In this document: positions 1-64,000 of the stretch, piece after piece
How the letters are laid out: each line of letters opens with the position of its first letter
Numbering within the stretch: the stretch's first letter is position 1
Notes under the pieces: model-generated
What the model saw: only the letters and a program-made list of their open reading frames with translations
Databases searched by the model: none
Told to the model about the DNA's origin: nothing
Position numbers and translations under genes: made by a program
From: a virus
Taxonomy: Duplodnaviria > Caudoviricetes
Strand: one strand, 5' to 3'
DNA length: 64,000 nucleotides
Virus record (IMG/VR): IMGVR_UViG_3300028591_000109
Span: 77,568 to 141,567 of that record

Positions 1-145
1 CACCGCGCTCCTGAATCTGCTGGAGCTCGGGAATGTGCTCGGCTAACTTCTCCCACAGGTCACAGACGTTTTCCTTGGCTGTCTGTGCCAGTTCGACGAG
101 CTCGCGCTTGTCTTGCTCGTCACGAAATTCTATTCCGAAAATCAT
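1..145 (-). CDS. Hypothetical protein, runs off the left edge (MIFGIEFRDEQDKRELVELAQ...)
   Basis: ATG in ACGACTATG context at 143-145; frame open to the window edge; last gene of the cassette. Confidence 0.6.
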   Translation of the reverse strand, partial: MIFGIEFRDEQDKRELVELAQTAKENVCDLWEKLAEHIPELQQIQERG

Positions 146-208
146 AGTCGTTGCTGTTTTAAAGGGTTATTACTATCCGAGCGGCAGAACCGCACGGCAC
201 ACAGATCT

Positions 209-766
209 CTACTTGCCCTTCGGCGAGGTGCTGGAAATCTTCTTGTTAAGATCCTGCATCATGGACATCATGGTGTTCATGGTGTTTACCACGTCGCCCA
301 TCTGTCCTTTCAGGTTGGCGATATCCTGCTTCTGCTCTTCCTCCTCTTTGTAGCGAGGATTGAGCGACATCAGGAACTCTTTGCCTTTCACCATAACCGC
401 ATCGTCGTAGGGCCGTTCCTCGATGCGCTTCCTGGCTTTCTGCATCATGGCATCCACAGCGGGCAGCATGCCTTCAGTCGTGCAACTGATAGTAGTCTGT
501 CCGTTGTTGTACGTGGCTGTCGAAGCTGTCGGAGAGAGATTGGAGAACGGAACGTCCTCATTACCCATGTGGACAACAATCTCCACAACGGGCTGCATCA
601 TGTTCGTGCCGGCATAGATACCGGGCGTTGCACCAGGTGTCTGTGTCATGTACATTGGCTTTGGTTCTGGTTTGTTAGCCACCGTTGCAACGGTAAGTTG
701 CGGTTCGGTACCACCTTCCTGAAGAATATAGATGGGAGAACCTTGCTTTAGACTTTGGAAATCCAT
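209..766 (-). CDS. Conserved Bacteroidales phage hypothetical protein (MDFQSLKQG...), C-terminal coiled coil
   Basis: 185 aa ORF, co-oriented in cassette. Confidence 0.75.
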   Translation of the reverse strand: MDFQSLKQGSPIYILQEGGTEPQLTVATVANKPEPKPMYMTQTPGATPGIYAGTNMMQPVVEIVVHMGNEDVPFSNLSPTASTATYNNGQTTISCTTEGMLPAVDAMMQKARKRIEERPYDDAVMVKGKEFLMSLNPRYKEEEEQKQDIANLKGQMGDVVNTMNTMMSMMQDLNKKISSTSPKGK

Positions 767-826
767 GTTGTTTTACTTTTTGTGTTGGTTAATAGCAGGC
801 TGCGGTGTTTCCGCAGCCTGCGGAGA

Positions 827-1171
827 TTAGACGACGGTGCGGCTCATCAGTTGGAGGATGCCATTACCAGCGTCGTTGAAAACAGCGAACACGCCGGTGC
901 CGCCTATCAGCTCAGCCACTGTGACGGGCGTGCCGTCGAAGAGCGTGAGCTGGCGTGTCTGACCGTTGCGGGTCAGCGTGACGGGCAGCGTGGTCGTAGT
1001 ACCGGCAGGAATGGCATCGGTGAGACGCACGGTGAAGTAACCTACGGGCGGCAGCGGACGGCGGTTAAAGCCAAGGGCAATATCTACAGCCGTTGTGCCA
1101 ACGGTTGTGTTGGTGGACTGCAGGTAAGGTATGCCGCTCTGGTTCGTCGGAATATTGAAATTACATCCCAT
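827..1171 (-). CDS. Conserved hypothetical beta-rich protein of the cassette
   Basis: 114 aa ORF. Confidence 0.75.
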   Translation of the reverse strand: MGCNFNIPTNQSGIPYLQSTNTTVGTTAVDIALGFNRRPLPPVGYFTVRLTDAIPAGTTTTLPVTLTRNGQTRQLTLFDGTPVTVAELIGGTGVFAVFNDAGNGILQLMSRTVV

Positions 1172-1187
1172 AGCTCACCTCCTTCCG

Positions 1188-2270
1188 TTAGAAACCGTAG
1201 TTGCCACCGTAGCCGCCAAACATACCGTTAGGATAGATACCGCCGCTGACGTAGGGCGTAGCGTTGACAGCCACCAGGTTCGGGTACTGCACGCTCACCG
1301 TGTTAGGCAGCTTGCACTTGATATCGTCCACTTCCTTGTTCAGTCCTGCGAGGGCTGCGTTGACAGGTCCGAGGCTCTGTCCGACCACGCTGGCGATGTA
1401 CTGGTTCTGGTTCAGTTGACTGATTTCACCCTTCAGGGCGGTGTTCTTGTCGCGCTCAGCCTCCAGTTTGTCCTGCAGCGTCTGGGTCTGCATCTCGGCG
1501 AGTTTGCCGAGGATGGCCTGCGTGTTGCGGTTTGCGCCGTCGGTGAGGGTGTAGGTCTGCTGGCAGGTGGCCAGCTCGTCCTTGCCTGCGTTCAGCGCCA
1601 TCTGAGTCTGAATGCCGGAGAGTCCGCGCTCCACGCCGTTGAAGCCCTGGTTCAGACCCATCTGCACGCCGTTGAAGCCAGTGTTCATGCCCTGCTGCAG
1701 CTGAGATGTCTGTTCGGCGATAGCGAACTTATTATCGCAGCAGCACTGACAGAGTTGCTGACTCAGGGCAGCGTTGCCGCTCTGTATAGCGTTGATGATC
1801 TGCAGCGGGGTCATGCCCTGCTGGGCAGCGATGCTTGACAGCGAACTCTGGATGAGCTGGATGCCGCTGTTGACGAGGTTGAAGTCCTGGCCAAGCATGG
1901 TGCTCAGTGTCTGGGTAGCCGTGCGTGCCTGTTCACCCTGCGAGGTGACGGCCTGCATGATGAGCTCACGCCCGTTGTCGTTGTTCAACTGGTTGGCAAG
2001 GAACCCTACGCCGTTCGCACCGCCCATGCCGCCGAAGCCGCCGTTGCCATTCCATCCGAACATGCTGGCGAGGATACCCATGGCGAACAGTTCGGTGATG
2101 TTGTTCATGTTCATGGCGTTCCAGCCGTAGCCGCCGCCACCGAACCCGAAGCCACCGAGGCCGCCACTCATGCCCGCGCCGAGCATGAAGGGTACGATAC
2201 CGTTGGCAAGCGCATTACCATTACCATTCCCGTTTGAGTCCGGAATGGAAAAAACTTTCATGTCACTCAT
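1188..2270 (-). CDS. Gly/Asn/Gln-rich protein with hydrophobic N-terminus, CQCCC motif and coiled coil
   Basis: Start reassigned to MSDMKVF at 2270, downstream of the promoter at 2343-2350. Confidence 0.75.
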   Translation of the reverse strand: MSDMKVFSIPDSNGNGNGNALANGIVPFMLGAGMSGGLGGFGFGGGGYGWNAMNMNNITELFAMGILASMFGWNGNGGFGGMGGANGVGFLANQLNNDNGRELIMQAVTSQGEQARTATQTLSTMLGQDFNLVNSGIQLIQSSLSSIAAQQGMTPLQIINAIQSGNAALSQQLCQCCCDNKFAIAEQTSQLQQGMNTGFNGVQMGLNQGFNGVERGLSGIQTQMALNAGKDELATCQQTYTLTDGANRNTQAILGKLAEMQTQTLQDKLEAERDKNTALKGEISQLNQNQYIASVVGQSLGPVNAALAGLNKEVDDIKCKLPNTVSVQYPNLVAVNATPYVSGGIYPNGMFGGYGGNYGF

Positions 2271-2342
2271 AATTGTAAAGTGTTTGTGTTGGTTGTGAAT
2301 AATGTGAATTAACTCGTGGGTTGGCAGAGCCGAACCCACGGG

Positions 2343-2350
2343 CAAAGTTA
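2343..2350 (-). promoter_or_regulatory. Bacteroidetes -7 promoter element TAACTTTG for the cassette
   Basis: Matches TAnnTTTG about 70 bp upstream of ATG 2270. Confidence 0.6.
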
Positions 2351-2426
2351 TTCACTAATCACTTGACTATGAAGCAAATGAAAGCATATCACCCGAAGCC
2401 TACGGTTCATCCGTGAAGTGGCGGTT

Positions 2427-2666
2427 TCAATGTCTTCTGTTTACTGACATTTCGAGGTGGTGAAGAATGTTATATACCTGTCTGTCGCTGATGTGATGAC
2501 GCTCAGCCAGCGTTAGGATTACTGCTTTACGAGTGACCATTGTCTCAGACAATTTCAGGTAATCGCGATACAAGTCGCAATACTTGTAATCTTCCAATCG
2601 AATGCCCGCTTCGTTCATTCGTTGAAGTAGCTCCCTGTTAAATTCTACTAAATCTATTATTCGCAT
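2427..2666 (-). CDS. Small HTH (Mor-like) regulator
   Basis: C-terminal LAERHHISDRQVYNIL helix-turn-helix pattern. Confidence 0.6.
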   Translation of the reverse strand: MRIIDLVEFNRELLQRMNEAGIRLEDYKYCDLYRDYLKLSETMVTRKAVILTLAERHHISDRQVYNILHHLEMSVNRRH

Positions 2667-2700
2667 GGTGCAAAAATGTTAATGTTTAAAATATTCTTAT

Positions 2701-2853
2701 TACCTTTGCACCCGCTTCACTTACATTCCAGAGAACTATAAATGTCTGCTGGTCGCGAAGAGGGCATATACTCCCTCCAGCCTCGGCTGGCAGACATTTC
2801 TGTGTTATGATGTAAGTGAAGCGACGGATTAACAGGCTGGTGGGAGTTTTTTT
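2701..2853 (+). ncRNA. Candidate structured small RNA with host-type promoter
   Basis: TACCTTTG at 2701; perfect 14-bp stem 2713-2726/2810-2823; inner stem; loop 2770-2783 complementary to 2834-2847; T-run follows. Confidence 0.5.
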
Positions 2854-2893
2854 ATTTCCTTTCCGTCCACCACGGAAAGGTCTATCGAGAGGG

Positions 2894-3475
2894 TTATGCT
2901 GCGGATGTAACAGCAAGACGTGTAAGCAGCGAGCCGCTGACGGTCACTGCGCAAATCATTTCCGCAAGGAGCACGCCCTTGCCGTCGTACCATCGGGAGG
3001 GATAGATGCGTCCGTTATGAGAGGGCAGCGCGTCGCAGCCATAGACTGCCGCGAACAGCAGCCACGCCAGCAGCCACCACGGGCTGATGAGCAGCACGCA
3101 GGCCTGCGAGAGGATGCCGCCGAGGATGCCGAAGACGTTGTGTGCGCGACGATTAACGTGGCTGTCGCTGATGGGCATTGCCCCGCACAGCATCAGGCAG
3201 GCAAGAGTAGCGAAGGCGAGGATGCGCCAGTCGTCAGGCATCGCCGAGCTGAGAGGTATGCACGTGAGCAGGCTAACGGCCCAAATCCACACGATCCACA
3301 GCCACTGCCAGCCTCTGGGCAGCTCATAGACCAGCGCGGAGATGCTGTCGGGCAGAGCTGCGTTCAGCCGTTCGGAGTAACTCTCTGAAACATCAGTGTC
3401 GCGCCACCGCCTCCAGATGGCAGTCCCCACGTAGAGGACTGCCAGGAGGATGGAAGCTAATACAAGATACGTCAT
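2894..3475 (-). CDS. Multi-pass membrane protein
   Basis: Several hydrophobic Trp/Leu-rich segments. Confidence 0.7.
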   Translation of the reverse strand: MTYLVLASILLAVLYVGTAIWRRWRDTDVSESYSERLNAALPDSISALVYELPRGWQWLWIVWIWAVSLLTCIPLSSAMPDDWRILAFATLACLMLCGAMPISDSHVNRRAHNVFGILGGILSQACVLLISPWWLLAWLLFAAVYGCDALPSHNGRIYPSRWYDGKGVLLAEMICAVTVSGSLLTRLAVTSAA

Positions 3476-3481
3476 AGGCGG

Positions 3482-4045
3482 TTACTCGGCTTGCTGGTTA
3501 TCGTTCTGACTCTGCGACGGGAACAGGGCCTCGTAGGGAGCCCAGTCGATGGCATCCTTCTCCCGCCAGCCTGCGGCCAGCGTCTGGTTGATGTGGGCGA
3601 CGGCCTTCACGTAGAAGTCCTGAGCGCCGGCCATCGTCTCGAAGGTGTGGTAGACGGGCGTGCCGTCCTCCCGCTCGCCCAGCTTGAAGGTGACTGGCAG
3701 CGTCGCGCCCCCGGTCTGCACGGCGAGGTCGTAGGCCGCCTTGAAGTTGAACTGGTTCTCGCTGGAGAGCCACACAGAGACGGACTCCTCTGCGCCTTCG
3801 GGAGTCCATACGAAACCGGAGAGGATCTTCTCGTCGGTGCGGGCGTTGATGTCGGCAAGGATGGCGGCCTTCACGTCGGCAAACGAGATGGTGGCGTGCT
3901 GACGCTTGTAGAGGTAGACCTCATACCAGGAGGCAAGGCCGCCTGCCTGTTCAGGCTGCTGCAGTCCATAACATACGGTGACGCGCGAACCCTCGTCGCG
4001 CAGTGGAGCGTAGTCGCTCACGGGTCCTGTGGTCTTGTTCTTCAT
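3482..4045 (-). CDS. DUF4376-like phage tail-associated protein
   Basis: WLSSENQFNFKAAYDLAVQTGGATLPVTFKLG motif, typical of Bacteroidales phage proteins found after tail-fibre genes. Confidence 0.65.
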   Translation of the reverse strand: MKNKTTGPVSDYAPLRDEGSRVTVCYGLQQPEQAGGLASWYEVYLYKRQHATISFADVKAAILADINARTDEKILSGFVWTPEGAEESVSVWLSSENQFNFKAAYDLAVQTGGATLPVTFKLGEREDGTPVYHTFETMAGAQDFYVKAVAHINQTLAAGWREKDAIDWAPYEALFPSQSQNDNQQAE

Positions 4046-4132
4046 TGTGATAATTATTTAAATGGGTGAATAATGGTTTTATCGGGATGGCTGCGATGGT
4101 ATCGCAGCATACTGGACGGAGGGAGATTTCCG

Positions 4133-4771
4133 CTATGCGGCTCGCTGCATACGGGTCATGTCGGCGTCGAAGTAGCCGATGCGCAGGTACTCGGGACGGA
4201 AAAACAGCTCGCGGCGCAGGCGGTAGCTGGCCGTCTGGCGCAGGATGCCGAGGTAGGAGTTGACCGTGCGCACCACCTTGTCGGGACGGTTGAAGTCCAT
4301 CTCGCGCAGGTGGCGGCGTATGCGCTGCAGCGAGGTCAGGTTGCCGTGATCGTCGGGCATCTGGATGGGCACGTCAATGCGCCCGTCCTCCACGTCGCGC
4401 CAGTCGAGCACCAGTTCCTTGGGCAGGTACTTGTCGAACGACTTCTCCTGGAATCCCACGAAGATGTACTCGCCACCAATGTTCTTGGCGAATTTCTTCA
4501 CTGCCGTGGGCGGAACAATCTCCATGTCGGGGTGCAGGCGCTTCATCTGCGAGGTGATGACCACGGCCACCAGCCACGCGCTCCACTCGTTGGCGTGCCA
4601 GTAGTTTCCGTCGCGCAGCAGGTGAACCACGTTCCACTTCTCAGGTTCCTTCCTGTCGGCCTCGATGGTTTGGATTTCCTGGTTGGTGAATCCCTTCCGC
4701 TCGCCCTGCTGCTTGGGCAGCTGGACTTTGGCAGACGGTTGGTTCTGTTGTTGTGTCTGTGTTGTTGACAT
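4133..4771 (-). pseudogene. Chimeric DGR remnant: accessory (MutS-I-like/MSL-type) N-terminus fused in frame to the C-terminal ~65 aa of a DGR reverse transcriptase
   Basis: N-part VVHLLRDGNYWHANEWSAWL resembles Bacteroidales DGR accessory proteins; C-part VNSYLGILRQTASYRLRRELF resembles the DGR-RT thumb; no YxDD motif; junction near 4333-4345. Confidence 0.7.
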
Positions 4772-4798
4772 ATCTCTATTTGTCTATTATTTTTTCTG

Positions 4799-4892
4799 TT
4801 GGTTTCCTTCGTCCGCCCCACTGCTGCTGTGCCGCGCTGGGGCGCGGCGGTGCAGCAGTGAAGCGCACGAAGGAATGGTTCGGGCGGAAGTA
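4799..4892 (-). promoter_or_regulatory. GC-rich hairpin/cruciform downstream of variable repeat, copy B (DGR target-recognition element)
   Basis: Nested inverted repeats TTCCTTCGT/ACGAAGGAA, CACTGCTGC/GCAGCAGTG and CCGCGC/GCGCGG; identical copy at 6337-6430. Confidence 0.75.
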
Positions 4893-5075
4893 TTACTGGA
4901 CCGGCCGAACCGGGAAACCGCAGTACCGATCGTACGCGCCCTGCGGGCGGACACCATTGGGATAGAAGTACAGGCCCCGGGCGTGGCGAGCCGAATCGAA
5001 CGTCGACGACCAGAAGTAGCCACTGCCCGTGCGATTGACCCACGAACGGCCATAGCCGAGACCGGACGCCGGAAA
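4893..5075 (-). repeat. DGR variable repeat B
   Basis: Differs from 6431-6613 only at codon positions 1 and 2 of NNC/NNT codons. Confidence 0.85.
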
Positions 5076-5786
5076 GAAAAGAAGATTACCGTTGATCTTC
5101 GAGCGCAGATAGAGACCGTTGATGCCGTTCACCGTCACGCGCTTGTCGGCAGCCTTCTTGGCGATGCTGGTCTCTGCCGTCACCACGTTGCCGTCGGCGT
5201 CGATGTAGTCGATATTGGCGAACAGCTCCGCGAAGTCTTCATTGCTTGGCATGCGCCAGGGGGCACCGAGGCAGGCGCGGGCGGCGTCCATCGAGGGAGG
5301 TATATTTCCCGTGAGCGTATTACCCGGCGTGTCGCCGTACACCTGTCCGTCGTACCACGGCTCTGCGGAGTTCACGCTGCCCCAGTTGTAGTCAAAGGCT
5401 GATGTGCTGCTGGGATTGTGTCCGTCGGTGTTGCCCCACGAGAAGAATGAGCACTCGTACTTGAAGGGCGATACTGCGCCGTCCACCTCCTGGAATTTCG
5501 ACGCCGTGGCGAGGTCGATGGAGGCCTTGGCCCAGAGCACGCCGGAGGGCAGGCCCATGTCTACGAAGAGGTCGGTATCGACGTAGGGCTTCTGGTATTC
5601 CAGGATGTCGCTGAGTTTCTTGCCCGTCTTCAGGTCAATAACGGCATCCGTCGAGAGGGGCGTCTTGTTGGCGGGCGTACCGTCGTCGTTGAAGAGCATC
5701 ACCTGTTGAGTTTTGCCGGCGGTGGTGGCTGCCGTGAGGCCGCTCTGCACGGCCTTCAGGGCGTTAAGTTTGGTAATTGTTTCCAT
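4893..5786 (-). CDS. DGR target protein B with C-terminal CLec-type domain (probable receptor-binding protein)
   Basis: FVDMGLPSGVLWA, WRMPS, LFFPASG..YFWSST..GFPVRPVQ motifs; paralogue of 6431-7336. Confidence 0.85.
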   Translation of the reverse strand: METITKLNALKAVQSGLTAATTAGKTQQVMLFNDDGTPANKTPLSTDAVIDLKTGKKLSDILEYQKPYVDTDLFVDMGLPSGVLWAKASIDLATASKFQEVDGAVSPFKYECSFFSWGNTDGHNPSSTSAFDYNWGSVNSAEPWYDGQVYGDTPGNTLTGNIPPSMDAARACLGAPWRMPSNEDFAELFANIDYIDADGNVVTAETSIAKKAADKRVTVNGINGLYLRSKINGNLLFFPASGLGYGRSWVNRTGSGYFWSSTFDSARHARGLYFYPNGVRPQGAYDRYCGFPVRPVQ

Positions 5787-5866
5787 TGCTGTGTTGTATT
5801 GTTTCGTTGTTTACTGTTTCTTTTACAAAGAAGATTGCGGCGGTGCCGTCGACGGCATCCCGTCGG

Positions 5867-6316
5867 CTATGCGCTGACCACCACCGTGCGGATCATCAGT
5901 TCGGCCACGGCCTGCAGCAGCTGCTGGCGGGTGTACTGCTGCCCGTTGGCAGTGTATGTCTCGCCCTCTAATGCCGTTATCCGTGCGTTGAGTTGGCTGA
6001 CCCAGTACTCTATGCTTGCGTCGGTGAATATCTCCCACCCCTCATTGGGCGCCGGGTCGGTGACGACGAACGAGCGCTTACCGTTGACGATGTTCACCAC
6101 GAACTGGCCGTTCTGCACCGTCAGCGTGCAGGGCAGGTTCTGCGTAGCGGCGGTGGCGCGGTAGAGCACGCCGTTGATGCCTACAACGGCGTTATTCGGG
6201 AACGTCGATGCAGGCGTGAGCGTCGAGATGTCCACAGGCAGCAATGCCCCTGCCTCATAAGCCATCTGCAGCTGCCCGAGGTTGACGGCCTTTTCAAGAG
6301 TGTTATTGCTTGGCAT
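5867..6316 (-). CDS. Tail-associated protein, paralogue B (MPSNNTL...)
   Basis: N- and C-termini nearly identical to 7398-7844. Confidence 0.75.
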   Translation of the reverse strand: MPSNNTLEKAVNLGQLQMAYEAGALLPVDISTLTPASTFPNNAVVGINGVLYRATAATQNLPCTLTVQNGQFVVNIVNGKRSFVVTDPAPNEGWEIFTDASIEYWVSQLNARITALEGETYTANGQQYTRQQLLQAVAELMIRTVVVSA

Positions 6317-6336
6317 ATTCTTGTTTTATTTTTCTA

Positions 6337-6430
6337 TTGGTTTCCTTCGTCCGCCCCACTGCTGCTGTGCCGCGCTGGGGCGCGGCGGTGCAGCAGTGAA
6401 GCGCACGAAGGAATGGTTCGGGCGGAAGTA
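6337..6430 (-). promoter_or_regulatory. GC-rich hairpin/cruciform downstream of variable repeat, copy A
   Basis: Identical to 4799-4892. Confidence 0.75.
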
Positions 6431-6613
6431 TTACTGGACCGGCCGAACCGGGAAACCGTTGGACCGATTGATCGCGTACTGCGGGTTGACACCACCGGGA
6501 TAGAAGTTCAGGCTCCGGGCGAGGCGAGCCGAACTGAACGTCGACGACCAGAAGTAGCCATTGCCCGTGCGATTGGTCCACGAACGGCCATTGCCGAAAC
6601 CGGACGCCGGAAA
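6431..6613 (-). repeat. DGR variable repeat A
   Basis: Retains several AAC/AAT codons where copy B is substituted. Confidence 0.85.
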
Positions 6614-7336
6614 GAAAAGAAGATTACCGTTGATCTTCGAGCGCAGGTAGAGGCCGTTGATGCCGTTCACCGTCACGCGCTTGTCGGCAGCCGTCTTGGC
6701 GATGCTGGTCTCTGCCGTCACCACGTTGCCGTCGGCGTCGATGTAGTCGATATTGGCGAACAGCTCCGTGAAGTCCTCATTGCTCGGCATGCGCCAGGGC
6801 GCACCGAGGCAGGCGCGGGCGGCGTCCATCGAGGGCGGAATGTTGCCCGTGAGCGTATTACCCGGCGTGTCGCCGTACACCTGTCCGTCGTAGTAGGGCT
6901 CCTGCTCGTTCACGCCGCCCCAGTTGTAATCAAAAGCGGATGTACTGCTGGGATTGTGTCCGTCGGTGTTGCCCCAAGAGAAGAATGAGCACTCGTACTT
7001 GAAGGGCGATACTGCGCCGTCCACCTCCTGGAATTTCGACGTCGTGGTGAGGTCGATGGAGGCCTTGGCCCAGAGCACGCCGGAGGGCAGGCCCATGTCT
7101 ACGAAGAGGTCGCTGTCGACGTATGGCTTCTGGTATTCCAGGATGTCGCTGAGTTTCTTGCCCGTCTTCAGGTCGATGACGGCATCGGTCGAGAGGGGCG
7201 TCTTGCCGTTAGGTGCTCCGTCGGGTCCGAAGAGCATCTGTGTCTGTGTCTTCAACGCCGTGTCTTGCGCCGTGAGTCCGCTCTGCACGGTCTTCAGCGC
7301 TTGTTGAATGGTTACTGTTCCAACATTGTCTGCCAT
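6431..7336 (-). CDS. DGR target protein A with C-terminal CLec-type domain
   Basis: Same motifs as 4893-5786. Confidence 0.85.
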   Translation of the reverse strand: MADNVGTVTIQQALKTVQSGLTAQDTALKTQTQMLFGPDGAPNGKTPLSTDAVIDLKTGKKLSDILEYQKPYVDSDLFVDMGLPSGVLWAKASIDLTTTSKFQEVDGAVSPFKYECSFFSWGNTDGHNPSSTSAFDYNWGGVNEQEPYYDGQVYGDTPGNTLTGNIPPSMDAARACLGAPWRMPSNEDFTELFANIDYIDADGNVVTAETSIAKTAADKRVTVNGINGLYLRSKINGNLLFFPASGFGNGRSWTNRTGNGYFWSSTFSSARLARSLNFYPGGVNPQYAINRSNGFPVRPVQ

Positions 7337-7397
7337 AATTGTATTGCTTTTTTGTTTTCGTTATTACGTTATATCGTTATTTCATGAGCCACAATGG

Positions 7398-7844
7398 TCA
7401 CTGCGTGACAATGGTTTTATCCATCAGCTCGGCCACGGCCTGCAGTAACTGTCGGCGCGTATATTGTTTTCCGTTGGCGGTGTAGGTCTCGGTCTCCAGT
7501 GCCGAGATTCTTTGGTCGGCCAGCGAGTAGGCGTAGGCCATGCCCGCGTCCATCCACACCTCCCAGTCGGCGTTGACGGTCATGTCCTGCACGACGAAGG
7601 CCTGCTGTCCGTTCACCTCATGGGTGACGAACTTGCCGTCGCTCACCACCATCGTCAGCGGCATCGAGGCCGTGGCCCGCTTGGCGCGGTAGAGCACGCC
7701 GCCGATGCCGATGACGGCGTTCTTCGGGAACGTCGATGCAGGCGTGAGCGTCGAGATGTCTACGGGCAGCAATGCCCCCGCCTCATAAGCCATCTGCAGC
7801 TGCCCGAGGTTGACGGCCTTTTTAAGAGTGTTATTGCTTGGCAT
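7398..7844 (-). CDS. Tail-associated protein, paralogue A (MPSNNTL...)
   Basis: Paralogue of 5867-6316. Confidence 0.75.
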   Translation of the reverse strand: MPSNNTLKKAVNLGQLQMAYEAGALLPVDISTLTPASTFPKNAVIGIGGVLYRAKRATASMPLTMVVSDGKFVTHEVNGQQAFVVQDMTVNADWEVWMDAGMAYAYSLADQRISALETETYTANGKQYTRRQLLQAVAELMDKTIVTQ

Positions 7845-7916
7845 ATTCTTGTTTTGCTGTTAAGGGTGAAGAAAGGAGAGTCCGGACTTTCCGGGCTCTC
7901 CGTGAGCGGAGGAGGT

Positions 7917-8489
7917 TTACTCGCCTGCGGGCAGTCCGAGGGCGGTGCGCACCTCGGCGTCGGTGGCGAACTCGCCCACGATGTAGCCGGCCTCAGAGTG
8001 GTTGCCCCAGCCGTAGGCAGTGTCGGCGTTTGTCAGCGTGGTCTGCACGCCGCTCACCAGCTTGGCCTTGGTGATGGTGCCGTCGGTGGCGGTCACGGTC
8101 ACCTCGTGGGTCGTCGGGTCGATGTTCACGACGAACATGTCGCCCGTCTGCGAGCCGCTGGTGACGTACTCGATCAGGCCCGAAACGTCAACATACTGAT
8201 ACTCGGCAGTGTCGCCCGTGGGGGCTACGTTCACCTTCAGGAAGGTGCCGGGGGTGCCCTCGCCGTCAGCGGCCACGATGCCGATGATGTTGTTAACGTA
8301 GTCCTTCGGAATGTTGATGGTTCCGATGGTCACGCCACCCTTCTTGATGATGGTACTTGACAGGACACCCTCGCCCGGAGTACCGGCTTCGATGGTGATG
8401 TCCTTTGCTGCGCCTGCAGCGTCGATGGCCTGCTTGATGAGGGCCAGGTGCGCCATGTTAAGGGCACTGTTAGCATTGGTCTTTGCCAT
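7917..8489 (-). CDS. Phage structural/tail-associated protein
   Basis: 190 aa, Thr/Gly/Val-rich, GTINIPKD and YVDVSGLI motifs. Confidence 0.65.
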   Translation of the reverse strand: MAKTNANSALNMAHLALIKQAIDAAGAAKDITIEAGTPGEGVLSSTIIKKGGVTIGTINIPKDYVNNIIGIVAADGEGTPGTFLKVNVAPTGDTAEYQYVDVSGLIEYVTSGSQTGDMFVVNIDPTTHEVTVTATDGTITKAKLVSGVQTTLTNADTAYGWGNHSEAGYIVGEFATDAEVRTALGLPAGE

Positions 8490-8581
8490 GTTGTTAAACT
8501 GTTTGTGTTGGTTAAAAAATTAAGTGAACTTTATACTGTCTGGCTGCTGTGATACAGCAGCCTACTGAACAGCCTTTAGCG

Positions 8582-8899
8582 TCAGAGGCCGAGAACAGCC
8601 TTCACGTCGTCGTCGGTGGCGAAGTGGTTCTCCATTGCCTCGCGGGCCTCGGGCGAGAGGTCCTGCAGCCCGAGGGAGTCGTCTTCTACGGACTGGCTGT
8701 TGACTTTGCCGGTGGCTATCTTGCCGTCGGGCGTCACGATGTCAACGGTGACACCGCCGTCGGCGGGCATTTGAAGTGTGCGCTGGTGTACGCGGATGTG
8801 TCGGAGTACGTTCGTGCCGTCCTCCAGCGTCTCGTAATACAGGTGAAGCTGCTGTGCGATGACATGCTTCAGTTTCGTTAGGTCTGTTGTTGTTGCCAT
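8582..8899 (-). CDS. Hypothetical structural-operon protein
   Basis: 105 aa; first gene after the promoter motif at 8928-8961. Confidence 0.65.
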   Translation of the reverse strand: MATTTDLTKLKHVIAQQLHLYYETLEDGTNVLRHIRVHQRTLQMPADGGVTVDIVTPDGKIATGKVNSQSVEDDSLGLQDLSPEAREAMENHFATDDDVKAVLGL

Positions 8900-8927
8900 G
8901 ATGTCTGTCTTTTGTTATGTTGTCGGC

Positions 8928-8961
8928 AATATAATGAGAGGCACGACAAGGGTCAAGGGCA
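8928..8961 (-). promoter_or_regulatory. Putative phage late promoter TGCCCTTGA-N19-TATATT
   Basis: One of five copies with identical spacing. Confidence 0.65.
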
Positions 8962-8997
8962 GCGGGAAAAACCACGCAATCAGTGCAGCATGAAATC

Positions 8998-10152
8998 TCA
9001 TGAAGTGCCCAACTTAACCCAGTAATAATTGCGACCTTCCTTGTACGACATGAGTCTATAGCTGCCGCCGTTGTGTTCATAGTTCCCGTTAAGCGTAAGC
9101 TGGTCAGATATAGATATACTCTGTGCAAAGTTCCCCTTCATACATGACGCATTGTCACATTGTCGTACATATAGACTGCCGACATAAAGTTGAGAGGATG
9201 GCTGCGTATATCGGGTGTCGACGATTTCAACGATTTTGCCCTCGTAGTCCTGTGCCCTCGGCAAAGTCACGGTTATGTCATCGGTGTCAGTCCCGGTAGC
9301 CTTGATGACAACAATATCTGCTGCGCCTGTACACTTCACCATAGGTTCACCTATCCCAACATTTTCGCTGGATAGCTGGCGGGCTTCTTCTTCCGTATAG
9401 TAGCCTCCGTAGGTAAAGTTGCCTATCCAGGGTTCTTCGCTGTACTCATCCAAAAAGTCGTTGTTACAGAATCCGACGGTGTAACTGCCCGAGATAGCTA
9501 CCGAATGAAAGAAGTTCGTCGCCCTTACCACTCCTCTGAACTCACCGCTTGTTGCATGAATCTCGCCCTTGACATACGCATCGTTCTGGTACGTCTTGCC
9601 CGTCAGTCCATCCACTGCGAAGTTCGGAGCGAACTTATACCCCGACTGAGGATTCGTGCTGACCGTCGGGTCGGACGGGTCGAACCATGCGTAGGGAATT
9701 TTTCCGCCGTACTGCAGGCTGACATTGTCGGCGTTGACGGTAATTCTCGTGCCGCTGCTGTCGACGAGCGTGCCATACTGTGAAATCATCCAGTCGCCGT
9801 TGATGATGAACGAGCCGAAGTGGGCATAGGGGCCGAAGAAGGCCTGGGCGATGTAGTACTGCATGGTGGACTGCATGAGCGTCCACGGCTTCGTGCCCTG
9901 CCCGCTCACGGGGTTGTAATTCGTGGCGGGGTCTTCGTTTTTGCTTTCACCTGTCTCGACGCCCTTAGTGCCGAAGTCGAGCATATAGAAACTGTCGCCG
10001 CGCTTTACGAAGGGTGCCTGCGTCTCCTGCATGGTGTATGTTGCGTCAGACGCCCATTCGTCAGCATAGTAATACCAGCGACCTACGTGGCCTGCTTTGC
10101 CGTCCTTCACCGCAGAGATTGTAAACGATGCGCTACTGACTCTTTTCTCCAT
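8998..10152 (-). CDS. Putative tail protein
   Basis: 384 aa; aromatic/Gly-rich; lower-GC C-terminal part. Confidence 0.65.
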   Translation of the reverse strand: MEKRVSSASFTISAVKDGKAGHVGRWYYYADEWASDATYTMQETQAPFVKRGDSFYMLDFGTKGVETGESKNEDPATNYNPVSGQGTKPWTLMQSTMQYYIAQAFFGPYAHFGSFIINGDWMISQYGTLVDSSGTRITVNADNVSLQYGGKIPYAWFDPSDPTVSTNPQSGYKFAPNFAVDGLTGKTYQNDAYVKGEIHATSGEFRGVVRATNFFHSVAISGSYTVGFCNNDFLDEYSEEPWIGNFTYGGYYTEEEARQLSSENVGIGEPMVKCTGAADIVVIKATGTDTDDITVTLPRAQDYEGKIVEIVDTRYTQPSSQLYVGSLYVRQCDNASCMKGNFAQSISISDQLTLNGNYEHNGGSYRLMSYKEGRNYYWVKLGTS

Positions 10153-10166
10153 GATACACAGATGCC

Positions 10167-11360
10167 TTAGGGATTGAAAATATCGTAAGTTGCTGCCAGC
10201 ATCACACCGCTGCCGTCGTCGCCGAGCGTTGTCGTCAGGTAGTCGTAGCCAACAACTATCTGGCCGCCGGTCACGCTGCCATCCACACCAGGCACGCTGA
10301 CGCTTTTAGTCACCTCCCACAGCCCCTTGTAGTCGCCGCTCTGCTGTGGCTGCTGGCCGGCCATAGGCGAGCCGGTGGAGGTGATAACCTTGTTCTCGAA
10401 GTCGTAGAGACGGCAGTAGAAATGCGTGTAGCGTGTGTCTATCGTGGTTGTGCTGGTGGTCTTACCCATCCATCCGGTGATGGTGACGCTCTGACCCTCG
10501 CGCAGGAAGATACCGCCCTTGTTGAGTGACGAAGTGTTGTCGGTGATGACAGAGTTGACGTACATCTTCTCTTCATCGGTCTCGTCGTCAATCTCCCAGA
10601 AGGCCGATGCCTGCACGGCGGCGCTTGCGCTGGATGGGTTCTCGGTGTAGAAGTCGCAGCGCAGCACGATATTGTCGGTGATGGCCGTGTCGGCGATGCT
10701 GAACCTCGCCACCCGCTCGCCGCTAACTGTCTCGGATGCGATGGTAGAGCCAATCTGCTGACCCGTACCCTCGTCGTACCACTTGGTCCAGAACTGGTCG
10801 TTCACCTGCGACGTGCCCACGTAGAGCCTTCCCTCGACTCTGGCCGTCGGCTGCGCACTCGTCACCATCACGTCGCCGCTCAGCTGTCCATAGTACCCGC
10901 TGGCCGACAACTCGGAAACTCTGACGGGCAAGGCGATGCTGAACGGCAGCTGCGCACCGCTGAGCTCCACCGAACCCGTCATCTCGATGATGTCGTTGTC
11001 GGTATTGCTGATGGTGGCGATGTTCTTCATAATGTTGATGGCCGGGAAGGATACGGTGCCAACCGTCTTCGTGGTCTTCTGGAAATAGCCCTCGTAGCCG
11101 TCGGTCGCACAAAGGCCGTTGGAGTCGAACGTCAGCGCTACGCCGTTGTATTTCCAGGTGTATGTGGCTGCGGCTCTCTTTTTGCCGCCGAGGTCGGTCT
11201 CCACCCACACCTGCGGGTGGGTCGTCGCCCAGTTAGGCACGCACTCGCCCGACTGCTTGTTAATACGCTGCGCCAGCGTGGTGTTGCTGCGCATGATGGC
11301 GTTGACGGTCTGTCCGTCGTGGATAGCCGTTATCGTGAATCGGTTACTTACAAGTCCCAT
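10167..11360 (-). CDS. Putative tail/baseplate structural protein
   Basis: Beta-rich ORF; likely start MGLVSNRF. Confidence 0.65.
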   Translation of the reverse strand: MGLVSNRFTITAIHDGQTVNAIMRSNTTLAQRINKQSGECVPNWATTHPQVWVETDLGGKKRAAATYTWKYNGVALTFDSNGLCATDGYEGYFQKTTKTVGTVSFPAINIMKNIATISNTDNDIIEMTGSVELSGAQLPFSIALPVRVSELSASGYYGQLSGDVMVTSAQPTARVEGRLYVGTSQVNDQFWTKWYDEGTGQQIGSTIASETVSGERVARFSIADTAITDNIVLRCDFYTENPSSASAAVQASAFWEIDDETDEEKMYVNSVITDNTSSLNKGGIFLREGQSVTITGWMGKTTSTTTIDTRYTHFYCRLYDFENKVITSTGSPMAGQQPQQSGDYKGLWEVTKSVSVPGVDGSVTGGQIVVGYDYLTTTLGDDGSGVMLAATYDIFNP

Positions 11361-11373
11361 ATCTCGTTCCTCC

Positions 11374-11625
11374 TTATTTCTTGTCATTACCTGCCTCGCC
11401 GTACTGGTAGCCGTTCTCAGCTATCAGCCGCTCGGCCTCCTGCTCACTGATCAGCTCGACGTCGAGCCCGCTGACGTACTCCTCGGGTTTCATCTGCATG
11501 CGCACACCGCGCAGCGCCTTCTCGCTGAGGATGAACCGCCCGTCCTTTGTCCTGTAACTGGTGTCTATCGCGCCGGCTCTGCGGGCCACGTCGGCGCTGG
11601 CCAGGAATGTTCCTTCTGCTCTCAT
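11374..11625 (-). CDS. Hypothetical protein
   Basis: 83 aa, fills the operon gap. Confidence 0.6.
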   Translation of the reverse strand: MRAEGTFLASADVARRAGAIDTSYRTKDGRFILSEKALRGVRMQMKPEEYVSGLDVELISEQEAERLIAENGYQYGEAGNDKK

Positions 11626-11652
11626 AGTCTATGTCGTTTTTTAATTGTTGTG

Positions 11653-12990
11653 TCACCATCTTGAAACCACGTAACGCCCATCGCTCGTTACGTATTTTCC
11701 CTCGCCGTCAACCACGAGCTTGTAGCAGCCCAGCAGCCAGATGTCAGGGTACACCTCCACGTTCTCGTAGCCCGTGCGGTAGAGGTCGGCATTGCTGATG
11801 CTTACCTCGCGTCCCCAGCCTACGACCGTCACCTCTGCCGAGTTCATGCCGTGACGCTTCCACTCCAGCCGGACATATTCGTCCACCACGTCGCCGCCGA
11901 CATCTAAGCCGTCGGCCTGCACGATGGCGGCAAAGTCTTTCGTTCCGGCCAGCGTCTTTCCCTCGCGAACGACGGTGCCGCCCTTGCTGTAGGGCAGCGC
12001 GTCGATATTGGGCCATTGCCACACGGCGGCTATATGGTCGCGTGCGGGGGTGTTGGGTGCCGTGGGCTTGGTGTAATACTGCTTGCCGGTGTTGACCGTC
12101 GTGTCGGCAGTGAGCACATACGCTCCGTCCGCCTGCTCATAGTAGCCCTTGGCGTGCGGATTGCCCGTAGGGCTGTAGACGGCCTCGTAGTAGCCGATGG
12201 CGACGGCGATGTCCAGCTGGTCGGCGAAGTCCATGTCGACGACGATGGTATCTGTGCCCTGCCCCTTGCCCGCCAGCTGGTTAGCATCACGGTAGAACAG
12301 GCACTCCAGCGTCTCGCCAATCAGCGTGTCGCCGGCATACCAGAAGAACACCACGCCAGTTGTCGCGTCCTCTTCGCCCAGTGCTGCCTTCGCTGACAGG
12401 CGGAACATACTGCCGTACTGCAGGGCGCCGCCGGCCAGCGGCGTGTCGCGCTTCTGCCAGATGGGGTTGAAGGTAAGCGTGCTCGGAGCCTGTATCTTTA
12501 CGCTGTAGAACGCCTCCGGCTTGTTCTCCGCAGTCAGCAGCACAAGCTCCTCTTCGGTATAAGCCTGCTTGCGCAGGTTGTCGGGGCAGGTCACGCGGCA
12601 GGCTATCGTCACCGGCGCGTCGTAGTTCACGTTCTTGCGCACCACCAGCCTGCCTGTCAGGTTCCCCTCTGCGTCGCACTCCTTGTAATAGTCGTCGCTC
12701 GTGGTCACCGATGTTATTTCGGTGTATTCACCATTGTTCACCAGATACCACTTCTGTTCGTAGCCCGACGTTACCGTCTCGCCGGTATCGGGGTCGGTGG
12801 CCTCGAAGTGAGGACGGAGAAACAGCGGGTGCAAGCGCCGGTTGGGAATCCACAGATCGTGGGGCACGTCCTGCGCCTGTGTCAGCGGACCTCCGTTCTC
12901 GCCCTCCTGAATGATGGAGAGCGTCGTGCTGAGCGGAGTCCTTGTCGTGGCGAACACCACGGGTACTGCTGTGTTGACAATTTTCTTCAT
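11653..12990 (-). CDS. Putative tail structural protein
   Basis: 445 aa; overlaps the upstream stop (ATGA); YYEQ..YVLTADTTVNTGKQYY module. Confidence 0.65.
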   Translation of the reverse strand: MKKIVNTAVPVVFATTRTPLSTTLSIIQEGENGGPLTQAQDVPHDLWIPNRRLHPLFLRPHFEATDPDTGETVTSGYEQKWYLVNNGEYTEITSVTTSDDYYKECDAEGNLTGRLVVRKNVNYDAPVTIACRVTCPDNLRKQAYTEEELVLLTAENKPEAFYSVKIQAPSTLTFNPIWQKRDTPLAGGALQYGSMFRLSAKAALGEEDATTGVVFFWYAGDTLIGETLECLFYRDANQLAGKGQGTDTIVVDMDFADQLDIAVAIGYYEAVYSPTGNPHAKGYYEQADGAYVLTADTTVNTGKQYYTKPTAPNTPARDHIAAVWQWPNIDALPYSKGGTVVREGKTLAGTKDFAAIVQADGLDVGGDVVDEYVRLEWKRHGMNSAEVTVVGWGREVSISNADLYRTGYENVEVYPDIWLLGCYKLVVDGEGKYVTSDGRYVVSRW

Positions 12991-14369
12991 ACTATTCTTA
13001 TCGTGTTAATTATTTCTGCTTCTTCGCCGTCGATGTCGGTAAACCTTGCGACACACTTGAACGACACCTTGCCGCTGCCTGTTTCCCACCCTTCCGGCAG
13101 GTCGGCATCTTTGACGTTGATGGTGCGCGTCACGCTCTTCAGCGGCGACGTCGGGTCGTCGGGGACGGTACGGGCTGTATTCTTCCACGTCTCGTCGAGA
13201 GCACTGTTTCGGCTCTCGCGTGTCCACTGCCATTCCGTCACCATGCTGCTGATGTCCTCCTGCGAGAAGAGCAGATAGGGGACAACCGTCTCGTCGATGT
13301 AGCCAGGCCGCACACTGATACCGCTCACTGGCAAAGGAGGGTCATCGTCAGAATAGAAGCCCAGCGAAATCGTTCCGCCGCTGACGTACCTCCATTCGTC
13401 AGAGCCGAACCACGGTTCCTGAGTGGTGCCGTCCGCTACGCATTCCCATAAGGCTCCCTTGTTCCACGCCCGGCTCGTCTCCAGCTCGTTCTCTTCCTCC
13501 CATCCCTTGCTCACGGTGGTCAGCTTCTCGTACAAATCGGCGTCGGTCAGTGACGAGTTATCGCTGTCGAGCCGCTTGGCAATGAAACGGTGGCGCGTCA
13601 GGCTCTCGCGGTGGTAGGGCTCGGCTATGGGCTCGCCGTTGGTGAAGGTCAGAGGCTCCGTGCCCTCCCAGCCGAGTGCAGCAGCCACGGCGGCGGGCAG
13701 TGTGCCGTCGGGAGTGCGCGTCCCAGTGGGGCCTCGGTAGATGACGTGCGGTGTCTGTGCCCACGAGCCACGGTCGGTGATGACCGTGCGCACGGGGTTG
13801 TCGGGCAGGTCGTCGGGGTTCAGCCGCCACCGGTTGTTGTATTCCTCTGTACCCAGTATGCCGGTGTCGAGGTCTACGGTGCGCTGGTTGTTCTCGTCGG
13901 GTGCAGACACCGTGCCCATCTTTATCCACCAGTAGTCGGGATGGTCTACTACCTTAGGGAATCCGCGTTCATCATACTGCCCGGCAAGACCATCCTGCAT
14001 GACATAGGAATACTTGTCGAACCATTGCCCCGCCAGCCCGTAAGGGTTGTCCGGGCCATACTGAGACTGCGCCGCAAAAACGAGGTAGGCGCTGCCATCG
14101 GTGACGTAAACCTCGCTTTTCTGAAGCCTGGCATAAATGGTGTAAGGACCATTGCCGCAGTTCAGCCTTCGGTTGCGTCCGGTCAGCGTCCATTCGCGGA
14201 AAGAGTTGGTGTTTGGATTAATACCGAGCCGTTCGACGCCGGGAGCAAAGACCTTGATCTTTGTGCCACGCGACACATAGACTGCAAGGTCGTTGGCCGT
14301 GCCGTTGCAGTTTGGCACGATGCTGATGGCCGACGGGGCTATGTAGTAGACAGGGGATGTACGAGCCAT
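12987..14369 (-). CDS. Putative tail structural protein
   Basis: 460 aa; first gene after the promoter motif. Confidence 0.65.
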   Translation of the reverse strand: MARTSPVYYIAPSAISIVPNCNGTANDLAVYVSRGTKIKVFAPGVERLGINPNTNSFREWTLTGRNRRLNCGNGPYTIYARLQKSEVYVTDGSAYLVFAAQSQYGPDNPYGLAGQWFDKYSYVMQDGLAGQYDERGFPKVVDHPDYWWIKMGTVSAPDENNQRTVDLDTGILGTEEYNNRWRLNPDDLPDNPVRTVITDRGSWAQTPHVIYRGPTGTRTPDGTLPAAVAAALGWEGTEPLTFTNGEPIAEPYHRESLTRHRFIAKRLDSDNSSLTDADLYEKLTTVSKGWEEENELETSRAWNKGALWECVADGTTQEPWFGSDEWRYVSGGTISLGFYSDDDPPLPVSGISVRPGYIDETVVPYLLFSQEDISSMVTEWQWTRESRNSALDETWKNTARTVPDDPTSPLKSVTRTINVKDADLPEGWETGSGKVSFKCVARFTDIDGEEAEIINTIRIV

Positions 14370-14398
14370 TGATTGTTATATCGCCTTTTGTTTCGCAC

Positions 14399-14432
14399 AT
14401 TATATATATAATGCGGATGAAGGTCAAGGGCA
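14399..14432 (-). promoter_or_regulatory. Putative late promoter TGCCCTTGA-N19-TATAAT (leftward)
   Basis: Motif copy, divergent from 14537-14570. Confidence 0.7.
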
Positions 14433-14447
14433 GGATTTCTATTCCGA

Positions 14448-14524
14448 GCCACAGAATTTTTATTATAGCCCACAGAAATTTCAAAGAAGCCCACAGAATT
14501 TTAATTTCAGCCCACAGAATTTTC
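14448..14524. repeat. Four CCACAGAA(T/A)TTT direct repeats at 20-21 bp spacing
   Basis: Seen directly between the divergent promoters. Confidence 0.8.
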
Positions 14525-14536
14525 GTTCCGCCTGCC

Positions 14537-14570
14537 TGCCCTTGATTCGCGCTCGCGTAATATATATAAT
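14537..14570 (+). promoter_or_regulatory. Putative late promoter TGCCCTTGA-N19-TATAAT (rightward)
   Basis: Motif copy 30 bp upstream of ATG 14601. Confidence 0.7.
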
Positions 14571-14600
14571 GTGTGCAAAACTAAGGCGATATAAAAAATC

Positions 14601-17489
14601 ATGGAACATCTTGCACTTGAGGTTTTCGACCTCGCTACTAAGGAGAACCCGAACCCTACCGGCAGCCAGTATGCCGTGCTGGAGCCGGACGCAACCATCA
14701 CCATCACCGACACGTCGGAGATTTTTGCTGACGGCGATGTGTGGTCCTACGACTTTACGCTGAACGTCCGCGCCAACGCGCACCTGTTCGCCACGGCTGG
14801 CGACATTCACGGCTCACGGTTGCACGAGCAGATCAATAAGCGGAAGGCCCGCCTGTGGGTGGAGGGCGTGCCGCTCTACTTAGGCTACCTGAAGCTCGGC
14901 GATGAAGCGGAGGTGGATGCGGAGGGCAACGTGGACGTCAGCTTCGAGAGCGGACAGAAAACGTTTGAGGAGTTGATAGAGGGAGCCAAGGCCAACCAGG
15001 TGCCGATGATAGGAAATGTCAAGATTGGCGTGGCACTCTGGCAGAAACGCCAAGTCTCTTACAATTTAAAACTCAGAGCGTCTGCTATTTTTGAGAATAA
15101 AAAAGAATCAAAGGATGGGGAGATAAAAGAAACCCTTAACGATTCTAACCTAATCACGTTTACAAGCGATGACGAACAGAACCCCGTCCAACAATACCCC
15201 AGGATGGTGTTTCCTGTGGGCACTTTCAAAGATTGGAGCGACTATAAGGACACTACCTACGATGTTAATGAACTCAACACTGACAGCCCTTATACCGAAA
15301 ACGAAAATGGTGTACCGACGCATCCGTTCTGTAATGTAGCATTATGTTATCAGCGGCAGGGTTATGAAAAGAAAAACGAAAGAGACGAACTGATACCAGA
15401 CTACACCAGCGAGCCGGAGGCGCAGCGAGGCTACGAATACATGCCCGCTAAACGTGTGAACTCCGCGCCAAACTTCTTTGTGCTCTACTGGTTCCGTGCA
15501 TTGATGAACCATCTTGGCATCTATATCGAAGAGAACCAAATGCTTGATGTAGAGGATTTGCGCAGACTATTCTTCGTGAACACCAATTGTGCGTACAAGG
15601 TGCCGAAAAGAAAATTCTACACGGGTGATGACATCAGCTGGTACCAATTCCTTCCAAGTACTGGCAGATTGGTGCCTGAATACTACAACATCGAGAAGAA
15701 TTTTAATAAAGAAGAAAGTGCATTTAAGAGCGTGGAAGACGGGTTTACCGTAAGCACACCGATAATAGATCCATCCACAGCCGCCTCACTTATCCCGCAG
15801 TCAATAATACCGACCATCGACCGCATTGCCGTTAAGGTAAGCGAAGTCAGCAAAAGCAACGAAGATGCACAGAAACACGTATATGAGAACAACAACCGCT
15901 GGCTCCATGATGCCTATGCCACGAGCGACTGTTTCCCGAATGTAGACATCTCGGAAGTCATCAATGCCATAGAGAGCGGATTCGGTGTGCGTCTGCTATT
16001 CAGCAACGACTATAAGCGGGTAAGGATTGTGCTGCTGCGCAATGTATTCCGGAACGAGGATGTACAGGACATAACGTGCGAGATTGTGGACGAGGATGTT
16101 AAGGTGGAGAATAATATCCGTGGCTTCCGCATGACCTACGGCAATACGGAGGACACCCATTTCTACTACAAGGGCTTTGCCGACATGTTGCCGCACAAGA
16201 AAGAACTGTGGGCAGACACAAGCGACGAGCATGACTATTCGCACTGGGATTTGAATGCCATCTATGCCAACATCATACACAAGGTGTCGGCCTTCGACAA
16301 GACCTGCTATGTGACACCCAACACAGGCAATGCCTATGGTATTAAGATTGACAAGGACGCCAAGCGTTATGACGAGCTACATCCATCGCTTTTCGGGTAC
16401 GGTGAGTTTATGGATGCCGAAGACGGCGACTGTACTGGCGAAGACGAGACCATCAAGACTGTCAACATGGGCTTCACCCCCGCCATTATGAACGACCTGA
16501 ACATGGAGGAAGAACGCGAAAACGGCTCACGCGAACAGCGGTTTGCTCTATTTGTCGGCGAGACGATGCGTCCTCGTCGGCCTGAACTGATAGAAGGCAC
16601 TGATTACAATGACCCTGAAACAGTATATCCTATGGATGGAGAATATGGGCTATACGGTGACAAGTCGAAGGCAAAGGATATGAAGTCAGACGGCATCGTA
16701 AAGCCTGGCGAGTTCGCAGTGAGGTCGGATATGTATGCCAGTGCGAGCGGTCTTAAAACCACAGTTCGCTATCTCCTCAAATACGTTGACATGTCTTTTT
16801 TCGACGGACCAGACTCCGTACCCGTGTATGCGCAATGGGATATTACTAACCTGAATATCGACGGTCATATCAACGAGGGCTACCGCCTGTATCTGCAGGA
16901 CAACTACGAACCTAACGACGACGGCATCTCGCCTATCGAGACGCACGACTGGGGCTTGACGCTGGGCATCATGCGCGGCAGCGGCAGCGACGCCTACGTA
17001 AACTACACGGCCGATCCTGACGACGGCGAGGGCAACGACACATGGGACATCATGGCCGGCAGCAGCGTGACGGCACACCCGGACACCTGCGACTCGTATG
17101 GCAACGAGTGGGACTACAACGGAGACGCTGAAGGGATAGGCGACCCCGACGGCAGGGTCAGCCTGAAGCTCCGGGCAGAAAAGCCTAACCCTTATTACAA
17201 CCCGCATCTGCCGGAGAGCGACAGCAACCGCCGTTATCTGCAGATTTCCAATAAGAACCTGCGGCAGCGCGGCCTCGCTGACCAGTTCTACAAGGAGTAC
17301 AGCTTCTGGGTGCGCAATGCCCGCATCGTGAAACGGACGGTACGCATGACGCTGGCACAGCTGCTGACCATCGACAAGACAAAACGTGTCAACGTAGGTG
17401 ACGTGACGGGATTCATCAGGAAGATGCAGTATTCGGTGAGTAACGAGACGGGGCTTGGCAATGTAACGATGGAGATAATGTATATATGA
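14601..17489 (+). CDS. Large phage structural (tail-hub-like) protein
   Basis: 962 aa ORF; N-terminal WSYDFTL..NAHLF pattern of Bacteroidales phage tail proteins. Confidence 0.7.
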   Translation: MEHLALEVFDLATKENPNPTGSQYAVLEPDATITITDTSEIFADGDVWSYDFTLNVRANAHLFATAGDIHGSRLHEQINKRKARLWVEGVPLYLGYLKLGDEAEVDAEGNVDVSFESGQKTFEELIEGAKANQVPMIGNVKIGVALWQKRQVSYNLKLRASAIFENKKESKDGEIKETLNDSNLITFTSDDEQNPVQQYPRMVFPVGTFKDWSDYKDTTYDVNELNTDSPYTENENGVPTHPFCNVALCYQRQGYEKKNERDELIPDYTSEPEAQRGYEYMPAKRVNSAPNFFVLYWFRALMNHLGIYIEENQMLDVEDLRRLFFVNTNCAYKVPKRKFYTGDDISWYQFLPSTGRLVPEYYNIEKNFNKEESAFKSVEDGFTVSTPIIDPSTAASLIPQSIIPTIDRIAVKVSEVSKSNEDAQKHVYENNNRWLHDAYATSDCFPNVDISEVINAIESGFGVRLLFSNDYKRVRIVLLRNVFRNEDVQDITCEIVDEDVKVENNIRGFRMTYGNTEDTHFYYKGFADMLPHKKELWADTSDEHDYSHWDLNAIYANIIHKVSAFDKTCYVTPNTGNAYGIKIDKDAKRYDELHPSLFGYGEFMDAEDGDCTGEDETIKTVNMGFTPAIMNDLNMEEERENGSREQRFALFVGETMRPRRPELIEGTDYNDPETVYPMDGEYGLYGDKSKAKDMKSDGIVKPGEFAVRSDMYASASGLKTTVRYLLKYVDMSFFDGPDSVPVYAQWDITNLNIDGHINEGYRLYLQDNYEPNDDGISPIETHDWGLTLGIMRGSGSDAYVNYTADPDDGEGNDTWDIMAGSSVTAHPDTCDSYGNEWDYNGDAEGIGDPDGRVSLKLRAEKPNPYYNPHLPESDSNRRYLQISNKNLRQRGLADQFYKEYSFWVRNARIVKRTVRMTLAQLLTIDKTKRVNVGDVTGFIRKMQYSVSNETGLGNVTMEIMYI

Positions 17490-17520
17490 TGCTAATTGTC
17501 GTATGACAGTACAAAAAAAA

Positions 17521-17907
17521 CTACTTCTTTCTGACAAATCTATCGCCAAAAATCCAAAACGTGTCGTTGTCAGGATTATAACTTCCGTTTATTTCGTCAC
17601 GCCACACATTGCCATAACTATTGACGTAAACAATGCGTAAATAAACAGTACTACCATATAAGTTGTACGTAAAGGAACCACCTACGTCGCCACCGGAATC
17701 GTACATGCCCGTACCATCAGAATTAAACGAGTAAGACCGTTTGTCACAAACCCATGTGCCAAGGATTTTTTTCTCGTACCAATTTTCGTAGTTATTACCA
17801 CCATCGCCATCGTCATCTTTGTTACAGGCGGTGAAACCAAGTGTGAATACACATGCAAGCGCCAGCACTGCTATGCGGCTTACGGAAAGGAATGTTTTTG
17901 TTTTCAT
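17521..17907 (-). CDS. Lipoprotein moron
   Basis: Start MKTKTF; lipobox FTAC followed by NKDDD; low GC; own TACATTTG promoter at 17935-17942. Confidence 0.75.
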   Translation of the reverse strand: MKTKTFLSVSRIAVLALACVFTLGFTACNKDDDGDGGNNYENWYEKKILGTWVCDKRSYSFNSDGTGMYDSGGDVGGSFTYNLYGSTVYLRIVYVNSYGNVWRDEINGSYNPDNDTFWIFGDRFVRKK

Positions 17908-17989
17908 TGTTTGTTCGTTGTAGCATTTCGTTTGCAAATGTACGGAAAAACGAGTGAATTGCCAAATGATCGTCGGAATAAATGTCGCT

Positions 17990-18023
17990 CGCCCTTGATT
18001 ATGGGCGGCAATGCGGCTATCTT
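17990..18023 (+). promoter_or_regulatory. Putative late promoter CGCCCTTGA-N19-TATCTT
   Basis: Motif copy upstream of ATG 18044. Confidence 0.6.
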
Positions 18024-18043
18024 CGAGGAAAAAGCAGCGACTT

Positions 18044-19102
18044 ATGGCAAACATCGTCATTATAGAAGGCCAGTTCAACAAGGACGGTTCCTACTTCGCC
18101 GACTCGCCGGTCATCATCCGTGTGTCTGGGCTGGCATGGCCGAGTATCAACCCCAGCCCGTTCACCGTCGTTCAGGTGAATGTAGTGTATGGTGACAAGG
18201 TGGTGGGCAACTTCCACGCCGATACGGGCGGTCAGACGGAAATCACGTTCGACATCTCGTCGGCACTACAGGCTATCTGGGCCGACTACGGCTACGCCGC
18301 CGAGCTGACTGCAGCCAACGGCAGGAGCAGCACCACGCGGGGCTACCGCAGCTACTCGATTGAGATGTACACCGAGTATATTGCCGATGGCGGAGTGTTC
18401 ACCACTTCGCCCACAGCGACGTTCCCAGGTGGAAAGTGCATGATAGGCGGGCTGACGGAGTGGGAGCGCAGCCGTGTGGGCAATGCCGACGCATCGACGC
18501 AGGAGTTCACCAACCTGCGCTACGGCGACGCATCGACCAAGCCGACCGGCACACCGGAGCGCGTGGGCAGCCTGAGCCCTACGTCGTGGGTGGACTTGAG
18601 CGCAAGCGGCACCACACAGCACTACTACGCTCCCGGCGCAACGATGGGCAACGACGGCCCCAGCGACCACGCTCCGCTGGTGCTGCGCGACAGCGTACCG
18701 TATGTCGATTTCCTCTTCCTGAACCGGCGCGGAGCCATTGAGACCTGCAGCGGGCAGACTTTGGAGTCGATGGGCATCAACGTGAAGGTGACGCAGTACA
18801 GTCGCACGGGGCGTCCGTCGTTCAACCCCGTGCGCTCGCTGATGGCCATCGGACAGGACGGACGGCGCTCGTGGCAGATGTCGAGCGGTTACGTTACTCG
18901 CGAGTGGGCCGAGTGGTGGGCACTGGAATTTCTGGGTGGCAAGCGCAAGCAGTGGTGGATGCGATACCCGATCGGAGATGCGAACGGAACGTATGTCCCC
19001 GTCATCGTGGAGCCGTCGAAGCAGAACATCAGCATCTATGACCGGTCGAAGCAGCAGATGGCGCACGTGGACTTCACGGTGACGCTGGCATTAGAAGGAT
19101 GA
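18044..19102 (+). CDS. Phage structural protein
   Basis: Start MANIVII; DFLFLNRRGAIET motif, similar to the FxNxxG pattern of Bacteroidetes phage tail proteins. Confidence 0.7.
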   Translation: MANIVIIEGQFNKDGSYFADSPVIIRVSGLAWPSINPSPFTVVQVNVVYGDKVVGNFHADTGGQTEITFDISSALQAIWADYGYAAELTAANGRSSTTRGYRSYSIEMYTEYIADGGVFTTSPTATFPGGKCMIGGLTEWERSRVGNADASTQEFTNLRYGDASTKPTGTPERVGSLSPTSWVDLSASGTTQHYYAPGATMGNDGPSDHAPLVLRDSVPYVDFLFLNRRGAIETCSGQTLESMGINVKVTQYSRTGRPSFNPVRSLMAIGQDGRRSWQMSSGYVTREWAEWWALEFLGGKRKQWWMRYPIGDANGTYVPVIVEPSKQNISIYDRSKQQMAHVDFTVTLALEG

Positions 19103-19105
19103 TTT

Positions 19106-19197
19106 AAGTGAAGAGTGAAGAATGAAGAGTGAAGAATAACAAGCGGCGACTGTGCGGTAGCAAATTCTTCATTCTTCACTCTTCATTCTTCATTCAA
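19106..19197. repeat. Inverted doublet of heptamer repeats (AAGAGTG/AAGAATG)n ... GCGGTAGCAAATTCTT(CATTCTT/CACTCTT)n
   Basis: Seen directly; related copies at 25008, 44075, 54036 and 55754. Confidence 0.85.
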
Positions 19198-19200
19198 CTC

Positions 19201-19234
19201 TGCCCTTGATTTCGGACGCCGTTATAACGATATT
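19201..19234 (+). promoter_or_regulatory. Putative late promoter TGCCCTTGA-N19-GATATT
   Basis: Motif copy upstream of the holin-like genes. Confidence 0.55.
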
Positions 19235-19279
19235 CGGATAACAAGAAAACGAAATAATGTCTTAACTCGAAAAAGTGAA

Positions 19280-19621
19280 ATGAACCAAGTAATGATTGAC
19301 CTCTGGCCCCTGTTGGTGCCCATCCTGCTGGCAGCCGTCGGGTGGCAGTGGCGCGAAAACCACCAGCTGAAAATCCGCGTGGCGGTGCTGGAGACTACAG
19401 TAGAGAACTTAGAGAATACGCTGGAGAACATTCGCGACCGACAGGATTCTCAGTCGAAGAAACAGGATAATATCCTCGACCGCTTACAGTCGATGGAGAG
19501 TGAAGTACTGGAACGCTTAGGCAAGACCGACGCCAACATATCGTCGCTGTCGGCTCAACTGAAGGGGTTGCACGACTTGATTCTTATTTCAGACAAAGGT
19601 ATTCACATCAAAAGGACATAG
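19280..19621 (+). CDS. Membrane-anchored coiled-coil protein (lysis-associated?)
   Basis: One N-terminal transmembrane segment plus coiled coil. Confidence 0.6.
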   Translation: MNQVMIDLWPLLVPILLAAVGWQWRENHQLKIRVAVLETTVENLENTLENIRDRQDSQSKKQDNILDRLQSMESEVLERLGKTDANISSLSAQLKGLHDLILISDKGIHIKRT

Positions 19622-19623
19622 CT

Positions 19624-19983
19624 ATGGGCGAGAAGATTAAGAACACAGGAAGCGAACTGAAGAACCGCTGGCTGATGAGGATGCCGCGCTTCTTCCGCAT
19701 GATAGTGAGAATTGTGCTGAGCGTTGCCGCCACCGCCACTACCGTGAACTTCGGCGTGCCAGCCCTTGGCGGTGTGCTCTATGAGTGGTGGCCCGACGTA
19801 TATACGCATATCCTCGTGGGTAGCATCTGCATCGTCATGGTGTGTAAACTCACCGTGGCCGGCGGCTATAAGGAGCTGGACCCGGAGGAGCTGCTGCGCG
19901 GCAAGATGAATCGGCATATCCAGATGACGCACGACATCGACGAGCAGATGGATGGCGAGCAGCCGGGCGACGAACAGGGTTAG
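19624..19983 (+). CDS. Putative holin
   Basis: Two transmembrane segments, basic N-terminus (RW..RMPRFF), charged C-terminus. Confidence 0.55.
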   Translation: MGEKIKNTGSELKNRWLMRMPRFFRMIVRIVLSVAATATTVNFGVPALGGVLYEWWPDVYTHILVGSICIVMVCKLTVAGGYKELDPEELLRGKMNRHIQMTHDIDEQMDGEQPGDEQG

Positions 19984-20111
19984 TAGTGTTTTCATAGGCA
20001 TAGGCTTAGGCGTAGCGACACCGCGAATTGTTTTAGGTTCTTGGCCGAGCCAAGCGGCAAAGCCGAGCGAGTAATAATTTATAGTTTTAGGTTTTTTAGT
20101 TATTAAAAAAG

Positions 20112-20146
20112 AAAAGGCCGCCATCCGTGAGGATAGCGGCCTTTTT
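20112..20146. terminator. Bidirectional intrinsic terminator
   Basis: AAAAGGCCGC...GCGGCCTTTTT between convergent genes. Confidence 0.75.
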
Positions 20147-20165
20147 GTATGTCTGCGCGATGGCG

Positions 20166-20720
20166 TTAGAGGTGTGCCATCTCACGGTCAGCAGCTTCCA
20201 ATGGGGAAACACCAGTGGAGTGAAGCCCCTTTTCCGAGGCGACTTGCATGCGCAGGTCGTCGTTCTGTTGCCGAAGGAAGTCTATGAGTTTATCCTTTTC
20301 CACAAGCTGTGAACGCATGAAAGCAATCTCCTCCTTCTTTTCGTCCATGTGTGAACGCAGGTTGGCAATGATCTCGTCCTTGGCGGCAAGCAAGGCGGTG
20401 AACGGTTGTTCGACCGCCTGCTTCTCAGGGTTTTCCACAGGTACATCCTTGGTCAGCATGACGCTGCTTTGGCCAAGCAAGAACAACAGGTTGAATATCT
20501 TTCCAGTTTTGATGTACAACTTGTTGATCGTGGCATCGCTCGGACGTGTGTAATAGTTTACGATATTCGTAATCGTGTCTTCGTCGATACCAATTTTCTT
20601 CGCTAATTTTTCATTAGTGTCAAGACTCTCCGGGTATGTGCTCCGCAGATAAGCTAACGCTGCAGCAATGTTATCGTTGCGTGTCTTGTCTTCAACAGAT
20701 TTCTTTTCGTTCTTCTTCAT
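20166..20720 (-). CDS. XRE-type HTH repressor (CI-like) with C-terminal coiled coil
   Basis: NEKLAKKIGIDEDTITNIVN HTH; divergent from the replication operon. Confidence 0.7.
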   Translation of the reverse strand: MKKNEKKSVEDKTRNDNIAAALAYLRSTYPESLDTNEKLAKKIGIDEDTITNIVNYYTRPSDATINKLYIKTGKIFNLLFLLGQSSVMLTKDVPVENPEKQAVEQPFTALLAAKDEIIANLRSHMDEKKEEIAFMRSQLVEKDKLIDFLRQQNDDLRMQVASEKGLHSTGVSPLEAADREMAHL

Positions 20721-20791
20721 ACGTTCTACTTTTATTCGTTAATAAATACTAAATAACCGAACAACACCGAACGCATCCGAAATATTCTGAT

Positions 20792-20944
20792 TACCTTTGC
20801 CTCGAAATAAATAAAGTTTATAATCGGACAGGGAACAGCCTGCAGACACCATGAGGCGTCTTTCAGCGGAAAGCGTCGTGCCGCCAATGCTTAAAATTGA
20901 AATAACCATTGCAAAGGTAAGGCTTTTCCGCCGATTATAAACTT
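20792..20944. promoter_or_regulatory. Face-to-face TACCTTTG promoters with 14-bp inverted repeat (switch region)
   Basis: Plus-strand promoter 20792-20799; minus-strand promoter 20912-20919; AAGTTTATAATCGG 20814-20827 / CCGATTATAAACTT 20931-20944. Confidence 0.7.
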
Positions 20945-20975
20945 ATAGTGTTAATAAATTAAGTTTTATAAACAG

Positions 20976-21170
20976 ATGCAAGAACGAGTGAGCAGACAAG
21001 AACTGAGGGACATGCGCGTAGGACAGACTCGCATCTTCACGCTGGACGACAAGAAGAAAATCACATCGGCTCGCGTGCAGGCGAATCAGCTGAAGAACGA
21101 GGAGGGGCTGGAGTTTGAAGTCAACGCCGACTATCAGGCTTCGGCAGTCAGTATCACGCGGGTAAAATAG
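20976..21170 (+). CDS. Small basic protein in Cro position
   Basis: 64 aa, first gene of the rightward operon. Confidence 0.6.
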   Translation: MQERVSRQELRDMRVGQTRIFTLDDKKKITSARVQANQLKNEEGLEFEVNADYQASAVSITRVK

Positions 21171-21186
21171 AGTGGGAGGCGACGAT

Positions 21187-21486
21187 ATGAAACGATACTT
21201 CAAGAATCTTCTTGCAGCCCTGCTGGGACGCAATCCCTACGAGACAGAGCGCGACGAGATGCGTCGGCAGATAGAGCAGGCCGCAGAGAACGTGGAGCGG
21301 TTGCGCGACATGTACTGCGCAGCCTGTGAAAAGTGGGAGCAGAGCGACAAGCAGGTAGCCTCGCTACAGCAACTCGTGGAGAACCTGCGCGAGCGCATCA
21401 AGGACAAAGATGCCGCCATCGAACAACTGCAGAATGAATATCGTGAATATACGAAAAAGAAGAAGGACACTACTAACAAATCGTGA
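21187..21486 (+). CDS. Coiled-coil hypothetical protein
   Basis: Start MKRYF. Confidence 0.6.
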   Translation: MKRYFKNLLAALLGRNPYETERDEMRRQIEQAAENVERLRDMYCAACEKWEQSDKQVASLQQLVENLRERIKDKDAAIEQLQNEYREYTKKKKDTTNKS

Positions 21487-24400
21487 ACGAGAAAAACCGC
21501 AACATATTAGACCAGATATCCCTTGTGGACGTCATGGCGGGATGGGGACATACGGTGCAGCGGCAGAATGCAAAGGGCACCGTGGCCTACTATCTGTGTC
21601 CGTGGCACGACGACCACCATCCGTCGTTGCAGGTGGAGAGGGAAGCCCGCGACGGGGCTACGGCGGCGATGTTCAAGTGCTACCGCTGCGGGCCCGCCGG
21701 CTACGGGGCGATACAGCTTGCGGCGCGGCTGATGGGCTATCCCGCGGGGAAAATCCCAGGCGATGACATGCCGAAGGTGATGGCGGAACTGGCCACGCGC
21801 TGCGACGTGAACCTGGAAGAAGAGACCGACGAGGAGGGCCGCAAGTGGCAGCGCAACCTGCGCATGAGCAGGGTGGGGTGGACGGAGTTCCGCAAGACCG
21901 AACTGCAATACGCCGACTGGACGGGCGACGAGCCGCTATTGGAGCGCGGCGAATGGACTGTGGAGGGGCTGAGGGCTCTGGGACTGCGGGTGGAGATGTC
22001 AACCCACAAAGCCACGAAGGACGATATAAGAAACAACGGCGGGGCAACGACCGAAAACAATGCTACGGCGTCCGACCAAAGCGGCACTGTCCCCGCCGAA
22101 ATAAAGACAGGCGACCTGATAACCGACTTCGACCCCGACTCTGGCGAACCGCTCTACCGCTGCTCTCTGGGCGCAGGCTTCTACGGCGACCCGAAGAAGG
22201 CCGAGACGAAGACCGTTGCGGAGTGGGGTATGGAAGTGGAGCGGTTGTTCCACGTGCAGCCCGTAGCTCGCGTCATCAGCCGCAAGGAGAACAAGGAGAA
22301 GGGCGGCTTCTACGTGCAATTCGTCAACGCCACGCGCAACTACCCCATCTTTATGTTCTGCTATCCGTTCGGCACGAAGAAATACGAGCCGAAGAATATC
22401 TACGGGTATAAGTGGGCGTGGAAGGATGTGGACGAGAGCGTGGACGTAGGCCGCCAGTGGTATGCCGACGCTGACCTGGAGGACTTCCTGAAGGACGGTG
22501 TAATCCCTGAACAGGATAAGCGCCATCCCTACGTGGAGATAGAGGACAAGGAGAAGAAGACGAAACAGATCCGCTTCGGCCGCATCGTGCTCTGCTCCGG
22601 CCCACGCGATGCGATAGCCGTCTATAGCCACAGCGACGCGCACGTCGTCTGGCTCAACTCCGAGATGGCAGGCTTCGACGGCAAGGGTGGCACCATGCGC
22701 CCCAACCGCTGGCTGCGGGCACTGCTGAGGAAGCTCCAGAGCGTCTGCGTGGAGGGCGGGCTGTACGTCTGTTACGACGAGGACGAGACAGGACTGAAGG
22801 CCAGTCAGGCCATCGCCCTGAGTAACCCTGCTGTGCATTGGCTGCGGCTGCCGAAGGAGCTGGGGCAAATACCCGGAAAGTCCGGCAAACCCGGAATATC
22901 CGCGAACCCCGAAAAGCCCATCAAGCCCCTGAAGGACGCCACCGACTTCATCCAGCACTTCGCCGAGGTGGAGCGGCTGATGCCTGCTGAGCTGCAGCAC
23001 GACGACCCGACGGAATGGTTCGACAACGCCATGTTCGACACGCCGACCTGCAAGTTCTGGCAATGGGAGAGCGAGAGAAAGGAACAGGACGGCAGCAGCC
23101 GTGCCCGCTATAAGTTCGACCTGCGGAATACCCCCGTGTTCCTTCGGGCACGTGGCATCGTGCGCCGCGTGATGCAGTCGGGCGACGAGTCGTTCAGCCG
23201 CTTCTTCCTCTTAGGCAACGACCATACCTATAGCGAACTGTTCGTGGGCCAGAAGGGCAGCAATAAGCTGGTGCCCCAGATACGCGACATCATGGCCGAA
23301 TGGCTACGGGCGCACTCTGAGTTTAATGATAAGAAAGGTGCGCTCTCGCGGGCCATCTACGGAGCCAAATTGGAGCAGGGCATCATGGAGTCGATAGAGA
23401 CGATGGACTTCGACGAGAAGAGCTTCGGCGAGGACTTCGACCACTTCTTCTTCCATAACACCGCCGTCCGTGTGACGAAGGACGACATCAAACTGGTGCC
23501 CTACTCGCAGATGAAATGGTGGACCAATCAGGATGCCATCCTCGACGGCGACTTCACCATCACCGACCGTCTGTGGCACGTGGAGGAAGCTGGGTTCTAC
23601 CCCTCCGAACTCGCCAAGCACGAGGCGATACTCAGCGCAGCGAAGGTCGATGACGAGATCAAGCAGGAGAACATGCGCTGGGACCAGTGGCAGCAGCTCT
23701 GGCGCTACCGCCTGGTGATGGATAAACCATTAGAAGAGATGCCGTTGCACTTCCGCTTCCTATATAATACGTGCCGCATCTTCTGGGAGAAGGAGCAGAC
23801 ACAGGAACTCACCAAGACCGAACAGCAGACGCAGGATATGTACTTCATGGCCATGCTCCACGCTATCGGCTCGGCACTGGTGCGCCACCGCTCGGCCAAC
23901 CGTCAGCAGTTCATCCACATCACCGACAACGGCACCCGCCGCGAGGATTTGGCCAGCGGTGGCACGGGCAAGACGGCCATACTCGAACTCTTCGCCCTCG
24001 TGCGCCGTACCCTCGGCATCGACGGCAAGGCGCTCGAAGGTGGCAATATCGTGATGGAGCAGGAACTGGGCAAAGTCATCCCCGGTCTGCACAACGTGGT
24101 CTGCATCGACGAACTGCCGCAGGGATTCAATCCCAAGAAGATGTATAACTATCCGCTCTCCGTCACCTCTCGCGGCCTCTATAAAGGCTCTGTTAAACTG
24201 ACGGGCGACGACCTGCCGAAGTTCGTACTCGCCAGCAACGAGCAGATAGACCTCTCCAGCGACTCGACGAACCGCCGCGCCTACCAGATACTCGTGGGCG
24301 ACTGGTATCATCCCCGCTCGATGGACGGCTCGCGGCCCGCCCATACCCCTGCCGACGACTTCCGCAACGAGGGTGTGAAGGAGGTGGCACACAACCTGCC

Positions 24401-25040
24401 GCCCCAGATACTGAATGATGCCCGCAACCTGCTGCTGCAGTGCTGCCAGCTGTTCCTGCAGTACCCCGACGAGACCTTCACCCCGCCACGCGACAGCCGT
24501 GCATTATTAAGACAGGCCCTCGCAGCCTCGAAGGACGAGCAGTTCACCCGCTGGATAGCCGGCTACCTCGCCGACAAGCGCCACCTCGGCATACCCATCG
24601 CCCAGCGCGAACTGGCCATCTCGCTGCTCGACTACTGCGGCATCACCATCGGTGAGAAGACCATCAAGGGAGCCTACAACCGCATCCGCGAACAGCTGGA
24701 CGACTATCTGCGCACGTCGCCGTACATCCGCAACCCGCGCATCACACTGAAGACCGACACCGACGTTACGCTCGGTATGCGCCAGTGCGCCGCCTGGCAG
24801 TACCCCAAGGCCGCCGACGGCTTCAGCATAGCCACCGACGAGCACGGCAACCGACTGCCCCGCGAACTGGTGAAGAAGAAGCCGTACCCCCGCTGCTACT
24901 ACTTCTACCGCAAGAGCCAGGTGCCCAAGCACCGCTACGACCCCGCCCACGAGGGCGACCCGAACTACGTGCAGCCCGCCCCGGAGCAAGACCCCGAAGC
25001 AGAAGAAATGAAGAATGAAGAATCTGCTACCGACGTTTAG
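21483..25040 (+). CDS. DNA primase-helicase (CHC2 zinc finger, Toprim-like, P-loop ATPase)
   Basis: CPWHDDHHPS..FKCYRCG; CSGPRDA; VCYDEDETG; GGTGKT; VCIDE. Confidence 0.85.
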   Translation: MNEKNRNILDQISLVDVMAGWGHTVQRQNAKGTVAYYLCPWHDDHHPSLQVEREARDGATAAMFKCYRCGPAGYGAIQLAARLMGYPAGKIPGDDMPKVMAELATRCDVNLEEETDEEGRKWQRNLRMSRVGWTEFRKTELQYADWTGDEPLLERGEWTVEGLRALGLRVEMSTHKATKDDIRNNGGATTENNATASDQSGTVPAEIKTGDLITDFDPDSGEPLYRCSLGAGFYGDPKKAETKTVAEWGMEVERLFHVQPVARVISRKENKEKGGFYVQFVNATRNYPIFMFCYPFGTKKYEPKNIYGYKWAWKDVDESVDVGRQWYADADLEDFLKDGVIPEQDKRHPYVEIEDKEKKTKQIRFGRIVLCSGPRDAIAVYSHSDAHVVWLNSEMAGFDGKGGTMRPNRWLRALLRKLQSVCVEGGLYVCYDEDETGLKASQAIALSNPAVHWLRLPKELGQIPGKSGKPGISANPEKPIKPLKDATDFIQHFAEVERLMPAELQHDDPTEWFDNAMFDTPTCKFWQWESERKEQDGSSRARYKFDLRNTPVFLRARGIVRRVMQSGDESFSRFFLLGNDHTYSELFVGQKGSNKLVPQIRDIMAEWLRAHSEFNDKKGALSRAIYGAKLEQGIMESIETMDFDEKSFGEDFDHFFFHNTAVRVTKDDIKLVPYSQMKWWTNQDAILDGDFTITDRLWHVEEAGFYPSELAKHEAILSAAKVDDEIKQENMRWDQWQQLWRYRLVMDKPLEEMPLHFRFLYNTCRIFWEKEQTQELTKTEQQTQDMYFMAMLHAIGSALVRHRSANRQQFIHITDNGTRREDLASGGTGKTAILELFALVRRTLGIDGKALEGGNIVMEQELGKVIPGLHNVVCIDELPQGFNPKKMYNYPLSVTSRGLYKGSVKLTGDDLPKFVLASNEQIDLSSDSTNRRAYQILVGDWYHPRSMDGSRPAHTPADDFRNEGVKEVAHNLPPQILNDARNLLLQCCQLFLQYPDETFTPPRDSRALLRQALAASKDEQFTRWIAGYLADKRHLGIPIAQRELAISLLDYCGITIGEKTIKGAYNRIREQLDDYLRTSPYIRNPRITLKTDTDVTLGMRQCAAWQYPKAADGFSIATDEHGNRLPRELVKKKPYPRCYYFYRKSQVPKHRYDPAHEGDPNYVQPAPEQDPEAEEMKNEESATDV

Positions 25041-25106
25041 TGTGTCGGGCGGTTTACCCGCCCGAATACCGGGCGATATAACGAAATAACGATATAACGA
25101 AAGAAT

Positions 25107-25571
25107 ATGTACCAACGCCGCCCATATCCGTATCGCTACATCTGTTACTCCCGAGTGACAGGTCAGGCCGTCTGGCTCTATCAGGGCCAGTCGAAAAAAG
25201 CCATGAAGCGCAAGTATTACCGCACGGTGGATATCGAGCGCAAGCGCAAGCGGCAGTGGGCGAAGCTGCAGCGAACCTGGCAGGCGGGCATCCGCCACCT
25301 CCTCGACGAGTGCCAGGCCGCGCTCCCCATCCTCGGCACGCTGACGAAGGCACAGCGCGAGGCCATCCGCACGCTGCAGCACATGATTGACAACCCGCCG
25401 GAGTTCTCGTCGCCGCTGCTCGACCACGACCGCGAGCGCCGACATCAGAACTACTTAGAGAAGCGACGGCGACACTACTGGAAGGACGCAGATTTCCGCC
25501 AGCACGAGCGGGAACGACGACGAAAGAAACCGCAGATGAAAAATTTACAGAATCACGATTATGATAAATAA
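25107..25571 (+). CDS. Basic hypothetical protein
   Basis: 154 aa, Arg/Lys-rich. Confidence 0.55.
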   Translation: MYQRRPYPYRYICYSRVTGQAVWLYQGQSKKAMKRKYYRTVDIERKRKRQWAKLQRTWQAGIRHLLDECQAALPILGTLTKAQREAIRTLQHMIDNPPEFSSPLLDHDRERRHQNYLEKRRRHYWKDADFRQHERERRRKKPQMKNLQNHDYDK

Positions 25572-25613
25572 TACGCTGACTATCAGTGGATTAACAAACA
25601 AAACAGATGACAG

Positions 25614-27380
25614 ATGACCTACGACGAGACAACGCTGTTTACGAGGTTCATGCAGGGAAAGGGCGTGATGAATAACTTCACATACCTGTATCAATCACAC
25701 AGGCATGACAAGCGCGACCTCGACACCTACCTCGACGAGGTGGTGGCGGAGGACGTGATACTGTCGGCCTTCGACTTCACGGGTGCCGGCAACACCATCT
25801 TCGGATTCAAGTACTGGAAGGATATCGACCAGAAGTGGCAGGCGAAGCTGACGGAGTTCCGCAACACGGGCATACTGACGGCCGACGAGGCACAGGTGTA
25901 CTGTCCCCACTGCCAGCGGGTGCTGCCCAGGACGGCTTTTGCCACGAAGTCGAATGGCGTGCTGCACAAGCACTGCCGTGAGTGCGAGGGCGGCAAGTGG
26001 GACAAGGAGAAGAAGGAGCGCGAGAAGGCTGAGAAGGAGGCCGAGAAGCAGGCCAAGGCCATCAAGCAGTTGGAGAAGGAGATTGCCGAGAAGCAGGCGA
26101 AGCTGGAACGGCTGTCGGCACAGGAGACGGTGGCGGAGCCGACGGGCAAGATCCTGACGAACAATCGTGCTGAAAGTGCCCGTCGTGAGATAGCCGATGG
26201 ACAGGCAAACCTGAATAAGACGACAAAGGTGTGCGGCCACTGCGGCAAGCGCAAGCTCCGCTCGGAGTTCTACAAGTCGGACTCCAGCGAGGACGGACTG
26301 CAGGAGTATTGCAAGACCTGTCAGACGGAGCTGTTGGCCGCTGCCGAGGAGGCACAGCGGAAAGAGGAGGAACAGCGTCGGCTGGAGATTGAAATAGCCG
26401 AGCGCGAGGCCGAGGTGCAGCGGATGGAGCAGGAGAAGAAGGATCTCGATGAAGAAGTGCGACGCAAGAAGGAAGCAGAGCGTCAGGCCGAAGAGCAACG
26501 CAAGGCAGCATCTGCAACCGCCGAGCCTACGACCGGTACGACCGTCGACACGACCGAAAATACGACCGAAATCCCGACGGCCCCACGCTTGGGCGAGCAC
26601 GACGTGACGATGCACTACAAGACGACGGAGAAGCGCATCACGCTGAACGCCGTGCTGTCGGACATCGTGCGACGGGCAGGGCTGACGAAGTGCTACATCT
26701 ACGCCGACCGCAAGGGCTGTCAGTTTCTCGTGTTCAACAATGCCGAGGGCTCCAACGTCACCAAGGCCAACAGCCGTACCAGCGACCTACTGCAGGTGTG
26801 CTCGTCCAGCATCTGCCGACAGATTGCCGAGCGCTTCGAGCTTCGCATCGGCGACAACTACTACCTGCATGTCACGAAGAACCTGGCGCACACGGCGGAC
26901 ATCGTGAACGTCGAGGTGAAGCAGGTGCGGACCCGCGAGGAGTATGCCGTCATCGTGGCACAGCGCGAGGCTGTCGTGAAGAGCGGCATTACGCCCGACA
27001 TCGACGAGACCGACGATCCTACGGAAGAGACCACTACCCCATCCACCGACACCAACGACATGCCGCTGATAGAGTTTGCGGATATCGACGATAACCATAC
27101 AGGCGACGGGCAGACCCCGACCACACTGGCCGGTGGCGGCAGTTCTGCCCTCACGCCTGAACCCAAGCAGAAGGCCAAGGCTGACAACATGAAACCTGCC
27201 AACCTGAAACCTGAAACCACCGGCATCCCCCTCTCGGGCCGCAAGCCGCAGGATATCCTCCAGCAGCTCATCGACCGTGGCCACCTGTCGGAGCGCGACA
27301 TCGCCGCCTTCCTCTTCCAGAAAGGCTGGGAACTGCACGAGCCCGTCGTCGTCACCCGTCACAAGAAATTCTCACTGTAA
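25614..27380 (+). CDS. Coiled-coil protein with two Cys4 zinc-binding modules
   Basis: CPHC..CREC and CGHC..CKTC. Confidence 0.75.
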   Translation: MTYDETTLFTRFMQGKGVMNNFTYLYQSHRHDKRDLDTYLDEVVAEDVILSAFDFTGAGNTIFGFKYWKDIDQKWQAKLTEFRNTGILTADEAQVYCPHCQRVLPRTAFATKSNGVLHKHCRECEGGKWDKEKKEREKAEKEAEKQAKAIKQLEKEIAEKQAKLERLSAQETVAEPTGKILTNNRAESARREIADGQANLNKTTKVCGHCGKRKLRSEFYKSDSSEDGLQEYCKTCQTELLAAAEEAQRKEEEQRRLEIEIAEREAEVQRMEQEKKDLDEEVRRKKEAERQAEEQRKAASATAEPTTGTTVDTTENTTEIPTAPRLGEHDVTMHYKTTEKRITLNAVLSDIVRRAGLTKCYIYADRKGCQFLVFNNAEGSNVTKANSRTSDLLQVCSSSICRQIAERFELRIGDNYYLHVTKNLAHTADIVNVEVKQVRTREEYAVIVAQREAVVKSGITPDIDETDDPTEETTTPSTDTNDMPLIEFADIDDNHTGDGQTPTTLAGGGSSALTPEPKQKAKADNMKPANLKPETTGIPLSGRKPQDILQQLIDRGHLSERDIAAFLFQKGWELHEPVVVTRHKKFSL

Positions 27381-27392
27381 TATATAAATGTA

Positions 27393-27695
27393 ATGGCAAG
27401 ACACAAGCAAAGAAGATACGCAGAAATGAAGCCCGCCGTGAAGATGAACGGCGGCTACAGCCGACGTCAGCGCACCGACATACTGACCGCGCAGGGCGAG
27501 ATAACCGAGGCGCTGGGCTACGACAACTACCACGTGGAGCTGGACAACGGCGTCACCATCCTCGCCACCATCAGCGGCAAGATGCGCCAGAACCACATCC
27601 GCGTGATGCCAGGCGACCGCGTGGAGCTGGAACTATCCGCCTACGACCTCACCCGTGGCCGCATAACACGAAGATTTCAAGTTAAACAACAGTAA
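27393..27695 (+). CDS. infA: Translation initiation factor IF-1 homologue with N-terminal extension
   Basis: GEITEAL..VELDNG..ILATISGKMRQNHIRVMPGDRVELELSAYDLTRGRITRR matches the IF-1 consensus. Confidence 0.92.
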   Translation: MARHKQRRYAEMKPAVKMNGGYSRRQRTDILTAQGEITEALGYDNYHVELDNGVTILATISGKMRQNHIRVMPGDRVELELSAYDLTRGRITRRFQVKQQ

Positions 27696-27716
27696 TAACA
27701 ACAAAAGATTTCAACT

Positions 27717-28835
27717 ATGCGACAGACAACAAACGAAACACAGGCCCTACAGTCGCTGATGGCAGAGTTTATCCGACTGGTAGCCTATCAGAACGAGAAA
27801 CCCGTATTCGACGACGAAGGCATGGTGGCGCTTAGTGCCGACAACGCCTCGCCAGTCTATTTCTCCACCCGCCAGGTCATTGCCATCGCCCGACTGCTGA
27901 AGGGTATGACAAAGCCGCAGGGATGGCGCGACGCCGACGTGCAGATTATCTACGAGCTGGCAGCCAAGGCCGAACAGCGCGAAAGCGACGACCCCGACCA
28001 CCTGCTGCGCACGATGATGCAGATTCACGGAAGCCATCAGGACTACGCCCCCACCATGCTCAACTCGCAATGGAGCGAAGAGAAGCAGACGATGACCGTC
28101 AGTCTGGAAGAGATGTTTGCCGGCCAGCCCGTATTGCCGTGGCTCAGCAATGTGCGCTATGCCGCCGACGAGACCGAGAAGGCAGTCTGTTACGCCATCA
28201 CCGCCGCCGTGCTGCGTTATACCGACGACGACACAGTGCTTACCTTTATCGCCCACCCCAGCGACGCCAAGCAAGTGGAGCGGCAGATGGACGGCGAACT
28301 GTTCCCACGCAAGGAATGGGAGGGCGAGTGCGAGCTTCCGTCAGAAGCGCTGACTCCAAGCAGTAAGAAAGAGATAGCCGACTACATGCTCGAAGCCCTG
28401 CAGCAGGATCCCCAAGAAGCGTGGCCGCTCAGACAGTCCGAGCCGGGAGCAACGTGGTTTGCACCGCGACACGGCGTGGTGGAGATTGACGGCATACCTG
28501 TGCCGACGGCCATCAACGAGTTCAGCTCAGCCAACATCCTGAGCGTAGAAGTGGGTACCAACGGATTCCAGGGTGGCGACACCGGTCACGGCGGACGCAC
28601 CTGCCTGCGCATCATTGACGAGGGTTGTACCGACCTGCGCTGCCGCGTCAAGGCCAACGGCAAGTGGCATAACTACGACAACGCCTGCGAAGCCAATGAG
28701 ATAGAAATCATACTTGGCGGTGACACCGAGCTTGGCACCTTCAGCAACGCCCTTCGCTTTGCCGCAGACGTGCTGGAGAAGAAGATAACGGGCGAGCTGA
28801 TGCTGGTCGTTCCGAAAAACTACAAGCAGCAATGA
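27717..28835 (+). CDS. Hypothetical phage protein
   Basis: 372 aa; C-terminal EVGTNGFQGGDTGHGGRT motif. Confidence 0.7.
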   Translation: MRQTTNETQALQSLMAEFIRLVAYQNEKPVFDDEGMVALSADNASPVYFSTRQVIAIARLLKGMTKPQGWRDADVQIIYELAAKAEQRESDDPDHLLRTMMQIHGSHQDYAPTMLNSQWSEEKQTMTVSLEEMFAGQPVLPWLSNVRYAADETEKAVCYAITAAVLRYTDDDTVLTFIAHPSDAKQVERQMDGELFPRKEWEGECELPSEALTPSSKKEIADYMLEALQQDPQEAWPLRQSEPGATWFAPRHGVVEIDGIPVPTAINEFSSANILSVEVGTNGFQGGDTGHGGRTCLRIIDEGCTDLRCRVKANGKWHNYDNACEANEIEIILGGDTELGTFSNALRFAADVLEKKITGELMLVVPKNYKQQ

Positions 28836-28865
28836 TTATCGAAATAAACAAACGGCTGAAATATT

Positions 28866-29021
28866 ATGACGAAGAGACTACACGGAGGCAGGACCACGGA
28901 GCAGTACGTGCTCGACCTGCACAGCAACGGATGGCAAGTGGCCAACATCGCAAGCATCGCAGGGGTAGATGCCCAGACGGTGCGAGAAATCCTGAGAAGA
29001 AAGAACATTATCATGGACTAA
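28866..29021 (+). CDS. Small HTH protein (51 aa; not in the ORF track)
   Basis: MTKRLHGG...GWQVANIASIAGVDAQTVREIL. Confidence 0.55.
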   Translation: MTKRLHGGRTTEQYVLDLHSNGWQVANIASIAGVDAQTVREILRRKNIIMD

Positions 29022-29034
29022 AGGGACAGCGACA

Positions 29035-29814
29035 ATGAAACACTTGGATTTTACGATTGACTTTGAGACCGTCGGGCTGACGGCGAACGCCGCGCCGATG
29101 ATGGTGGCCATCGTGCCATGGAACAGAGACGCCAAGGAAGACCCGTTCACGATGGACGAGGACGGGACACTCACCGAGGAGCAGACCAGCAAGTGGCCGG
29201 AGCCGCTGGAGCTGTATGTGGACCTGCGCTCCTGCGTGGTCGAGGGCTACAACTTCGACCCGGCGACCGTCGAGTGGTGGACGAAGCAGAGTTACGACGC
29301 GAAACGGGCCGTATGCGACGGGCTGGCCCAACCCGTGGACGAGGTGACGGTGGAGATTGTGGGCTACCTGAGCCGCACAAAAGAGCAACTTGGACTGGAC
29401 AGCATCTGCCTCTGGAGCCAGGGCGACACCGACCAGGGCATCCTGCGCAACCTCTGCCGCCGCAACGGCTACAACATGGAGGAGGACGTCATCCCCCACA
29501 CCCAACTGCGCGACTGCCGCACGTTGATACTGGAGGCGGCGCTGATAAAGCGGATGCGAGAGATTAAGGAGAGAAACGAGCAATTGATCAAGAGCGGCAA
29601 GGCAGTGACCGATGTTGAGATTATGCCAGACGGCAGTGTCGTTCCGTGTACGCTTCTGCCCAAGCAGATACTCGCCGGCAGCTACGACGTGTACAAACTC
29701 TTCCCTCCCCTACCCGACCGCTACGCCAAGGGCAGCGAGGCGCACGACGCGCTCTACGATGCCCTGCGCTCGTCGTGGAACACGTGGCAGGCGCTGCAGT
29801 GGATGAAGGGATAA
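29035..29814 (+). CDS. DEDDh 3'-5' exonuclease (ExoVIII/Rv2179c-like)
   Basis: IDFETVG, WSQG.TD..IL, RDCRT, HDALYDA. Confidence 0.85.
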   Translation: MKHLDFTIDFETVGLTANAAPMMVAIVPWNRDAKEDPFTMDEDGTLTEEQTSKWPEPLELYVDLRSCVVEGYNFDPATVEWWTKQSYDAKRAVCDGLAQPVDEVTVEIVGYLSRTKEQLGLDSICLWSQGDTDQGILRNLCRRNGYNMEEDVIPHTQLRDCRTLILEAALIKRMREIKERNEQLIKSGKAVTDVEIMPDGSVVPCTLLPKQILAGSYDVYKLFPPLPDRYAKGSEAHDALYDALRSSWNTWQALQWMKG

Positions 29815-29918
29815 TCAAAAGGGATTTTCAAGCAAAGGAAAAGAAAAGCGGACCAACGGTACTTGTGCCGTTGGCCCACTTGGTGTGTTGTATCATTTTC
29901 GTGAGGTCACGAAAATGG

Positions 29919-30797
29919 TCAGAAGTCGTAGTTATCCTCCCCACTCCACTCGCCGTTGACGGTGAAACCGAAGCCGCTCTGGGTGATGGTGCCCTCGCCT
30001 TCGGAGAAGAGGGGGCCGGTGTAGCTGGTGATGCGGTTGCGCGTGACGGGGACGGCATCGAGGGTTCGCTTCTTGATCACGTCGCCCTGGGCGGTGAGGG
30101 CGGTGATGGTGACTTTCAACGTGCCGGAGGAGGAGAGATAAGGGAAGGTGAAGATTTCGTAGACGTCATCGGCGGCAACAGGGCGCGTCTCTGATTGTGT
30201 CGATTTCGTGGTGCCCTCGCCGGTGGTGGGGTTGAAGTTGGCCGAGCCGCCGGTGTAGTCGAACTTGACATGCGTGAGCTGAGCGGGGATTTCCTCGTCG
30301 GTGAACTGGAAGCGCACCATAGCGCCCATGCGGTTCATCGTGAGCTGGTGCTGTTCGGGTGCTTCGCCAACGGTCACGGTGCCGCCATAGCAGAAGGTGT
30401 CCGTCAGCTTCTGGCCGTCGCTGGCCGTGAACTGCACCATCTCCATGCTCTTGATGGTGGCACTCTTGGCCGACGAGTGACCGACGGCCACCACGCCATA
30501 CTCCCCGGCAGGCAGCGTGAGCGACAGCTGTCCGAAGTTCTCGTCGGTGGAGTATTGCGTGCGCACCTTGTCGAAATACTTAGTGCCGTCGGCATTGAAC
30601 AGCATGACGTTGAGCTTCGAGAAGCAGGTGCCAATGTCGGTGGCGGCGGCGCGGGTCGTCGCGCCGTGGGCGCTGAACGTGAGGGTCACGTTGCCAAGTG
30701 GTTCGTTACTGTCCTCTGTGTCGAGGATGGGTTTCTCGCAGGCGACGAGTGCCATGCTGATTGCGCACAGGACGCAGAGATTCTTGATTGCTTTCAT
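29919..30797 (-). CDS. FimB/Mfa2-like fimbrial lipoprotein 1
   Basis: Lipobox LVAC; TRA processing-like motif; beta-rich; PVTRNRITSYTG. Confidence 0.7.
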   Translation of the reverse strand: MKAIKNLCVLCAISMALVACEKPILDTEDSNEPLGNVTLTFSAHGATTRAAATDIGTCFSKLNVMLFNADGTKYFDKVRTQYSTDENFGQLSLTLPAGEYGVVAVGHSSAKSATIKSMEMVQFTASDGQKLTDTFCYGGTVTVGEAPEQHQLTMNRMGAMVRFQFTDEEIPAQLTHVKFDYTGGSANFNPTTGEGTTKSTQSETRPVAADDVYEIFTFPYLSSSGTLKVTITALTAQGDVIKKRTLDAVPVTRNRITSYTGPLFSEGEGTITQSGFGFTVNGEWSGEDNYDF

Positions 30798-30863
30798 TGT
30801 TTCTTTGGTGTTTAGCCGTCTTACGACGGGAAATTAATCAAATTTTGTTCAAATTATTAAATA

Positions 30864-31286
30864 TCAGAGAAGTTTTACCTTTTCGATGCGCCCATCGTTA
30901 TGCCGATGAAACCACTCTGCGTAGAGACTCGGCGCACCGAAATTGATAATCATGCCGTATGGCTGATGCGTCAGATTCATGTAGTTAAACAGTTGTCTAC
31001 GATGACAGGTTTCAACATGCGATACAGCTTTCAACTCACAGATGATGTTGCCGCCAATCATCAAGTCCATACGGTACGACTGATCTAACTGAACGTCGTC
31101 CCAGAATATTGGGAGGTACACCTGCCGCTCCACCTGTACTCCTTTCAGTTCCAGCAGGTATTTTAGAGCGGCCTCGTAGGCACTTTCCACCAGTCCTGGC
31201 TTGAACTTGCGGTGTACGCGCATGGCTTCGCCAGTGATGTCGGCAAAGAACTGATACCGCTGGTTGTATTCTTTTATCAAATCCAT
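30864..31286 (-). CDS. GxxExxY protein (PD-(D/E)xK nuclease fold) 1
   Basis: PGLVESAYE, YRMDL, ICELKAV, GMIINFG. Confidence 0.9.
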   Translation of the reverse strand: MDLIKEYNQRYQFFADITGEAMRVHRKFKPGLVESAYEAALKYLLELKGVQVERQVYLPIFWDDVQLDQSYRMDLMIGGNIICELKAVSHVETCHRRQLFNYMNLTHQPYGMIINFGAPSLYAEWFHRHNDGRIEKVKLL

Positions 31287-31423
31287 AGTTGGGTGTTTTA
31301 AACCGTCTTACGACGGGAAATTATTCAAATTATTCTCAAATTATTCAACCCTGCGGATGGAAAAGTTCTAATAATTTGAATTAAATTTGAACAATTTCCA
31401 CCCGTCAGGGTGCTCAGAAGTCA

Positions 31424-32296
31424 TCAGAACTCCACGGTGTCGAACTCCTGCCAGTCATTGACCGTGAAGGTGGAGGTGAAGGCGGCATCGGTGAAGAAGG
31501 CGCCGCGATACGTGGTGCGGTAGCCGTTGCAAAGGGGCACGTCGTCGAAGGTGCGCTGCTGGAGGGGCTGGCCGGCGGTGTCGTAGGCGGTGACGGTGAC
31601 GGTGTGGAGCACGGACTCGTCGGGGTCAGCGATGACGTAGGCGGAGAGGGTCACGCTGCCGTCCTGATTGAGGTTGTAGCCTTGGTAGGTGGCAGTGTAA
31701 TCACGGGGGTTCATGCCATAGCCGGCGACGTTCCATGCGGCGGGAGCCTGGTCAACGGCGATGGTGATCTTGTCGGCCTCGGAGGGCACGGGGTCGGTGG
31801 TCTCCAGTCGGAACTGGCCCACGATGCGCTGCATGAGGCACGAGAGCGTGGTGGTCTCGGCGGGGGTGAACGTCTGGGTATAGAACATCGAGTGGGTCAT
31901 CTTCGCGCCCGGCCAGGTGATGATACCGCCTTGCAGGGTAGCCGCGCCGGTGTCCTTATGGGCACAGGCATAGAGCGTGTAGGTCTTGCGCTTGTCGAGG
32001 GTGACGGTGAGGGAGCCGAAGGCTGGGTCGGTGCTGGTCTGGTGGACGGCCTGCACCTCCTGGCCGTCCTGGTAGAGCCAGACATCAAGGCGGGTGGCGA
32101 TGGTGGCGATGCTGGTGGGGTCACCTCCGGCACGGGTCATGGCCTCCTGCTCGTAGGGCGAGAAGGTGAGCGTCACCTTCTGCGGATCGTTCACGTTGGC
32201 GGGGTTCATCACTGTGCTCTCTGTTTCGAGGGCGTTGTTTTCACAGGCTGTCAGTGCCATCAGGGCACACGACAGCAGGGCAAAATACTTCTTCAT
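31424..32296 (-). CDS. FimB/Mfa2-like fimbrial lipoprotein 2
   Basis: Lipobox LTAC; MTRA; distant paralogue of 29919-30797. Confidence 0.7.
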   Translation of the reverse strand: MKKYFALLSCALMALTACENNALETESTVMNPANVNDPQKVTLTFSPYEQEAMTRAGGDPTSIATIATRLDVWLYQDGQEVQAVHQTSTDPAFGSLTVTLDKRKTYTLYACAHKDTGAATLQGGIITWPGAKMTHSMFYTQTFTPAETTTLSCLMQRIVGQFRLETTDPVPSEADKITIAVDQAPAAWNVAGYGMNPRDYTATYQGYNLNQDGSVTLSAYVIADPDESVLHTVTVTAYDTAGQPLQQRTFDDVPLCNGYRTTYRGAFFTDAAFTSTFTVNDWQEFDTVEF

Positions 32297-32454
32297 AGTT
32301 TTGCTTGGGTTTTAAGTTTGTTGATGATTGGGGTTTATTATGGCCTTACGGCCAGAAATTAGAGACTGCCGCCGTTGGCGGGAAATTTTTTTATTGCACT
32401 TAATTTCTCGGCGACAGCCGATAGTCTGAAAATTTCTGCGCGATAGCGCATCCA

Positions 32455-32877
32455 TTACAGCAGCTTCACCTGTTCTACCTCGCCGGTCGTCACATTGAGT
32501 TCGTACCATTCGCTGTAGAGACTCTTGCTGCCAAAGTTGATAATCATGCCATACCTCGTATGAGTGATGCGCATATAGCTCCAGAGTTGCTGGCGGTGTT
32601 CAACGCTCACGAATTTCACCGCCTTCAGTTCGCAGATGACGCCGCCGACCACGAGGTCCATACGGTACGACTGGTCGAGGGGCACGTCGTCCCAGAAGAT
32701 GGGCAGGTACACCTGCCGCTCCACCTTCATGCCTTTCAGTTCCAGCAGGTACTTCAGCGCCGCCTCGTAGGCGCTCTCCACCAGTCCGGGTCTGAACTTG
32801 CGGTGTACGCGCATGGCTTCGCCCGTGATGTCGGCAAAGAACTGATACCGCTGGTTGTGTTCCTTGATTGCATCCAT
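32455..32877 (-). CDS. GxxExxY protein 2
   Basis: Close paralogue of 30864-31286. Confidence 0.9.
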   Translation of the reverse strand: MDAIKEHNQRYQFFADITGEAMRVHRKFRPGLVESAYEAALKYLLELKGMKVERQVYLPIFWDDVPLDQSYRMDLVVGGVICELKAVKFVSVEHRQQLWSYMRITHTRYGMIINFGSKSLYSEWYELNVTTGEVEQVKLL

Positions 32878-33073
32878 AGTTTTGCTTGGGTTTTAAGTTA
32901 ATAATTGGGTTGTTTTGTTAGCGCCCTTGCGGGCGGAAATTGTAAGAAAATTGGGTAAGAAAATGCGCTTCGCTTGAAAAGAATTTTTATAATCACTGCA
33001 AGAATTTTTATAATTTTCTTACAAGCGGAGCGCATTCTTTTAGAATTTCCCGCCGACAGGCGGCTAAGAATAG

Positions 33074-33100
33074 AAAAGCCGCTCCTTTGCGGGAGCGGCT
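33074..33100 (-). terminator. Intrinsic terminator ending the early array
   Basis: AGCCGCTCC-CGCAAA-GGAGCGGCTTTT on the minus strand. Confidence 0.75.
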
Positions 33101-33133
33101 GTATAATATATAAATGTGTGCGGGCATTGCGGG

Positions 33134-33784
33134 CTAAGACTTTTTCGGGGTTATTACAATCTCTGTCTCGTCGCCAATAGTACTATACAATCGTGGATTT
33201 TTGTCAGCGAATGCCTTGCCGATGGCAGCGATAACGCTAATGTCTATGCCACCCCTTACGAACAGGTGTATATAATCGTCCACTTTGACATTCTCTAACG
33301 AGCATTCACCTCCGAAATCGTCGTTGTCAAGTATCTCTGTCACTTTCTCTGCCACTGCTTGCTCTTTCTCTGAGTAGTCGCATCTTTCAGCCATAAGAGC
33401 ATCCTTCACATATTGGTGGTATTCGTCTTTCCACAGACCATGCTTTGCCAGCAGGGAAACGATGTTGCATGAAGGTTCAAAATCGTCACAATCATACACA
33501 TCACGTTGTGTCTCTATCCAGTCACGGATATCATAGCAGTCGATGTCATAGTCCTTGTCAATCAGGCAAACATCGTCCTCGTTCTCTACGACTCTATCAA
33601 GCGACCACCGCTCCATACGCTCGTCGCCATGAATAAGATAGCGCGTCACTACGCAGTCATCGTCCGTCAGGATGCGCACCTTGCGGTCTGCTTCTCCAAG
33701 AGTATAGCCCTTGTCGTCTTCTTTGCGACAGTCCAGTTTCAGCTTTACCAGTACGTTTACTTCTTCGATTGATATTACTTTCAT
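33134..33784 (-). CDS. Acidic hypothetical protein
   Basis: Start MKVIS in ACGACTATG context. Confidence 0.65.
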   Translation of the reverse strand: MKVISIEEVNVLVKLKLDCRKEDDKGYTLGEADRKVRILTDDDCVVTRYLIHGDERMERWSLDRVVENEDDVCLIDKDYDIDCYDIRDWIETQRDVYDCDDFEPSCNIVSLLAKHGLWKDEYHQYVKDALMAERCDYSEKEQAVAEKVTEILDNDDFGGECSLENVKVDDYIHLFVRGGIDISVIAAIGKAFADKNPRLYSTIGDETEIVITPKKS

Positions 33785-33797
33785 AGTCGTTTTGTTT

Positions 33798-34097
33798 TTA
33801 ATTCGTTTCGTCATTCAGCATATCCTCCACGCCCTGCCAGTCTTTGAGCACGATGTGGGTAATGAGATTGATGGCGATGCCGACAAAACCGTCCTTCAGT
33901 TCGCCATAGGAAGTATTTACCATCGAGAGGTTGCCGAGAGTTATCTTCACTGCGGCCCGCTGCTCCTGCGTCAACGCAAACTTACGGGCGAGGCTGTCGG
34001 TGGTGTCGCCGATATTCTCTTCGCCTTCGATTGTACGATTGAGGAAGTCGGTCATTATCGAGATTACTTCCTTCTGGTAGATTTCATATTCGTTCAT
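33798..34097 (-). CDS. Hypothetical protein
   Basis: 99 aa in array. Confidence 0.6.
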   Translation of the reverse strand: MNEYEIYQKEVISIMTDFLNRTIEGEENIGDTTDSLARKFALTQEQRAAVKITLGNLSMVNTSYGELKDGFVGIAINLITHIVLKDWQGVEDMLNDETN

Positions 34098-34120
34098 ACT
34101 TTCGTTTCGTTTTTAGTTCG

Positions 34121-34537
34121 TTAATGCTTCTTCTTGCCATACTGCGGCTTCCCTCTATTCCAGCAACGGAGTAGTTCTGCCGCCGTGAACGGGAGGTCGG
34201 TGTAGCCGTGGTCATCCAGCAACGCCGCCACGTCCTTAACTGTCATCTGCACGCCGTCTTTAAGCCCATAGAATGCCGATGCCTCCAACTCCTTGTCCAT
34301 ATCCTTATGCTCAGACAGCCACTTAAAGATGGCGGCCTCCTTGCGCTTGATGTCTGCCACCTGCTGACGGCTTCTCGACTTATAGCCATAGCCAGCGTAA
34401 GCCTTCTGCACAGTCTTATAGCCGTAACCGTTGGCATCGTCCAATATCTCTCCCGTCTCAGTATTCACCACGATAAAGCGCGGCTCAAACTGCTCTGAGA
34501 GTTCCTTCGACTTGATTACTTTGATGTTGTCGTCCAT
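34121..34537 (-). CDS. Hypothetical protein
   Basis: TGEILDDANGYGYKT motif. Confidence 0.65.
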   Translation of the reverse strand: MDDNIKVIKSKELSEQFEPRFIVVNTETGEILDDANGYGYKTVQKAYAGYGYKSRSRQQVADIKRKEAAIFKWLSEHKDMDKELEASAFYGLKDGVQMTVKDVAALLDDHGYTDLPFTAAELLRCWNRGKPQYGKKKH

Positions 34538-34559
34538 TATTCGTGTAGCTTTTAATTGT

Positions 34560-35015
34560 TCAACTCAATTTCTCCTTGTGATACTCTCCCAACCAGTCGC
34601 CCATTTCGCGGAGGATGCGAGCGGTGACGAGGTGGTCGGTGGGGATGCCGTTGAGGAAGGTTATCTTCTTCGTGGCATTGAAGCGGTGGTTGCGGAAGGT
34701 GACTACCACGCCGTAGTCCTGGTCGGTCACTACCCACCCCTTGCGGTCGGCAGAGCCTTGCAGCAGGAAGCGTCCCTCGCGCACTGGTGGCGGGGCAGCT
34801 ACGGGCTTGATGTCAATCTTAGTGGGCACCGGCTCTGGATTGTCGGCCTTGATGGCCTCTATCAGCGGATGGCCCAGCTTGTCGGCACGCTCCAGTATGG
34901 CGGGTATCTTACCGATGGCATCGTCCTGACTCGCGGCCTCGATGTTGTTCAGGTCAAGCCGCACAGTGTCGCCACTGTGCAGCTTGTAGGTCAGTTGTAT
35001 CAGGTAGTAGGGCAT
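34560..35015 (-). CDS. Hypothetical protein
   Basis: WVVTD..GVVVTF..HRFN..LREMGDWL pattern. Confidence 0.6.
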   Translation of the reverse strand: MPYYLIQLTYKLHSGDTVRLDLNNIEAASQDDAIGKIPAILERADKLGHPLIEAIKADNPEPVPTKIDIKPVAAPPPVREGRFLLQGSADRKGWVVTDQDYGVVVTFRNHRFNATKKITFLNGIPTDHLVTARILREMGDWLGEYHKEKLS

Positions 35016-35227
35016 GGGGCTTGCTTGTAGAGTTGACAACTGGTCTTGCGGTTCCTCACTGCGAGGAAGAACACAGCTTCGCCGGGCTGTGGCTCATAGG
35101 TGGCATGAACAAACATACAGGTCTGGCCGTTGGTGGCCACATACTTCTCCCATCCCTGTGCCAGGCTGGGGGCGCGGAGCCCGTCGTAATACGACTGGGC
35201 CACCGCTGATAATTCGAGTAGATTCAT
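35000..35227 (-). CDS. Hypothetical protein
   Basis: 75 aa in array. Confidence 0.5.
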   Translation of the reverse strand: MNLLELSAVAQSYYDGLRAPSLAQGWEKYVATNGQTCMFVHATYEPQPGEAVFFLAVRNRKTSCQLYKQAPCPTT

Positions 35228-35239
35228 ATTGCTTGTATT

Positions 35240-36301
35240 TTAGTGATTAAGTGCATACTCTATAGCTTTCTCGGCGTAATATTCCACACCGAAGAGTTTA
35301 CCATATTTGCGGAGGTCGGCGATGCTGATGTCGTTAGCCCTATGACCGATGACTTCCTCGTACTTATGCTTGAACTCCGACGTGCCCGGACGACAGTTGC
35401 CAGCGTTGAGTGAGTCTTGGAACGTGATGCGCAGCGTGCCGTTAGCCTTCTGCTCGGCACGACGCTCGTTCTTCTTGCGCTGGTTCAGCAGTCGGGCCAT
35501 CTGCATGGCACGGTGCTCGGCACTGATAGCCTGTGCCTCCTTCAGCGTCTTTGCCTCGATGTGCTCGCCGCGAACCAGAAAGCCACTCACGGTGCGGATC
35601 TTGCTTATTTCGCGCTCCTGCTCTATCCACTCGCAAACCACGCCCTTTCGGCTATAGTTCACGTCCTTTACAAAAGTGAGCAAGCCGCCGACGAGCACGA
35701 CATGCCATCCCTTGCGGATGTTGAGCGTGAACGAGCGGGTAATCTTCCAGTACTTACATCTTCCGGAATAGCGGTCGAAGTCCTCATGCACGTCGATGCC
35801 GTTCTTGTCTCCGTAGCGTGCGGTCGTAGTGCCGACATTCTCTCCCTTGCGAATTTGCATAAGGGTATTGTCAATGCCGTACATGCCGTCCTCTTTCAAC
35901 ATGCGGTCGATAGCATCACGCTCGCGCTGGGCCTTGACTGCACGGCGTTTGCTTTCGTCCTCAGCCTTCGCCCACTCGTCGATGTTGTCCGGATGGTACG
36001 GCTTGGCAAAGTACTCAGCCATCTGCTTGCGCACGGCCTTGGCTCGTTTCTCGATGGCCTTCCGGCACTCGTCTTTCTTCGAGGCAGGCCAGTCGGTAGT
36101 CTCGATGGTCGTCCACCATGTGATGACGAACCCTGCCTTACGCTCCGGTCCTCCATGCGACGGGATGTCCACGTCCAACGTGTCGCCTTTTGAAAACTTT
36201 CTGGTTGGCAGCAATTTCCAACCCTGTGCTTTTGCGAAGCGAATCTCCTGCTTCGTATAGACACTCTTGATAATGCTCTCGGTGTTGACAGTCTTTGTCA
36301 T
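35240..36301 (-). CDS. Hypothetical protein
   Basis: 353 aa; DSLNAGNCRPG motif; TATCTTTG promoter at 36382-36389. Confidence 0.7.
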   Translation of the reverse strand: MTKTVNTESIIKSVYTKQEIRFAKAQGWKLLPTRKFSKGDTLDVDIPSHGGPERKAGFVITWWTTIETTDWPASKKDECRKAIEKRAKAVRKQMAEYFAKPYHPDNIDEWAKAEDESKRRAVKAQRERDAIDRMLKEDGMYGIDNTLMQIRKGENVGTTTARYGDKNGIDVHEDFDRYSGRCKYWKITRSFTLNIRKGWHVVLVGGLLTFVKDVNYSRKGVVCEWIEQEREISKIRTVSGFLVRGEHIEAKTLKEAQAISAEHRAMQMARLLNQRKKNERRAEQKANGTLRITFQDSLNAGNCRPGTSEFKHKYEEVIGHRANDISIADLRKYGKLFGVEYYAEKAIEYALNH

Positions 36302-36749
36302 AATGCGTTGCCCATGCCCTTGGGACTTGTTTTGCTATCTGGCGCAGCGTTTAAAATGTTCGTTGTAGCAACTTTCGGTTGCAAAGATAATACAAATTCT
36401 TGAAAGTCTTGCAGAAATTAGCAAGAATTATCTTCTGTGATAGTCAGGCCGCGCTTGGCGGCCTTCTCGTAGAAGTCTCGGCGGCACTCCGGCGTGGGGA
36501 ACCATGCGAGGGTGCGCAGTTCCCTGCCGTCTTGTGCCGTGAGGGTCAGTCCACAGACACCGTTCATAGTTCTACGGGGAATTTGTCGTGAATAGCCATT
36601 AGTGTTTCGATGTCGCTCCAGTAGAGGTTATGCACCTGACTGCTGCCGGTGTTCATGCCGGGGTAGCGGCGCCAGGTGTGGGTCACTGCGTGCAGGCAAC
36701 TCTTCATTGCCTTCGCTTCTTCGGGTGTGAGATTGATTGTCATAGCCGT

Positions 36750-37745
36750 TTACTTGTTTTGATTGTTATACTTGCCTTCTATCATCAGTGCTCCCATGCG
36801 TCCGTTGATCTGGTAGCACCAGGTGATGGTGTCGTCAGCGTCGTTGAACACATGGTAGGTGTTGCGGGGCTTCGAGAGCGGGTCGCCGTAGCGGTTGTAT
36901 TTCTCGGTGGTCTTGCCCATGCGGGTGAAGCCGTGGTCGGCGATGAGCTCATAGACGGTGCATGACACGTATTTGCCGCCGCTCACCTTGAAGCAGCTGC
37001 GCTCCTCCAGTCCTGCCAGCACCGTGCCCCGCTGCATGGCGGTGAGCTTGTCTGGCAGCATGCCAAGCTCCGTGAGGCGCTGCAGTTTCGCGTCTTCGGC
37101 GGCTCGCTCCTCGGCCTTCTTGCGCTCTTCGGCCTCGCGCTCCTTGCGCCGGGCTTCCATTTCGGCCTTTGCCTCTGCCTCGCGCTGTGCCATCAGTTCG
37201 CTGCGCTGTATCTCCAGCAGGGGATAGTAGCCGGAGCCCACCTCCTTGAAAGCCCGGATGGTGGCGGCGCTGACCCACGTGCCGCTGTCGAGCAGGTAGT
37301 TGGGGTAGTCCTGGTAGCGGCGCAGGGCGGCATAGCGCTCGTCGCGGTACTTCTTGCGGCTGTCGAATCTCTCGCGCCACGACGCCTTGCACTCGGCCAC
37401 CTTCTCCGGGGTCATGGGGTGGTAGCGCATGCTCTCGGGGCTGTAGGTCACGGCCATCTGCTCGTCGTACTCGCGGTCTATCTCCTCGTCGGTCTTCAGC
37501 AGGTATTCCTCCATCATGCGTGTAGAGATGGTGTGCATGGTGGGTATCATCACGGCCACGTTATCGCTCAGCTGGGCGTAGAGGAGATAGTAGCCGTCCT
37601 CATACTCATACCACAGCGGAGTTTCTGCGCCGTCGTTGCTCACGAGGGGCAGCAGTTCGTGGATGTCGGTCAGTTCGATGTTGCGACGCTTGGGGGTGTT
37701 TCCGTCGCTGCCAATGTAGTGGCACCAGAATTTCTTTGTTGTCAT
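36750..37745 (-). CDS. Hypothetical protein
   Basis: 331 aa. Confidence 0.7.
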   Translation of the reverse strand: MTTKKFWCHYIGSDGNTPKRRNIELTDIHELLPLVSNDGAETPLWYEYEDGYYLLYAQLSDNVAVMIPTMHTISTRMMEEYLLKTDEEIDREYDEQMAVTYSPESMRYHPMTPEKVAECKASWRERFDSRKKYRDERYAALRRYQDYPNYLLDSGTWVSAATIRAFKEVGSGYYPLLEIQRSELMAQREAEAKAEMEARRKEREAEERKKAEERAAEDAKLQRLTELGMLPDKLTAMQRGTVLAGLEERSCFKVSGGKYVSCTVYELIADHGFTRMGKTTEKYNRYGDPLSKPRNTYHVFNDADDTITWCYQINGRMGALMIEGKYNNQNK

Positions 37746-37769
37746 AGTTCGTTACTTGTTTTGATGGGG

Positions 37770-38057
37770 TTATTGTTCCTTGATGATTCCGCTGCCGAAG
37801 GTGCCGTAGAGGTCGCTCATCATGCGCCCTACGTGGAAGGTGCTCATGCCTGGCATTGTGCGGTCGTTGCCCTCGGTGTCGTGGGCGTGTACTTCCCAGA
37901 TGTCGCGCTCCACACTGGTCTGCTTGCAGTCGAAGCGGCAGTTGCCAAACTGGTAGCTCTGTGTGCGCCCTGCGGCGGCGGCCTTGTTCAGCTGCTCGAT
38001 GTAGAAGAGTGATGACCACTCCCAGTTTTCCTTTTGCTTTTGCTTTTTCTTTGCCAT
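37770..38057 (-). CDS. Hypothetical protein
   Basis: 95 aa; shared start module. Confidence 0.6.
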   Translation of the reverse strand: MAKKKQKQKENWEWSSLFYIEQLNKAAAAGRTQSYQFGNCRFDCKQTSVERDIWEVHAHDTEGNDRTMPGMSTFHVGRMMSDLYGTFGSGIIKEQ

Positions 38058-38069
38058 AGTCGTGACGTT

Positions 38070-38291
38070 TTAATTGTTCTCGTTACTGTCTATCCATGCC
38101 ATCGCTTCCTTGTCGGTCTTGAACGATTGGCCCACATACTTGCCGCGCTGGTAGAGATACCACCGCTTTCTGTGCAGTTTCCTGTCTGCTGATACTGGTG
38201 AACTGTATTTCTGCAGTCTCACGTCATATCCTCCATAGGCGAAGCAGTCGATGCAACCGCACGCCTTTTCCATCATCCTGTCGTCTGTCAT
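38070..38291 (-). CDS. Hypothetical protein
   Basis: 73 aa; shared start module. Confidence 0.6.
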   Translation of the reverse strand: MTDDRMMEKACGCIDCFAYGGYDVRLQKYSSPVSADRKLHRKRWYLYQRGKYVGQSFKTDKEAMAWIDSNENN

Positions 38292-38424
38292 AGTCGTGAT
38301 GTTTTAATTTCGGGGGTTAATACTTACTTCTTGCAGGCCCACTGCACAAACCAGAGCCATGCGAAAAAGCCCATTATCCAATTCTCGATCATTCGTTACT
38401 TGTTTTTAGGGGGTTAAACTTTTC

Positions 38425-39114
38425 TTAATCTTTGTGCCACTCGGTCGTGACGTACTCGGTCAGGATGGCGCGGTTGTCGTTGTCAAGCTCGCGCCAGAAC
38501 ATTTGCATAGCGGCCTTGCTGCCGTACTTCTCGTAGCAGTAGTCCCACTTCTGCTGCAGGTGCTGACGGTTGCAGTGGGCCTTGGGGTGGCGCACCATGT
38601 AGTCGAGCCACAGGTTCTCGTCGTCGTAGTCCATGCACCAGTCGCTCCAGAGGGCGATAATGTCCTTCGCCTCCGAGGGAGAAGCCTCGGACTGCTGCTT
38701 GTCCTGCGCTGCCTGCTCCAGCCAGCGGGCTATGTTCTGCAGCGTGTCGGTAGGCAGGCTTTCGGGATCCACCTGTACCTCGGGCAGGTTGGTGAAGTCC
38801 ACAAGGAAGGTGAGCGGCGTGGGATCGTCGGCGTTGTAGTGCATGGCGAACACGAAGCCCTGTTCGTCCGTGCCGTCGTCGAAGTAAATAGGCACGAAGT
38901 TCAGCCCATCGCACACGGGCTTTGTGCCGAAGTTATACAGGTCGATGCCTATCTGCCCCGGTGTGAGGCGGCTCTCGCTGATGCGCAGCGGCTCCGGCTT
39001 TATCCTGCCATTCAGGTAATAGTTAGACACTGTGGCCACGAGGTCGGTGAGATACTGGATGGCCTGCTGCTTCTCGTTCTGTTGGTCGATGACCTGGTTC
39101 TTTGTCTTGCTCAT
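38425..39114 (-). CDS. Hypothetical protein
   Basis: 229 aa. Confidence 0.65.
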   Translation of the reverse strand: MSKTKNQVIDQQNEKQQAIQYLTDLVATVSNYYLNGRIKPEPLRISESRLTPGQIGIDLYNFGTKPVCDGLNFVPIYFDDGTDEQGFVFAMHYNADDPTPLTFLVDFTNLPEVQVDPESLPTDTLQNIARWLEQAAQDKQQSEASPSEAKDIIALWSDWCMDYDDENLWLDYMVRHPKAHCNRQHLQQKWDYCYEKYGSKAAMQMFWRELDNDNRAILTEYVTTEWHKD

Positions 39115-39138
39115 TGTCGTATGGGGTTTAGTTGTGAT

Positions 39139-39333
39139 TTACTTGTGGTTATGAATACTCAGCGTCTCGGTGTTGGCCGTGCGCAGATAGCGGCGACGGA
39201 AGATGGTGCCAGGGTTGTTGATGCAGAGGTCTTTCATCTTGGCGTTAGCCTCCTGAAGCGTGTACTCGATACCGTCGAGCGGTATGTAATTGCCACGCTT
39301 CTTCACTTGGATTTCATAGAGTTTCGTTTCCAT
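39139..39333 (-). CDS. Hypothetical protein
   Basis: 64 aa. Confidence 0.55.
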   Translation of the reverse strand: METKLYEIQVKKRGNYIPLDGIEYTLQEANAKMKDLCINNPGTIFRRRYLRTANTETLSIHNHK

Positions 39334-39389
39334 AATGCTTGAATTGTTTTTGTTGGGGTTTTAATTGGGGTTGAAATGGGGTTGGAAAA

Positions 39390-39466
39390 GTGATCTCTCA
39401 ATCCACTTGCAAGGTGCTCTCTCAATGCAGTTGCAAGGTGATCTCTCAATGCAGTTGCAAGGTGAT
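39390..39466. repeat. Three tandem 24-bp repeats (GTGATCTCTCAATGCAGTTGCAAG)
   Basis: Seen directly; intergenic. Confidence 0.85.
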
Positions 39467-39469
39467 ATA

Positions 39470-39880
39470 TCAGGGTATCTCCACCACCTCGGCATCTGTC
39501 CAGTCCATCTGGTCCCAATCGAGGTCGTAGCAAGTCAGTGTCTTCTCGTCGCAGTCGATGACGTAGCCATAGGCACTGTCGCCGTGTGGCGCAATGGCAC
39601 ACTGGTATTCCATGTCTGGCTTCTCCTCCTTAGTGTAGTAGTCGACGACCTTACAGGCCCCGCGCACCAGGTCGGTGGCGATTGCCTCTGCATTCCACCC
39701 GCCGTCGGTATAGTCGTTGCGGTCTTTCAGGAATTTCTTCAGTGCGCTTCCTACGCCTTCAGGGTAACCGTCATGGTGGTGATACAGCAAGATTTCGCGC
39801 TCGGTCAGTTTGTCCTGCTCCATGTCCGCGTCGGTCATATAGACGCGCTCTTTGATTCTGATTGTTGCTCTTGTGCTCAT
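39470..39880 (-). CDS. Conserved phage hypothetical protein (MSTRA..LYHHHDGYPEGVG)
   Basis: YxHxDGYP motif family. Confidence 0.7.
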   Translation of the reverse strand: MSTRATIRIKERVYMTDADMEQDKLTEREILLYHHHDGYPEGVGSALKKFLKDRNDYTDGGWNAEAIATDLVRGACKVVDYYTKEEKPDMEYQCAIAPHGDSAYGYVIDCDEKTLTCYDLDWDQMDWTDAEVVEIP

Positions 39881-39909
39881 AATGCTTGTTTGTTTTATAG
39901 TCGTTTCGT

Positions 39910-40212
39910 TTAAAGTTTATAAAGATAGCAATATTCCCAGGGCCAGTGGCTGCTGTATTCGCATACCACGTCGGGCTTTAAGCCGAAGCCCAGCTCCTCG
40001 CCACGCGACACAAGGTACTCGCAGCCGAATTCCAGCGTGCCCTTAACAATCTTAGTACAAGCAGCACTTGAAGCAAACGTGATGTTCACGTCGATGTCCT
40101 CTTCCCTTGTCAGTTCAGCGTGATTTATCGCCTCCATATAGACGATGTGATGTTTCTTGCCGTCGGCTGCAAAGAATGGCAGCATCTGTGCCAATGTCGT
40201 TTTTGTAATCAT
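39910..40212 (-). CDS. Hypothetical protein
   Basis: 100 aa. Confidence 0.6.
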   Translation of the reverse strand: MITKTTLAQMLPFFAADGKKHHIVYMEAINHAELTREEDIDVNITFASSAACTKIVKGTLEFGCEYLVSRGEELGFGLKPDVVCEYSSHWPWEYCYLYKL

Positions 40213-40233
40213 AGTCGTGATGTTGTTAGGTTA

Positions 40234-40674
40234 TTAGTCTGCATAGCAATCAAGAAGCCAGTCCGTCATTTCCTGCTCCAGCCATTTGCAACAGGCCATG
40301 ATGTCGTGCTTGAAGTTCTTTGTCACGTTATACTTGTCGTCGCCCATAGCTTCCACCACGTCGTTGAGTGCAGAAGTGTTGATGGTGTGCTTGTTGAAGA
40401 ACACGACGCACACGTCATCGGCATTGCGGTGCTCATACACCACCCAGTTACCTTGACGGTCGGGGTGCTTCCATGAGCGAAGGCTAAACACATAACCCTG
40501 CTCACGGCAGTTCTCGTAGCGTCCGACGTGAATCCATGCGTCGTAGCGGCGTGCCTTCGTGTCGTAGTCGCTTGCGTCAAGGATAAACTCATTGTGGCCT
40601 CGCAGATAGGCCAGCACCATCTGAGCCTGCCAGCAGGCTCCGTCGTTCATGTACTGTTCGATGCTTGTTGTCAT
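40234..40674 (-). CDS. Hypothetical protein
   Basis: YENCREQGY and EHRNAD motifs. Confidence 0.65.
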   Translation of the reverse strand: MTTSIEQYMNDGACWQAQMVLAYLRGHNEFILDASDYDTKARRYDAWIHVGRYENCREQGYVFSLRSWKHPDRQGNWVVYEHRNADDVCVVFFNKHTINTSALNDVVEAMGDDKYNVTKNFKHDIMACCKWLEQEMTDWLLDCYAD

Positions 40675-40822
40675 AATCGTAATGTTTTAATTCGTTTAAT
40701 TAGTGAAATTCGTGTTCGTTATAAAGGGCATGAAAACTGGGGGTTAACTTGCGCTTCGGTCCAAGTTAACTTTCATGGGTAGCTCAAGTTAACTTGGACC
40801 AAAGTCTAAGTCCACCCCGTGT

Positions 40823-43800
40823 TTACGCCGCCTGCTTCAGCCCGCCGTCGCTCTCGGAGGCATTGCCCTCGGAGCCGCCGGACTGCTTGCCGTTCATCTC
40901 AGCGTTGATCTTGCGGTCGAGCTTGGCGAGGTCGGCCTTGGCCTGGCGCAGCTCGTCCTCCTTTGGCCACGTCTGCTTCAACAGTTCGTCGAGCTGGCGG
41001 ATAGTCACGTTGTTGTCGGCTATCCAGCGTTGCCAGTCGGCGATGCGGCGGGGTAGTTCCTGCAGACAGCGCAGACCATACTCCGCTGCCCGACGGGGCG
41101 AAACATGGGAGAGTTTGCCGTTATTCATGGTGTGCAGGATGCGGTTGCCTTGCAGCGAGAAGAGGTTGGTATATTCCATCGACTCGTTGCCGTCGATATC
41201 ACGGAAAATCTGCTCGTTGGTCTTCACCAGCAGGTCGAAGCCGTATAGCGAGCCTATCTTCAGGCGGACACCCTGCGTGCGGGCTGTCTGCTCGATGCGC
41301 CACAGCCGCTCACCGATGGCCTTCTCATAGTCGGGGCTCCCGACGGCAAAACCGTCGGGCACACTAAATCCGTCGAGCGTGAGAGCGTTCAGCACCGTGC
41401 CGTCCTCATAGCGAGTAAGGCGCTTCCGCTCATACTGCTGCTGGTCGGCCTGTGCATCGCTCACGTCCTGCTTCAGCCGCTCCACGTCCTTCTGCAGTCG
41501 GTCGCGGCGCTCCTCTGCCTGTCGCTGGTCGCGGTGGAAGTTCTTGCGCTCCACCTCTAAGGCGGCAATCTTCTTGTCGAGCTTGGCACGCTCCAGCAGG
41601 TCGGTGTTGCCGGAGAGGATAGCCATGTACTCGGCGAAGTTCATGTTGCCTTTCTCGTCCATGCTTCCCTCGTCGAGGGTGCGCTTGCCCAACTGCCCCT
41701 GCTTCAGCTGCTGGATAAAGGTCTGCTTGCAGTGCAGCAGATTGAACTTATAGGCATCCAACGACCGCTTCACGGCGTAGATGATCACATCCACCTTGTT
41801 GTCGCCATAGTCGCGGGCTATCACGTTGCCCTTACGCACGGCCCTGCCGTCGCGCTGCTCCAGGTCGGCGGGGCGCCAGGGGGTGTCGAGGTGATGCACC
41901 GCCACCACTCGCTCCTGGGCGTTGACCCCCGTGCCGAGCATCGAGGTAGAGCCGAAGAGGATGCGCACGTCGCCGTCGTTCACCTCGTGGATGAGTTTCT
42001 TCTTTTTCGTGTCGCACCGTGCCTCCTGTATGAAGCGTATCTCCGAGGCCGGTATGCCGTAGTCCTCCACCAGCTTGCGCTTGATTTCCTCGTAGATGTT
42101 GAACTTCCCGTCGTTTTGCCACGTCGAGAGGTCCGAGAATATCATCTGCGTACCCTTCACATCCTCGAACTTGTGATAGTACTGGGCCACCATCTTGGCA
42201 CACATGCTCGCCTTGCTCCGTGGGTGGTCGCCATACGACGGGTCGATGAGCCGCATGTCGAGACTCATCTTGCGGGCCAGGTCGGTAGCATACAGCATCT
42301 TCGCCATCTCCTGCTGCTTGGTGGGGTTGTCGATACCTATCAGCGAGAAGTCGCCCGTCTCGGCAAACTTCATCAGCGTGTGGATAAACTCTGCCTGGTC
42401 GGGGGTCGGTTCGATGTGCATCAGTCGGGCATACTTATCAGGGCGCTCGATGCCTACGTCCTTTGCCGTGCGGTAGTCGGTGATTTCATTATAGAACTGC
42501 GCCAGCTCCGGCACCTTGATAAAGTAGCGGAAGCGCTCCTTTAGCACTATCTGATTGGTCAACCCGAACTCATACTCCTGCGTCTTGCGGGTGAAGATAG
42601 CCGCCCAGGCATCGAAACAGGTGATGCCCTGCTTGGCCATCGCCTGCGGTCGCAGATAGCGGAACAGGCTGTACAGCTCCGTCAGACTGTTCGTAATCGT
42701 CGTGCCACTGAGGAACGTCGCGCCGAGGTCACGCCCCGTGCGCTGCTGAATGGTGCGTATGGCCATCAGCAGATTGTAGGCCCGCTTGCTTCCGTCCGTG
42801 TTGCCTAAGCCTGCCACGCGGTCGTGACGGGTGGTGAAGCCCAGGTTCTTGAACTGGTGGCTCTCGTCGATGAAGATGTGGTCGATACCCATCATCTTGA
42901 AGTCCACCACGTCGTCGGTGCGCTTGCGAATAGAGTATTGCAAGTCCTGAAGTTTCGATTGCAAGTTGGCTTTCTTCTTCTCCAGTCCGCGCTTCAGCCG
43001 GCTCGATACGCTGTCCCACGAGCCATACAGTGCGCTCAGACTCTCGTTCAGGTGATTCAGTTCCTCACGGATCACGTCGGCCTGCACCTCGTCCGACTGC
43101 GGTATGAAGCCGAACTGGTCGTGGCTCATGATCACCACGTCCCAGTCGTTGTTCTTCATGCGGTTGAAGAAGTTCTCACGCTCCTTGCCTGAGTAGTCGG
43201 CATGCTTGGCATAGAGCACACGGGCCTTGGGGTAAGCCGTCATATACGTCTCGGCGATGGCGGCCACGTTGGCCTTCAGTCCGATAATCATCGGCTTGTG
43301 GCAGAAGCCCAGTCGCTTCATCTCGTGGGCGGCGAGACACATGATAAGCGTCTTGCCACTGCCTACCTCGTGGTCGCAGATGCCACCACCGTTCATCGTG
43401 AGCATCCAGATGCAGTCCTCCTGGCTCTTATACAGACCGCCGCTCACCTTCTTGCCGTCCTTATACACCGGCTGCGGTATGCCGTACTTCGCCTCCAGCC
43501 CCTGCCAGTCGATGCCGGGGAACCGCTGGTGGCTTCCGTCGAACTGCGGCTTCACGTGGCAGTTGAACAGTCGGTTGTATTTGTCAGTCAGTCCGTCGCG
43601 CAGCGCCTTCGGCTGTCGCAAGAGCCAGTCCTGATAGCCCTGTCTGATTTCCTCAATCAGCGTGTTAGCCTTCTGTGTAGCCTCCGGATCCTCGTCCTTC
43701 TCATAGCTCTTACCGCTGGCGGTCTTAATCTTGCGACCCCGCTCGTCGCGGCGATACTTCATCATCTTGGGACAGCTGTTCTGCAGTGCATGCACCAGCA

Positions 43801-45913
43801 GATCCATACCGTCGAGCGACTGGCTCGCCTCACTACTCACGGCATACTGCGTATATATTTTCTCGTTGCCACGGTCACTGGCACAGGCATACTGATCCAG
43901 GTTGCGATCGTACTTCACCGTCACTTCCACCTTTGCACCGTAGTCATTGCCAGCCATCGAAAAGAACTCCGAGGCAAAGTCCTCGTAGATTTTGCAGTCC
44001 ACCCATCGCTCACCCAGGTTGAAGTCCAGGTCATCGAAGGGGATAGGCTCAGGGACGGCGGCCTGCAGGGCTTGAAGTGAAGAGTGAATAGTGAAGAGTG
44101 AAGAATTTGCTGCCGCCGTCAGGTTGCCGCTTCGTCCGTCCTGTCCCGTATGCTGCGATAGTGTCGCAGCCTCCGGGTACTTCTGCAGGATAGCATCAAT
44201 CTTCTCAATCACATTCCCTGAGATGAACCTCGCCTTAATCTCCCACTCCTCACTCAGGGGATTATAGTATATCTCCCCGTCCAGCTCGTCGCATATCTCT
44301 TCCTCACTCTTGCCAGTCAGCGCAGCCATATACCTCACATCGGGCTTGCCATAGTCATTCAGGCTCTGCGCCAGCGCCTCGTGACTGTCCGTCACGCTGT
44401 GCATCTCGTCGGTCGAGAACGCCACCGGCCTGTCGAAGATGTCGGCCTTGCGCCACTTGCCATCCTCCAGAATCTCCAGCGTCAGCAGTTCCTTGTTGAT
44501 AGCCTTGGCCATCTTCCTGTTCGGCTCCTGGTTCAGCGGGCCCCACTCCAGACGGTATTCATCATACAGGCGGTTCAGCTCCTTGCGCATCTCCGTGCCC
44601 TCCTGCATCTCCTTGGCCTCGTAGTCATACAGGCGGCGGTAACAGTCGAACATGTCAGCCATCTGTTGCTCCTTCTTCGGGTCAAACGACGAGCGCCCGC
44701 TCTTGCGCTCCTGCTTTGCACCCTTCCCGCCGTCAGTGTGCTCGGCGGTTTTGCCGCCGAGTTCCGCGTCGAGCTTCTCCGCCAGGTCCTTGCTCAGCAC
44801 CTCGCCCAGCTGCTGTGCAATCCCCTGCACACCGTCGCGGTGCTTATACACAAACGCCCGCTTTCCATAGGCATCCGTATCAACCGTCCACGCCGTGGCA
44901 ATCACCCGCTCCGGCCACATGTCGAAGTACATATTCGTCGGGCATCCCTCATCTTCATACTGCGTCAGCAGCATCGTCTCTTCCTCTGTCAGCTCGCCTC
45001 GCTTCGAGTCCTTCTGCATCACTAAGAGGTCGGTGCCCACCTCCGTGCCGCTCTCCTTAAAGAGATTGTTCGCCAACCGATACGCCCCGATGAGCCGTGC
45101 CTGCTTCAGTGCCTCGCCCAACTGTTCACCGTCACGGTTCAGGTAGTTGCTCGTGATGATATAAGCAAGCACCCCACCCTCTCGCAGGCAGTCCAGCCCC
45201 TTCAACACATAGTAGCGGTGAATCATGCGGGCAGCATCCCTGCGCACCTGACTCTTCGAGTTCGTATAGTCCGGATCAAACACGCGGATATCGCCGAAGG
45301 GAACATTCGTAGCCACCAGGTCATACATACCCAGCTCAGATGCCGGGATAGTCTCGAAGCCGTCACAGTAAACAGCGGTTCGTCTGTTGATTGTGGTCAG
45401 CGTCATCTTCGCCTTCAGCAACGTCGCCGTCAGTATATCCTTCTCGAAGCAGGTAGCATGATACTTTTTGTAGTCGCGATGATTGGTAAGATAATAGTTC
45501 GCCATATCAGTAAACACGCCCCCACCGGCCGCAGGGTCAAGGAAATTGCGATAGGCTATTCCGCCAAGCCCACATTCAAACATCGAATGATGTTCAATAG
45601 CCTTGAAGATGGCTTCCACCACCTCCCGTGGCGTATAATAAGCCGTCAGCGTGCTTGCCTTCAGGCTCTTCACCCATGCCTCGTAATCCCGCTCGCTGCT
45701 GCTATACTCCTTTAAGATGTTGTGCAGCTTTACTGTCAGTTCGTAGTACTGCAAGTCGCTCTTGCTCCATACGCTCTTCTCCAGCGGGTTCAGCACGAAT
45801 GTCATCCCCCCGAAGCCCGTGTACTTGCTCAGCGTCTCTGCGTCATACTTGGTAGCACTCAGTGCGTGCCATATTGCCTCAATGTTGTCTATCAGTCGTT
45901 GTAATTTGCTCAT
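40823..45913 (-). CDS. DarB-like N6-adenine methyltransferase / SNF2 helicase fusion
   Basis: FLDPAAGGGVF, NVPFG, HEVGSGKT, IDESH, SGT, QRDGRAVRKGN. Confidence 0.9.
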   Translation of the reverse strand: MSKLQRLIDNIEAIWHALSATKYDAETLSKYTGFGGMTFVLNPLEKSVWSKSDLQYYELTVKLHNILKEYSSSERDYEAWVKSLKASTLTAYYTPREVVEAIFKAIEHHSMFECGLGGIAYRNFLDPAAGGGVFTDMANYYLTNHRDYKKYHATCFEKDILTATLLKAKMTLTTINRRTAVYCDGFETIPASELGMYDLVATNVPFGDIRVFDPDYTNSKSQVRRDAARMIHRYYVLKGLDCLREGGVLAYIITSNYLNRDGEQLGEALKQARLIGAYRLANNLFKESGTEVGTDLLVMQKDSKRGELTEEETMLLTQYEDEGCPTNMYFDMWPERVIATAWTVDTDAYGKRAFVYKHRDGVQGIAQQLGEVLSKDLAEKLDAELGGKTAEHTDGGKGAKQERKSGRSSFDPKKEQQMADMFDCYRRLYDYEAKEMQEGTEMRKELNRLYDEYRLEWGPLNQEPNRKMAKAINKELLTLEILEDGKWRKADIFDRPVAFSTDEMHSVTDSHEALAQSLNDYGKPDVRYMAALTGKSEEEICDELDGEIYYNPLSEEWEIKARFISGNVIEKIDAILQKYPEAATLSQHTGQDGRSGNLTAAANSSLFTIHSSLQALQAAVPEPIPFDDLDFNLGERWVDCKIYEDFASEFFSMAGNDYGAKVEVTVKYDRNLDQYACASDRGNEKIYTQYAVSSEASQSLDGMDLLVHALQNSCPKMMKYRRDERGRKIKTASGKSYEKDEDPEATQKANTLIEEIRQGYQDWLLRQPKALRDGLTDKYNRLFNCHVKPQFDGSHQRFPGIDWQGLEAKYGIPQPVYKDGKKVSGGLYKSQEDCIWMLTMNGGGICDHEVGSGKTLIMCLAAHEMKRLGFCHKPMIIGLKANVAAIAETYMTAYPKARVLYAKHADYSGKERENFFNRMKNNDWDVVIMSHDQFGFIPQSDEVQADVIREELNHLNESLSALYGSWDSVSSRLKRGLEKKKANLQSKLQDLQYSIRKRTDDVVDFKMMGIDHIFIDESHQFKNLGFTTRHDRVAGLGNTDGSKRAYNLLMAIRTIQQRTGRDLGATFLSGTTITNSLTELYSLFRYLRPQAMAKQGITCFDAWAAIFTRKTQEYEFGLTNQIVLKERFRYFIKVPELAQFYNEITDYRTAKDVGIERPDKYARLMHIEPTPDQAEFIHTLMKFAETGDFSLIGIDNPTKQQEMAKMLYATDLARKMSLDMRLIDPSYGDHPRSKASMCAKMVAQYYHKFEDVKGTQMIFSDLSTWQNDGKFNIYEEIKRKLVEDYGIPASEIRFIQEARCDTKKKKLIHEVNDGDVRILFGSTSMLGTGVNAQERVVAVHHLDTPWRPADLEQRDGRAVRKGNVIARDYGDNKVDVIIYAVKRSLDAYKFNLLHCKQTFIQQLKQGQLGKRTLDEGSMDEKGNMNFAEYMAILSGNTDLLERAKLDKKIAALEVERKNFHRDQRQAEERRDRLQKDVERLKQDVSDAQADQQQYERKRLTRYEDGTVLNALTLDGFSVPDGFAVGSPDYEKAIGERLWRIEQTARTQGVRLKIGSLYGFDLLVKTNEQIFRDIDGNESMEYTNLFSLQGNRILHTMNNGKLSHVSPRRAAEYGLRCLQELPRRIADWQRWIADNNVTIRQLDELLKQTWPKEDELRQAKADLAKLDRKINAEMNGKQSGGSEGNASESDGGLKQAA

Positions 45914-45917
45914 ATCT

Positions 45918-46151
45918 TTATGCCTCCTTGATTTTAATGAATGAATTATAGTTCAGCAGCATCCTCACTACTTCCTCCAGCGTGTCGAGCGGAAGGAACT
46001 GCGTCCAATACGTAGGCCGCCCCTCTTCGTCCTTGGTTACTACCGCATACTTGTTGCCGCATCTGACATCTGCCGCCTCGGTTTCAGCTTTTGGATTGAA
46101 TTGTTTTACCCAGCCGTCAATCCTTGCCAGCTGCTCTTTCTTCTTGCTCAT
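45918..46151 (-). CDS. Hypothetical protein
   Basis: Start MSKKKE. Confidence 0.55.
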   Translation of the reverse strand: MSKKKEQLARIDGWVKQFNPKAETEAADVRCGNKYAVVTKDEEGRPTYWTQFLPLDTLEEVVRMLLNYNSFIKIKEA

Positions 46152-46244
46152 AATCTTGTTTCTTTTGATTTTGTCTGTTGTCAATTTCTAATCATTCAGA
46201 GATACTTCTGAACAGTGTCTTCTGTTCCATAGTCTCAATTCGTT

Positions 46245-46616
46245 TTAATTGTTAATCACTTTCACCTTCATGCCCTTCTTTTGCAGGGAGTCGTTGATTA
46301 GGTCTGTCACATTCTGCTTGTCGCCGAGGGCAGAAAGCACCAGTCCGCAGTCCTTTATCAGTGCGTTGACGACACCCGCTATATAGCAGGGGAAGTTGGT
46401 ATAGGCATCTTTGCGGAATTTCTTCATCAGCGTTTCCACCGTGTACGTTCCATGCAGTTCGCCGGCATCGTCGGCGTGTCTCAGCGTGACCTTATAGAGC
46501 CATCGCCCCTTGCTGTCGCCGAGCCACTTGATGCGCTCACACCATTTCACACAATACAGATTGCCGAACATCATCATCTGTTCGGATGTTGCCTTCACTT
46601 TAATGTCACTCTCCAT
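46245..46616 (-). CDS. Hypothetical protein
   Basis: 123 aa; flanked by identical 20-bp start modules. Confidence 0.6.
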   Translation of the reverse strand: MESDIKVKATSEQMMMFGNLYCVKWCERIKWLGDSKGRWLYKVTLRHADDAGELHGTYTVETLMKKFRKDAYTNFPCYIAGVVNALIKDCGLVLSALGDKQNVTDLINDSLQKKGMKVKVINN

Positions 46617-46631
46617 AGTCTCAATTCGTTT

Positions 46632-47267
46632 TTAGATGTCGTCAAATGTCACGTTCTCAATGTCCGTCTGGTCAACCTCCATGTAGTCGCACCATCCGTC
46701 GCCGGCCTCGATTCCCTCGATGAACGCCTTGCGCTCGGCCTCGGTGTCGAACTCTCGTATCACGATACTGCCGTCACCGTCGCGGCACACCTCATGCAAT
46801 CCCTCGAAGTCCTGCTCGTCGTAGCGACGGGTAGCACGGGAACCGAACACCACGGCGCACTTGAATTTCTGCGGTTCTTCACCGATGTCGAGCAGTTCCT
46901 CCAGTTTCTCCCAGACGAACATCCTGGTAGCCCATACGGTGTCGTCCTCCCACGCCCAGTCGTAGCCAAGTTCGTTGCTGTGACCCTCGAACTTAAAGCG
47001 GTCGCCCACCAGCGTCACCTTGTCAATGCGGTAGTCATTCATGTTGTACTTCCCGATAAACACCACATACGGTGCCTCCTGGTCTTTGTAGTCGATATAG
47101 GCGTCGTCATCGTCCTCTTTCTCTTCCGGCTCACACTCCTCTTGCTTGCACCATTCGCTGTACGGGAGGATGGTTGCCAACTCAGTAATACCACGCTCCT
47201 GCATGGTCTTGATAATTCTCTCGCGGCTCTCTCTGACAATGCCGTAAATATCTGAAATCTTTTTCAT
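46632..47267 (-). CDS. Acidic hypothetical protein
   Basis: Start MKKISD; FDTEAERKAFIEGI..DGW. Confidence 0.65.
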   Translation of the reverse strand: MKKISDIYGIVRESRERIIKTMQERGITELATILPYSEWCKQEECEPEEKEDDDDAYIDYKDQEAPYVVFIGKYNMNDYRIDKVTLVGDRFKFEGHSNELGYDWAWEDDTVWATRMFVWEKLEELLDIGEEPQKFKCAVVFGSRATRRYDEQDFEGLHEVCRDGDGSIVIREFDTEAERKAFIEGIEAGDGWCDYMEVDQTDIENVTFDDI

Positions 47268-47330
47268 ACTCGCTTGAATAATTTTAATTAAATTTTTGGA
47301 TAATTTCTCGGCGCGAAGCGACGACCCCAA

Positions 47331-48731
47331 TCAGGCCGCCTGCTTCACTTTCTTCTTAGTAGTCGCCTTCACATAGCTCGTCCGCTCGAACACATAGCGG
47401 ACTGCCGTGCCGATATGCACCCGTCGTGTGCCGTCGGGCTGCATGGTCGAGCGGCATAGCGTAGCGTCCTCGTCGCCGACACTCACACCCACCATCAGGT
47501 GCAGCATCGTCCAGTCGTCGTCCGAGACCGTCACCTCGTCGTCGATACCGCCCTGACAGAAGGCATCCACCACACCGCCCAACTGCTGCAAGATACGCGC
47601 CTTGGTCAGCACGTTCATCTTGCGCGTCCTGCTCTCGAAGAGCACCTTGCCGAAGCGCTCCGTCCACGGGGTAGAAAACGTATCGCTGTCATAGCAGGGG
47701 TCAAACAGCCGTTCCACGTCCGTCACCTCCTGCACCGTCGGGCCGTCCTCCCACGTCAGCTCATAAAACTGATACTTGCCGTAGCTGCTCTTAGTGCTCT
47801 TCACCGTGAACGTCACCCCCGGGAACTTCGCCTTCAGCACCGCCTTCAGGTTGCTCACGGCCACCGTCTGCTGCTCCGCGTCGGTCAGTCCCCGGCTGAT
47901 AGTGATCAGCTTCCCCTGCCACTCGTCTATCAGCGGCCTTTGCTCCGCCTCTATCTTCGCCTTGCGCTCCGCCTCGATGCGCTCAGCCTCCCGCTGTTCA
48001 CGTTCAATGCCAGCCTGAATACGGTGCAGATGATCGCTGAACATCGTCTCGTAGTCGCAGGGAAGGTAGAAGTCAGTAATCAGTTGGTCGCCGCGAGGGT
48101 TACCAAAGATGCAGTAATGTTCCGACCTGAACATCACCACCTTCGCCACGCGCTTTGCCTTGCGGATGCCGTTGGCGGGATCGGCCTGCTGGATTGTTTC
48201 CCAGCCTCCATAGATATCGCCGTCAGTAGCATAGCTGAGGTACGTCTCCATCATCATGGCATCGTCGATGTCGAAGACAGCTTCTATCTTCACCACGGTC
48301 TCGTCCTTAACACCCTGCCTCAGAACCATGCGCAGCACATCATTCAGGCATCCCTCTTCGGGTGAGAAGGCCTTCATCCACTCTACAGCTTTGGCATACA
48401 CATAGTCGCCCGCCTTCAGTTCGCCCGGTCGCTTCTGCTTGTTGCGCCGTGCCTGCTCCAGCACCTCGGCCAGCCGGTTACGTTCGCGCTCCTTGCGCTC
48501 CCGTTCCTCACGCTCACGGCGCTCCCGTTCTCTCCGCTCGCGCCCTCTTGCCGATTTGGTATAGTCGCCGTTCAGTTCCGCCTTGCGTTCCTCATACTGC
48601 TGCTGCATCTCCTGGAACTTAGCCGTAGCCTCCGGGTCGTTAGGGTTCCTGTCCGGGTGCATCTTTATTACAAGCCGCCGGTGCTCCTGCTCCAGCTGCT
48701 CGTGGTTCATACAGTTTGCAAAATATTCCAT
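47331..48731 (-). CDS. DnaJ (J-domain) protein with LPD29-like domain
   Basis: HPD motif; NLKAVLKAKFPGVTFTVKS..WEDGPT; start MEYF. Confidence 0.75.
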   Translation of the reverse strand: MEYFANCMNHEQLEQEHRRLVIKMHPDRNPNDPEATAKFQEMQQQYEERKAELNGDYTKSARGRERRERERREREERERKERERNRLAEVLEQARRNKQKRPGELKAGDYVYAKAVEWMKAFSPEEGCLNDVLRMVLRQGVKDETVVKIEAVFDIDDAMMMETYLSYATDGDIYGGWETIQQADPANGIRKAKRVAKVVMFRSEHYCIFGNPRGDQLITDFYLPCDYETMFSDHLHRIQAGIEREQREAERIEAERKAKIEAEQRPLIDEWQGKLITISRGLTDAEQQTVAVSNLKAVLKAKFPGVTFTVKSTKSSYGKYQFYELTWEDGPTVQEVTDVERLFDPCYDSDTFSTPWTERFGKVLFESRTRKMNVLTKARILQQLGGVVDAFCQGGIDDEVTVSDDDWTMLHLMVGVSVGDEDATLCRSTMQPDGTRRVHIGTAVRYVFERTSYVKATTKKKVKQAA

Positions 48732-48773
48732 AGTCGAAATGTTCAATGTTCAATCTTCAATGTTCAATCTCTC

Positions 48774-50168
48774 TCACGCCGCTGCCCGATAGTGTTTCAG
48801 CAGCGCCTCTCGCAGTCTTTCGGCAAACGTCGGCTCCGCCTGTTCCGTGTGCTGCGGTATCTCCGCAGCCCTCGCCTGCTTAGCCGCCTCCGTCCGTGCC
48901 CTCACTGCCGTACCCATCAGGTCGCGTATCTCAGCGTCGCAGCCCAGCAGCTGATACACCTCGGCAAGTATCTCGGCCTTCGTCTTCACGCTGCCGGTAA
49001 ACATATCCATCTGACCGCTGGCCGAAGCCTGTGCATGGTGGTTATAGATGGCCAGCACCTTCTTCAGCCGTGTCGAGCGCTTATCGTTCAGCAGGTCACT
49101 AATCAGCAGCATCGCCCCGTCGGTCATGTCGGCCACGGTCTGCTCGTCGCCGAACATCGTCATCTGGCGGGCAAAGCCACTCACGCGGTCGCCCTCATGG
49201 TAGCCGCCCGTCCTGCGGCTGACATACACCAGCCGGATAGCCTTTGCCATCTCCTGCTCCAGCGAATAGTCAGGACCCAGACAGATGCTGTTCACCACCT
49301 CGGCCAGCGCCGTGATGATAATCTTGCGCATAGAGCGTACAGAGGTCGTCTGCCTTACAGCATCGGGATTCCGCTCGAAAGCCTTACCGATAAGCAGGTT
49401 CTCTATCACCTCCTGACCGGCATCGCTCAGCCGGTCGCCGTCCGTCATCTCGGCCATCTGCACCTGACTGAGCACGCCCTCCGTCACCATGTCCTTTACC
49501 ACGTCGAGCGCAGCCCTCGCGTCGCCGTAGAACTCGCCCAGCGTGTCATACTGGTTGATGGTGCGGCACACCCTGTGGAACAGCTCGTCAGTCACCAGCT
49601 TGCCCATCTTCACCGCCTGCTCCGTCTTACTCATCGACTTCATCTCCTGAGCATTGAAGCGGGCAAAGGTCTCTGTGGTATAGGGCGGTGTCTGGAACAC
49701 CTCGAACACCACGCGGGGGTGGCGCATCGTCTTTACCCATGCCATCGTGAACCCGAACTGCTCCGGGTACTTGCAGAGATAGTCCACATAGTCGGTGTCC
49801 GTGCCCCACTGTGCGGCCAGGTCGCCTGCCATCGTGCGTCCGTTACCGCTGAGCACGATGCCGTCCCGTGTCACCACCACCGCCGTCTGCAGCGCCCGCT
49901 GGTCGTAGTGCTCGGCTATACGCTCCGTCACCTGCTGCGCCTCACGGTCGTGCTCATAGTCGCGGTCGTTCACCGTCTGACCGTTCTGGTCGGTGGGAAA
50001 TCCCTCACTCTTCTGCCAGCCCCTGAAGGGGTCGTGGCTCGCCGTAGCACTGCCCGCCTCTATCAGCTTATAGGCACCACGGATGCGTGTACCGTCGGCC
50101 AGCGTCAGCTCATTCGTCAGTCCGTTGTAGCCGAAGCCCCGCTTGTAGCGTTCTGTAATCTGTTTCAT
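48774..50168 (-). CDS. DdrB-like ParB-superfamily domain protein
   Basis: ASHD, NDRDY, DGIVLSGNGRTMA. Confidence 0.7.
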   Translation of the reverse strand: MKQITERYKRGFGYNGLTNELTLADGTRIRGAYKLIEAGSATASHDPFRGWQKSEGFPTDQNGQTVNDRDYEHDREAQQVTERIAEHYDQRALQTAVVVTRDGIVLSGNGRTMAGDLAAQWGTDTDYVDYLCKYPEQFGFTMAWVKTMRHPRVVFEVFQTPPYTTETFARFNAQEMKSMSKTEQAVKMGKLVTDELFHRVCRTINQYDTLGEFYGDARAALDVVKDMVTEGVLSQVQMAEMTDGDRLSDAGQEVIENLLIGKAFERNPDAVRQTTSVRSMRKIIITALAEVVNSICLGPDYSLEQEMAKAIRLVYVSRRTGGYHEGDRVSGFARQMTMFGDEQTVADMTDGAMLLISDLLNDKRSTRLKKVLAIYNHHAQASASGQMDMFTGSVKTKAEILAEVYQLLGCDAEIRDLMGTAVRARTEAAKQARAAEIPQHTEQAEPTFAERLREALLKHYRAAA

Positions 50169-50171
50169 AGT

Positions 50172-50405
50172 TCACTGCTTATTAGTCGTTCTACGTTTAC
50201 GTTTCAACATCGACACATCGAAGAGCACCGCCCTCCGCTTGTCCGAGAGAGTAGCCTGCCTGGCAGGCACAGCATCCTCGTGCCGCCGCCATGCCATCAC
50301 CAGCAACCCTCCGAAAAGGTCGCGGGCAAAGCACAGCCACGGCTCATCCTTCAGCACCACCATCTGTCCGTGCCGCAGACATCGCATGATAGTCCGTGAT
50401 GTCAT
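50172..50405 (-). CDS. Hypothetical protein
   Basis: 77 aa. Confidence 0.45.
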   Translation of the reverse strand: MTSRTIMRCLRHGQMVVLKDEPWLCFARDLFGGLLVMAWRRHEDAVPARQATLSDKRRAVLFDVSMLKRKRRTTNKQ

Positions 50406-50666
50406 AGTTGTATATCTTTTAGTTTAAAGTTTCAAGTAAAAACGACCACCGCGTCATCCCGACGCAGCAGCCGCAATCAACATTCAAAATCAATTCGCCT
50501 GGCCAGAGCACCTGACACAGGCTTTACAAGTTATGAAAACGTGTTAGATGTCTGATGGCTGATGGCTGAAGGCTGACATCTTACATCTTCCATCTTACAT
50601 CATCCATCGTAGTTAGTGCCCCGCATCCGCATCGAAGGGTAGGTTAATCCGTGCGGGGCTGATAGG

Positions 50667-51113
50667 TTACAACATCAGCATCACGTCGTCGGCATCATAC
50701 TCGTCCAGATACCAGCCTTCCGGCAGGTCGTTGTCCTCGCCATACTCCTCCAGCAGGTCAATAATCTTCGAGTCGTCGATGCCCGTCGCCGGTGCATTGT
50801 GCTGCTTGTAGTTCTTGTTCACCTGTGCCCGCAGGATAGCCAGGTCGTCCTCGTCCATCTGACTGCGGGCATAGAGCACCGCACCCTTGAACGTCATCGA
50901 CCATTGCTCCAGCAGTTGCTCCTTCGGGTCGTCGCTGCACTCGCTCACATCCTCAAACTCGTGGCTGATATAGTGCCCGTCCCTGACGTACTGCCACGGG
51001 TCATCGCTTATCCAGTTCTGGGCGATAGTCTTCGCCTGTTCCTCACTCTCCGCATCCACCTCGATGCGGCACGACATGGTGATATCCACATCCACATTAA
51101 ATCTCTTCTTCAT
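50667..51113 (-). CDS. Acidic protein with DpnD/PcfM-like N-terminus
   Basis: FNVDVDIT..IEVDAESEEQA. Confidence 0.6.
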   Translation of the reverse strand: MKKRFNVDVDITMSCRIEVDAESEEQAKTIAQNWISDDPWQYVRDGHYISHEFEDVSECSDDPKEQLLEQWSMTFKGAVLYARSQMDEDDLAILRAQVNKNYKQHNAPATGIDDSKIIDLLEEYGEDNDLPEGWYLDEYDADDVMLML

Positions 51114-51128
51114 AGTCGTTACTCTGTT

Positions 51129-51521
51129 TTAATGTTCCGTCTCAAAATAAAAACTCACAATCAGCGAATGGTCTCTCACCTCGGTCTCTACCACGAGGTC
51201 GGGGTTGTCGTCGCACTGCCACGCCTTGAACGTGTCGGCGGCGGCAGCAAACACCTCCTTGCGCACCTCGTCGAAGTCCTCCTGCGGTGCAGCGGCCAGC
51301 ACGTTGATGACCACCATGTGCTCGCCGTAGTGCCACTTGGCTTCGATGATAGCACCGCCCACCTCACTGCCCCACTCCCTGTGGTAGCCTATCAGGTGGC
51401 GCATACCACGCTTGCGGTGGTCGCTCGCTGCATAGAGGTCCTGAAATACATCGTCCTCAAACCCGTCCTCCATCAGGTTCTTGTTGTCGATAGGTGCCTC
51501 GCACCTGAATTTCTTTCCCAT
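51129..51521 (-). CDS. Hypothetical protein
   Basis: 130 aa. Confidence 0.6.
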   Translation of the reverse strand: MGKKFRCEAPIDNKNLMEDGFEDDVFQDLYAASDHRKRGMRHLIGYHREWGSEVGGAIIEAKWHYGEHMVVINVLAAAPQEDFDEVRKEVFAAAADTFKAWQCDDNPDLVVETEVRDHSLIVSFYFETEH

Positions 51522-51526
51522 AGTCG

Positions 51527-52132
51527 TTACTTTTCAATGTCATACAAATCCACTCCCAGCTCGTCGGCCACAGCCGTGAGCGCCGTGTGATTCCAGTGGT
51601 GCTCACAGAACACCTCGCTGCACTTCACAATCACCTCCTCCGTGATGTCCTCGATAGAGGCGTAGGCTTCCGTGTTCGCCGGACTGTCATACTGCTCTGC
51701 CAGCGCAGCGTTCACGCTGATAAGATCCTCGATGCTCACCATCTCCGCCGCATCGTCAAGCACATGGCGCAGCGTGCGGTTCATCCATCTTACGGCGGCT
51801 TCCTCGCTGCCCAGATACTCATGCTCGTGGAAGAACCTGCCACCGTCGAGCACCGACCGCTCCGACGTATCGACATGCACGATGCAACGGATAATCCTGT
51901 CGCCGCGCTGGCGGCTCTTGATCCTCACGTCCGGCCACGCCTCGCTCACCAACTGTTCCAGTTCCTCCTCATAGAAACCGCTGGCATAGTTCTCCGCCTC
52001 TCCGTCGCTCCAATGCACCAGCAGCGAATAGCCGCCACCTCCAAGTTGACGGCGCACCTCCAACTTTGCGCCATACTCCTTCAGGTTCTCGTTGGCCTTT
52101 TCCAGGGCGGCCTCCCATGTTTTCTTTGCCAT
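51527..52132 (-). CDS. Hypothetical protein
   Basis: 201 aa. Confidence 0.65.
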   Translation of the reverse strand: MAKKTWEAALEKANENLKEYGAKLEVRRQLGGGGYSLLVHWSDGEAENYASGFYEEELEQLVSEAWPDVRIKSRQRGDRIIRCIVHVDTSERSVLDGGRFFHEHEYLGSEEAAVRWMNRTLRHVLDDAAEMVSIEDLISVNAALAEQYDSPANTEAYASIEDITEEVIVKCSEVFCEHHWNHTALTAVADELGVDLYDIEK

Positions 52133-52153
52133 AGTCGTTACTCGTTTTAATAG

Positions 52154-52543
52154 TTATGCCCATTTGCATTTCCCGTTCCTGACCGTTCCGTGGTCGCAGC
52201 CTGAATCGGGCCAGATTTTAATCACGGAGCCGTCGGCCAGGTAAGGCGCGATTACCTCGAAGGCATCCATCATAAGACTTTCCCAGCCATAGGAGGCATC
52301 GAAGTCGGCATACTCCCAGTCGTCGGTGGTCGAAGGTTCCAACTTTCCCTTCCAGCCGCCGAAGAATATGCCCATCAGGTCGTGCAGGTTGTCGGTAGAC
52401 AGACCAAGCTCACCCGTAAAGTGGTCAAGGTTGTAGTTGACACGTTCCTCTTCATGCCTGCCGAGCTTCGCCTGCAGCGCTTTCTTTGCGCCGTCCTCGT
52501 CAGTGAATCTCGCTTTGATTTCCACAGAATAACATTGTCCCAT
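52154..52543 (-). CDS. Hypothetical protein
   Basis: FDASYGWE motif. Confidence 0.65.
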   Translation of the reverse strand: MGQCYSVEIKARFTDEDGAKKALQAKLGRHEEERVNYNLDHFTGELGLSTDNLHDLMGIFFGGWKGKLEPSTTDDWEYADFDASYGWESLMMDAFEVIAPYLADGSVIKIWPDSGCDHGTVRNGKCKWA

Positions 52544-52558
52544 AATTCGTTATTCGTT

Positions 52559-53419
52559 TTAGTTCGTCATAAATTCAATCGCACTCTTGATATCGTCGCG
52601 CAGTGTGTCGCGCTTCACCTTGTAGCTGTGCTCACCGGCCAGCGGTGTGCGGCAGCAGAGCGTCACTATGCCGTGGTTGCTCTTCGAGAAGGTCAGCGAG
52701 CCGTAGCCGTCCACCACGATAGCCTCGTAGCAGGGGATGTTGCCCTCACACTGGCGGCGGCCCGTCTGGATGTTGATGCCGAGCTTCGGGAACAGCTCAC
52801 GCGCCATCTGCAGAGCAGCGTCCAGCGTGAAGTCGTCGTAGCGGTACGACGTATCCATCTTTGCCCTGTAGGTCTCGTGCAGCAGATAGACACCCTTCGG
52901 CGGGCGGTTGCTCGTGTCGTAGCAGTAGTGGTGATAGTGGTCCACCATCTCCTCCCACGACATCACCCTGTCGGGGTACTCATACACCATGCTCCGCACG
53001 TCGTTGCGTCCGAACAGCCCGCAGTTGCCCGGCCAACTGGTGCGGAAGTAGAGGTTGGTGTTCAGGTCCAGCTCGTTCAGGCAGTCCTGCAATCCCAGAT
53101 AGTGCGGGTGTGCATTCCTCACCAGCTGGCGCAGTCCCTCGAAGTCGCGAGCCTTATAGAGCCGATTGTACTCGTCGGCACTGATGTTCAGCCGCTCATA
53201 GATAATCACCTTCGACTCGTTGCCGTAGGTGCCGTGCAGCACGGCATACTTCAGCTCGTAGTCCTCGCAGATGCGCTTCACCTCCTGCCAGTCCACCAGC
53301 TGCATGTTCTCGCGGTACAGCCCCACGCTGTCGCTGCTGTAGTCGATAGACGGCATATCCTCAAAGTAGTTGCCGTCGTAGCGCGTTTCCTCGCGCTGGC
53401 TGAATAATGTCTTTGCCAT
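52559..53419 (-). CDS. Hypothetical protein
   Basis: 286 aa. Confidence 0.65.
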   Translation of the reverse strand: MAKTLFSQREETRYDGNYFEDMPSIDYSSDSVGLYRENMQLVDWQEVKRICEDYELKYAVLHGTYGNESKVIIYERLNISADEYNRLYKARDFEGLRQLVRNAHPHYLGLQDCLNELDLNTNLYFRTSWPGNCGLFGRNDVRSMVYEYPDRVMSWEEMVDHYHHYCYDTSNRPPKGVYLLHETYRAKMDTSYRYDDFTLDAALQMARELFPKLGINIQTGRRQCEGNIPCYEAIVVDGYGSLTFSKSNHGIVTLCCRTPLAGEHSYKVKRDTLRDDIKSAIEFMTN

Positions 53420-53432
53420 GGTCGTTACGCTG

Positions 53433-53954
53433 TTAGAGTGTCACTATCAAGTCAGCAATATTAAATGCGTTGTAGGTGTAAGGCCATCGTGCGTCGTGGT
53501 CGCTGCACAGGCTGACGAACACCCGGAAGCCCTCACGCTCGAAATATCCGCCCAGGTCAAGCAGTTCCTCACGGTTATACAGATAATCCTTGCGCCAGAA
53601 CTGCGTATCATCAACGTCCACATACTGCCAGTCCGACTCAACCGAATGGCTGCCGCCATTCTTTAAGAACTGTGCATAGTGCTTGCCGTTGCGATAGGTG
53701 ATGCCCACGCAGTCAGCGCACCCTGCACTCGACAGGCGATAGCCGTCGTTGTGAAGAACGCCTTCTTCAATCTCACGCGCTGCCTTACGTCCGTCCTCGT
53801 AATTGCGATAGTGATGTCTCAATGTAAAGAACACCTCACGTTTGCCGCTCCTTATCTCGTTGATAACATGCTCCCGTCTTGTAAGGAAGCTCTTTGTATT
53901 CTCCTTGCACTGCTGCATAATCTCACTGCGCAGCTCGTCTGCTAATGTTGCCAT
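53433..53954 (-). CDS. Hypothetical protein
   Basis: 173 aa. Confidence 0.6.
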   Translation of the reverse strand: MATLADELRSEIMQQCKENTKSFLTRREHVINEIRSGKREVFFTLRHHYRNYEDGRKAAREIEEGVLHNDGYRLSSAGCADCVGITYRNGKHYAQFLKNGGSHSVESDWQYVDVDDTQFWRKDYLYNREELLDLGGYFEREGFRVFVSLCSDHDARWPYTYNAFNIADLIVTL

Positions 53955-54072
53955 AGTCTTGAATAATTTTTAATCAAATTTTTAACCAATTTCTCGCGAA
54001 GCGACCACACCCACAAGGGCAGTAGCCGCGCCGCAAAATTCTTCACTCTTCACTCTTCACTCTTCACTTCCA

Positions 54073-55143
54073 TCACGCCGCCATCGGCATAGGCAGCATC
54101 AGCGGGTGCATCGCCTTGTTCACCTCGTCGTACTTTCTGAGGAAGTAGTTCGTGGCCTTCTGCACATGGTCGATGACCTGCGGAATGAAGTCCTTGTCGT
54201 CGCGGATAGCCTGGCGCCAGTTCTGCACGTATGCAATGTGCTGCTCGTCGAGCAGCCTGCCGATGCCGAGCATCGAGCAGACGCACGCCGCCGTCAGCTC
54301 CGCCACGAACTCCTCACGGGCATAGCCCTCAGAGCCGAAGCCCCCGCCGCCCATGTCGCGCTTCAACTCGCCCGCCGTAGAGTGCGCCATCTCGTGAATA
54401 GCCGTCGAATAGAACAGCTGGTCGCCCAGGAAGTGGCTGCGCTCCGGCAGACGGATGATATCCTCCGAGGGCGAATAGTGCGATGAATGACCGCCAAACT
54501 TGATAGCGCAGCGCCACTCGCCCTGCATGATCATCCGCTCCAGCACCTCGTCCTTGGTGCCAGCCTTATAGTCGTGCTCAGGCAGACGGGTCAGCTCCTC
54601 CCACTTCTCAGGGAACTTCGCCTTGAAGTCCGTCTGCGAAAGGTTGAACTCCGGAAAGGTCTTAGGTCGGAAGTGCGTGTTCACACGCTCCTTGTCCTCG
54701 TCGTCCAGCTCGTCATATTCCTTCTGCGTCAGTTTCTTGTGATCCAGATAGTAGGTGGGCAGTTTTTTCACTACGGGGAAGCTGCTCTCAAACCTCGGCA
54801 TCCCGTTGTCCTTCAGCACCACGTTGCCCTCCTCGTCCGTCATCATATTGAGCGATAGCCCCATGTCGGTAAGTTGCTCGAACTTCATAAACATCGGCAC
54901 TTCCCATCCTCTCACTGCGCACAGCAGCGTCAGGAAGAAGTCGTTGATTCCTCTGTACGGCTTGCGCCACTTATAGTTCATCGGCGACCCGTGTCGGGGT
55001 GCCACCCACGGCTTCGTCCACTGCGCATCCTCCATCTGGTCGAGTGCGCTGGTAAACAGTTCGGCATACTTCGCCTTCTGCTTGTCGTTCATCTGGAAGC
55101 CCCGCTTCTTCTGCTGGCCTCCGTCGTTTCTTTTTGTTGCCAT
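54073..55143 (-). CDS. ardC: ArdC-family antirestriction protein (ssDNA-binding + zincin-like domain)
   Basis: WTKPW, PYRGIN, YSPSEDIIRLP, HEMAHST, YAREEFVAEL. Confidence 0.85.
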   Translation of the reverse strand: MATKRNDGGQQKKRGFQMNDKQKAKYAELFTSALDQMEDAQWTKPWVAPRHGSPMNYKWRKPYRGINDFFLTLLCAVRGWEVPMFMKFEQLTDMGLSLNMMTDEEGNVVLKDNGMPRFESSFPVVKKLPTYYLDHKKLTQKEYDELDDEDKERVNTHFRPKTFPEFNLSQTDFKAKFPEKWEELTRLPEHDYKAGTKDEVLERMIMQGEWRCAIKFGGHSSHYSPSEDIIRLPERSHFLGDQLFYSTAIHEMAHSTAGELKRDMGGGGFGSEGYAREEFVAELTAACVCSMLGIGRLLDEQHIAYVQNWRQAIRDDKDFIPQVIDHVQKATNYFLRKYDEVNKAMHPLMLPMPMAA

Positions 55144-55173
55144 AGTTGTAAATTGATTTTTGATTGTTGATAC

Positions 55174-55212
55174 TAAAAACAGACGGCACAGACCTTGTGA
55201 GTCCGTGCCGTC
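55174..55212 (-). terminator. Intrinsic terminator
   Basis: GACGGCAC...GTGCCGTC stem followed by TGTTTTT on the minus strand. Confidence 0.65.
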
Positions 55213-55234
55213 CGCACTTGATAGATAGTAAGTG

Positions 55235-55651
55235 TTAGATGCTGAACGTGAACCTCACGCCACCCTCGCCGTCTGGCTCCAGCAGGAACCGTCCGAAGCA
55301 GATAAGGTCCATGCCGATAATGAAGTCAGGATTGTCGGCCTTGTGAGCCACGGCCTGCACATGAGCCTGTCTGCCGTTGGGGAACGTGACGAGCACCCAG
55401 TAGGCTTTCGTCTTACGCGCCTTGCCGTCGGCATAGGTCTCAGTCACCGCCTTGGGATTCTTCAGGCGCAGCAGCTTCACCATGCGCCGCGATATGCCTG
55501 AGTTCTGGGCTCCCGTGTCCCACACGGCCACACCCTCCTCCTTCGGCTCACCTTTAAGGGAGGATAGGCTTACCGGTGTGCGGATCCAGGAATGCGGCTG
55601 TATGCCGTCTGCCGTAGCTATCAACGAATAGTCCTTTTTCGTTTTCTTCAT
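55235..55651 (-). CDS. Retropepsin-like aspartic protease
   Basis: AVWDTGA and DFIIGMDLI; TATCTTTG promoter at 55721-55728. Confidence 0.85.
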   Translation of the reverse strand: MKKTKKDYSLIATADGIQPHSWIRTPVSLSSLKGEPKEEGVAVWDTGAQNSGISRRMVKLLRLKNPKAVTETYADGKARKTKAYWVLVTFPNGRQAHVQAVAHKADNPDFIIGMDLICFGRFLLEPDGEGGVRFTFSI

Positions 55652-55799
55652 CTCGCTTTACTTCGATAGTTAAATTCATACTCTGTTCCATAACTCACTC
55701 GCTTTAGATGATTACGAGTGCAAAGATACGAATTTTCAAGCGAAGAGCGAAGGGCGGTAGCAAATTCTTCACTCTTAATTCTTCACTCTTCACTTAACA

Positions 55800-57047
55800 T
55801 CACGCCGCCATAGCATCCACGATAGCCATTGCCTCCTTGTCGCCGGCAATCACACGGCGCATCAGGTCGGCCACCTCTGCCTCGGTATAGGTCTTGCCCT
55901 GCGGCTTGGTCTCCTGCGTCCTGCCTTCATGCTCCTGGCGATAGGCCTCGCGCTTCTGCTTCCACTCCTCGCGCTTCTGGGCACGCTCCTCGGTGGCGCG
56001 GTCCACCACGGCCTGACAGTCGGCCACGGTCTTTCCCTCGTTCAGCATCTGGCATACCGTCTTGGCCACCTCCGCATAGCGGGGGCCGAACAGCAGGAAG
56101 TTCACGCGCCCCTGCTTCGTGTTCTCGTAGGTAGCCGAGCCGTGCAGACTGACGGCTGCCTCCTTCTGATAGGCGGCATCCGTCTCAGCAAACCCGCTCA
56201 CTTTGGCGCACGTCTTACCCTTGACGTTCGTATAGGTCGAGTAGGTCAGCTTGCCCGCTTTGGTTTCAGGCTCCTGCGGCTGCGGCTGCTTGCGCTTCAG
56301 CGTCACCTTGGGCTTCTCTGCCTTTGGCTTAGGCTCCGGCTCCATCTTGCCCTGCGGGCGAGATGACTCACGCTCGGCAGAACCTGAACGAGTTCCGCTC
56401 TGCTCTCGCTCACTCGTCATCTTCACCGTCTTGGCCTTCGGCTCCTCGGCCTTCTGACTTCCGCCATCAGCCTTCTTATCGGCAGGCTCCTGCGTGCCGT
56501 CGCTCACAGTCCAGCCGCCTTGCAGCAGTTTCTCCACCTGGGCCACACCCATAGTCATAGGCTTGCCCTCGCTGTCGCCCATCTGGAACGTCACGCTCAC
56601 CTTGTCGCCCTCGATGCTGTTGATTGTGTACTTGGCGTTACCGCCGTTGCTGATACTCTTGCCGATAAGGTCGGTCACCTTCATTGTCTCGTTAGTCATA
56701 ACTTTGTCCTCCGAATTGTTTTGATTGTTGTCACTTGAATTACTTGTATCACTCTCGCCTGGCTTGCGCTTAGGCCCTGGCGGCGGGTCCAGTTGGTCGC
56801 AGATAGCGACACGCTTGCCTGCCCTTATCAGCTTGGGCAGATAGGTGTCGAGTGCATGGTGGGGAAATCCCGCCATAGCCACCCCGTCGCTCTGACGCTT
56901 AGTGAGCGTGATGCCCAGCACCTTGGCGCACTCCTTAGCATCTTCCTCATACGTCTCATAGAAGTCGCCGCAGCGGAAGAGCAGCATCGCGTCGGGATGC
57001 TTGCTCTTCAGGTCGCGGTATTGCTTTTGCATAGCCTCGTTTGCCAT
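55800..57047 (-). CDS. MutS domain-I protein (stand-alone mismatch-binding domain plus unrelated C-terminus)
   Basis: [39 protein letters not shown]; no ATPase domain. Confidence 0.85.
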
Positions 57048-57060
57048 AGTCATGTCCTCC

Positions 57061-57552
57061 TTATGCTACTTTAGTCGGTTTGACATCCAGTTCCACTTCG
57101 CCCCACCAGCCTTCCACGCTGCGCATCTCGTCCTCGTAGAGCTTGCTTAGACAGGTGAAGAACAGCTCCGCCACCGCACGGTGGGCGGCCTCGTTCTCAA
57201 TCTGATAGAGCACGCTCCGGAAGAAGTTCCACATCGACTTGCGGAACGTCGGCTTGTCCATCACGTCAGCCACCTTCGTGCAGATGATGCCCATCTTATA
57301 GCCCTCGGTATAGATGAGCGCACCCATCTTGCGATAGTCCTCAAACACATCGTCCAGCGGCTCCTCCTCCGGCATCTCGTTGTCGCCATACTGCTCGTTC
57401 ACGCTCAGCACATTCAGCGCATAGGCGTGCTCAAACTCCTGGCGCACGTTGTCAACAAACCACTTGTGGCTGTCACGCTTTGCTTCCTCGAAGCCACACA
57501 TCAGGCCAGCGGCCTTGATAAATTCCTGTTTCGATACAATAAAACTGCTCAT
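57061..57552 (-). CDS. Hypothetical protein
   Basis: [14 protein letters not shown]. Confidence 0.65.
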
Positions 57553-57619
57553 AGTCTCGAATAATTTTCAGTCCAATTTTTAGTTAATTTCTGCCCTGCA
57601 AAGGGCATCCCATAGATAG

Positions 57620-58204
57620 TCACGCCGCCTCGCGCAGTTCCTCCTCGCCCTCATAGACCACCCAGTCGAATGACTCGTAGCATCCCCACCAGTTTTCGAG
57701 GTTGTCCAGCGTGTCGTACTTCTCCAGGAACTCGCTCCACGTGTGGTAGCCCTCCTTGTAGTACGTGCTGCCACGCTCCGCATAGTCCCACAGATAGCCG
57801 TCCTCGCGGGCAAGGTCACAGATGTCGTCCAGATAGCTGTCGAAGAACAGGCTCGCCGAATGTTGGCTGATGCCGAACGAGTTCTGATAGTCGCTCTCAT
57901 ACAACGAGTTGAGCACCACCTCACTACGCAGCCGTGCCAGATCTTCGCGGGTGAAGTCCTCCAGCCGCTTGATCCTCGTCAGGTCGCGCAGTTCCACCTC
58001 CATGGTCTCGCCCATAGTGGTCTTCATCGTCACCACCGCACACCACTTGTCGGCCTTGCAGTAACGACCCGTATAGGGGTCACGCGGGTTGCCCGTCACC
58101 CGTCCGGCACGCTTCTCCGTACCGATAGGGTTGCCCCACCAGTTTTCAATCGTCCGCTCGTGACACACGAAGTCACCCTTGCGGATAGTCAGTACGTTTG
58201 CCAT
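57620..58204 (-). CDS. Hypothetical protein
   Basis: Start MANVL in GACTATG context. Confidence 0.65.
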   Translation of the reverse strand: MANVLTIRKGDFVCHERTIENWWGNPIGTEKRAGRVTGNPRDPYTGRYCKADKWCAVVTMKTTMGETMEVELRDLTRIKRLEDFTREDLARLRSEVVLNSLYESDYQNSFGISQHSASLFFDSYLDDICDLAREDGYLWDYAERGSTYYKEGYHTWSEFLEKYDTLDNLENWWGCYESFDWVVYEGEEELREAA

Positions 58205-58208
58205 AGTC

Positions 58209-58931
58209 TCACGCTGTTTCAAGTTCCTCGATATTCCCACGGAAACGCTTGCCGTCGGCATAGAACAGGTCGCCCTCGTAGCGGTTCGCCAGTTCCTCCT
58301 CCACGCAGTTGTCCTTGTTGTCGCCATAGGCGTTGTACTCGCTCTCCCACTCGTCGAAGAACTTCTCCAGACAGTCGTCCATCAGGTCTTCGAGCGAATA
58401 GTCCTCCGAATACTTGCCGCGATGATAGTTCAGGTAGAAGTCCACGATAGGCTCCACCAGTGCGCAGTCCGTACACACTCCAGTCCACGGGCACCATCCG
58501 CCGGTGATAGGCTCCTTGATGATGCGCGAACGGCGCTCAGTCTTGCCACGGCCTGCATACAATATGCGGTTCTTCTTGTCCCAACTGAGCGACTGCCATT
58601 CGCCACGTCGGTTGTCACGTACAAACCGATAGCACCACCGCCACAGCAACCTACCCTTGCAGTCCTCCGGCTCGATGGGATAGTCGTAGGTACCCATCAC
58701 ATGATAGTCGGGGTTGTCACGACGGAAGTGGTGTTCGTAATAGCCCACCTCCCAGCCACGCGCACCGAAGCCCGTAGCACTCTTGAACGCCTCCAGCGAC
58801 GCCTCATACTCGCTGGCATTGCATTCCATCACGTCGTTCATCACGTCGAAGCACTTGCGCTCCACGATTTTCTTGCGTACATCGTCGGCCAGTTCGCCGA
58901 ACTCGTACAGTTTGATAGTCACAGTTTTCAT
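58209..58931 (-). CDS. Conserved phage hypothetical protein (LYEFGEL..., CPWTGVCTD)
   Basis: 240 aa. Confidence 0.7.
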   Translation of the reverse strand: MKTVTIKLYEFGELADDVRKKIVERKCFDVMNDVMECNASEYEASLEAFKSATGFGARGWEVGYYEHHFRRDNPDYHVMGTYDYPIEPEDCKGRLLWRWCYRFVRDNRRGEWQSLSWDKKNRILYAGRGKTERRSRIIKEPITGGWCPWTGVCTDCALVEPIVDFYLNYHRGKYSEDYSLEDLMDDCLEKFFDEWESEYNAYGDNKDNCVEEELANRYEGDLFYADGKRFRGNIEELETA

Positions 58932-59079
58932 TGTCTTATGCTGCTTTGCGATAGGCCAGCATCTGACCTATCGGGGTTTCGATACTCTCGTTGATACTCA
59001 CGTTGTACGCATAGGCCAGTGCCTTGCGAGTCTTGTTGATGTTGATAGTCTTTGCCATAATTGTTTCTGATTTTTGTTT

Positions 59080-59307
59080 TTACGCTGCATTTACGATTTC
59101 AGTTATCTCGTTTTCGAGAGTCAGATAGTACTCAAGTCCAGGGCTCACGCACATCCCCTGCCTACGGGCACGGCGGATGCGGCGGATAGCTCGCTCGGTC
59201 GCATTGAAGCGGCCGCAGATAGGCCACAGGCGGCTGTCGTCGTTCCTGCGGAAATAGGCGTTAATCTGCCTGATAGACATATCGTCCACGTTTCTTGGCT
59301 GTTCCAT
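59080..59307 (-). CDS. Hypothetical protein
   Basis: 75 aa, ends in AA. Confidence 0.55.
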   Translation of the reverse strand: MEQPRNVDDMSIRQINAYFRRNDDSRLWPICGRFNATERAIRRIRRARRQGMCVSPGLEYYLTLENEITEIVNAA

Positions 59308-59310
59308 ACT

Positions 59311-59664
59311 CTACGCTTCTTTAGATGTTACACGATTGTCCTCACGATAGCGCCACTCCATCAGTGTGTCTGTGAAGCGGCCAAACTTGCCGTGCCACGA
59401 CTCGCCACCCTCGCGGAAGAACGAGTGCCATAGCGTTTCCTGATAGCACGCCTTGATAGCCCAGTGCGGCTGCTCGTTGTCGTTGCGCACACTCACGTCC
59501 ATAGGGCCGTAGCCGTATAGTGCAAAGTAGAGGTCGGCCTCCTGGTCGTACCACTGGCGCATAGCATCCTGCACATGATCACGCTCAATGTCGTGCTCGT
59601 AGCAATACTCAAACTTCTTGTGGATGTTCGGGAAATAGAGCCGAACAGTCGTAGTCTTTGCCAT
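59311..59664 (-). CDS. Hypothetical protein
   Basis: Start MAKTT. Confidence 0.6.
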   Translation of the reverse strand: MAKTTTVRLYFPNIHKKFEYCYEHDIERDHVQDAMRQWYDQEADLYFALYGYGPMDVSVRNDNEQPHWAIKACYQETLWHSFFREGGESWHGKFGRFTDTLMEWRYREDNRVTSKEA

Positions 59665-59683
59665 AGTCACAGTCCTCCCTCGT

Positions 59684-59890
59684 TTACGCGCAGAACCCGT
59701 CGAACGGGTCCCACGTATAGTTCAACTCATGCGCCATGTCCTGCACGGCAGTCTTGCCGCACTCGTCCATAGCAGGGGCAGCCAGCAGGCCGGCGGCCAT
59801 AGACACGATGATAGCACTCTCAGCCTGAAGGCGTACACACTTGGGCGCATTGTCCCAGATTTTCTTGATGATAGCTTTCTTTGTTGTCAT
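59684..59890 (-). CDS. Hypothetical protein
   Basis: 68 aa. Confidence 0.55.
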   Translation of the reverse strand: MTTKKAIIKKIWDNAPKCVRLQAESAIIVSMAAGLLAAPAMDECGKTAVQDMAHELNYTWDPFDGFCA

Positions 59891-59977
59891 AACTTGTTTC
59901 TCCTTTTGATTTGTTGATTTGAATAATTTGAATTGAATTTGAAAAATTTCTCGGTCGATAGACCGATCCGAATAGTC

Positions 59978-60100
59978 TTACGCTGCCTGTGCCAGCGTTA
60001 CGCCCAGACGCTGGGCTGCCTTGCGCATAGCCTCGCGCTCATAGTCGTACACTCGCAGCACCACCTTGCGGCCTGCGAAGTTGATAGTCATTTTCTCCAT
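59978..60100 (-). CDS. Small protein (MEKMTINF...LAQAA)
   Basis: GACTATG start; 40 aa. Confidence 0.5.
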   Translation of the reverse strand: MEKMTINFAGRKVVLRVYDYEREAMRKAAQRLGVTLAQAA

Positions 60101-60170
60101 AGTCTTGAATTGATTTTGAATGTTTGTTTGTCTTGATAGTTCCCCACCCCTCCAGGGGCGGGGATAGGGG

Positions 60171-60395
60171 TCACGCTGCCTCGCGATACCCCTGCGATAG
60201 AGTCTTGTGTTCGGCCTTGCGCTCCTCCGCCAGATCGAACGCGTCCGATACGAGCATACCCATGATGCACCCGCCGAACCAGCCGGCGACAGGGGCATAC
60301 TCATAGTTGCTCACATGGATGGCGACGATAGCGCACACCAGCCCACAGCCACAGCTGAACACAGCCTGGCCGATACGAACGATTAACTTCTTCAT
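60171..60395 (-). CDS. Small membrane protein
   Basis: Two hydrophobic segments; start MKKLIV. Confidence 0.55.
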   Translation of the reverse strand: MKKLIVRIGQAVFSCGCGLVCAIVAIHVSNYEYAPVAGWFGGCIMGMLVSDAFDLAEERKAEHKTLSQGYREAA

Positions 60396-60484
60396 TGCTT
60401 TGTCCTCCGAAATTATTTTGTTGATAGATGATACAATTAAGGCCCGCCTCCGTCGTGGGGGCAGGCCCGGATAGGGAGCGGCCT

Positions 60485-60667
60485 TTACAGGTCGAAGTCG
60501 AAACACTTGTCGATAAACGCCCGCAGCCGCTTGTCGCTCCAGTCACAGCCGATGTCACGCGCAAACTCAAACATGATGCGCTTCACCCCGGCCTCCTTGT
60601 ACGTTCGTGCGTCGCGCAACTCCTGGAGCTTCGGACGCAGTTGTAGAATCAGTGCTTGTTCTGCCAT
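60485..60667 (-). CDS. Hypothetical protein
   Basis: 60 aa. Confidence 0.5.
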   Translation of the reverse strand: MAEQALILQLRPKLQELRDARTYKEAGVKRIMFEFARDIGCDWSDKRLRAFIDKCFDFDL

Positions 60668-60690
60668 TCGTATAGGGGTTAGTTAAATAT

Positions 60691-60921
60691 TTAGTTCAAC
60701 TTCTGTCTGTCTATCTGCTTCTGTGCTGCCTCCAGCCTTACCCGATAGGCATACCACACGTTAAGAGCCTTCATGTATGAAGGGTTAGCCATCTTCACAG
60801 CACAAGGGGTTGAAAGCGTATAGCCGTATTTCTGCTTCACGAGATCCAGATTGTGCTGTGCTTCTTCCGTGCGTGCAGTCAGCGTAGCGACTGCCTTTTC
60901 TAACTGATAGTTGCTCCACAT
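60691..60921 (-). CDS. Hypothetical protein
   Basis: 76 aa. Confidence 0.55.
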   Translation of the reverse strand: MWSNYQLEKAVATLTARTEEAQHNLDLVKQKYGYTLSTPCAVKMANPSYMKALNVWYAYRVRLEAAQKQIDRQKLN

Positions 60922-60947
60922 AGTTTTGTCCTCCCTGATTTATTTCG

Positions 60948-61319
60948 TTAATACTGTTTCCTGCTCTTGCAATACACGGTGATGTAGCTCCCGCTGAAGC
61001 GGCGCGTGGTCATCTGCGTGCCCATAGTGCCCGCAGCCTCCGAGCTGGCGCGGTTCTTGGCCTTGCCCTTCTGCGGGCGTGCGATATTGCCCGCACGGAA
61101 CACGTTGCGCTCCAGACCCTCGCGCCTCTCCTCGCGCTCCTCAAATCGGCGGGCGGCCTCCTTCGTGCTCACATAGTGGCGCATAGGCCGGACTCCCTCC
61201 ATCGTCATGCCGTGCGACACCTCCGACGGCTCACTGAAATAACGACGCTCTTTGTTGTCGCCCGTGCAGCGCAGCAGGGCGTTCATGGCCTTCATCTCGG
61301 CCCAGTTTCTTCTTGCCAT
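60948..61319 (-). CDS. Basic hypothetical protein
   Basis: Start MARRNW. Confidence 0.55.
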   Translation of the reverse strand: MARRNWAEMKAMNALLRCTGDNKERRYFSEPSEVSHGMTMEGVRPMRHYVSTKEAARRFEEREERREGLERNVFRAGNIARPQKGKAKNRASSEAAGTMGTQMTTRRFSGSYITVYCKSRKQY

Positions 61320-61347
61320 AGTCTTCACTGTTTTATTGTTTCACTTG

Positions 61348-61485
61348 CGGGATGGGGCGGACTCGAACCGCCCTCGTTGCGCTCGCTCATAGTCACGGCT
61401 GACACCTGGTGCCCTCCGTCGAGATTCGTTGCCTCACAGACCTTATCGGCGTGCGCCCATAGTCGCTTTCACGCAGACCCATCCC
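61348..61485 (-). ncRNA. tRNA-like element (acceptor stem + T-arm, ~105 nt non-canonical interior)
   Basis: GGGATGG...GGCGG-TTCGAGT-CCGCC-CCATCCC-G. Confidence 0.5.
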
Positions 61486-62429
61486 AGCCATATAGGTTGC
61501 ACCCAGATAGGGCGCAAAATGGTTCTGATATTCACGCAATATCGGCGGTGTATTGCTTCAGTACGGTTCAATACACTTACCCGTCTCGTCGTTATATATT
61601 CTCCTTATAGCCTCTCGCCATAAGTCCCTACCGTGCCCGTCTCACGTTGTGGCTACGTCCCCAGTATCCGTGCGTATAGCGGTGTGCGTATAGCGCATGG
61701 ACTTAGGGATGATCTCGGCCCGTTTCAAGTGAGCATTTCACCCTTCGATTAGTAACCGACAAATATCCTTTGCCGTTGTTCAGTAATGTAGTGGCGGCAT
61801 CTCACAAAGCATTTCGCAAATGTGACAGCCTGTGAGGAAGATACCCATTTCGGGCATCGGAATTTTTGCCGATAGTTCTTCAGAATGGATCTTCAAATTT
61901 CGTCCACGTCTGCTTCGCGTTTAGCAAAATTCCACTTCCTGCGTTTGCGTACCTGCACAGCTCAGGCGTACACGCTGCGCCTTGTGGCGTTCGCGTGCGC
62001 CGTGCTGCGTTCCTGTGGCCTGTGCTGCGTTCCTTTGCCTGTGGCATCGGTGGCGGCGGTGGCCTGTGGAAAACAGGCACAAAAGGAAAACGGCGGCGAA
62101 AACGTTTGCGGCGTTTCGCTGCGGCCTGTGGCCTGTGGCGGCGTTCTTTGCGTTTCGCCTGTGGCCTGTGGCATCGGCATCGGCGGCGGCCTGTGGTGGC
62201 CTGTGCCTTTGCGTTCCGTTTGTTATGTGGTGGCGGCCTGTGTGCTTCGGCGTTTCGCTTCGGCGGTGGCCTGTGGCCTGTGCTGCGTTCCGTTTCGGAA
62301 CGGCGGCGGCCTGTTTTGGTGGCGTTTCGCTACCTTTGCGCCCTGTGCCGTTTTCGCTACGGCCAAAGTTACATTATTACAGGGCAAAGAACGGAACGCC
62401 GTACGGCGGCGGCGTTCCTGTGGTGGCCT

Positions 62430-63968
62430 TTATGCGGCGGCGGCATCGGCGGCCTTTACTACGGCGGTGGCCTGTGCCTGTGCGGCCTTTGCGGTGGCGG
62501 CGGCGGCATTTTCGGCGGCGGCCTGTGCGGCGGCGGCCTGTGTTCTGTTTGCAGAACGGCGGCGGCGTTCCTGTTTTGCGGTGGCGGCGGTGGCCTTTGC
62601 CTTTGCATCGGCGGCAATAATTTCGGCATCGGTGGCGGTGGCATCGGTGGCCTTTGCCTGTAAATCGGCGGCGGCGGCCTTTGCTTCGGCCTGTGCGGCA
62701 TCTACGGCGGCGGCGGCCTGTAATGCGGTGGCGGCGGCCAAAATCAAATCATATTGTTTTGCTTCGGCGGCCTGTGCGGCGGCATCGGCGGCGCAAATGC
62801 GGCGCAAAATATTATTGCAAATAATCATCATAACGGCCTTTTCGGCGTTCCACGCCGTTACGGCGTTTATGTGACGGCGGCCAAATGTGCCGATTTTAAT
62901 GCCTGTGGCGGTGGCGGCCAAAAGGAACGGCGAAACATTTTCGGCGGCGAAAATCTTCGGCGTTACATCTTCGGCCTTTATTGATACGGCGGCGGCATCA
63001 AAAACAGGAGCATAAACTTTCCACATCTTTACCACATCTTTACAGGCACGGGAAAGTGAAAACGCTTCGGCATGTGCGGCCTTAAATGCGGCCTTAAATT
63101 TGGCATCTTTGCGCAAATTCTTTAAGGCATCGGCGGCGGCGGCCAAAACGGCGGCGGCGTTTGTTTCGGCGGCATCTACGGCCAAAACGGCAATATCTTC
63201 GGCGGTGGCCTGTGCCTTTTCGGAACGTGCAAAGGCCAAATCAATACGGCGGCGGCGTGCCAAATCGGCGGCGGCCTGTGCTGCGGCCTTTGCTTCGGCG
63301 GCATCGGTGGCCTTTGCTTCGGCATCGGTGGCGGCGGCATCGGCGGCGGCCTTTGCCTTTTCCACATCGGCACGCAGCACGGCGGCGGCCTTTTCCTGTG
63401 CGGCCTTTTCCTTTGCCTGTGCGGCGGCATCGGCGGCGGCCTTTGCATCGGCGGCACGCCGTATCATTTTCGCCACCTTTGCGGCGGTGGCGGCGGCGGC
63501 CTTTGCGGCCTTTACATCGGCGGCGGCGGCGGCCTTTGCCGTGCGTGCCTTTTCCTTTGCCTTTATTGCCTTTTCGGCGGCCTGTTTGGTGGTGGCCGAA
63601 ACACGTGCGGCATCGGCGGCCGAATAATCGGCCTTTGCCTTATTTAAACGTTCTACGGCCTTTGCGGCCTTTTCATCGGCACGGCCTTTTGCCTTTTCGG
63701 CCGAAACGGCGGCGGCCTGTGCCTTTGCCGTACTTATTTGGCCGTTACGTATCTTTGCAACCAAATCGGCGGCCTTTTCTACGGCGGCGGCATCGGCGGC
63801 CTTTGCCTTTGCATCGGCATCGGCGGCGGCCTGTGCGGCGGTGGCGGCGGTGGCCTGTGTGGCGGCATCGGCGGCGGTGGCGGTGGCCTGTGCTGCGTTC
63901 TTTACTTTGTTTTCCTGTGCGGCGGCGGCGTTCTGTGCGGCGGCGGCGTTTGTTTCGTTCTTTTTCAT
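62430..63968 (-). CDS. Ala/Lys-rich low-complexity protein with a small non-repetitive core
   Basis: 512 aa ORF with AT-rich leader; atypical codon usage. Confidence 0.6.
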   Translation of the reverse strand: MKKNETNAAAAQNAAAAQENKVKNAAQATATAADAATQATAATAAQAAADADAKAKAADAAAVEKAADLVAKIRNGQISTAKAQAAAVSAEKAKGRADEKAAKAVERLNKAKADYSAADAARVSATTKQAAEKAIKAKEKARTAKAAAAADVKAAKAAAATAAKVAKMIRRAADAKAAADAAAQAKEKAAQEKAAAVLRADVEKAKAAADAAATDAEAKATDAAEAKAAAQAAADLARRRRIDLAFARSEKAQATAEDIAVLAVDAAETNAAAVLAAAADALKNLRKDAKFKAAFKAAHAEAFSLSRACKDVVKMWKVYAPVFDAAAVSIKAEDVTPKIFAAENVSPFLLAATATGIKIGTFGRRHINAVTAWNAEKAVMMIICNNILRRICAADAAAQAAEAKQYDLILAAATALQAAAAVDAAQAEAKAAAADLQAKATDATATDAEIIAADAKAKATAATAKQERRRRSANRTQAAAAQAAAENAAAATAKAAQAQATAVVKAADAAAA

Positions 63969-64000
63969 AACTTTAATTTTTTAGATGTTTGAATATTGAT

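Follow-up and report, generated by a model that had tools for sequence, protein, structure and literature searches.

The window analysed here forms the final 64 kb of an IMG/VR virus record that is 141,567 nt long and has a completeness rating of 100%, and its positions 1-13,000 carry densely packed phage genes on the minus strand. Among these lie two DGR target genes, each with a partner gene, followed by the ORF in question and by a DUF4376 gene (Table 1). The Fib_succ_major/Lcl_C Pfam matches of both targets are weak and below the cut-off, and we infer from their context that they are receptor-binding proteins. The DUF4376 gene is found downstream of the RT in all relatives (synteny in L004, L005, L007 and L120) and marks the end of the cassette. 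The two-gene target module occurs in tandem in the window (4800-6327 and 6329-7850) and singly in L002, L006 and L007. Copy 1 is nearest to L006 (92%) and copy 2 to L007 (91%); since the copies resemble different strains most closely, unequal recombination between two strains is suggested, and not recent self-duplication. Elsewhere in the same genome, Aragorn run on G000:C1 predicted tRNA-Met, tRNA-Gln(CTG) and a tmRNA-like gene (tag AKVVDMTPRAQMLAAA) at 5872-5944, 15240-15311 and 16461-16768. A dispersed 30-nt motif of the type TTCTTCACTCTTCACTCTTCATTC, which may be a promoter or regulatory repeat, is present in G001:C1 at 22107, 86576, 113458, 130162 and 20989, at G002:C1:124602 and at G000:C1 ~2537-2572.

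Table 1. Features of the DGR locus, in window coordinates.
Feature	Position	Strand	Remarks
DUF4376 protein, 187 aa	3482..4045	(-)	Pfam 2e-9, phrog_19239 3e-40
Fusion ORF P0001, 212 aa	4133-4771	(-)	Stop TAG at 4133-4135 is the native RT stop
RT-derived part of fusion ORF	4136..4332	(-)	RT residues 332-398 of 398, thumb NSYLGI...SYRLRR, without catalytic motifs
Deletion junction	4333..4335	(-)	Microhomology CCT or C depending on parent type
Accessory-derived part of fusion ORF	4336..4771	(-)	Residues 1-146 of a 226-aa protein, whole N-terminal alpha/beta domain
Hairpin after VR1	4804..4875	(-)	Interrupted stem, 30 paired bases, 4-nt loop CCCA, 23 nt after stop
DGR target gene 1, 297 aa	4893..5786	(-)	C-terminal Fib_succ_major-like (C-type-lectin-clan) domain; Pfam match weak, below cut-off
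VR1	about 4892-5082		Within target 1 C-terminus; matches relatives' TRs at 82-86%
Partner gene of target 1, 149 aa	5867..6316	(-)	Part of duplicated two-gene module
Hairpin after VR2	6342..6413	(-)	Sequence identical to hairpin after VR1
DGR target gene 2, 301 aa	6431..7336	(-)	VR2 at about 6430-6620
Partner gene of target 2, 148 aa	7398..7844	(-)	Part of duplicated two-gene module

When compared with the TRs of L001, L002 and L003, VR1 has 19-21 of 36-37 adenines changed along with 5-8 of about 125 other bases, and VR2 has 12-13 adenines and 5-6 other bases changed; for VR1 the counts reach 21 of 36 A and 8 of 126 non-A positions. The two VRs differ from each other at 21 of 162 positions, all of them positions where a relative's TR has an A. 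These substitutions show a history of A-mutagenesis in both VRs: the targets were diversified earlier. Both end in ...GGTTCGGCCGGTCCAG, as do the TRs of relatives, and about 95 nt past the two target stops are identical between the copies (alignment A1). The hairpin in this region is strong (dG -37.6 kcal/mol, z -9.2; none of 200 shuffles reached this stability) and is followed by no T-run, which fits a DGR target-recognition hairpin rather than a terminator. The cis hairpins reported as intact in the first-pass annotation are therefore indeed so after each target.

The ORF between target 1 and the DUF4376 gene is a chimera of a DGR accessory N-terminus and an RT C-terminus, as was confirmed by comparing its halves separately, each of which matches a different neighbouring gene of intact DGRs. 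The first 146 residues of P0001 are identical at 140 positions (96%) to the N-terminus of P0002, a 226-aa DGR accessory from a cluster of 98 sequences, and this match breaks off at ...DDHG(E/N)LT. There the RT match takes over: the last 66-67 residues of the 398-aa DGR RT (332-398) are 91-98% identical to residues 147-212 of P0001. The tail (residues 146-212) shares 61 of 67 residues with the RT fragment P0040 and 44 of 67 with the 344-aa RT P0046, and 66 of its residues align with P0039 at 98% identity. With E-values of 1e-109 and 4e-43 for the two halves, chance matching is excluded. The RT motifs YVDD and GNLTSQ are not in the fusion (alignment A4), neither half contains a stop or a frameshift, and the ORF terminates in ...MQRAA followed by TAG. 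A search of 5.8 billion protein clusters drew two disjoint sets of matches, namely 37 proteins, mostly of 208-250 aa, spanning just the first 53-73% of P0001, and PF00078-bearing proteins spanning just its last 30-35%. No full-length homologue of the 212-aa protein was found among the 5.8 billion cluster representatives, either in proteins of similar length or in longer ones; its own cluster has one member, and neither Pfam nor PHROGs assigned a family to it. The first-pass annotation had placed the change of character near ...PDDHGNLT, had described the fusion as open and ending in AA, and had taken its last ~65 aa for a DGR RT thumb without YxDD; the comparisons uphold each of these points. 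It had also named two observations that would speak against a fusion, a single family of 212-aa proteins and a C-terminal part unlike RTs; no such family was found and the C-terminal part is clearly RT.

Intact relatives share the gene order target, accessory, TR, RT and DUF4376 gene. In L002 (ENA, 4.4 kb), a target of 301 aa precedes an accessory of 226 aa, a TR at 2907-3069, an RT of 398 codons and the first part of the DUF4376 gene. For L006 and L007, the underlying IMG/VR genomes (134 kb for the latter) display the same order with an uninterrupted 398-aa RT, the 226-aa accessory, the TR and the 398-aa RT are likewise syntenic in L014 and L015, and distant phages of ~130-140 kb (31-54% accessory identity) carry accessory, TR and RT, then DUF4376. 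Since relatives down to about 31% accessory identity all possess accessory, TR and RT, the deleted state in the window is derived.

The breakpoint could be located by blastn, which aligned window 5762-4335 with L002 1024-2447 and window 4335-3986 with L002 4107-4456. On the accessory side, window positions 4335/4333 stand opposite 6437/6439 of L006, and on the RT side they stand opposite its position 8057; L007 behaves likewise. These two-block alignments therefore place the junction at 4333-4335. The window lacks 1,620 nt relative to L006 and L007 and 1,660 nt relative to L002, the longer gap being due to a 40-nt insertion in the TR region of L002. The join reads GGCAACCTGA-CCT-CGCTGCAGCGC in the window, where L006 has ...GAGCTGA-CCT-ATGAGCGC... 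in the accessory and ...GTCGGCAG-CCT-CGCTGCGG... in the RT. The microhomology amounts to CCT (3 nt) with an L006/L007-type parent and to C (1 nt) with an L002-type parent, both values being approximate, like the parental breakpoint sequence itself, because the closest relatives found are only about 92-94% identical at the DNA level. Sharing of 1-3 nt at a join is typical of illegitimate recombination. No structural hot spot was detected at the RT breakpoint, where a 136-nt region is no more stably folded than its shuffled versions (z +1.5) and contains just one 5-bp GCAGC/GCTGC mini-hairpin. The accessory has lost residues 147-226, comprising a helix (147-160), a disordered linker and the conserved C-terminal helical hairpin (alignment A3), so that no intact accessory gene is left and 146 of 226 residues are retained. 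The intergenic region with the TR is gone as well, together with RT residues 1-331, which include motifs 1-7 with GNLTSQ and YVDD. That one deletion took the accessory C-terminus, the TR and the RT core, as had been proposed from the window, is in agreement with L002, L006, L007, L014 and L015, all of which carry these parts in synteny, and the microhomology sought at the breakpoint is present.

Could the junction be an assembly or library artefact, absent from phage DNA? It is apparently confined to one sample, and VR/TR repeats are known to trouble assemblers. Nevertheless, the join falls within unique sequence, the two sides having no more than 3 nt in common, and de Bruijn assemblers cannot invent such a join. 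The identical ORF with the same neighbours is found in the IMG/VR record, in a 135,167-nt ENA contig (ERZ27256846) and in a 1,327-nt Logan contig of SRR8436538. These three assemblies were produced by different pipelines and probably derive from one sample. In run X1 (sheep gut), the likely source, the Logan contigs hold 100% of 76 sampled 31-mers from 3935-4735, and the phage is present there at about 50x; the X1 contigs displayed over the window leave 4161-4874 uncovered, which speaks neither for nor against the junction. This support is at the contig and k-mer level, and at that level the concern about misassembly voiced in the initial reading is answered; we consider an artefact hardly credible. 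In ruminant-gut runs other than X1 no contig bridges the junction: a contig of X2 leaves the window sequence at 4333 into ...ERLQAAYQK of an intact accessory, and contigs of X8 leave it at 4335 into ...RPWHITPSA of an intact RT. The deletion is therefore present in DNA, apparently in one sample, and many sheep and bovine gut runs contain relatives with an intact cassette.

Nothing elsewhere in the genome replaces what was lost. PF00078 has no match anywhere in the 141,567-nt record. When the L007 RT was compared with the whole genome by tblastn, nothing but residues 332-398, at the fusion, was recovered; the L007 TR and the entire deleted segment, used as blastn queries, matched only VR1, VR2 and a distant 31-nt scrap. 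A functional DGR would have an RT with the SQ motif and YxDD, which the relatives possess and this genome lacks, and a TR paired with the VR, which is also missing; both targets do have the C-terminal VR, the 3' end shared with TRs and the downstream hairpin. With no other RT and no TR in a complete genome, the DGR is off in cis, as the first-pass annotation had maintained. The scrap is a separate curiosity. It lies outside the window at G000:C1:2480-2510 (L111:681-711), in an intergenic position, measures 31-33 nt and is identical to the relatives' TR at 29 of 33 positions. It keeps unmutated AAC/AAT codons, unlike VR1 or VR2, and is flanked by the inverted repeats GCCGACAGGCAA/TTGCCTGTCGGC. 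In G001 and G002 it matches solely their own TR, and Rfam reported nothing on the scrap region.

A loss in cis would not necessarily freeze the targets if co-infecting intact sisters provided accessory, RT and TR-RNA in trans and so diversified VR1 and VR2 by way of the homology and hairpins that remain. Retrohoming in Bordetella phage BPP-1 is supported by TR and RT given in trans. Here the cis elements following both VRs are intact and identical, the relatives' TRs have the VR 3' end in common (alignment A2), and intact-cassette relatives co-occur in ruminant guts, including many sheep and bovine runs. X1 also contains a minor third VR-like contig overlapping VR1 (depth 2.7 vs about 50), which may equally belong to another strain. 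VR1 and VR2 are each represented in X1 by a single dominant contig at about 50x, although contigs hide rare variants. Weighing these data, we regard a real deletion with targets still diversified in trans as unlikely, and favour VRs that are frozen.

The accessory family to which the N-terminal half belongs (alignment A3) combines a conserved N-terminal alpha/beta domain, WNVxHLLRDGNYWHANEWSxWL...FVGxQEKSFDKYxPKE, with a C-terminal helical part, the domain limits being taken from the predicted model m02600794092d. Its first ~145 aa had been described as a MutS-I-like DGR accessory. The assignment to a DGR accessory stands, given the identity to P0002, and the MutS label fares less well. Foldseek matched Taq MutS with a probability of 0.47 and an rmsd of 4.0 over 89 columns, and VIA-align superposed MSH2 15-151 with Z 3.3 and rmsd 6.3 over 88 aligned residues, which does not surpass the PAS/GAF folds with their Z of 3.8, the highest value reached by any fold match of the N-domain model. 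Fold searches with the full model (Foldseek, VIA) were discarded as they were swamped by helical-hairpin matches to residues 179-226. Among the language-model (atlas) neighbours at a score of 0.92 are Bacteroidota clusters with PF01624 (MutS_I) in 17% of their members. For 27 accessory homologues, Pfam gave nothing relevant at E up to 10, neither MutS_I nor Avd; a profile of the accessory found no MutS among PDB sequences and the accessory had no match in 50,697 GenBank phage records. A resemblance to MutS domain I (PF01624) is thus only weakly supported. As for Avd, no further ORF of at least 90 aa lies between target and RT in L006 and L007, save frames overlapping the TR or the accessory, and the flanking ORFs of the window have no Avd-type Pfam match.

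The deletion in the window is accompanied by other lesions in close relatives. In L120 (Logan SRR28204448, a 5,663-nt contig), the 391-aa protein P0048 (L120:489-1664) has RT residues 165-398 immediately after accessory residues 1-158. L120 963|964 corresponds to L007 6475|7560, so this is a separate in-frame deletion of 1,084 nt that removed the TR and shows no visible microhomology. In L013 (JGI 3300041548, a 904-nt contig), P0039 (L013:52-825) consists of a uvrB fragment in frame with RT 332-398, the RT match starting within 1 nt of the window's RT breakpoint. A Prevotella uvrB reads CTCGCCTCG at this join, which gives about 6 nt of microhomology (GCCTCG), the best uvrB relatives for L013 being at most 68% identical in protein; L013 is either a contig chimera or a real junction. 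A third route of RT knockout is seen at L002:3836-3838 and at the same codon in L003, where an in-frame TAG occupies the invariant Q of the RT GNLTSQ motif, a residue that is retained in L006, L007, P0045 and P0046. The most likely reading of this TAG is a nonsense allele that circulates in two samples. TAG-to-Q recoding (code 15) was considered for the window genome and rejected: genes are packed tightly under table 11, TAG ends 24 of 150 crude gene calls as well as the RT itself, and aragorn found no suppressor tRNA. Nine close lineages can thus be sorted into intact forms, at least to the contig end (L001, L006, L007, L014 and L015, the RT of L001 being cut at residue 330 by the end of its contig), a nonsense form (L002/L003), deletions (the present genome, G000, and L120) and a rearrangement (L013), and three or four of the nine are RT-null. 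The RT-tail DNA, scanned for as an exact pattern, had no match in metagenome_contigs or viral_contigs.

Further variants were noticed in more distant relatives. A +1 frame change in RT motif 1 (CAG TTT T CCG GAC or TTT CCC G GAC) is present in L004 (~9739-9745), L005 (~11238-11244), L010/L027, L011, L012 and L017, and in L021 and L022 the RT frame shifts about 15 codons earlier. Each part of these RTs remains an open frame and has a dN/dS of 0.02-0.37, with dS reaching about 1.4, and such purifying selection makes the change a candidate programmed frameshift rather than decay. In L008, L016 and L026 (IMGVR_UViG_3300026549_000045), the tblastn alignment of the accessory crosses two stops, or one in the case of L029, while the RT is intact; this could be another decayed or recoded accessory.

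We hold it highly probable that the locus is a phage DGR remnant left by one illegitimate deletion of ~1.62 kb, with frozen VRs and a non-functional fusion. The ancestor would have possessed a module made of the 148-aa gene, the target with its C-terminal VR and the hairpin, followed by the 226-aa accessory, a TR of ~190 nt, the 398-aa RT and DUF4376. A single deletion of about 1.62 kb, at the level of microhomology, would then have joined accessory codon 146 to RT codon 332 and removed the last 80 residues of the accessory, the TR and RT 1-331 with all finger and palm motifs. The join being in frame, translation that begins at the accessory start would continue as far as the native RT stop, which lies immediately upstream of DUF4376. 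The phage would no longer diversify its two targets by itself, leaving their VRs fixed at two different sequences, and the fusion protein would be a non-functional by-product whose in-frame state may protect downstream genes against polar effects. As the deletion is confined to one lineage and both halves are undecayed, it is presumed to be recent.

Against a random and functionless event, it may be objected that the junctions of L120 and L013 are also in frame, one of them at the same RT position. The fusion could have been kept for a function, as a dominant-negative or regulatory protein made of accessory N-domain and RT thumb, or its frame could have been kept for expression of the downstream tail module, the loss of the DGR being selected or driven by mechanism. 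P0048 of L120 is a second, independent in-frame accessory-RT fusion, the uvrB|RT 332-398 junction agrees in RT position within 1 nt, the whole predicted N-domain is retained in P0001 and both of its halves are free of stops and frameshifts. Yet each fusion occurs in one lineage only, as the single-member cluster of P0001 illustrates, L120 keeps a different portion of the RT so that no common 'functional' architecture is conserved, and the 904-nt contig of L013 may be a chimera. The in-frame prior is moreover 1/3 per event, and a protein-based search detects in-frame fusions only, a bias in view of which we make no claim of selection for frame. Retention for function accordingly strikes us as very unlikely. 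We are only slightly more inclined to the idea, itself doubtful, that DGR loss in the clade is recurrent and non-random, the TR-spanning deletions that fuse accessory N-domain and RT C-terminus in frame (146|332 in G000, 158|165 in L120), and with them the uvrB|332 junction of L013, arising from a break-prone site or from selection for an off-switch. If this were true, DGR activity or a nuclease would create a break-prone site or region around TR/RT, or alternatively selection would favour a DGR that is off together with an accessory-thumb fusion, e.g. one that is dominant-negative towards the DGRs of co-infecting relatives. The reading we retain is the single illegitimate deletion.

The element can be compared with three known systems. 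It resembles that of BPP-1 (mtd-avd-TR-brt) in the C-terminal VR within a C-type-lectin-clan domain, the GC-rich 3' end common to VR and TR, the 4-nt-loop hairpin after the VR and, as seen in L002, L006 and L007, the target-accessory-TR-RT order with the TR just upstream of the RT. It differs in having two tandem targets and neither TR nor RT core, which leaves it dead in cis, in an accessory of 226 aa without an Avd match, and in a much longer hairpin (30 paired bases) starting 23 nt past the stop. MSL (MutS-like) accessory genes are known in DGRs, as architecture D of Wu et al. 2018 (PMC5758913) and in the Bfr/Bth/Bun DGRs of Bacteroides (bioRxiv 10.1101/2024.11.15.621889). The present family shares with them a small non-Avd accessory beside TR-RT and an association with Bacteroidota, MutS domain I being only hinted at (no Pfam MutS_I match, Z at most 3.3). 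MSL-containing DGRs were reported to carry avd too (PMC5758913), whereas no Avd-like gene was seen in this cassette. The DGR of Quimbyvirus, in which overlapping frames encode the RT (Benler et al. 2021, PMC8008677), is likewise that of a Bacteroidota phage with an interrupted RT ORF, for which the conserved +1 change in RT motif 1 of the distant relatives offers a parallel. In that case the RT is apparently functional and recoded, whereas the RT of the window is physically deleted and that of its closest relatives is one 398-aa ORF.

The window thus contains a real, recent and derived DGR remnant, an instance of ordinary decay of a known element type, documented to the base. DGRs are usually catalogued intact and, to our knowledge, naturally inactivated cassettes with base-exact breakpoints and intact sisters have rarely been described. 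RT-centred DGR finders will miss such genomes despite their two DGR-shaped receptor genes. The deletions, the nonsense allele and the intact forms of this clade, in ruminant-gut phages that are about 85-95% identical, constitute a natural series that bears on how often phages give up targeted hypermutation, on frozen VRs as a mark of adaptation to a stable host receptor and on the trans-diversification of orphan targets.

Follow-up and report, generated by a model that had tools for sequence, protein, structure and literature searches.

Two target genes and their variable repeats

How does a phage come to carry two repeats that look as if a DGR had written them, when no template repeat (TR) lies beside them, and are such repeats still being rewritten? 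The locus that raises this question lies in a 64,000-nucleotide stretch of DNA from a rumen phage (the window), which makes up the final 64 kb of an IMG/VR record of 141,567 bp that CheckV scores as 100% complete. Its repeats are the true footprint of a DGR, and the locus is a remnant of a well-known system, not the first case of a new one. The most likely present state of the locus, in our estimation, is a pair of frozen variable repeats (VRs), and the evidence for each step of this account is given below.

The window contains two tandem target genes, both on the minus strand: target A (4893..5786; 297 amino acids), which has an N-terminal allele of the 'METIT' type, and target B (6431..7336; 301 amino acids), which has one of the 'MADN' type. 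The two products share 87% amino acid identity. Each reading frame ends in a variable repeat, VR-A at 4896..5082 and VR-B at 6434..6620, both on the minus strand and both delimited by alignment to the TR of related phages; in VR-B the stretch homologous to that TR is 187 nt long. Realignment of A and B across the VR, which makes up the last 58 codons, bears out what had been read from the sequence by eye: there are 22 substitutions in 15 codons, with 12 at codon position 1, 10 at position 2 and none at position 3, and none of the 15 differing codons is synonymous. The variable codons span 4920-5060 in A and 6458-6598 in B. Across the core of the genes (codons 46-240) 29 codons differ between A and B, 20 of them synonymously and mostly at position 3. 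The sequence-only reading had described the differences directly upstream of the repeats as synonymous, which is true of the two nearest the VR but not farther up, where nine are non-synonymous.

Each target is accompanied by a partner gene on the minus strand. The partner of target B (7398..7844; 148 amino acids) is 94% identical to p148b of the related contig L001, and the partner of target A (5867..6316; 149 amino acids) is its paralogue and is closer to the allele of the L002 type; the 148-aa gene has no family match in Pfam or PHROG. The unit that has been duplicated in tandem consists of partner gene, target and hairpin, and corresponds to L001 9496-11008. Two alleles of the first 150 nt of the target circulate in the clade, about 65% identical to one another, and each co-occurs with the matching allele of the upstream 148-aa gene. 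Relatives carry these alleles singly and the window phage has one of each type, while the cores of A and B are each other's closest relatives (94% identity).

An AF2 model of target B built on a 70-sequence alignment has a pLDDT of 87.7 overall and above 96 for residues 78-301; a shallower alignment of 34 sequences had given an unusable model (pLDDT 44.6), which the 70 sequences remedied. When residues 73-301 were compared with known structures by VIA-align, the leading matches were Mtd of phage BPP-1 (Z 6.6; 130 residues aligned), Lcl-C (6.5), TvpA (6.0) and TaqVP (5.7), in a top list that consists almost entirely of C-type-lectin/FGE-fold proteins, many of them animal CTLDs, with all Z scores below 8. 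Foldseek found nothing in the PDB at E <= 0.001, nor did profile comparison with PDB sequences bring up anything meaningful. The earlier assignment of the targets to the CLec fold thus agrees with the best structural matches, Mtd, TvpA and TaqVP among them, albeit at Z scores that all remain under 8, and the model makes a C-type-lectin fold likely for the C-terminal domain.

At the level of sequence families, the C-terminus of target B is a C-type-lectin-like or FISUMP-like domain. The matches to PF09603 (Fib_succ_major) score 19.2 and 23.0 bits, under the curated cut-off of 33.9, and those to TIGR02145 (FISUMP) 18-19 bits, under the curated cut-off of 41.65. Some homologues in the target family are recorded with PF09603, and matches to PF07603 also occur in homologues. 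The family to which the domain belongs is a very large one: 26,296 representatives were counted at E <= 0.001. The targets resemble the FISUMP / Fib_succ_major / DUF1566 (Lcl_C) targets of Bacteroidota gut phages such as the hankyphage (PMC6199706) in being phage-encoded proteins of a probable lectin-fold subtype and in habitat (gut or rumen), although the match of the target is weak, with PF09603 below the Pfam cut-off; unlike those phages, the window phage has a 141-kb backbone and has lost its DGR engine. The neighbours of the targets include a DUF4376 gene and a gene with a weak tail-fibre PHROG match, which is consistent with a receptor-binding role, and from sequence we consider it likely that both targets encode phage receptor-binding proteins whose variable residues fall in the last 58 codons.

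The template repeat and RT of related phages

Relatives of the locus, with target identities of 82-92%, were recovered on two contigs from IMG/VR and on roughly a dozen from metagenomes. An intact cassette is present in L001, L002/L017, L011, L015, L018, L019 and L023, in the order two 148-aa genes, target, hairpin, 226-aa accessory gene, TR, RT and DUF4376. The RT is a protein of 398 amino acids that matches RVT_1 at 47.7 bits (cut-off 29.6) and phrog_1423 with E = 2e-73, and that contains an IGxxxSQ motif and a YVDD motif, as DGR RTs typically do. Upstream of it lies a 191-nt repeat which, judged by its sequence, is the template repeat.

When the differences between A and B are placed on this TR, they fall on 22 of its 40 A sites and on none of the 147 other sites (Fisher p = 4.8e-18). 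When four VRs are compared, variation is seen at 32 of these 40 adenines, every one of them in a first or second codon position. It had been proposed that every A/B pair could be derived from AAC or AAT, and the relatives' TR does have AAC or AAT at every variable codon; its translation also matches all three stretches of the Asn-rich TR peptide that had been reconstructed from the two repeats. The VR lies at the 3' end of a reading frame and varies, in homologues too, only at TR-adenine positions (AAY positions 1-2). This is the opposite of the pattern that the sequence-only reading had named as refuting it, variation spread over all codon positions with no TR in any relative. The presence in relatives of an AAY-rich TR beside a DGR-type RT supports the reading of the two repeats as DGR variable repeats, putatively written from an AAY-rich TR that has since been lost. 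Ordinary positive selection or gene conversion acting on the ligand-binding residues of two paralogues might be invoked instead, given that receptor-binding tips evolve fast and that A and B differ outside the VR too, notably in the N-terminal 45 codons, but there is next to no chance that this is the origin of the pattern, an idea that the TR-adenine coincidence in these alignments effectively refutes, with 22 of 22 differences on TR adenines, none elsewhere and none at third codon positions, an A kept in one copy at 19 of the 22 sites, and the relatives' VRs varying at the same 32 adenines.

The alignments also bear on which TR was copied. Relative to the TR of L001, VR-A has 22 changes at A sites and 3 at other sites, and VR-B has 15 changes at A sites and the same 3 others. 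These three non-A markers, one of which lies in the middle of the VR, are common to VR-A and VR-B and absent from every recovered TR. Because the two VRs share them, both appear to have been written from one lost TR; and since no recovered TR has them, none of the recovered TRs was the writer. The simplest reading of these sequences is that both VRs were written after the duplication, from the now-missing TR of their own lineage.

Shortly beyond each VR stands a three-tier 30-bp hairpin on the minus strand, at 4804..4875 for VR-A and 6342..6413 for VR-B. The two are identical, as the observation of a common hairpin after both repeats had indicated. Folded as DNA, the hairpin has an energy of -37.6 kcal/mol (z = -8.2), which none of 200 shuffles equalled; neither strand has a T tail, and a terminator was not called. 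In a divergent sublineage (L012, L016) the sequence is different and the three-tier shape is the same (-39 kcal/mol, z = -8.0). A hairpin/cruciform is required for retrohoming in BPP-1, where stems of 7-10 bp serve (Guo et al. 2011, PMC3240598), and the presence of a GC-rich hairpin in the corresponding position, shortly 3' of the VR, suggests by analogy that the three-tier structure may play a role of the retrohoming type.

The 226-aa accessory gene of the relatives occupies the same place as avd in BPP-1 and has no Pfam or PHROG match. In one cluster of proteins that look alike by their features, MutS_I is found in 17% of the members, which is a lead, and no more than a lead, to the MSL class of DGR accessory genes described by Wu et al. 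2018 (PMC5758913). One homologue of the accessory gene is annotated from a Prevotella MAG. The phage itself probably infects a rumen Prevotella.

Comparison with the BPP-1 DGR (mtd, avd, TR, brt) thus shows a common order of target, accessory gene, TR and RT in the relatives, a VR that occupies the final codons of a receptor-binding protein, for which a C-type-lectin fold is likely in the case of the window target, TR codons AAC and AAT with adenine-specific changes, and a GC-rich hairpin just beyond the VR (PMC3240598); it is also Mtd of BPP-1 that is the top structural match of the window target. Unlike BPP-1, the window phage has neither TR nor RT, a truncated and fused accessory gene, and two tandem targets. 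The relatives' accessory protein, at 226 amino acids, has no Avd match, and the hairpins are of different build, with a 30-bp three-tier stem and a CCCA loop in the window and an 8-bp stem with a GRNA loop in BPP-1.

Deletion of the template repeat and most of the RT gene

The absence of a TR from the window, noted from the sequence alone, is confirmed and holds for the phage genome in its entirety: blastn searches with the VR regions found neither a third repeat copy nor a TR in the window or anywhere in the 141,567 bp. A six-frame search of the whole genome likewise gave no match to RVT_1, and tblastn with the RT of a relative returned from the whole genome only a 67-residue C-terminal remnant, at window positions 4136-4336. 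The remnant of the RT gene comprises the C-terminal 66 codons and the stop (4133..4332, minus strand), with 89.6% identity by tblastn to L001 residues 332-398. By blastn synteny the window lacks 1621 bp, equivalent to L001 11467-13087. In L001 this segment carries the final 80 accessory codons, the complete TR and the first 331 codons of the RT gene. Alignment of the junction with L001 places it at 4333..4335 (minus strand), in a 3-bp microhomology that reads CCT on the coding strand. The absence of TR and RT was therefore caused by a 1621-bp deletion between 3-bp microhomologies.

The deletion cuts the accessory gene after codon 146. Since the accessory gene and the RT gene are in different frames, and 1621 equals 1 modulo 3, the join leaves an open 212-aa fusion ORF (4133..4771, minus strand; from alignments with relatives) in which accessory codons 1-146 are followed in frame by the last 66 RT codons. 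The downstream flank of the cassette is retained as a DUF4376 gene (3482..4045, minus strand; PF14301, E = 2e-9, and synteny), which comes after the RT in intact relatives. The exact junction, with degenerate positions allowed, had no match in a scan of IMG/VR, and a protein search found no accessory-RT fusion beyond this phage. Of a complete autonomous DGR cassette, the window phage thus has neither RT nor TR, and it retains the adenine signature despite the absent template.

Both rearrangements would be illusory if two strains, each with a single allele, had been joined in tandem during assembly and the deletion were a chimeric join. The locus contains repeats at which Logan unitigs end, so that none spans the whole stretch in the best-covering run, positions 4270-4791 are uncovered in that run (which in itself proves nothing), and the two N-terminal alleles do occur singly in relatives. 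Such an artefact is nonetheless very improbable, because the same arrangement recurs in separate assemblies. A 135-kb contig of an ENA assembly has the identical order of genes encoding 190, 148, 301, 149, 297, 212 and 187 amino acids, and the exact 212-aa fusion protein is found both there and on a Logan contig from an additional run. The duplication junction is also crossed by JGI contig L035, which belongs to another IMG dataset, runs from hairpin B through the 149-aa gene into the beginning of target A and has 2 mismatches to the window in 2320 nt (99.9% identity). In the best-covering run, from sheep gut, copy-specific unitigs have depths of 68-69, the flank 72 and the shared parts 91-126; the shared flank is at the level of the copy-specific parts and not double, and the pattern fits one genome with two copies. 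The deletion and the duplication are real, with the proviso that the supporting datasets may come from one study or animal. One further Logan contig, L026, differs from the window at seven sites, all of which match the other copy, and this was read as a switch of unitigs from one copy to the other and not as variation.

Two targets are present in about 13% of DGR cassettes, for instance in the dual-target gut phages of the tentaclin type (PMC10743442). Multi-target phage DGRs likewise contain two paralogous targets, each with a VR, for which duplication is presumed; they keep the DGR core, whereas that of the window phage has been deleted, and in contrast to theirs, the targets in the window bear two different N-terminal (attachment) alleles, each with its matching partner gene. 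For 'orphan', 'remnant' or 'lost' DGRs no direct precedent appeared in the literature searched, although one may exist. Surveys of DGRs start from the RT, and targets that have lost their engine are therefore missed. Here the inactivation of a phage DGR can be traced cleanly to one deletion at a microhomology. What survives is a duplicated pair of receptor-binding tips, each written differently and each with its target signals intact.

Frozen repeats or diversification in trans

The arrangement in the relatives suggests that the ancestor would have had a DGR ordered target, hairpin, accessory gene, TR and RT, which presumably copied an Asn-codon-rich TR into both VRs by adenine-error-prone reverse transcription. 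The lineage then lost this engine through the 1621-bp microhomology deletion. Since neither RT nor TR is present in the phage genome, VR-A and VR-B would now be fixed sequences, and the phage would display two static binding specificities instead of a single variable one. We hold it to be quite probable that the locus as a whole is to be understood in this manner, as the VRs of two duplicated targets that an ancestral DGR wrote, that lost their engine by deletion, and that have since been frozen.

Each of the two VRs has the same letters in all datasets that contain this backbone, in a lineage that has been sampled at very low divergence. VR-B is also unchanged in L035, which is weak evidence, as only 2 SNPs are present outside the VR in 2.3 kb. 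Among RT-bearing relatives, a comparison of L002 with L018 served as a positive control, and there 16 of 191 VR positions differ as against 58 of about 12,700 elsewhere (p = 9e-15). These comparisons rest on assembled contigs, which do not show low-frequency variants. In the best-covering run the VR unitigs have depths of 52 and 48 and the unique flanks 68-72, a reduction that could be an edge effect or could be due to minority variants.

The principal alternative is that the VRs are still diversified in trans. A related phage infecting the same cell, or a prophage resident there, would contribute the accessory gene, TR and RT in intact form, and the mutagenised cDNA would home into the orphan VRs by way of the hairpin and the conserved 3' end. 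The components of a DGR work in trans in experiments (Wu et al. 2018, PMC5758913; Guo et al. 2011, PMC3240598), and the signals that such homing would use are in place: the last 24 nt of both VRs equal the TR 3' end of L001, L002 and L018, and the hairpin is 100% identical between the two copies although the genes differ by 6-8% elsewhere. With the VR 3' end and the hairpin intact, both VRs are, on their sequence, formally competent targets. Candidate donors are at hand as well, as relatives are present at low depth (2-8x, compared with about 70x) in the best-covering run, and one low-depth relative contig across VR-B has a TR-like A at 6556 and at 6576.

Three observations make continued diversification in trans unlikely to our minds, while leaving it the best placed of the alternatives. 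The three non-A markers are absent from every recovered TR, so that the TRs of the known relatives are not the writers; VR-A and VR-B are each unchanged wherever the backbone was recovered; and the 24-nt VR/TR 3' end has no match in 185,579 GTDB species-representative bacterial genomes. A scan of IMG/VR with the same 24 nt returned only the two relatives that were already known. The search for a TR beyond the window, which the sequence-only reading had recommended, succeeded in relatives of the phage and yielded no TR in the rest of the phage genome and no copy of the 24-nt 3' end in the GTDB species genomes. Whether frozen, as we favor, or served in trans, the two VRs offer a natural test bed for asking whether orphan VRs can be supplied by another phage's engine and whether two fixed specificities can take the place of hypermutation. 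The current understanding of how DGRs work is unaffected by the locus.

The window phage is not the only member of its clade in which the cassette has been disrupted. L012, from a sublineage whose accessory protein is only about 25% identical, lacks the segment equivalent to L032 3983-5912. Gone with it are the accessory 3' part, the TR and the first 367 codons of the RT gene, and the join also has a 3-bp overlap. The endpoints of this deletion are about 8 codons (about 25 nt) and about 21 codons (63 nt) from those of the deletion in the window, and the alignments indicate that the L012 sublineage lost its TR and RT independently of the window phage. Selection for retention of the accessory N-domain and the RT 3' end might account for the near-shared endpoints, as might a hot spot. 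A broader proposal would be that the DGR core is a dispensable module, shed repeatedly at preferred breakpoints, with the orphan VRs re-diversified by the DGR of co-infecting relatives; we regard this as rather doubtful, but if true it would make the DGR engine a shared good within the phage population.

That DGR cassettes within a single phage clade are evolutionarily unstable is indicated by this second loss of TR and RT together with three further altered relatives. L014, a recombinant of VR and TR, no longer has a hairpin or an accessory gene, L033 contains a duplicated segment made up of the VR end, the hairpin and the accessory gene, and the TR of L019, whose cassette is otherwise intact, has had many of its adenines replaced.

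Losses and rearrangements of the cassette among relatives

In the divergent sublineage of contig L012, comparison of L012 (1152-1733) with L032 (3626-6085) shows that the 3' part of the accessory gene, the template repeat (TR) and most of the reverse transcriptase (RT) gene have been deleted from L012. This is a second loss event, independent of the deletion in the window phage; the join has a 3-bp overlap, and the endpoints of the two deletions lie approximately 8 and 21 codons apart.

Other relatives carry rearranged or altered cassettes. On contig L014 (4736-4966) the repeat at the 3' end of the target gene is joined directly to the sequence that usually follows the TR, and then to the RT gene, an arrangement that looks like the product of recombination between the variable repeat (VR) and the TR, with the hairpin and accessory gene being lost in the process. 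On contig L019, the repeat occupying the TR position directly upstream of the RT gene (2664-2854) lacks many of its adenines and has a VR-like appearance, which suggests that this template is corrupted. Contig L033 (1476-4005) contains three repeats instead of two, and a segment composed of the 3' part of the VR, the hairpin and the 193-aa accessory gene is duplicated ahead of the TR and RT.

Paired alleles of the target and its upstream gene

Across the clade, the first ~45 codons of the target gene, at its N-terminal end (window 5651-5786 and 7201-7336), exist as two alleles that are ~65% identical, and each is found with its counterpart allele of the 148-aa gene that lies upstream (window 5867-6316, where it encodes 149 aa, and 7398-7844); the window phage has both pairs. 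This pairing suggests an interaction between the two proteins.

Possible host and additional repeats

Two observations, taken together, hint that the host is a rumen Prevotella: a homologue of the accessory gene, P0306, is annotated on a 102-kb contig of a Prevotella sp. MAG, and the window stretch is present in sequencing runs of sheep and bovine gut metagenomes.

Window 62100-64000 is densely packed with imperfect direct repeats that are rich in GC and have units such as GGCGGC and CCTTTGC (direct-repeat families D1-D6 and D11); these repeats probably encode a low-complexity repeat protein. A 247-nt direct repeat (family D7) is present at 31044-31290 and 32635-32881, the copies having 85% identity and being separated by 1.6 kb.

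Follow-up and report, generated by a model that had tools for sequence, protein, structure and literature searches.

Five sites in the 64,000-nucleotide window (the whole stretch of DNA that was analysed) are predicted late promoters of a tailed phage of ~141 kb from rumen Bacteroidales, at which, with odds only slightly better than even (roughly 55%), a putative phage factor would redirect the host polymerase and its sigma A. Each site couples an invariant box, TGCCCTTGA, to a hexamer resembling the downstream element of host promoters, and the same arrangement recurs before structural genes across a family of related phages.

A bipartite motif upstream of virion and lysis-like genes

The composite motif, GCCCTTGA-N19-KAWHWT, matches the window five times against a mean of 0.00 expected, and none of 100 shuffles reached five. 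Over the whole 141,567-bp phage genome, the scan that the earlier note had proposed yields 13 sites versus 0.08 expected (shuffle maximum 2), all 13 pointing the same way as the ATG downstream of them, and one further variant site is recovered with a position weight matrix (PWM). The 8-mer GCCCTTGA alone is modestly enriched in the genome (14 versus 4.8 expected; maximum of 15 in 200 shuffles), and with one mismatch allowed it shows no enrichment in the window (66 versus 54.3 expected, with 66 reached in 12 of 100 shuffles). Exact copies of the 8-mer occur six times in the window, at 8953-8960(-), 9565-9572(+), 14424-14431(-), 14538-14545(+), 17991-17998(+) and 19202-19209(+). The earlier note had listed five of these, with 9-nt coordinates that correctly take in the preceding T or C, and had placed a hexamer exactly 19 nt further on and each copy 20-45 bp before a start codon. 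This is borne out at all five: the hexamers are, in order of position, TATATT, TATAAT, TATAAT, TATCTT and GATATT, and the same-strand ATG of a long frame follows the hexamer end by 28, 29, 30, 20 and 45 nt. The sixth copy, at 9565-9572(+), was absent from that list and is rejected as a promoter, since it lies inside a minus-strand gene and the hexamer is missing at N19 (Table 1).

Table 1. Predicted promoters and neighbouring features of the window, and candidate regulator genes elsewhere in the genome
Feature	Position	Strand	Elements	Predicted to serve, or context
Late promoter (predicted)	8928..8961	-	Box TGCCCTTGA 8953-8961; hexamer TATATT 8928-8933; predicted +1 A 8921; PWM 36.4 bits	8582-8899(-) and downstream tail-fibre/receptor-binding genes
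Late promoter (predicted)	14399..14432	-	Box 14424-14432; hexamer TATAAT 14399-14404; predicted +1 A 14392	12987-14369(-) (460-aa orthologue group) and four genes downstream
Late promoter (predicted)	14537..14570	+	Box 14537-14545; hexamer TATAAT 14565-14570; predicted +1 A 14577	962-aa gene 14601-17489(+)
Late promoter (predicted)	17990..18023	+	Box CGCCCTTGA 17990-17998; hexamer TATCTT 18018-18023; predicted +1 A 18030	18044-19102(+)
Late promoter (predicted)	19201..19234	+	Box 19201-19209; hexamer GATATT 19229-19234; predicted +1 A 19241	Two small membrane proteins, 19280-19621 and 19624-19983
Chance GCCCTTGA copy	9565..9572	+	No hexamer at N19	Inside gene 8998-10152(-)
Host-type promoter	17937..17965	-	TTG-N20-TACATTTG	Upstream of lipoprotein-like moron ORF 17521-17907(-), between two late units
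Terminator-like hairpin	20112..20145		15 pairs; A run before, T run after	Between last late unit and HTH_3 repressor-like gene 20166-20720(-)
Switch region	20792..20919		Two opposed host-type -7 boxes, TACCTTTG at 20792(+) and 20919(-)	
Candidate, fold-novel 202-aa protein	genome 6769-7377			Core gene, outside window
Candidate, 103-aa basic protein	genome 4092-4403			Core gene, outside window
Candidate, 173-aa Cro/CI-type HTH protein	genome 1529-2050			Core gene, outside window

The two central promoters form an inverted duplicate of promoter plus leader (arms 14391-14434 and 14535-14578, 75% complementary). For the fourth promoter, ATG 18044 is the likely start of the gene because the listed ORF start, 18011, falls within the promoter itself. 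The motif precedes all three orthologues of 8582-8899(-), five of six orthologues behind the 19201..19234 promoter and only two of the 11 orthologues of 18044-19102(+). The unit after 19201..19234 is lysis-like, with a weak Rz-like spanin match (E 6.7e-5) and N-terminal hydrophobic helices in the translations. The earlier note's assignment of TAnnTTTG to the morons and the switch region is likewise borne out, by the TACATTTG box before the moron and the TACCTTTG pair; the match of the neighbouring repressor-like gene to HTH_3 is weak. The RNA data consist of assembled contigs from one sample, whose library may contain DNA; one contig bridges the 8960 promoter.

Conservation and comparison with host-type promoters

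This genome and 12 fetched related genomes (13 in total) contain 119 TGCCCTTGA boxes, with the hexamer at N19 in 107, at N18 in five, at N16 in three and at N20 in one. An ATG-initiated ORF of at least 60 aa starts no more than 200 nt after 113 of 116 sites (median hexamer-to-ATG distance 26 nt). The motif recurs before the same structural genes across relatives, namely before the orthologues of the protease (12/12), the portal-like gene (11/12), a 426-aa gene (11/12), the capsid gene (8/12), the 460-aa gene (11/11) and the 962-aa gene (10/11). It never precedes replication or partition genes: no motif occurs before orthologues of ParA or the 202-aa gene (0/12 each), nor of the primase or the 173-aa gene (0/11 each). 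The capsid proteins of the motif-bearing relatives range from 87% down to 43% identity. In G019, a 38-kb relative, the box reads yTCCCTTGA at all six sites, a concerted change which suggests that the reader of the box evolves along with the phage.

The family consensus, drawn from 50 sites in five genomes, is yTGCCCTTGAyyt-N16-TA(T/A)HTTGC-N4-AAAAA. Conservation extends to positions outside the search pattern, with T (47/50) and G (50/50) before CCCTTGA, a pyrimidine (48/50) after it and A (45/50) at the seventh base after the hexamer. The spacer between box and hexamer is unconserved, and the flank from -15 to -4 before the box holds at most 0.26 bit per position. With the hexamer T placed at -12, following host promoters, the box covers -40 to -32, its TTG falls at -35 to -33 and the conserved A becomes +1. 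The family hexamer reads TA(T/A)(not G)TT-GC, with T at -12 in 42 of the 50 sites; note that the search pattern preset A-11 and T-7 fully and -12, -10 and -8 partly, whereas the fourth hexamer position was free and is G in only one of 107 sites. The two bases after the hexamer (-6/-5) are GC in 48 of the 107 sites, TG in 11 and something else in 48.

Changes at -6/-5 would be expected to weaken a Bacteroidota promoter, given earlier mutational work and the near-invariance of these positions (PMC6847099). Bacteroidota housekeeping promoters comprise a -33 TTTG and a -7 TAnnTTTG element (PMC2483708, PMC6847099, PMC9330008), the latter refined to TAHHTTTG with near-invariant T-6 and G-5 (PMC6847099). 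The late sites share with them the TTG-N20-TA spacing, A at +1 and an A-rich leader without a Shine-Dalgarno sequence; they differ in that -6/-5 is mostly not TG and that the -33 element, weakly defined in the host, is embedded in the invariant TGCCCTTGA. The late hexamer agrees with the host rules at T-12, A-11, the absence of G at -10/-9, T-8 and T-7, and departs from them at T-6 and G-5. As judged from these bases, the late hexamer is a host -7 element changed solely at -6/-5, and the phage-specific part is the invariant box at -40 to -32.

The earlier note had described the promoters as non-host and sigma70-shaped. A non-host geometry is not supported, because TTGAnn-N17-TATAAT is arithmetically TTG-N20-TA, the spacing of host-type promoters in the same phages: the 11 host-type TTG-N19-21-TAnnTTTG promoters of this genome have N20 in six cases, N19 in three and N21 in two, and in five genomes a TTG lies at N20 from 15 of the 55 intergenic TAnnTTTG boxes. 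TATAAT proper is rare as well (5/107). What does stand is that these sites form a promoter class of their own, situated upstream of virion and lysis-like genes. The sequence geometry of the E. coli sigma-70 promoter TTGACA-N17-TATAAT is indeed present, and a generic sigma-70 scan gives three of the five sites in the window a score of 10-11 of 12. An E. coli-type sigma-70 promoter is nonetheless rejected, since the presumed Bacteroidales hosts carry 286-287-aa Bacteroidota-type primary sigmas; this sigma ABfr type lacks region 1.1, has diverged DNA-recognition regions and does not use the E. coli consensus (PMC6847099).

The host assignment comes from MAG binning, a weak indication of Bacteroidales. 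In five rumen Bacteroidales MAGs (2.3-3.5 Mb), 46 of 60 motif hits fall on one contig each, of ~92-126 kb, which we took as the phage contig. The presumed host contigs hold the other 14 hits, versus seven for a reversed-pattern control, so that the phage-versus-host scan envisaged earlier finds presumed host chromosomes without the motif beyond near-control level.

Candidate readers of the box

In the reading that we prefer, host core RNA polymerase with its primary sigma (sigma ABfr type) would read the downstream element, which obeys host rules from -12 to -7, departs from them at -6/-5 (GC for TG) and should hence be weak alone. The 9-bp box would take the place of the loosely defined host -33 element and be read by a phage-encoded specificity factor. 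This putative factor would not be a recognisable relative of sigma-70; it could act as a class-II-type activator, or as a partner in sigma-region-4 'appropriation' with a role like that of T4 MotA/AsiA. The head, tail, fibre and lysis-like genes, in some 13 units, would thus be silent during carriage and then turned on together.

T4 middle promoters combine a MotA box with a host sigma-70 -10 element, read through MotA/AsiA sigma appropriation. The sites described here likewise keep a host-type -10, carry an asymmetric phage-specific 9-bp box in the -35 region at a fixed distance, and occur in many copies that would coordinate one temporal class, with a host genome lacking the box. They differ in that the box, which includes the host TTG, is centred near -36, against about -30 for the MotA box, in that the host sigma is of the sigma ABfr type, and in that the class is late rather than middle. 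Another comparison is offered by the activated late promoters of P1 (Lpa), Mu (C/Mor) and P2/P4 (Ogr/Delta), where one dedicated phage activator serves all late operons, as the putative phage factor would here. These share a recognisable -10 with a non-canonical upstream half, and P1 also shares the plasmid-prophage lifestyle, which is suggested here by ParA and iteron-like repeats. However, the Lpa, C and Ogr sites are dyad-symmetric or lie elsewhere (~-22 for Lpa, ~-55 for Ogr), while the present box is asymmetric and overlaps -35; no dyad partner was found for TGCCCTTGA.

The genome, rated 100% complete, was searched for such a regulator. Family scans show no homologues of Lpa, Mu C/Mor or Ogr/Delta, and scans of the called ORFs against Pfam, PHROGs and NCBIfam return no MotA or AsiA family names, although dissimilar analogues would be missed. 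Rather unlikely is a reading in which the unaided host holoenzyme recognizes the promoters and the box combines an operator with an extended -33/-35 element, a repressor on TGCCCTTGA at every late promoter setting the timing. The geometry and hexamer are host-like, a good TTG sits within the box at the host -33 position, and family scans together with the sigma A comparison yielded no activator or sigma. Lasting repression would moreover be needed if the phage persists in plasmid form, as ParA and the iteron-like repeats suggest, and the box is asymmetric like the operators of the phage-plasmid P1, where C1 sites are scattered over the genome. Yet N19 is fixed in 107 of 119 boxes, as a contact requirement of RNA polymerase would demand, and an operator needs N19 only if it is fused to the TTG. 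The TG at -6/-5 is kept in just 11 of 107 sites, a change typical of activator-dependent promoters, and host genes should then carry the box, in contrast to the near-control level of off-phage hits.

The earlier note had favoured a phage-encoded sigma factor or activator outside the window. A phage sigma too divergent to recognise, reading both elements, would explain the bipartite layout, the sigma-like spacing and the very high information content; more than half of the phage proteins have no family match, and high divergence is well known among phage sigmas, T4 gp55 and SPO1 gp28/gp34 being examples. We nevertheless consider it improbable. A six-frame search of the genome gave no Sigma70_r2 match at E<=1, and profile-profile comparison (hhalign) of 67 conserved gene families with host sigma A reached a best probability of 5.8%. 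Matches to sigma region 4 (13-16 bits, below cut-off) are confined to the accessory gene P0121, whose product, with four HTH repeats, is the sole sigma-region-4-like protein; since it is present in just two of the five genomes searched, it is rejected as a general late factor. Nor would a separate sigma need a hexamer that keeps host sigma rules.

Still less probable is a host-encoded alternative factor, either a second sigma A paralogue or a host activator, whose availability only is controlled by the phage. Two RpoD-like genes are present in three of the five MAGs, but the other two show one; the box is essentially missing from host contigs, therefore no host regulon uses it, and it is altered in concert in G019. 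If a dedicated factor exists, the phage would have to carry it. Finally, that the motif is a packaging, replication or recombination signal or a mobile repeat is very improbable: the motif always points towards the gene after it, and in most of 113 cases the ATG follows at 14-60 nt. It also has two parts separated by an unconserved spacer, and precedes orthologous genes despite the capsid divergence.

For the redirected host holoenzyme, the earlier expectation of regulator genes beyond the window agrees with conserved candidate DNA-binding genes at genome 1.5-7.4 kb (Table 1). We tentatively suggest, as a possibility with clearly less than even odds, that a new specificity factor, unrelated to sigma-70 and MotA, retargets the sigma ABfr holoenzyme to the -40/-32 box, and that it may be the 202-aa protein. 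The latter has an invariant RREWQRR in its last helix, and its C-terminus resembles DNA-binding three-helix domains at Z 5-6, a range that the tool calls common. Its gene adjoins the iteron-like repeats of the replicon, and the protein may serve replication instead.

Implications for Bacteroidota phages

To the extent of the literature searches made, hardly any work has addressed how Bacteroidota phages control transcription, apart from the crAss-like phages with polymerases of their own, and the searches found no description of this motif or of a late-promoter class for Bacteroidota phages. The consensus, of more than 18 bits and kept over capsid identities from 87% to 43%, is testable. It marks late operons in a family where most structural genes defy annotation, and sets late genes apart both from morons driven by host promoters and from genes for replication and partition. 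With neither a sigma nor a known activator seen in the genome, the motif points to a mechanism, so far undescribed, that redirects the atypical RNA polymerase of Bacteroidota. Should a new factor indeed read the box, Bacteroidota would have a counterpart of sigma appropriation, shared by a large family of rumen phage-plasmids, and the box with its putative factor could yield an orthogonal, tightly off expression switch for the engineering of Prevotella and Bacteroides.

Placement and conservation of the box–hexamer motif

The virus record (141,567 bp, 55.7% G+C, completeness rating 100%), of which the window is the final 64 kb, encodes a tape-measure protein (3075 aa), a head-maturation protease, an endolysin, a ParA protein and a DnaC-like loader. 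Several of its protein families (DUF4494, DUF3127, HU-HIG and PDDEXK_3) are characteristic of Bacteroidota and Bacteroidota phages, and its likely capsid protein has annotated homologues in rumen MAGs of Prevotella, Bacteroidaceae and Bacteroidales. The motif studied here combines a 9-base box with an 8-mer core, a 19-nt spacer and a hexamer of the form KAWHWT. Exact GCCCTTGA occurs six times in the window, five times between genes and once inside a gene, where the hexamer is missing. The earlier note had described the five intergenic boxes, each followed after exactly 19 nt by the hexamer listed in the table, with a same-strand ATG 20-45 nt after each hexamer; all of these details are present in the sequence. 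The composite pattern has five matches in the window versus a shuffle mean of 0.00. Allowing one mismatch in the 8-mer gives no enrichment in the window (66 vs 54 expected), so the signal resides in the exact box together with its partner.

Coordinates of the features discussed, in window or whole-record (genome) numbering; the predicted +1 is an A at all five window promoters
Feature	Numbering	Position (strand)	Details
Predicted late promoter	window	8928..8961(-)	TATATT; +1 8921
Predicted late promoter	window	14399..14432(-)	TATAAT; +1 14392
Predicted late promoter	window	14537..14570(+)	TATAAT; +1 14577
Predicted late promoter	window	17990..18023(+)	TATCTT; +1 18030
Predicted late promoter	window	19201..19234(+)	GATATT; +1 19241
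Intragenic GCCCTTGA copy	window	9565(+)	
Divergent promoter pair	window	14366-14604	arms 14391-14434 / 14535-14578 (75% complementary) and 14366-14387 / 14583-14604 (82%)
Lipoprotein-like moron	window	17521-17907(-)	
Promoter and gene start	window	17990-18044	longest ORF start ATG 18011; likely true start, in-frame ATG 18044
Repeat stretch	window	19105-19194	ttcattcttca-type repeats
IF-1-like gene	window	27393-27695(+)	100 aa
P0123	window	51527-52132	
Conserved core module	genome	1.5-7.4 kb	
202-aa core protein	genome	6769-7377 (L001)	outside the window
Variant site CTGCCCTTGC	genome	13322	
Two-module protein	genome	40499-41308	
P0121	genome	57045-57857 (L004:3045-3857), outside the window	

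The whole genome contains 14 copies of the exact 8-mer. It has 13 composite sites, where 0.08 are expected and none of 200 shuffles gave more than 2, and a position-weight scan adds one variant site, CTGCCCTTGC. Every site is oriented toward the next gene. Among the units headed by the motif are those of the portal-like, protease and capsid genes, the tape-measure operon, and genes for tail and fibres. The variant site heads a stretch with the endolysin and the probable terminase. One weak copy (hexamer TAACTT) precedes an HU-HIG gene.

Neither a single-protein search for related loci nor tblastn of GenBank phages gave matches, and relatives were retrieved only by alignment search. A capsid alignment yielded 23 IMG/VR loci (43-99% identity) with 2-5 composite sites each, and in 15 of them a box lies at most 140 nt from the capsid gene start. 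Twelve further records (101-145 kb, 91-100% complete) were fetched, giving 13 genomes (1.68 Mb in all). These carry 119 TGCCCTTGA boxes, with a TA-type hexamer at exactly N19 in 107; off-N19 hexamers are found at N18 (n = 5), N20 (n = 1) and N16 (n = 3), and six boxes have none at all. An ATG-started ORF of at least 60 aa follows within 200 nt after 113 of the 116 GCCCTTGA composite sites, at a median of 26 nt, versus 1442 of 2600 random positions, where the tight spacing is absent. The motif precedes orthologues of the protease (12/12), portal-like (11/12), 426-aa (11/12), 460-aa (11/11), 962-aa (10/11) and capsid (8/12) genes. It precedes no orthologue of the 202-aa gene (0/12), ParA (0/12), the 173-aa gene (0/11) or the primase (0/11), and is not directly ahead of the tape-measure (0/12), 641-aa (0/12) or endolysin (0/11) genes. 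An IMG/VR scan for box plus hexamer gave mostly single chance matches among the matches listed. Based on placement, orientation, spacing and conservation, the sites are very probably late promoters.

The divergent promoter pair is an inverted duplicate that takes in both leaders in addition to the promoter boxes. Ahead of both ATGs of this pair lies the conserved leader piece AAGGCGATATAA, perhaps an RNA or translational element common to the two units. The leaders of the late units are A-rich and lack Shine-Dalgarno sequences. Translation initiation is unusual in Bacteroidota, the host phylum. The phage has a gene matching IF-1 / eIF-1A (Pfam PF01176, E 3.9e-22), kept in three of the four first relatives with 61-96% identity. 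For one window gene, the mechanically longest ORF start falls within the promoter spacer and an in-frame downstream ATG is likely the true start; this applies equally to genome genes 22402, 58337 and 70852, whose longest starts lie upstream of their own late promoters. The lipoprotein-like moron, an antisense insertion between two late units, has a signal peptide ending in ...FTAC and a host-type promoter.

Consensus and host-type geometry

A consensus was built from 50 sites in five genomes, and the conserved positions named here are those left free in the search pattern. In front of CCCTTGA stand, in this order, C/T, T (47/50) and G (50/50); behind it come Y (48/50), Y and T. G (32/50) and C (27/50) follow the hexamer, and the first A (45/50) of an A-run is the seventh base past it. 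With the hexamer T placed at -12, this conserved A becomes +1 and the box extends from -40 to -32, with its TTG at -35 to -33. The flank upstream of the box adds nothing more: over the 50 sites, no position there exceeds 0.26 bit.

The late promoters had been called non-host in geometry, a description that does not hold: TTGAnn-N17-TATAAT equals TTG-N20-TA, the spacing of host-type promoters in these phages. Upstream of 55 intergenic co-oriented TAnnTTTG boxes from five genomes, a TTG lies at N20 in 15 cases, at N19 in four and at any other spacer in at most three, where the counts from the other genomes include a few late boxes that chance to read TAnnTTTG. The present genome has 11 TTG-N19-21-TAnnTTTG sites (N20, n = 6; N19, n = 3; N21, n = 2), none of them a late box. 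The late hexamers (n = 107) are TATCTT (34), GATATT (17), TATATT (16), TAAATT (14), TATTTT (8), TATAAT (5), TAACTT (5) and others (8). Their free fourth position is G in one of 107, which agrees with the H of the host -7 rule TAHHTTTG (PMC6847099). The two bases past the hexamer are GC in 48 of 107 and TG in only 11.

With host-like hexamers and spacing and TG seldom kept past the hexamer, the downstream half reads as a host element that the changes at -6/-5 would weaken. The upstream half reads as a phage-only extension of the host TTG. We assign a probability of roughly 0.55 to a mechanism in which host polymerase with host sigma A would read the deliberately weakened -7 element and a phage factor would read the box. 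The same host-like geometry would also suit an unaided host holoenzyme, the box being a fused operator; set beside the scarcity of TG, we regard this as unlikely.

Search for a proposed factor reading the box

The earlier note had placed a phage sigma factor or activator outside the window; profile searches and hhalign reveal no sigma in the phage genome. A six-frame search of the genome with Sigma70_r2 gave no match at E ≤ 1, and hhalign against host sigma A reached a best probability of 5.8% over the 67 gene families that have orthologues in four or more of the 12 relatives. A fixed distance between box and hexamer could also come from a phage sigma too divergent for recognition; given hexamers of host type and these negative searches, this is doubtful. 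Sigma region-4 models match only in protein P0121, below cut-off. P0121 consists of four tandem, approximately 45-aa sigma-region-4-like HTH modules and sits immediately upstream of the head/tail block's first late promoter. It was rejected as a general factor because it is accessory: a module HMM finds it, among five genomes, only in G000 and G003, and a protein search in one of five relatives. A second protein with two such modules is accessory too (G000 and G003 only). P0123, an acidic protein without PDB relative, matches sigma70-ECF weakly (E 0.013), and this match was treated as noise. As to a phage RNA polymerase, the 3075-aa tape-measure protein contains no DxDGD-type motif, and its first 950 residues have no PDB relative.

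Three of the core non-structural genes (those shared by 11-12 of the 12 relatives) lie together in a single conserved module. The 173-aa protein has a Cro/CI-type HTH (DUF5053-like model). The 103-aa protein is basic and the most conserved small protein (mean column identity 69%); its AlphaFold model is unusable (mean pLDDT 51), the Atlas shows neither a model nor named neighbours, and a PDB profile search gave no meaningful match. The 202-aa protein has 547 homologues, and among the 120 listed there is no Pfam domain and no name beyond 'hypothetical protein'. Its model is confident (pLDDT 91.2) and has no Foldseek match in PDB at E ≤ 0.001. Residues 142-202 of the model resemble three-helix DNA-binding domains (Z 5-6), a likeness that is not distinctive; the VIA-align list consists mainly of generic three-helix domains (Z 4.3-6.3). 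In the last helix, R190, E191, W192 and R194 are invariant across 39 sequences, and the invariant motifs of the family are PIECP, GVLRPW and RREWQRR. The phage genome contains iteron-like repeats besides the ParA gene. Because the 202-aa gene is preceded by a host-type TAACTTTG box and adjoins these repeats, a replication role is equally possible.

In the relative G019, a 38-kb fragment (L245-L246), yTCCCTTGA replaces TGCCCTTGA at all six late promoters. Since the box changed in concert, this suggests that its reader travels with the phage. An IMG/VR scan for the variant gave several matches (3) only on G019's own contig, and no complete genome with it. A scan for the late pattern also covered five MAGs (2.3-3.5 Mb), each of which contains one such phage contig. 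A single contig per MAG holds 46 of the 60 matches (10/15, 10/13, 9/10, 8/10 and 9/12); from their lengths and matches identical to sites in genome G002, we infer that these are phage contigs. The 14 remaining matches compare with seven of a reversed-pattern control. Next to the concerted change in G019, a host-encoded factor as reader of the box is highly improbable. Two RpoD-like primary-sigma genes (~290 aa) occur in three of the five presumed host MAGs (G006, G008 and G009).

RNA contigs and known phage promoters

The RNA data are those of a single metatranscriptome sample from sheep gut (runs X1 and X2), in which the region is present only as assembled contigs, which cannot show starts and may include DNA carry-over. 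The ends of two contigs fall 11 nt (19252 vs +1 19241) and 14 nt (8907 vs +1 8921) inside predicted starts. Another contig bridges the 8960 promoter and the remaining ends do not fit predicted starts; for these reasons, and for the possible carry-over, contig ends were set aside as start evidence. The repeat stretch directly ahead of the 19202 promoter has many loose contig ends in the RNA-library contigs and a summed contig depth approximately 100-fold above its flanks; other elements of the sample probably share this repeat. That the motif is not a promoter at all is scarcely credible beside its placement, orientation, spacing and conservation.

A full-text literature search, with subscription journals outside its reach, found no description of the motif or of a Bacteroidota-phage late-promoter class. 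P1 Lpa, Mu C and P2 Ogr promoters have sites whose symmetry and position are both unlike those of the late box. In the T4 middle promoter with MotA/AsiA, a host -10 element is combined with a phage box at a fixed distance. The box position here differs and no MotA/AsiA homologues are seen. Functionally, this T4 promoter is the closest model for the late promoters, which would likewise pair a host-type downstream element with a phage box at fixed spacing.

Follow-up and report, generated by a model that had tools for sequence, protein, structure and literature searches.

REP and REPIN elements, the repeats associated with RAYT transposases, are extragenic palindromes of short length, in which a conserved, unpaired tag adjoins the stem (PMC3116915, PMC3733652). 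They are dispersed in both orientations, often as foldback inverted doublets, form lineage-specific families, and flank a single- or low-copy gene coding for a small enzyme. The repeat units described here, which surround two GxxExxY genes of a rumen phage, resemble them in each of these respects, but the accompanying gene codes for a PD-(D/E)xK protein instead of a Y1 (HUH) transposase, the tag is AATTTC or its variant instead of GTAG or CGTC, each arm carries three phased boxes, and the copies are counted in tens, not hundreds, and are abundant also in a phage.

Besides REP/RAYT, the nearest published parallel is the Ssn/NTS system, in which a small nuclease cuts the dispersed hairpin repeats around its gene (PMC11893778). 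As in the present case, a hairpin repeat with further copies throughout the genome stands on either side of the nuclease gene, and variant repeats accompany variant nucleases; 71% of ssnA loci are flanked in this way (PMC11893778), versus 26 of the 27 GxxExxY loci analysed here. Ssn is, however, a GIY-YIG and not a PD-(D/E)xK enzyme, and the repeat (NTS/SRM) also differs; moreover, its ssDNA-specific cleavage and effect on natural transformation have been demonstrated (PMC11893778), whereas GxxExxY is known here from sequence and model.

The PeSLs of T4-type phages are repeated intergenic modules flanking variable phage ORFs (PMC2839356, PMC4122927), with direct repeats bracketing ORFs and with insertions, deletions, and replacements between close relatives ending in the repeats, all of which applies to the units as well. 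The difference is that PeSLs conform to the sigma-70 consensus of the host and function as a promoter plus terminator, while the motif studied here is found in either orientation and in host chromosomes as well, is closely associated with a nuclease gene, and does not represent the general promoter of the host. Elements with terminal inverted repeats and MITEs (Tn7, Mu) likewise have inverted ends composed of several evenly spaced repeats, as well as gene-less derivatives, and IS200 is of similar size (an element of ca. 700 bp and a protein of ca. 140 amino acids); unlike in Tn7, Mu, and IS200/IS605, there is no DDE or HUH transposase here, and the ends are inverted, in contrast to the same-strand subterminal hairpins of IS200/IS605. 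Finally, the hairpins share the invariant C-G closing pair and the G...A loop ends with the DNA mini-hairpins d(GCGNNAGC) and d(GCGNAGC), but those mini-hairpins, located at ssDNA origins of phages and at the early promoters of N4, are single functional sites for primase or virion RNA polymerase (PMC13037366), and here there are dozens, dispersed.

The GxxExxY locus and its repeat units

The window, i.e., the whole analysed stretch of 64,000 nucleotides, belongs to a phage genome of 141 kb. A unit consists of three AATTT boxes ca. 11 bp apart, the tag AATTTC, and a hairpin with a C-G closing pair invariant across the units and a GNNA or GNA loop, in some cases GNRA but mostly not. The original prediction comprised nine units, each with AATTTC followed by a 5-bp GC stem and usually a GNNA loop. 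All nine are present, five on the minus strand (U1, 30816-30835; U2, 31303-31322; U4, 32341-32360; U5, 32369-32387; U8, 32922-32941) and four on the plus strand (U3, 31393-31412; U6, 32402-32421; U7, 32431-32450; U9, 33044-33063), and the loop is GNNA in eight of them, the exception being the unit at 32369, with the loop AAC. The tag with its hairpin was thus described correctly, but the unit is longer, as the three phased AATTT boxes upstream belong to it.

Chance does not account for the unit pattern. The window contains 41 copies of AATTTC, where 21 were expected; in the whole phage genome a strict GC hairpin directly follows 29 of 88 AATTTC sites (background 1.4%), which places AATTTC first among all hexamers in this respect, and a detector of boxes plus hairpin found 22 units versus 0-2 in shuffled sequence. 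The base-pairing of 100% in alignment A3 arises by construction and was excluded from the evidence. DNA mini-hairpins follow the rule of a C-G closing pair and G...A loop ends, with GNNA and GNA interchangeable (PMC13037366). The loops and the closing pair of the units match this rule and G-U pairs are nearly absent from the stems (1/434), in favour of a hairpin that would act at the DNA level. The units have no match in Rfam, and they lack the signature of intrinsic terminators, as what comes after the stem is GAAATT or an A-rich leader instead of a T run.

The genes of the locus all lie on the minus strand. Lipoprotein gene 1 (29919-30797) is an ORF of 292 amino acids with a signal peptide with Cys and without a Pfam or NCBIfam match; its homologues come after a GxxExxY gene in other phages (L157). 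U1, with its boxes (30816-30865; hairpin CCGTC-GTAA-GACGG), ends 18 nt before the ATG of this gene and is one copy of the 54-nt direct repeat D2. The two copies (30808-30861 and 31295-31348) bracket GxxExxY gene 1 (30864-31286; 140 amino acids), as was predicted, although the repeats had been described as near-identical and ca. 43 bp long, and their identity is 85%. Upstream lies the foldback doublet U2 + U3 (31303-31412; inverted repeat I2), with the box arrays between two terminal hairpins, followed by lipoprotein gene 2 (31424-32296; 290 amino acids), whose product shows weak similarity to DUF6562 and FimD-tip-adhesin. The nested double doublet U4-U7 (32341-32450), with an AGTCT linker conserved between tandem hairpins, separates it from GxxExxY gene 2 (32455-32877), coding for a protein of 140 amino acids 76% identical to copy 1. 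A perfect 25-nt repeat, D3 (leader plus ATG), precedes both lipoprotein gene 2 and GxxExxY gene 2. The doublet U8 + U9 (32922-33063) has a spacer of 102 nt and boxes of a variant, TTTTCTTAC-type, and a canonical intrinsic terminator of the upstream gene, with an 8-bp GC stem and a T run, is located at 33078-33100 on the minus strand. The three inverted or nested doublets claimed originally are all real; as ssDNA each folds as a long central stem flanked by two terminal mini-hairpins, z ranging from -5.1 to -6.0 (-5.96 for U2/U3, -5.07 for U4-U7, and -5.69 for U8/U9).

Assignment of both genes to the GxxExxY family was confirmed by scores far above the cut-offs, 110.3 and 102.6 bits for GxxExxY1 and GxxExxY2, respectively, in PF13366 (cut-off 22), and 117.8 and 110.4 bits in TIGR04256 (cut-off 35). 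Among 24 clade members E34, D74, and E84 are invariant and K86 nearly so, and the motif G31-E34-Y37 is invariant or nearly so. The AF2 model of GxxExxY1 (pLDDT 94) has a restriction-endonuclease-like fold; structural comparison gave Z 8.5 for the BpuSI nuclease domain (rmsd 2.6 over 101 residues), Foldseek returned weak generic PD-(D/E)xK matches only, and no solved structure was found by sequence. Since the catalytic E, D, and E-x-K are conserved and the fold is that of restriction endonucleases, the nuclease is likely to be active. No functional paper on PF13366/TIGR04256 was found in the literature, and comparison of protein identity with box type gave no simple rule.

Dispersal and linkage to GxxExxY genes

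In the phage genome, 14 intergenic clusters contain a total of 31 strict units, which occur in both orientations; 22 of the 31 lie far from its only two GxxExxY genes; the units are therefore not confined to the gaps around these genes, as had been implied, but form a genome-wide family. Solo units on the plus strand are found at 53958-54004 (AATTTTTAA box variant, hairpin TCGC-GAA-GCGA), oriented opposite to the minus-strand genes on its flanks, at 57556-57607 (TGCCCT-GCAA-AGGGCA), where the boxes end 3 nt before the ATG of the next gene, and at 59915-59966 (TCGGTC-GATA-GACCGA), 11 nt past a stop codon, the last two being conserved in the related phage G004. Apart from the units, the phage has a different promoter class and canonical terminators. 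Megablast revealed no close relatives among deposited phages. The arrangement of GxxExxY with units is also present in four further phages. Units without a detectable GxxExxY gene occur in three complete related phages (G001-G003) and in the MAGs G229, G323, and G330, which are incomplete; units can therefore be kept without the gene in cis.

The same unit architecture is dispersed in the chromosomes of rumen Prevotella-like MAGs; the repeat family is common to chromosomes of rumen Prevotella-like Bacteroidales and their phages. In a search with the covariance model R1, which scored 150 candidates per genome, numerous contigs of the MAGs G006-G010, G317, and G332 proved to carry units, the maximum being 34, in G008. 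Of 59 model matches in 18.5 Mb, likewise from 150 candidates per genome, 11 lie within 300 bp of 7 clade genes. At the 27 loci of clade homologues a scan for AATTTC only detected units in 12, and with variant tags allowed units were present within 300 nt in 26, at a density of 3.9/kb near the gene versus 0.08/kb in the outer flanks, i.e., 48-fold. The enrichment near GxxExxY genes, for which the original prediction proposed a covariance model as a test, is thus strong and holds in independent bacterial genomes. Co-occurrence of arms and gene across genomes is confounded by relatedness. The tag varies with lineage (AATTTC, GATTTC, CATTTC, or GATTTTGA). The unit architecture, its dispersal, and its near-universal linkage to one GxxExxY clade are direct observations.

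In bacteria the hairpins usually point outward and the gene, present in one or two copies per genome, usually occupies the space that separates the box arrays of a divergent doublet, whereas at the phage GxxExxY genes the hairpins point toward the gene or form direct repeats; in L055, L061, and this phage the gene lies between doublets and not inside one. Gene-less doublets exist as well, and those of G007 are convergent, not divergent. Genes of other PF13366 subfamilies are likewise placed between inverted arrays, with boxes specific to the subfamily, and these arrays are also dispersed: TTTCGTG gave 90 matches versus 0 in the control, and AATCCG arrays gave 5, of which 2 flank the gene.

The box-tag-hairpin pattern was found in 2 of 301 Bacteroidales genomes and in 5-7 of 25 genomes of one genus; being lineage-restricted, it is not the general promoter. 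A general Bacteroidales promoter or terminator is ruled out by the scan of the 301 genomes together with the orientation data. No Y1/RAYT gene was found beside the units as a RAYT partner, and the 12 PF01797 loci in four unit-bearing MAGs are without boxed units.

Gain, loss, and exchange between relatives

Units are gained, lost, and exchanged between closely related phages. The empty-site allele that the original prediction suggested seeking in related phages is present in G004, 95% identical to the phage studied here (G000): the homology break and the junction sequences indicate that G004 is devoid of GxxExxY2 and its six units. The block of ca. 735 bp (32334-33068) comprises the six units, GxxExxY2, and a copy of the lipoprotein-2 leader, and the terminator at 33078-33100, common to both phages, marks the right edge of the insertion. 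The G000/G004 junctions contain only a 25-37-nt leader repeat, with no target-site duplication or shared target motif seen. A 127-nt doublet at a non-orthologous site of G004 is 90% identical to the doublet at G000 3957-4082, orthologous leaders in G000 and G004 are occupied by different units, and indels between closely related phages are bounded by repeats.

Among bacteria, a 51-nt direct repeat of an arm brackets GxxExxY in L058, and the syntenic site of L130 is empty; this is the sole usable bacterial empty-site pair, with a divergence too great to define the junctions. Clean bacterial empty sites around two test genes were not found, the synteny being too variable.

Possible mechanism and alternative explanations

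We see about an even chance that the units serve as the arms in a family of small nuclease cassettes, whose arms and gene spread and are shuffled by nuclease-triggered repair. The full element would comprise an arm, the GxxExxY gene, and an inverted arm, each arm being built from three AATTT boxes in phase, the AATTTC tag, and a hairpin of the form C(GNNA)G or C(GNA)G; arms would occur also as solo ends and foldback doublets, with gene-less forms scattered in tight intergenic junctions. The hairpin may act as a single-stranded DNA mini-hairpin and the boxes as multi-site binding sites for the PD-(D/E)xK nuclease, which would nick or cut at or near the tag and hairpin. Repair of the breaks by copying or recombination between arms would spread the arms and the gene in a homing or REPIN-like manner and shuffle the content between arms, which in this phage would be GxxExxY2 and probably also the lipoprotein genes; transcription or mRNA stability would be affected secondarily, if at all. 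To our knowledge, strand transfer is beyond a lone 140-amino-acid PD-(D/E)xK nuclease, which counts against this explanation. The same is true of the units in genomes with no detectable GxxExxY, of the junctions at which neither a target-site duplication nor a common target motif was seen, of the unit orientation at the gene, which differs between bacteria and this phage, and of the conserved placement of variant-B units.

The original view of GxxExxY as a non-HUH analogue of RAYT is partly supported, because the association of GxxExxY with the units holds (26 of 27 loci, and the empty site), while the 22 of 31 distant units and the genomes with units but no GxxExxY limit this support. The data are equally compatible with a RAYT-like relation and with one of the homing or passenger type, and the linkage of arms and gene would also arise were the gene only a frequent passenger. 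It is rather doubtful that GxxExxY proteins are structure- and sequence-specific ssDNA nucleases acting on their own arms and constituting, with them, a new class of selfish elements, a non-HUH counterpart of REPIN-RAYT that moves between host chromosomes and phages and drives cassette shuffling of phage surface-lipoprotein genes.

It is unlikely that the units are regulatory cassettes only, i.e., PeSL-like promoter and stem-loop/terminator modules of phage and host among which recombination shuffles genes, GxxExxY being a frequent passenger. Gene-directed units do end 13-21 nt before the ATG, with an A-rich leader, units pointing away begin 0-11 nt after stop codons, and the boxes are similar to the -7 element of Bacteroidota promoters, which contains TTTG. 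Regulatory use of variant-B units is suggested by their conserved placement upstream of orthologous genes in diverged phages, 16-22 nt from the ATG, including phages without GxxExxY, and PeSLs exhibit the same indel and mini-circle behaviour (PMC2839356). Yet the motif is missing from 299 of the 301 Bacteroidales genomes, half of the units point into gene 3' ends or sit between convergent genes, and the 5-bp stems without a T run coexist with canonical terminators and a separate promoter class; moreover, a passenger gene leaves unexplained both the linkage at 26 of 27 loci with its preferred geometry and the private box arrays of other subfamilies.

Quite unlikely, too, is a homing-type selfish gene, with the repeats spread otherwise and GxxExxY cutting intact doublets and being copied into their centre by repair. 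The usual position of the bacterial gene between two box arrays of a divergent doublet, its one or two copies per genome, the change of box type with the lineage carrying it, and the gene-less doublets as potential targets are consistent with homing, but in this phage, L055, and L061 the gene lies between doublets, and the gene-less doublets of G007 are convergent.

A REP-like element operating at the RNA level, with transcript hairpins as 5'/3' stabilisers or translation modulators and no role for the nuclease, is very improbable: transcription of the units would follow from their position inside operons, hairpins are found no more than 15 nt from stop codons, like REPs affecting translation of the upstream gene, and some loops are GNRA, but most are GNYA or GNA triloops, which favour DNA over RNA stability (PMC13037366), G-U pairs and Rfam matches are virtually lacking (1/434 and none), and the linkage to GxxExxY is left unexplained. 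N4-like hairpin promoters for a virion RNA polymerase are ruled out, as the 3075-amino-acid protein of the phage is a tape measure.

PF13366/TIGR04256 is a very large family without an assigned function, to which the link with a defined DNA element gives a clue. The link being reproducible, it provides the family with a directly testable substrate, the candidate comprising three phased boxes, a six-base tag, and a hairpin obeying the DNA mini-hairpin rule; should the enzyme cut ssDNA site-specifically, like Ssn, it might be of use as a tool. The units add a REP-like repeat class for Bacteroidales, common to a phage-plasmid and its hosts, and point to a concrete route for the gain and loss of phage accessory genes, here fimbrillin-like lipoproteins and the nuclease itself.

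Architecture of the hairpin units

The nine units of the original prediction, each an AATTTC tag followed by a short GC hairpin, were all found (9/9), and the loop proposed as usual, GNNA, occurs in eight of them, the ninth being AAC. Tag and hairpin are present as described, but the real unit is larger and comprises three phased boxes. The alignment of copies gives three AATTT boxes ca. 11 bp apart, the final one being the AATTTC tag, directly followed by a stem of 4–6 bp, closed in every copy by a C-G pair, and a loop with G and A at its ends. There are three box variants, AATTTGAA, AATTTTTAA, and TTTTCTTAC, and tandem hairpins are separated by a conserved AGTCT linker. The tag and hairpin pattern exceeds chance by far: across the whole 141,567-bp record 29 of the 88 AATTTC sites have a GC hairpin directly after them, against a background rate of 1.4%, and AATTTC ranks first among the hexamers that precede such hairpins.

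Inverted unit pairs (doublets), computed as single-stranded DNA, fold into two terminal mini-hairpins around a long central stem formed by pairing of the two box arrays, the whole fold having z -5 to -6. In 88 distinct boxed units a C-G pair closes a loop of the GNNA or GNA type, GNRA being a minority, and G-U pairs account for 1/434 in the stems. This combination is the rule that governs DNA mini-hairpins of exceptional stability, such as those at N4 promoters and at the single-strand origins of phages (PMC13037366). Since the loops follow this rule and do not match the GNRA rule of RNA, we infer from the sequence that the hairpin acts in single-stranded DNA.

The nuclease locus and differences between related phages

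The record, whose bases 77568–141567 make up the window, represents a complete phage of the siphovirus type (tape measure of 3075 aa), and its 141,567 bp include only two GxxExxY genes. Their locus, entirely on the minus strand, comprises, by window position, lipoprotein 1 (29919–30797), GxxExxY1 (30864–31286), lipoprotein 2 (31424–32296), and GxxExxY2 (32455–32877), the lipoproteins identified as ORFs and both nuclease-family genes by PF13366 and TIGR04256, well over cut-off. The direct repeat predicted around GxxExxY1 was recovered by the repeat finder as a 54-nt repeat bracketing the gene, together with a perfect 25-nt direct repeat (leader and ATG) ahead of lipoprotein 2 and GxxExxY2 alike. 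Across the clade of GxxExxY1 homologues the catalytic residues E, D, and E-x-K show little or no variation. The AlphaFold model (pLDDT 94) has the form of a minimal domain resembling restriction endonucleases, closest to the BpuSI nuclease domain (Z 8.5), DUF820/Uma2-like proteins, SwaI, Cas4, and Hjc. The literature searched assigns no function to GxxExxY.

The lipoproteins display weak fimbrial similarity (DUF6562, FimD-tip), so that an accessory, surface-modifying role is possible. Immediately next to the cassette region lies an Rv2179c-like 3'-5' exoribonuclease gene (29035–29814), which converges with lipoprotein 1, and a DarB-like giant antirestriction protein of 1696 aa, with methyltransferase and helicase (phrog_10089, E 4e-251), is encoded at 40823–45913. 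The order lipoprotein–GxxExxY–lipoprotein is found again in other phages (loci L156, L157, and L159), with GxxExxY 59–76% identical.

The close relative G004 is ca. 95% identical over lipoprotein 2, GxxExxY1, and lipoprotein 1; it lacks GxxExxY2 and thus supplies the empty-site allele sought. The block of ca. 735 bp that our phage has instead (32334–33068) comprises six units, GxxExxY2, and the second leader copy, while in G004 a canonical terminator lies directly against the lipoprotein-2 leader. This intrinsic terminator (33078–33100, an 8-bp GC stem with a T run) is conserved in both, so ordinary terminators serve the phage alongside the 5-bp units; its genome also contains promoters of a separate class. 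A three-unit cluster of G004, 90% identical to a cluster of our phage at another place, sits between two genes that are just 6 nt apart in our phage. Moreover, two orthologous leaders (G000, our phage, 52096 vs. G004 82934; G000 56344 vs. L008 4319) bear different units in phages ca. 90–95% identical, one pair differing by paired stem changes and the other by a wholly different family member, which suggests gene conversion among units.

Distribution of units in phages and bacteria

The phage carries 31 strict units, which are grouped into 14 intergenic clusters and run in either orientation; 22 of them are far from GxxExxY, as the genome has only two such genes. Gene-directed units end 16–21 nt, and at two sites as much as 44 nt, ahead of the ATG, and those directed away from a gene start 3–11 nt past the stop codon; the simplest explanation of this tight spacing is that short operon junctions tolerate insertion nowhere else. 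The units are not the host's general promoter: the box-tag-hairpin pattern occurs in just 2/301 genomes sampled across the order and, within one genus, in 5–7 of 25. Some units sit where two genes converge, and one cluster is itself convergent. The latter (G000 69229–69366; L004 10229–10366), with the tape-measure gene on one side and a late promoter on the other, has two plus-strand and then two minus-strand units enclosing ca. 60 nt, and resembles an empty cassette or circle junction. Related IMG/VR phages carry 3–13 units each, none of three complete relatives having a PF13366 gene; four more phages share the unit–GxxExxY arrangement, often flanked by a lipoprotein gene on each side.

Homologues of GxxExxY1 were found at 27 loci in MAGs of rumen Prevotella, Prevotellaceae, and Bacteroidales, many with the same boxed units adjoining the gene. 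The predicted enrichment was borne out by a covariance model of tag and hairpin: 11 of 59 matches lie within 300 bp of seven clade genes (ca. 0.02 expected), and none near 12 other PF13366 genes. Matches are spread over many contigs of these MAGs (up to 34 in one), and 12 Y1 transposase loci checked have none. In the genus of which 25 genomes were sampled, units are present in all four that carry the clade gene, and matches number 10–34 per genome with this gene vs. 3–6 without it; the figures come from incomplete MAGs, uncorrected for kinship and with only 150 candidates scored per genome. Loci first seeming to be devoid of units show the same architecture with the tags GATTTC, CATTTC, and GATTTTGA; a tag-tolerant detector places units within 300 nt of the gene in 26/27 loci, at 3.9/kb near it vs. 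0.08/kb farther out. The commonest geometry is one arm per side, hairpins outward, touching the neighbours' stop and start codons.

Other GxxExxY subfamilies and the proposed cassette

Genes of other GxxExxY subfamilies lie between inverted arrays of private short boxes, in one case with a perfect 15-nt inverted repeat, and these boxes are also dispersed through their genomes. TTTCGTG heptamer arrays flank such a gene in MAG G010 (e.g., C3:147967–148330, and 12 other contigs), with 90 occurrences vs. 0 for the reversed control. The window itself contains intergenic tandem heptamer arrays of about four copies (44076–44104, 48738–48768, 50547–50608, 54040–54068, and 55766–55794; AGTGAAG, AATGTTC, GATGGCT beside CATCTTC, and TCTTCAC), some being inverted pairs directly past stop codons. 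They resemble a further family of dispersed repeats and may be orphan arms of other nuclease cassettes.

Among published systems the nearest analogues are REP/REPIN elements with RAYT (PMC3116915, PMC3733652) and the Ssn GIY-YIG nucleases, whose genes are framed by NTS hairpin repeats cut by Ssn (PMC11893778); on the phage side, the behaviour of units resembles PeSL-mediated shuffling (PMC2839356). Most likely, units and GxxExxY clade belong together as a single system, in which the units would be the arms of a small nuclease cassette, and gene-less doublets and solo arms its derivatives. The nuclease may spread the arms, may home into them, or may merely ride with them.
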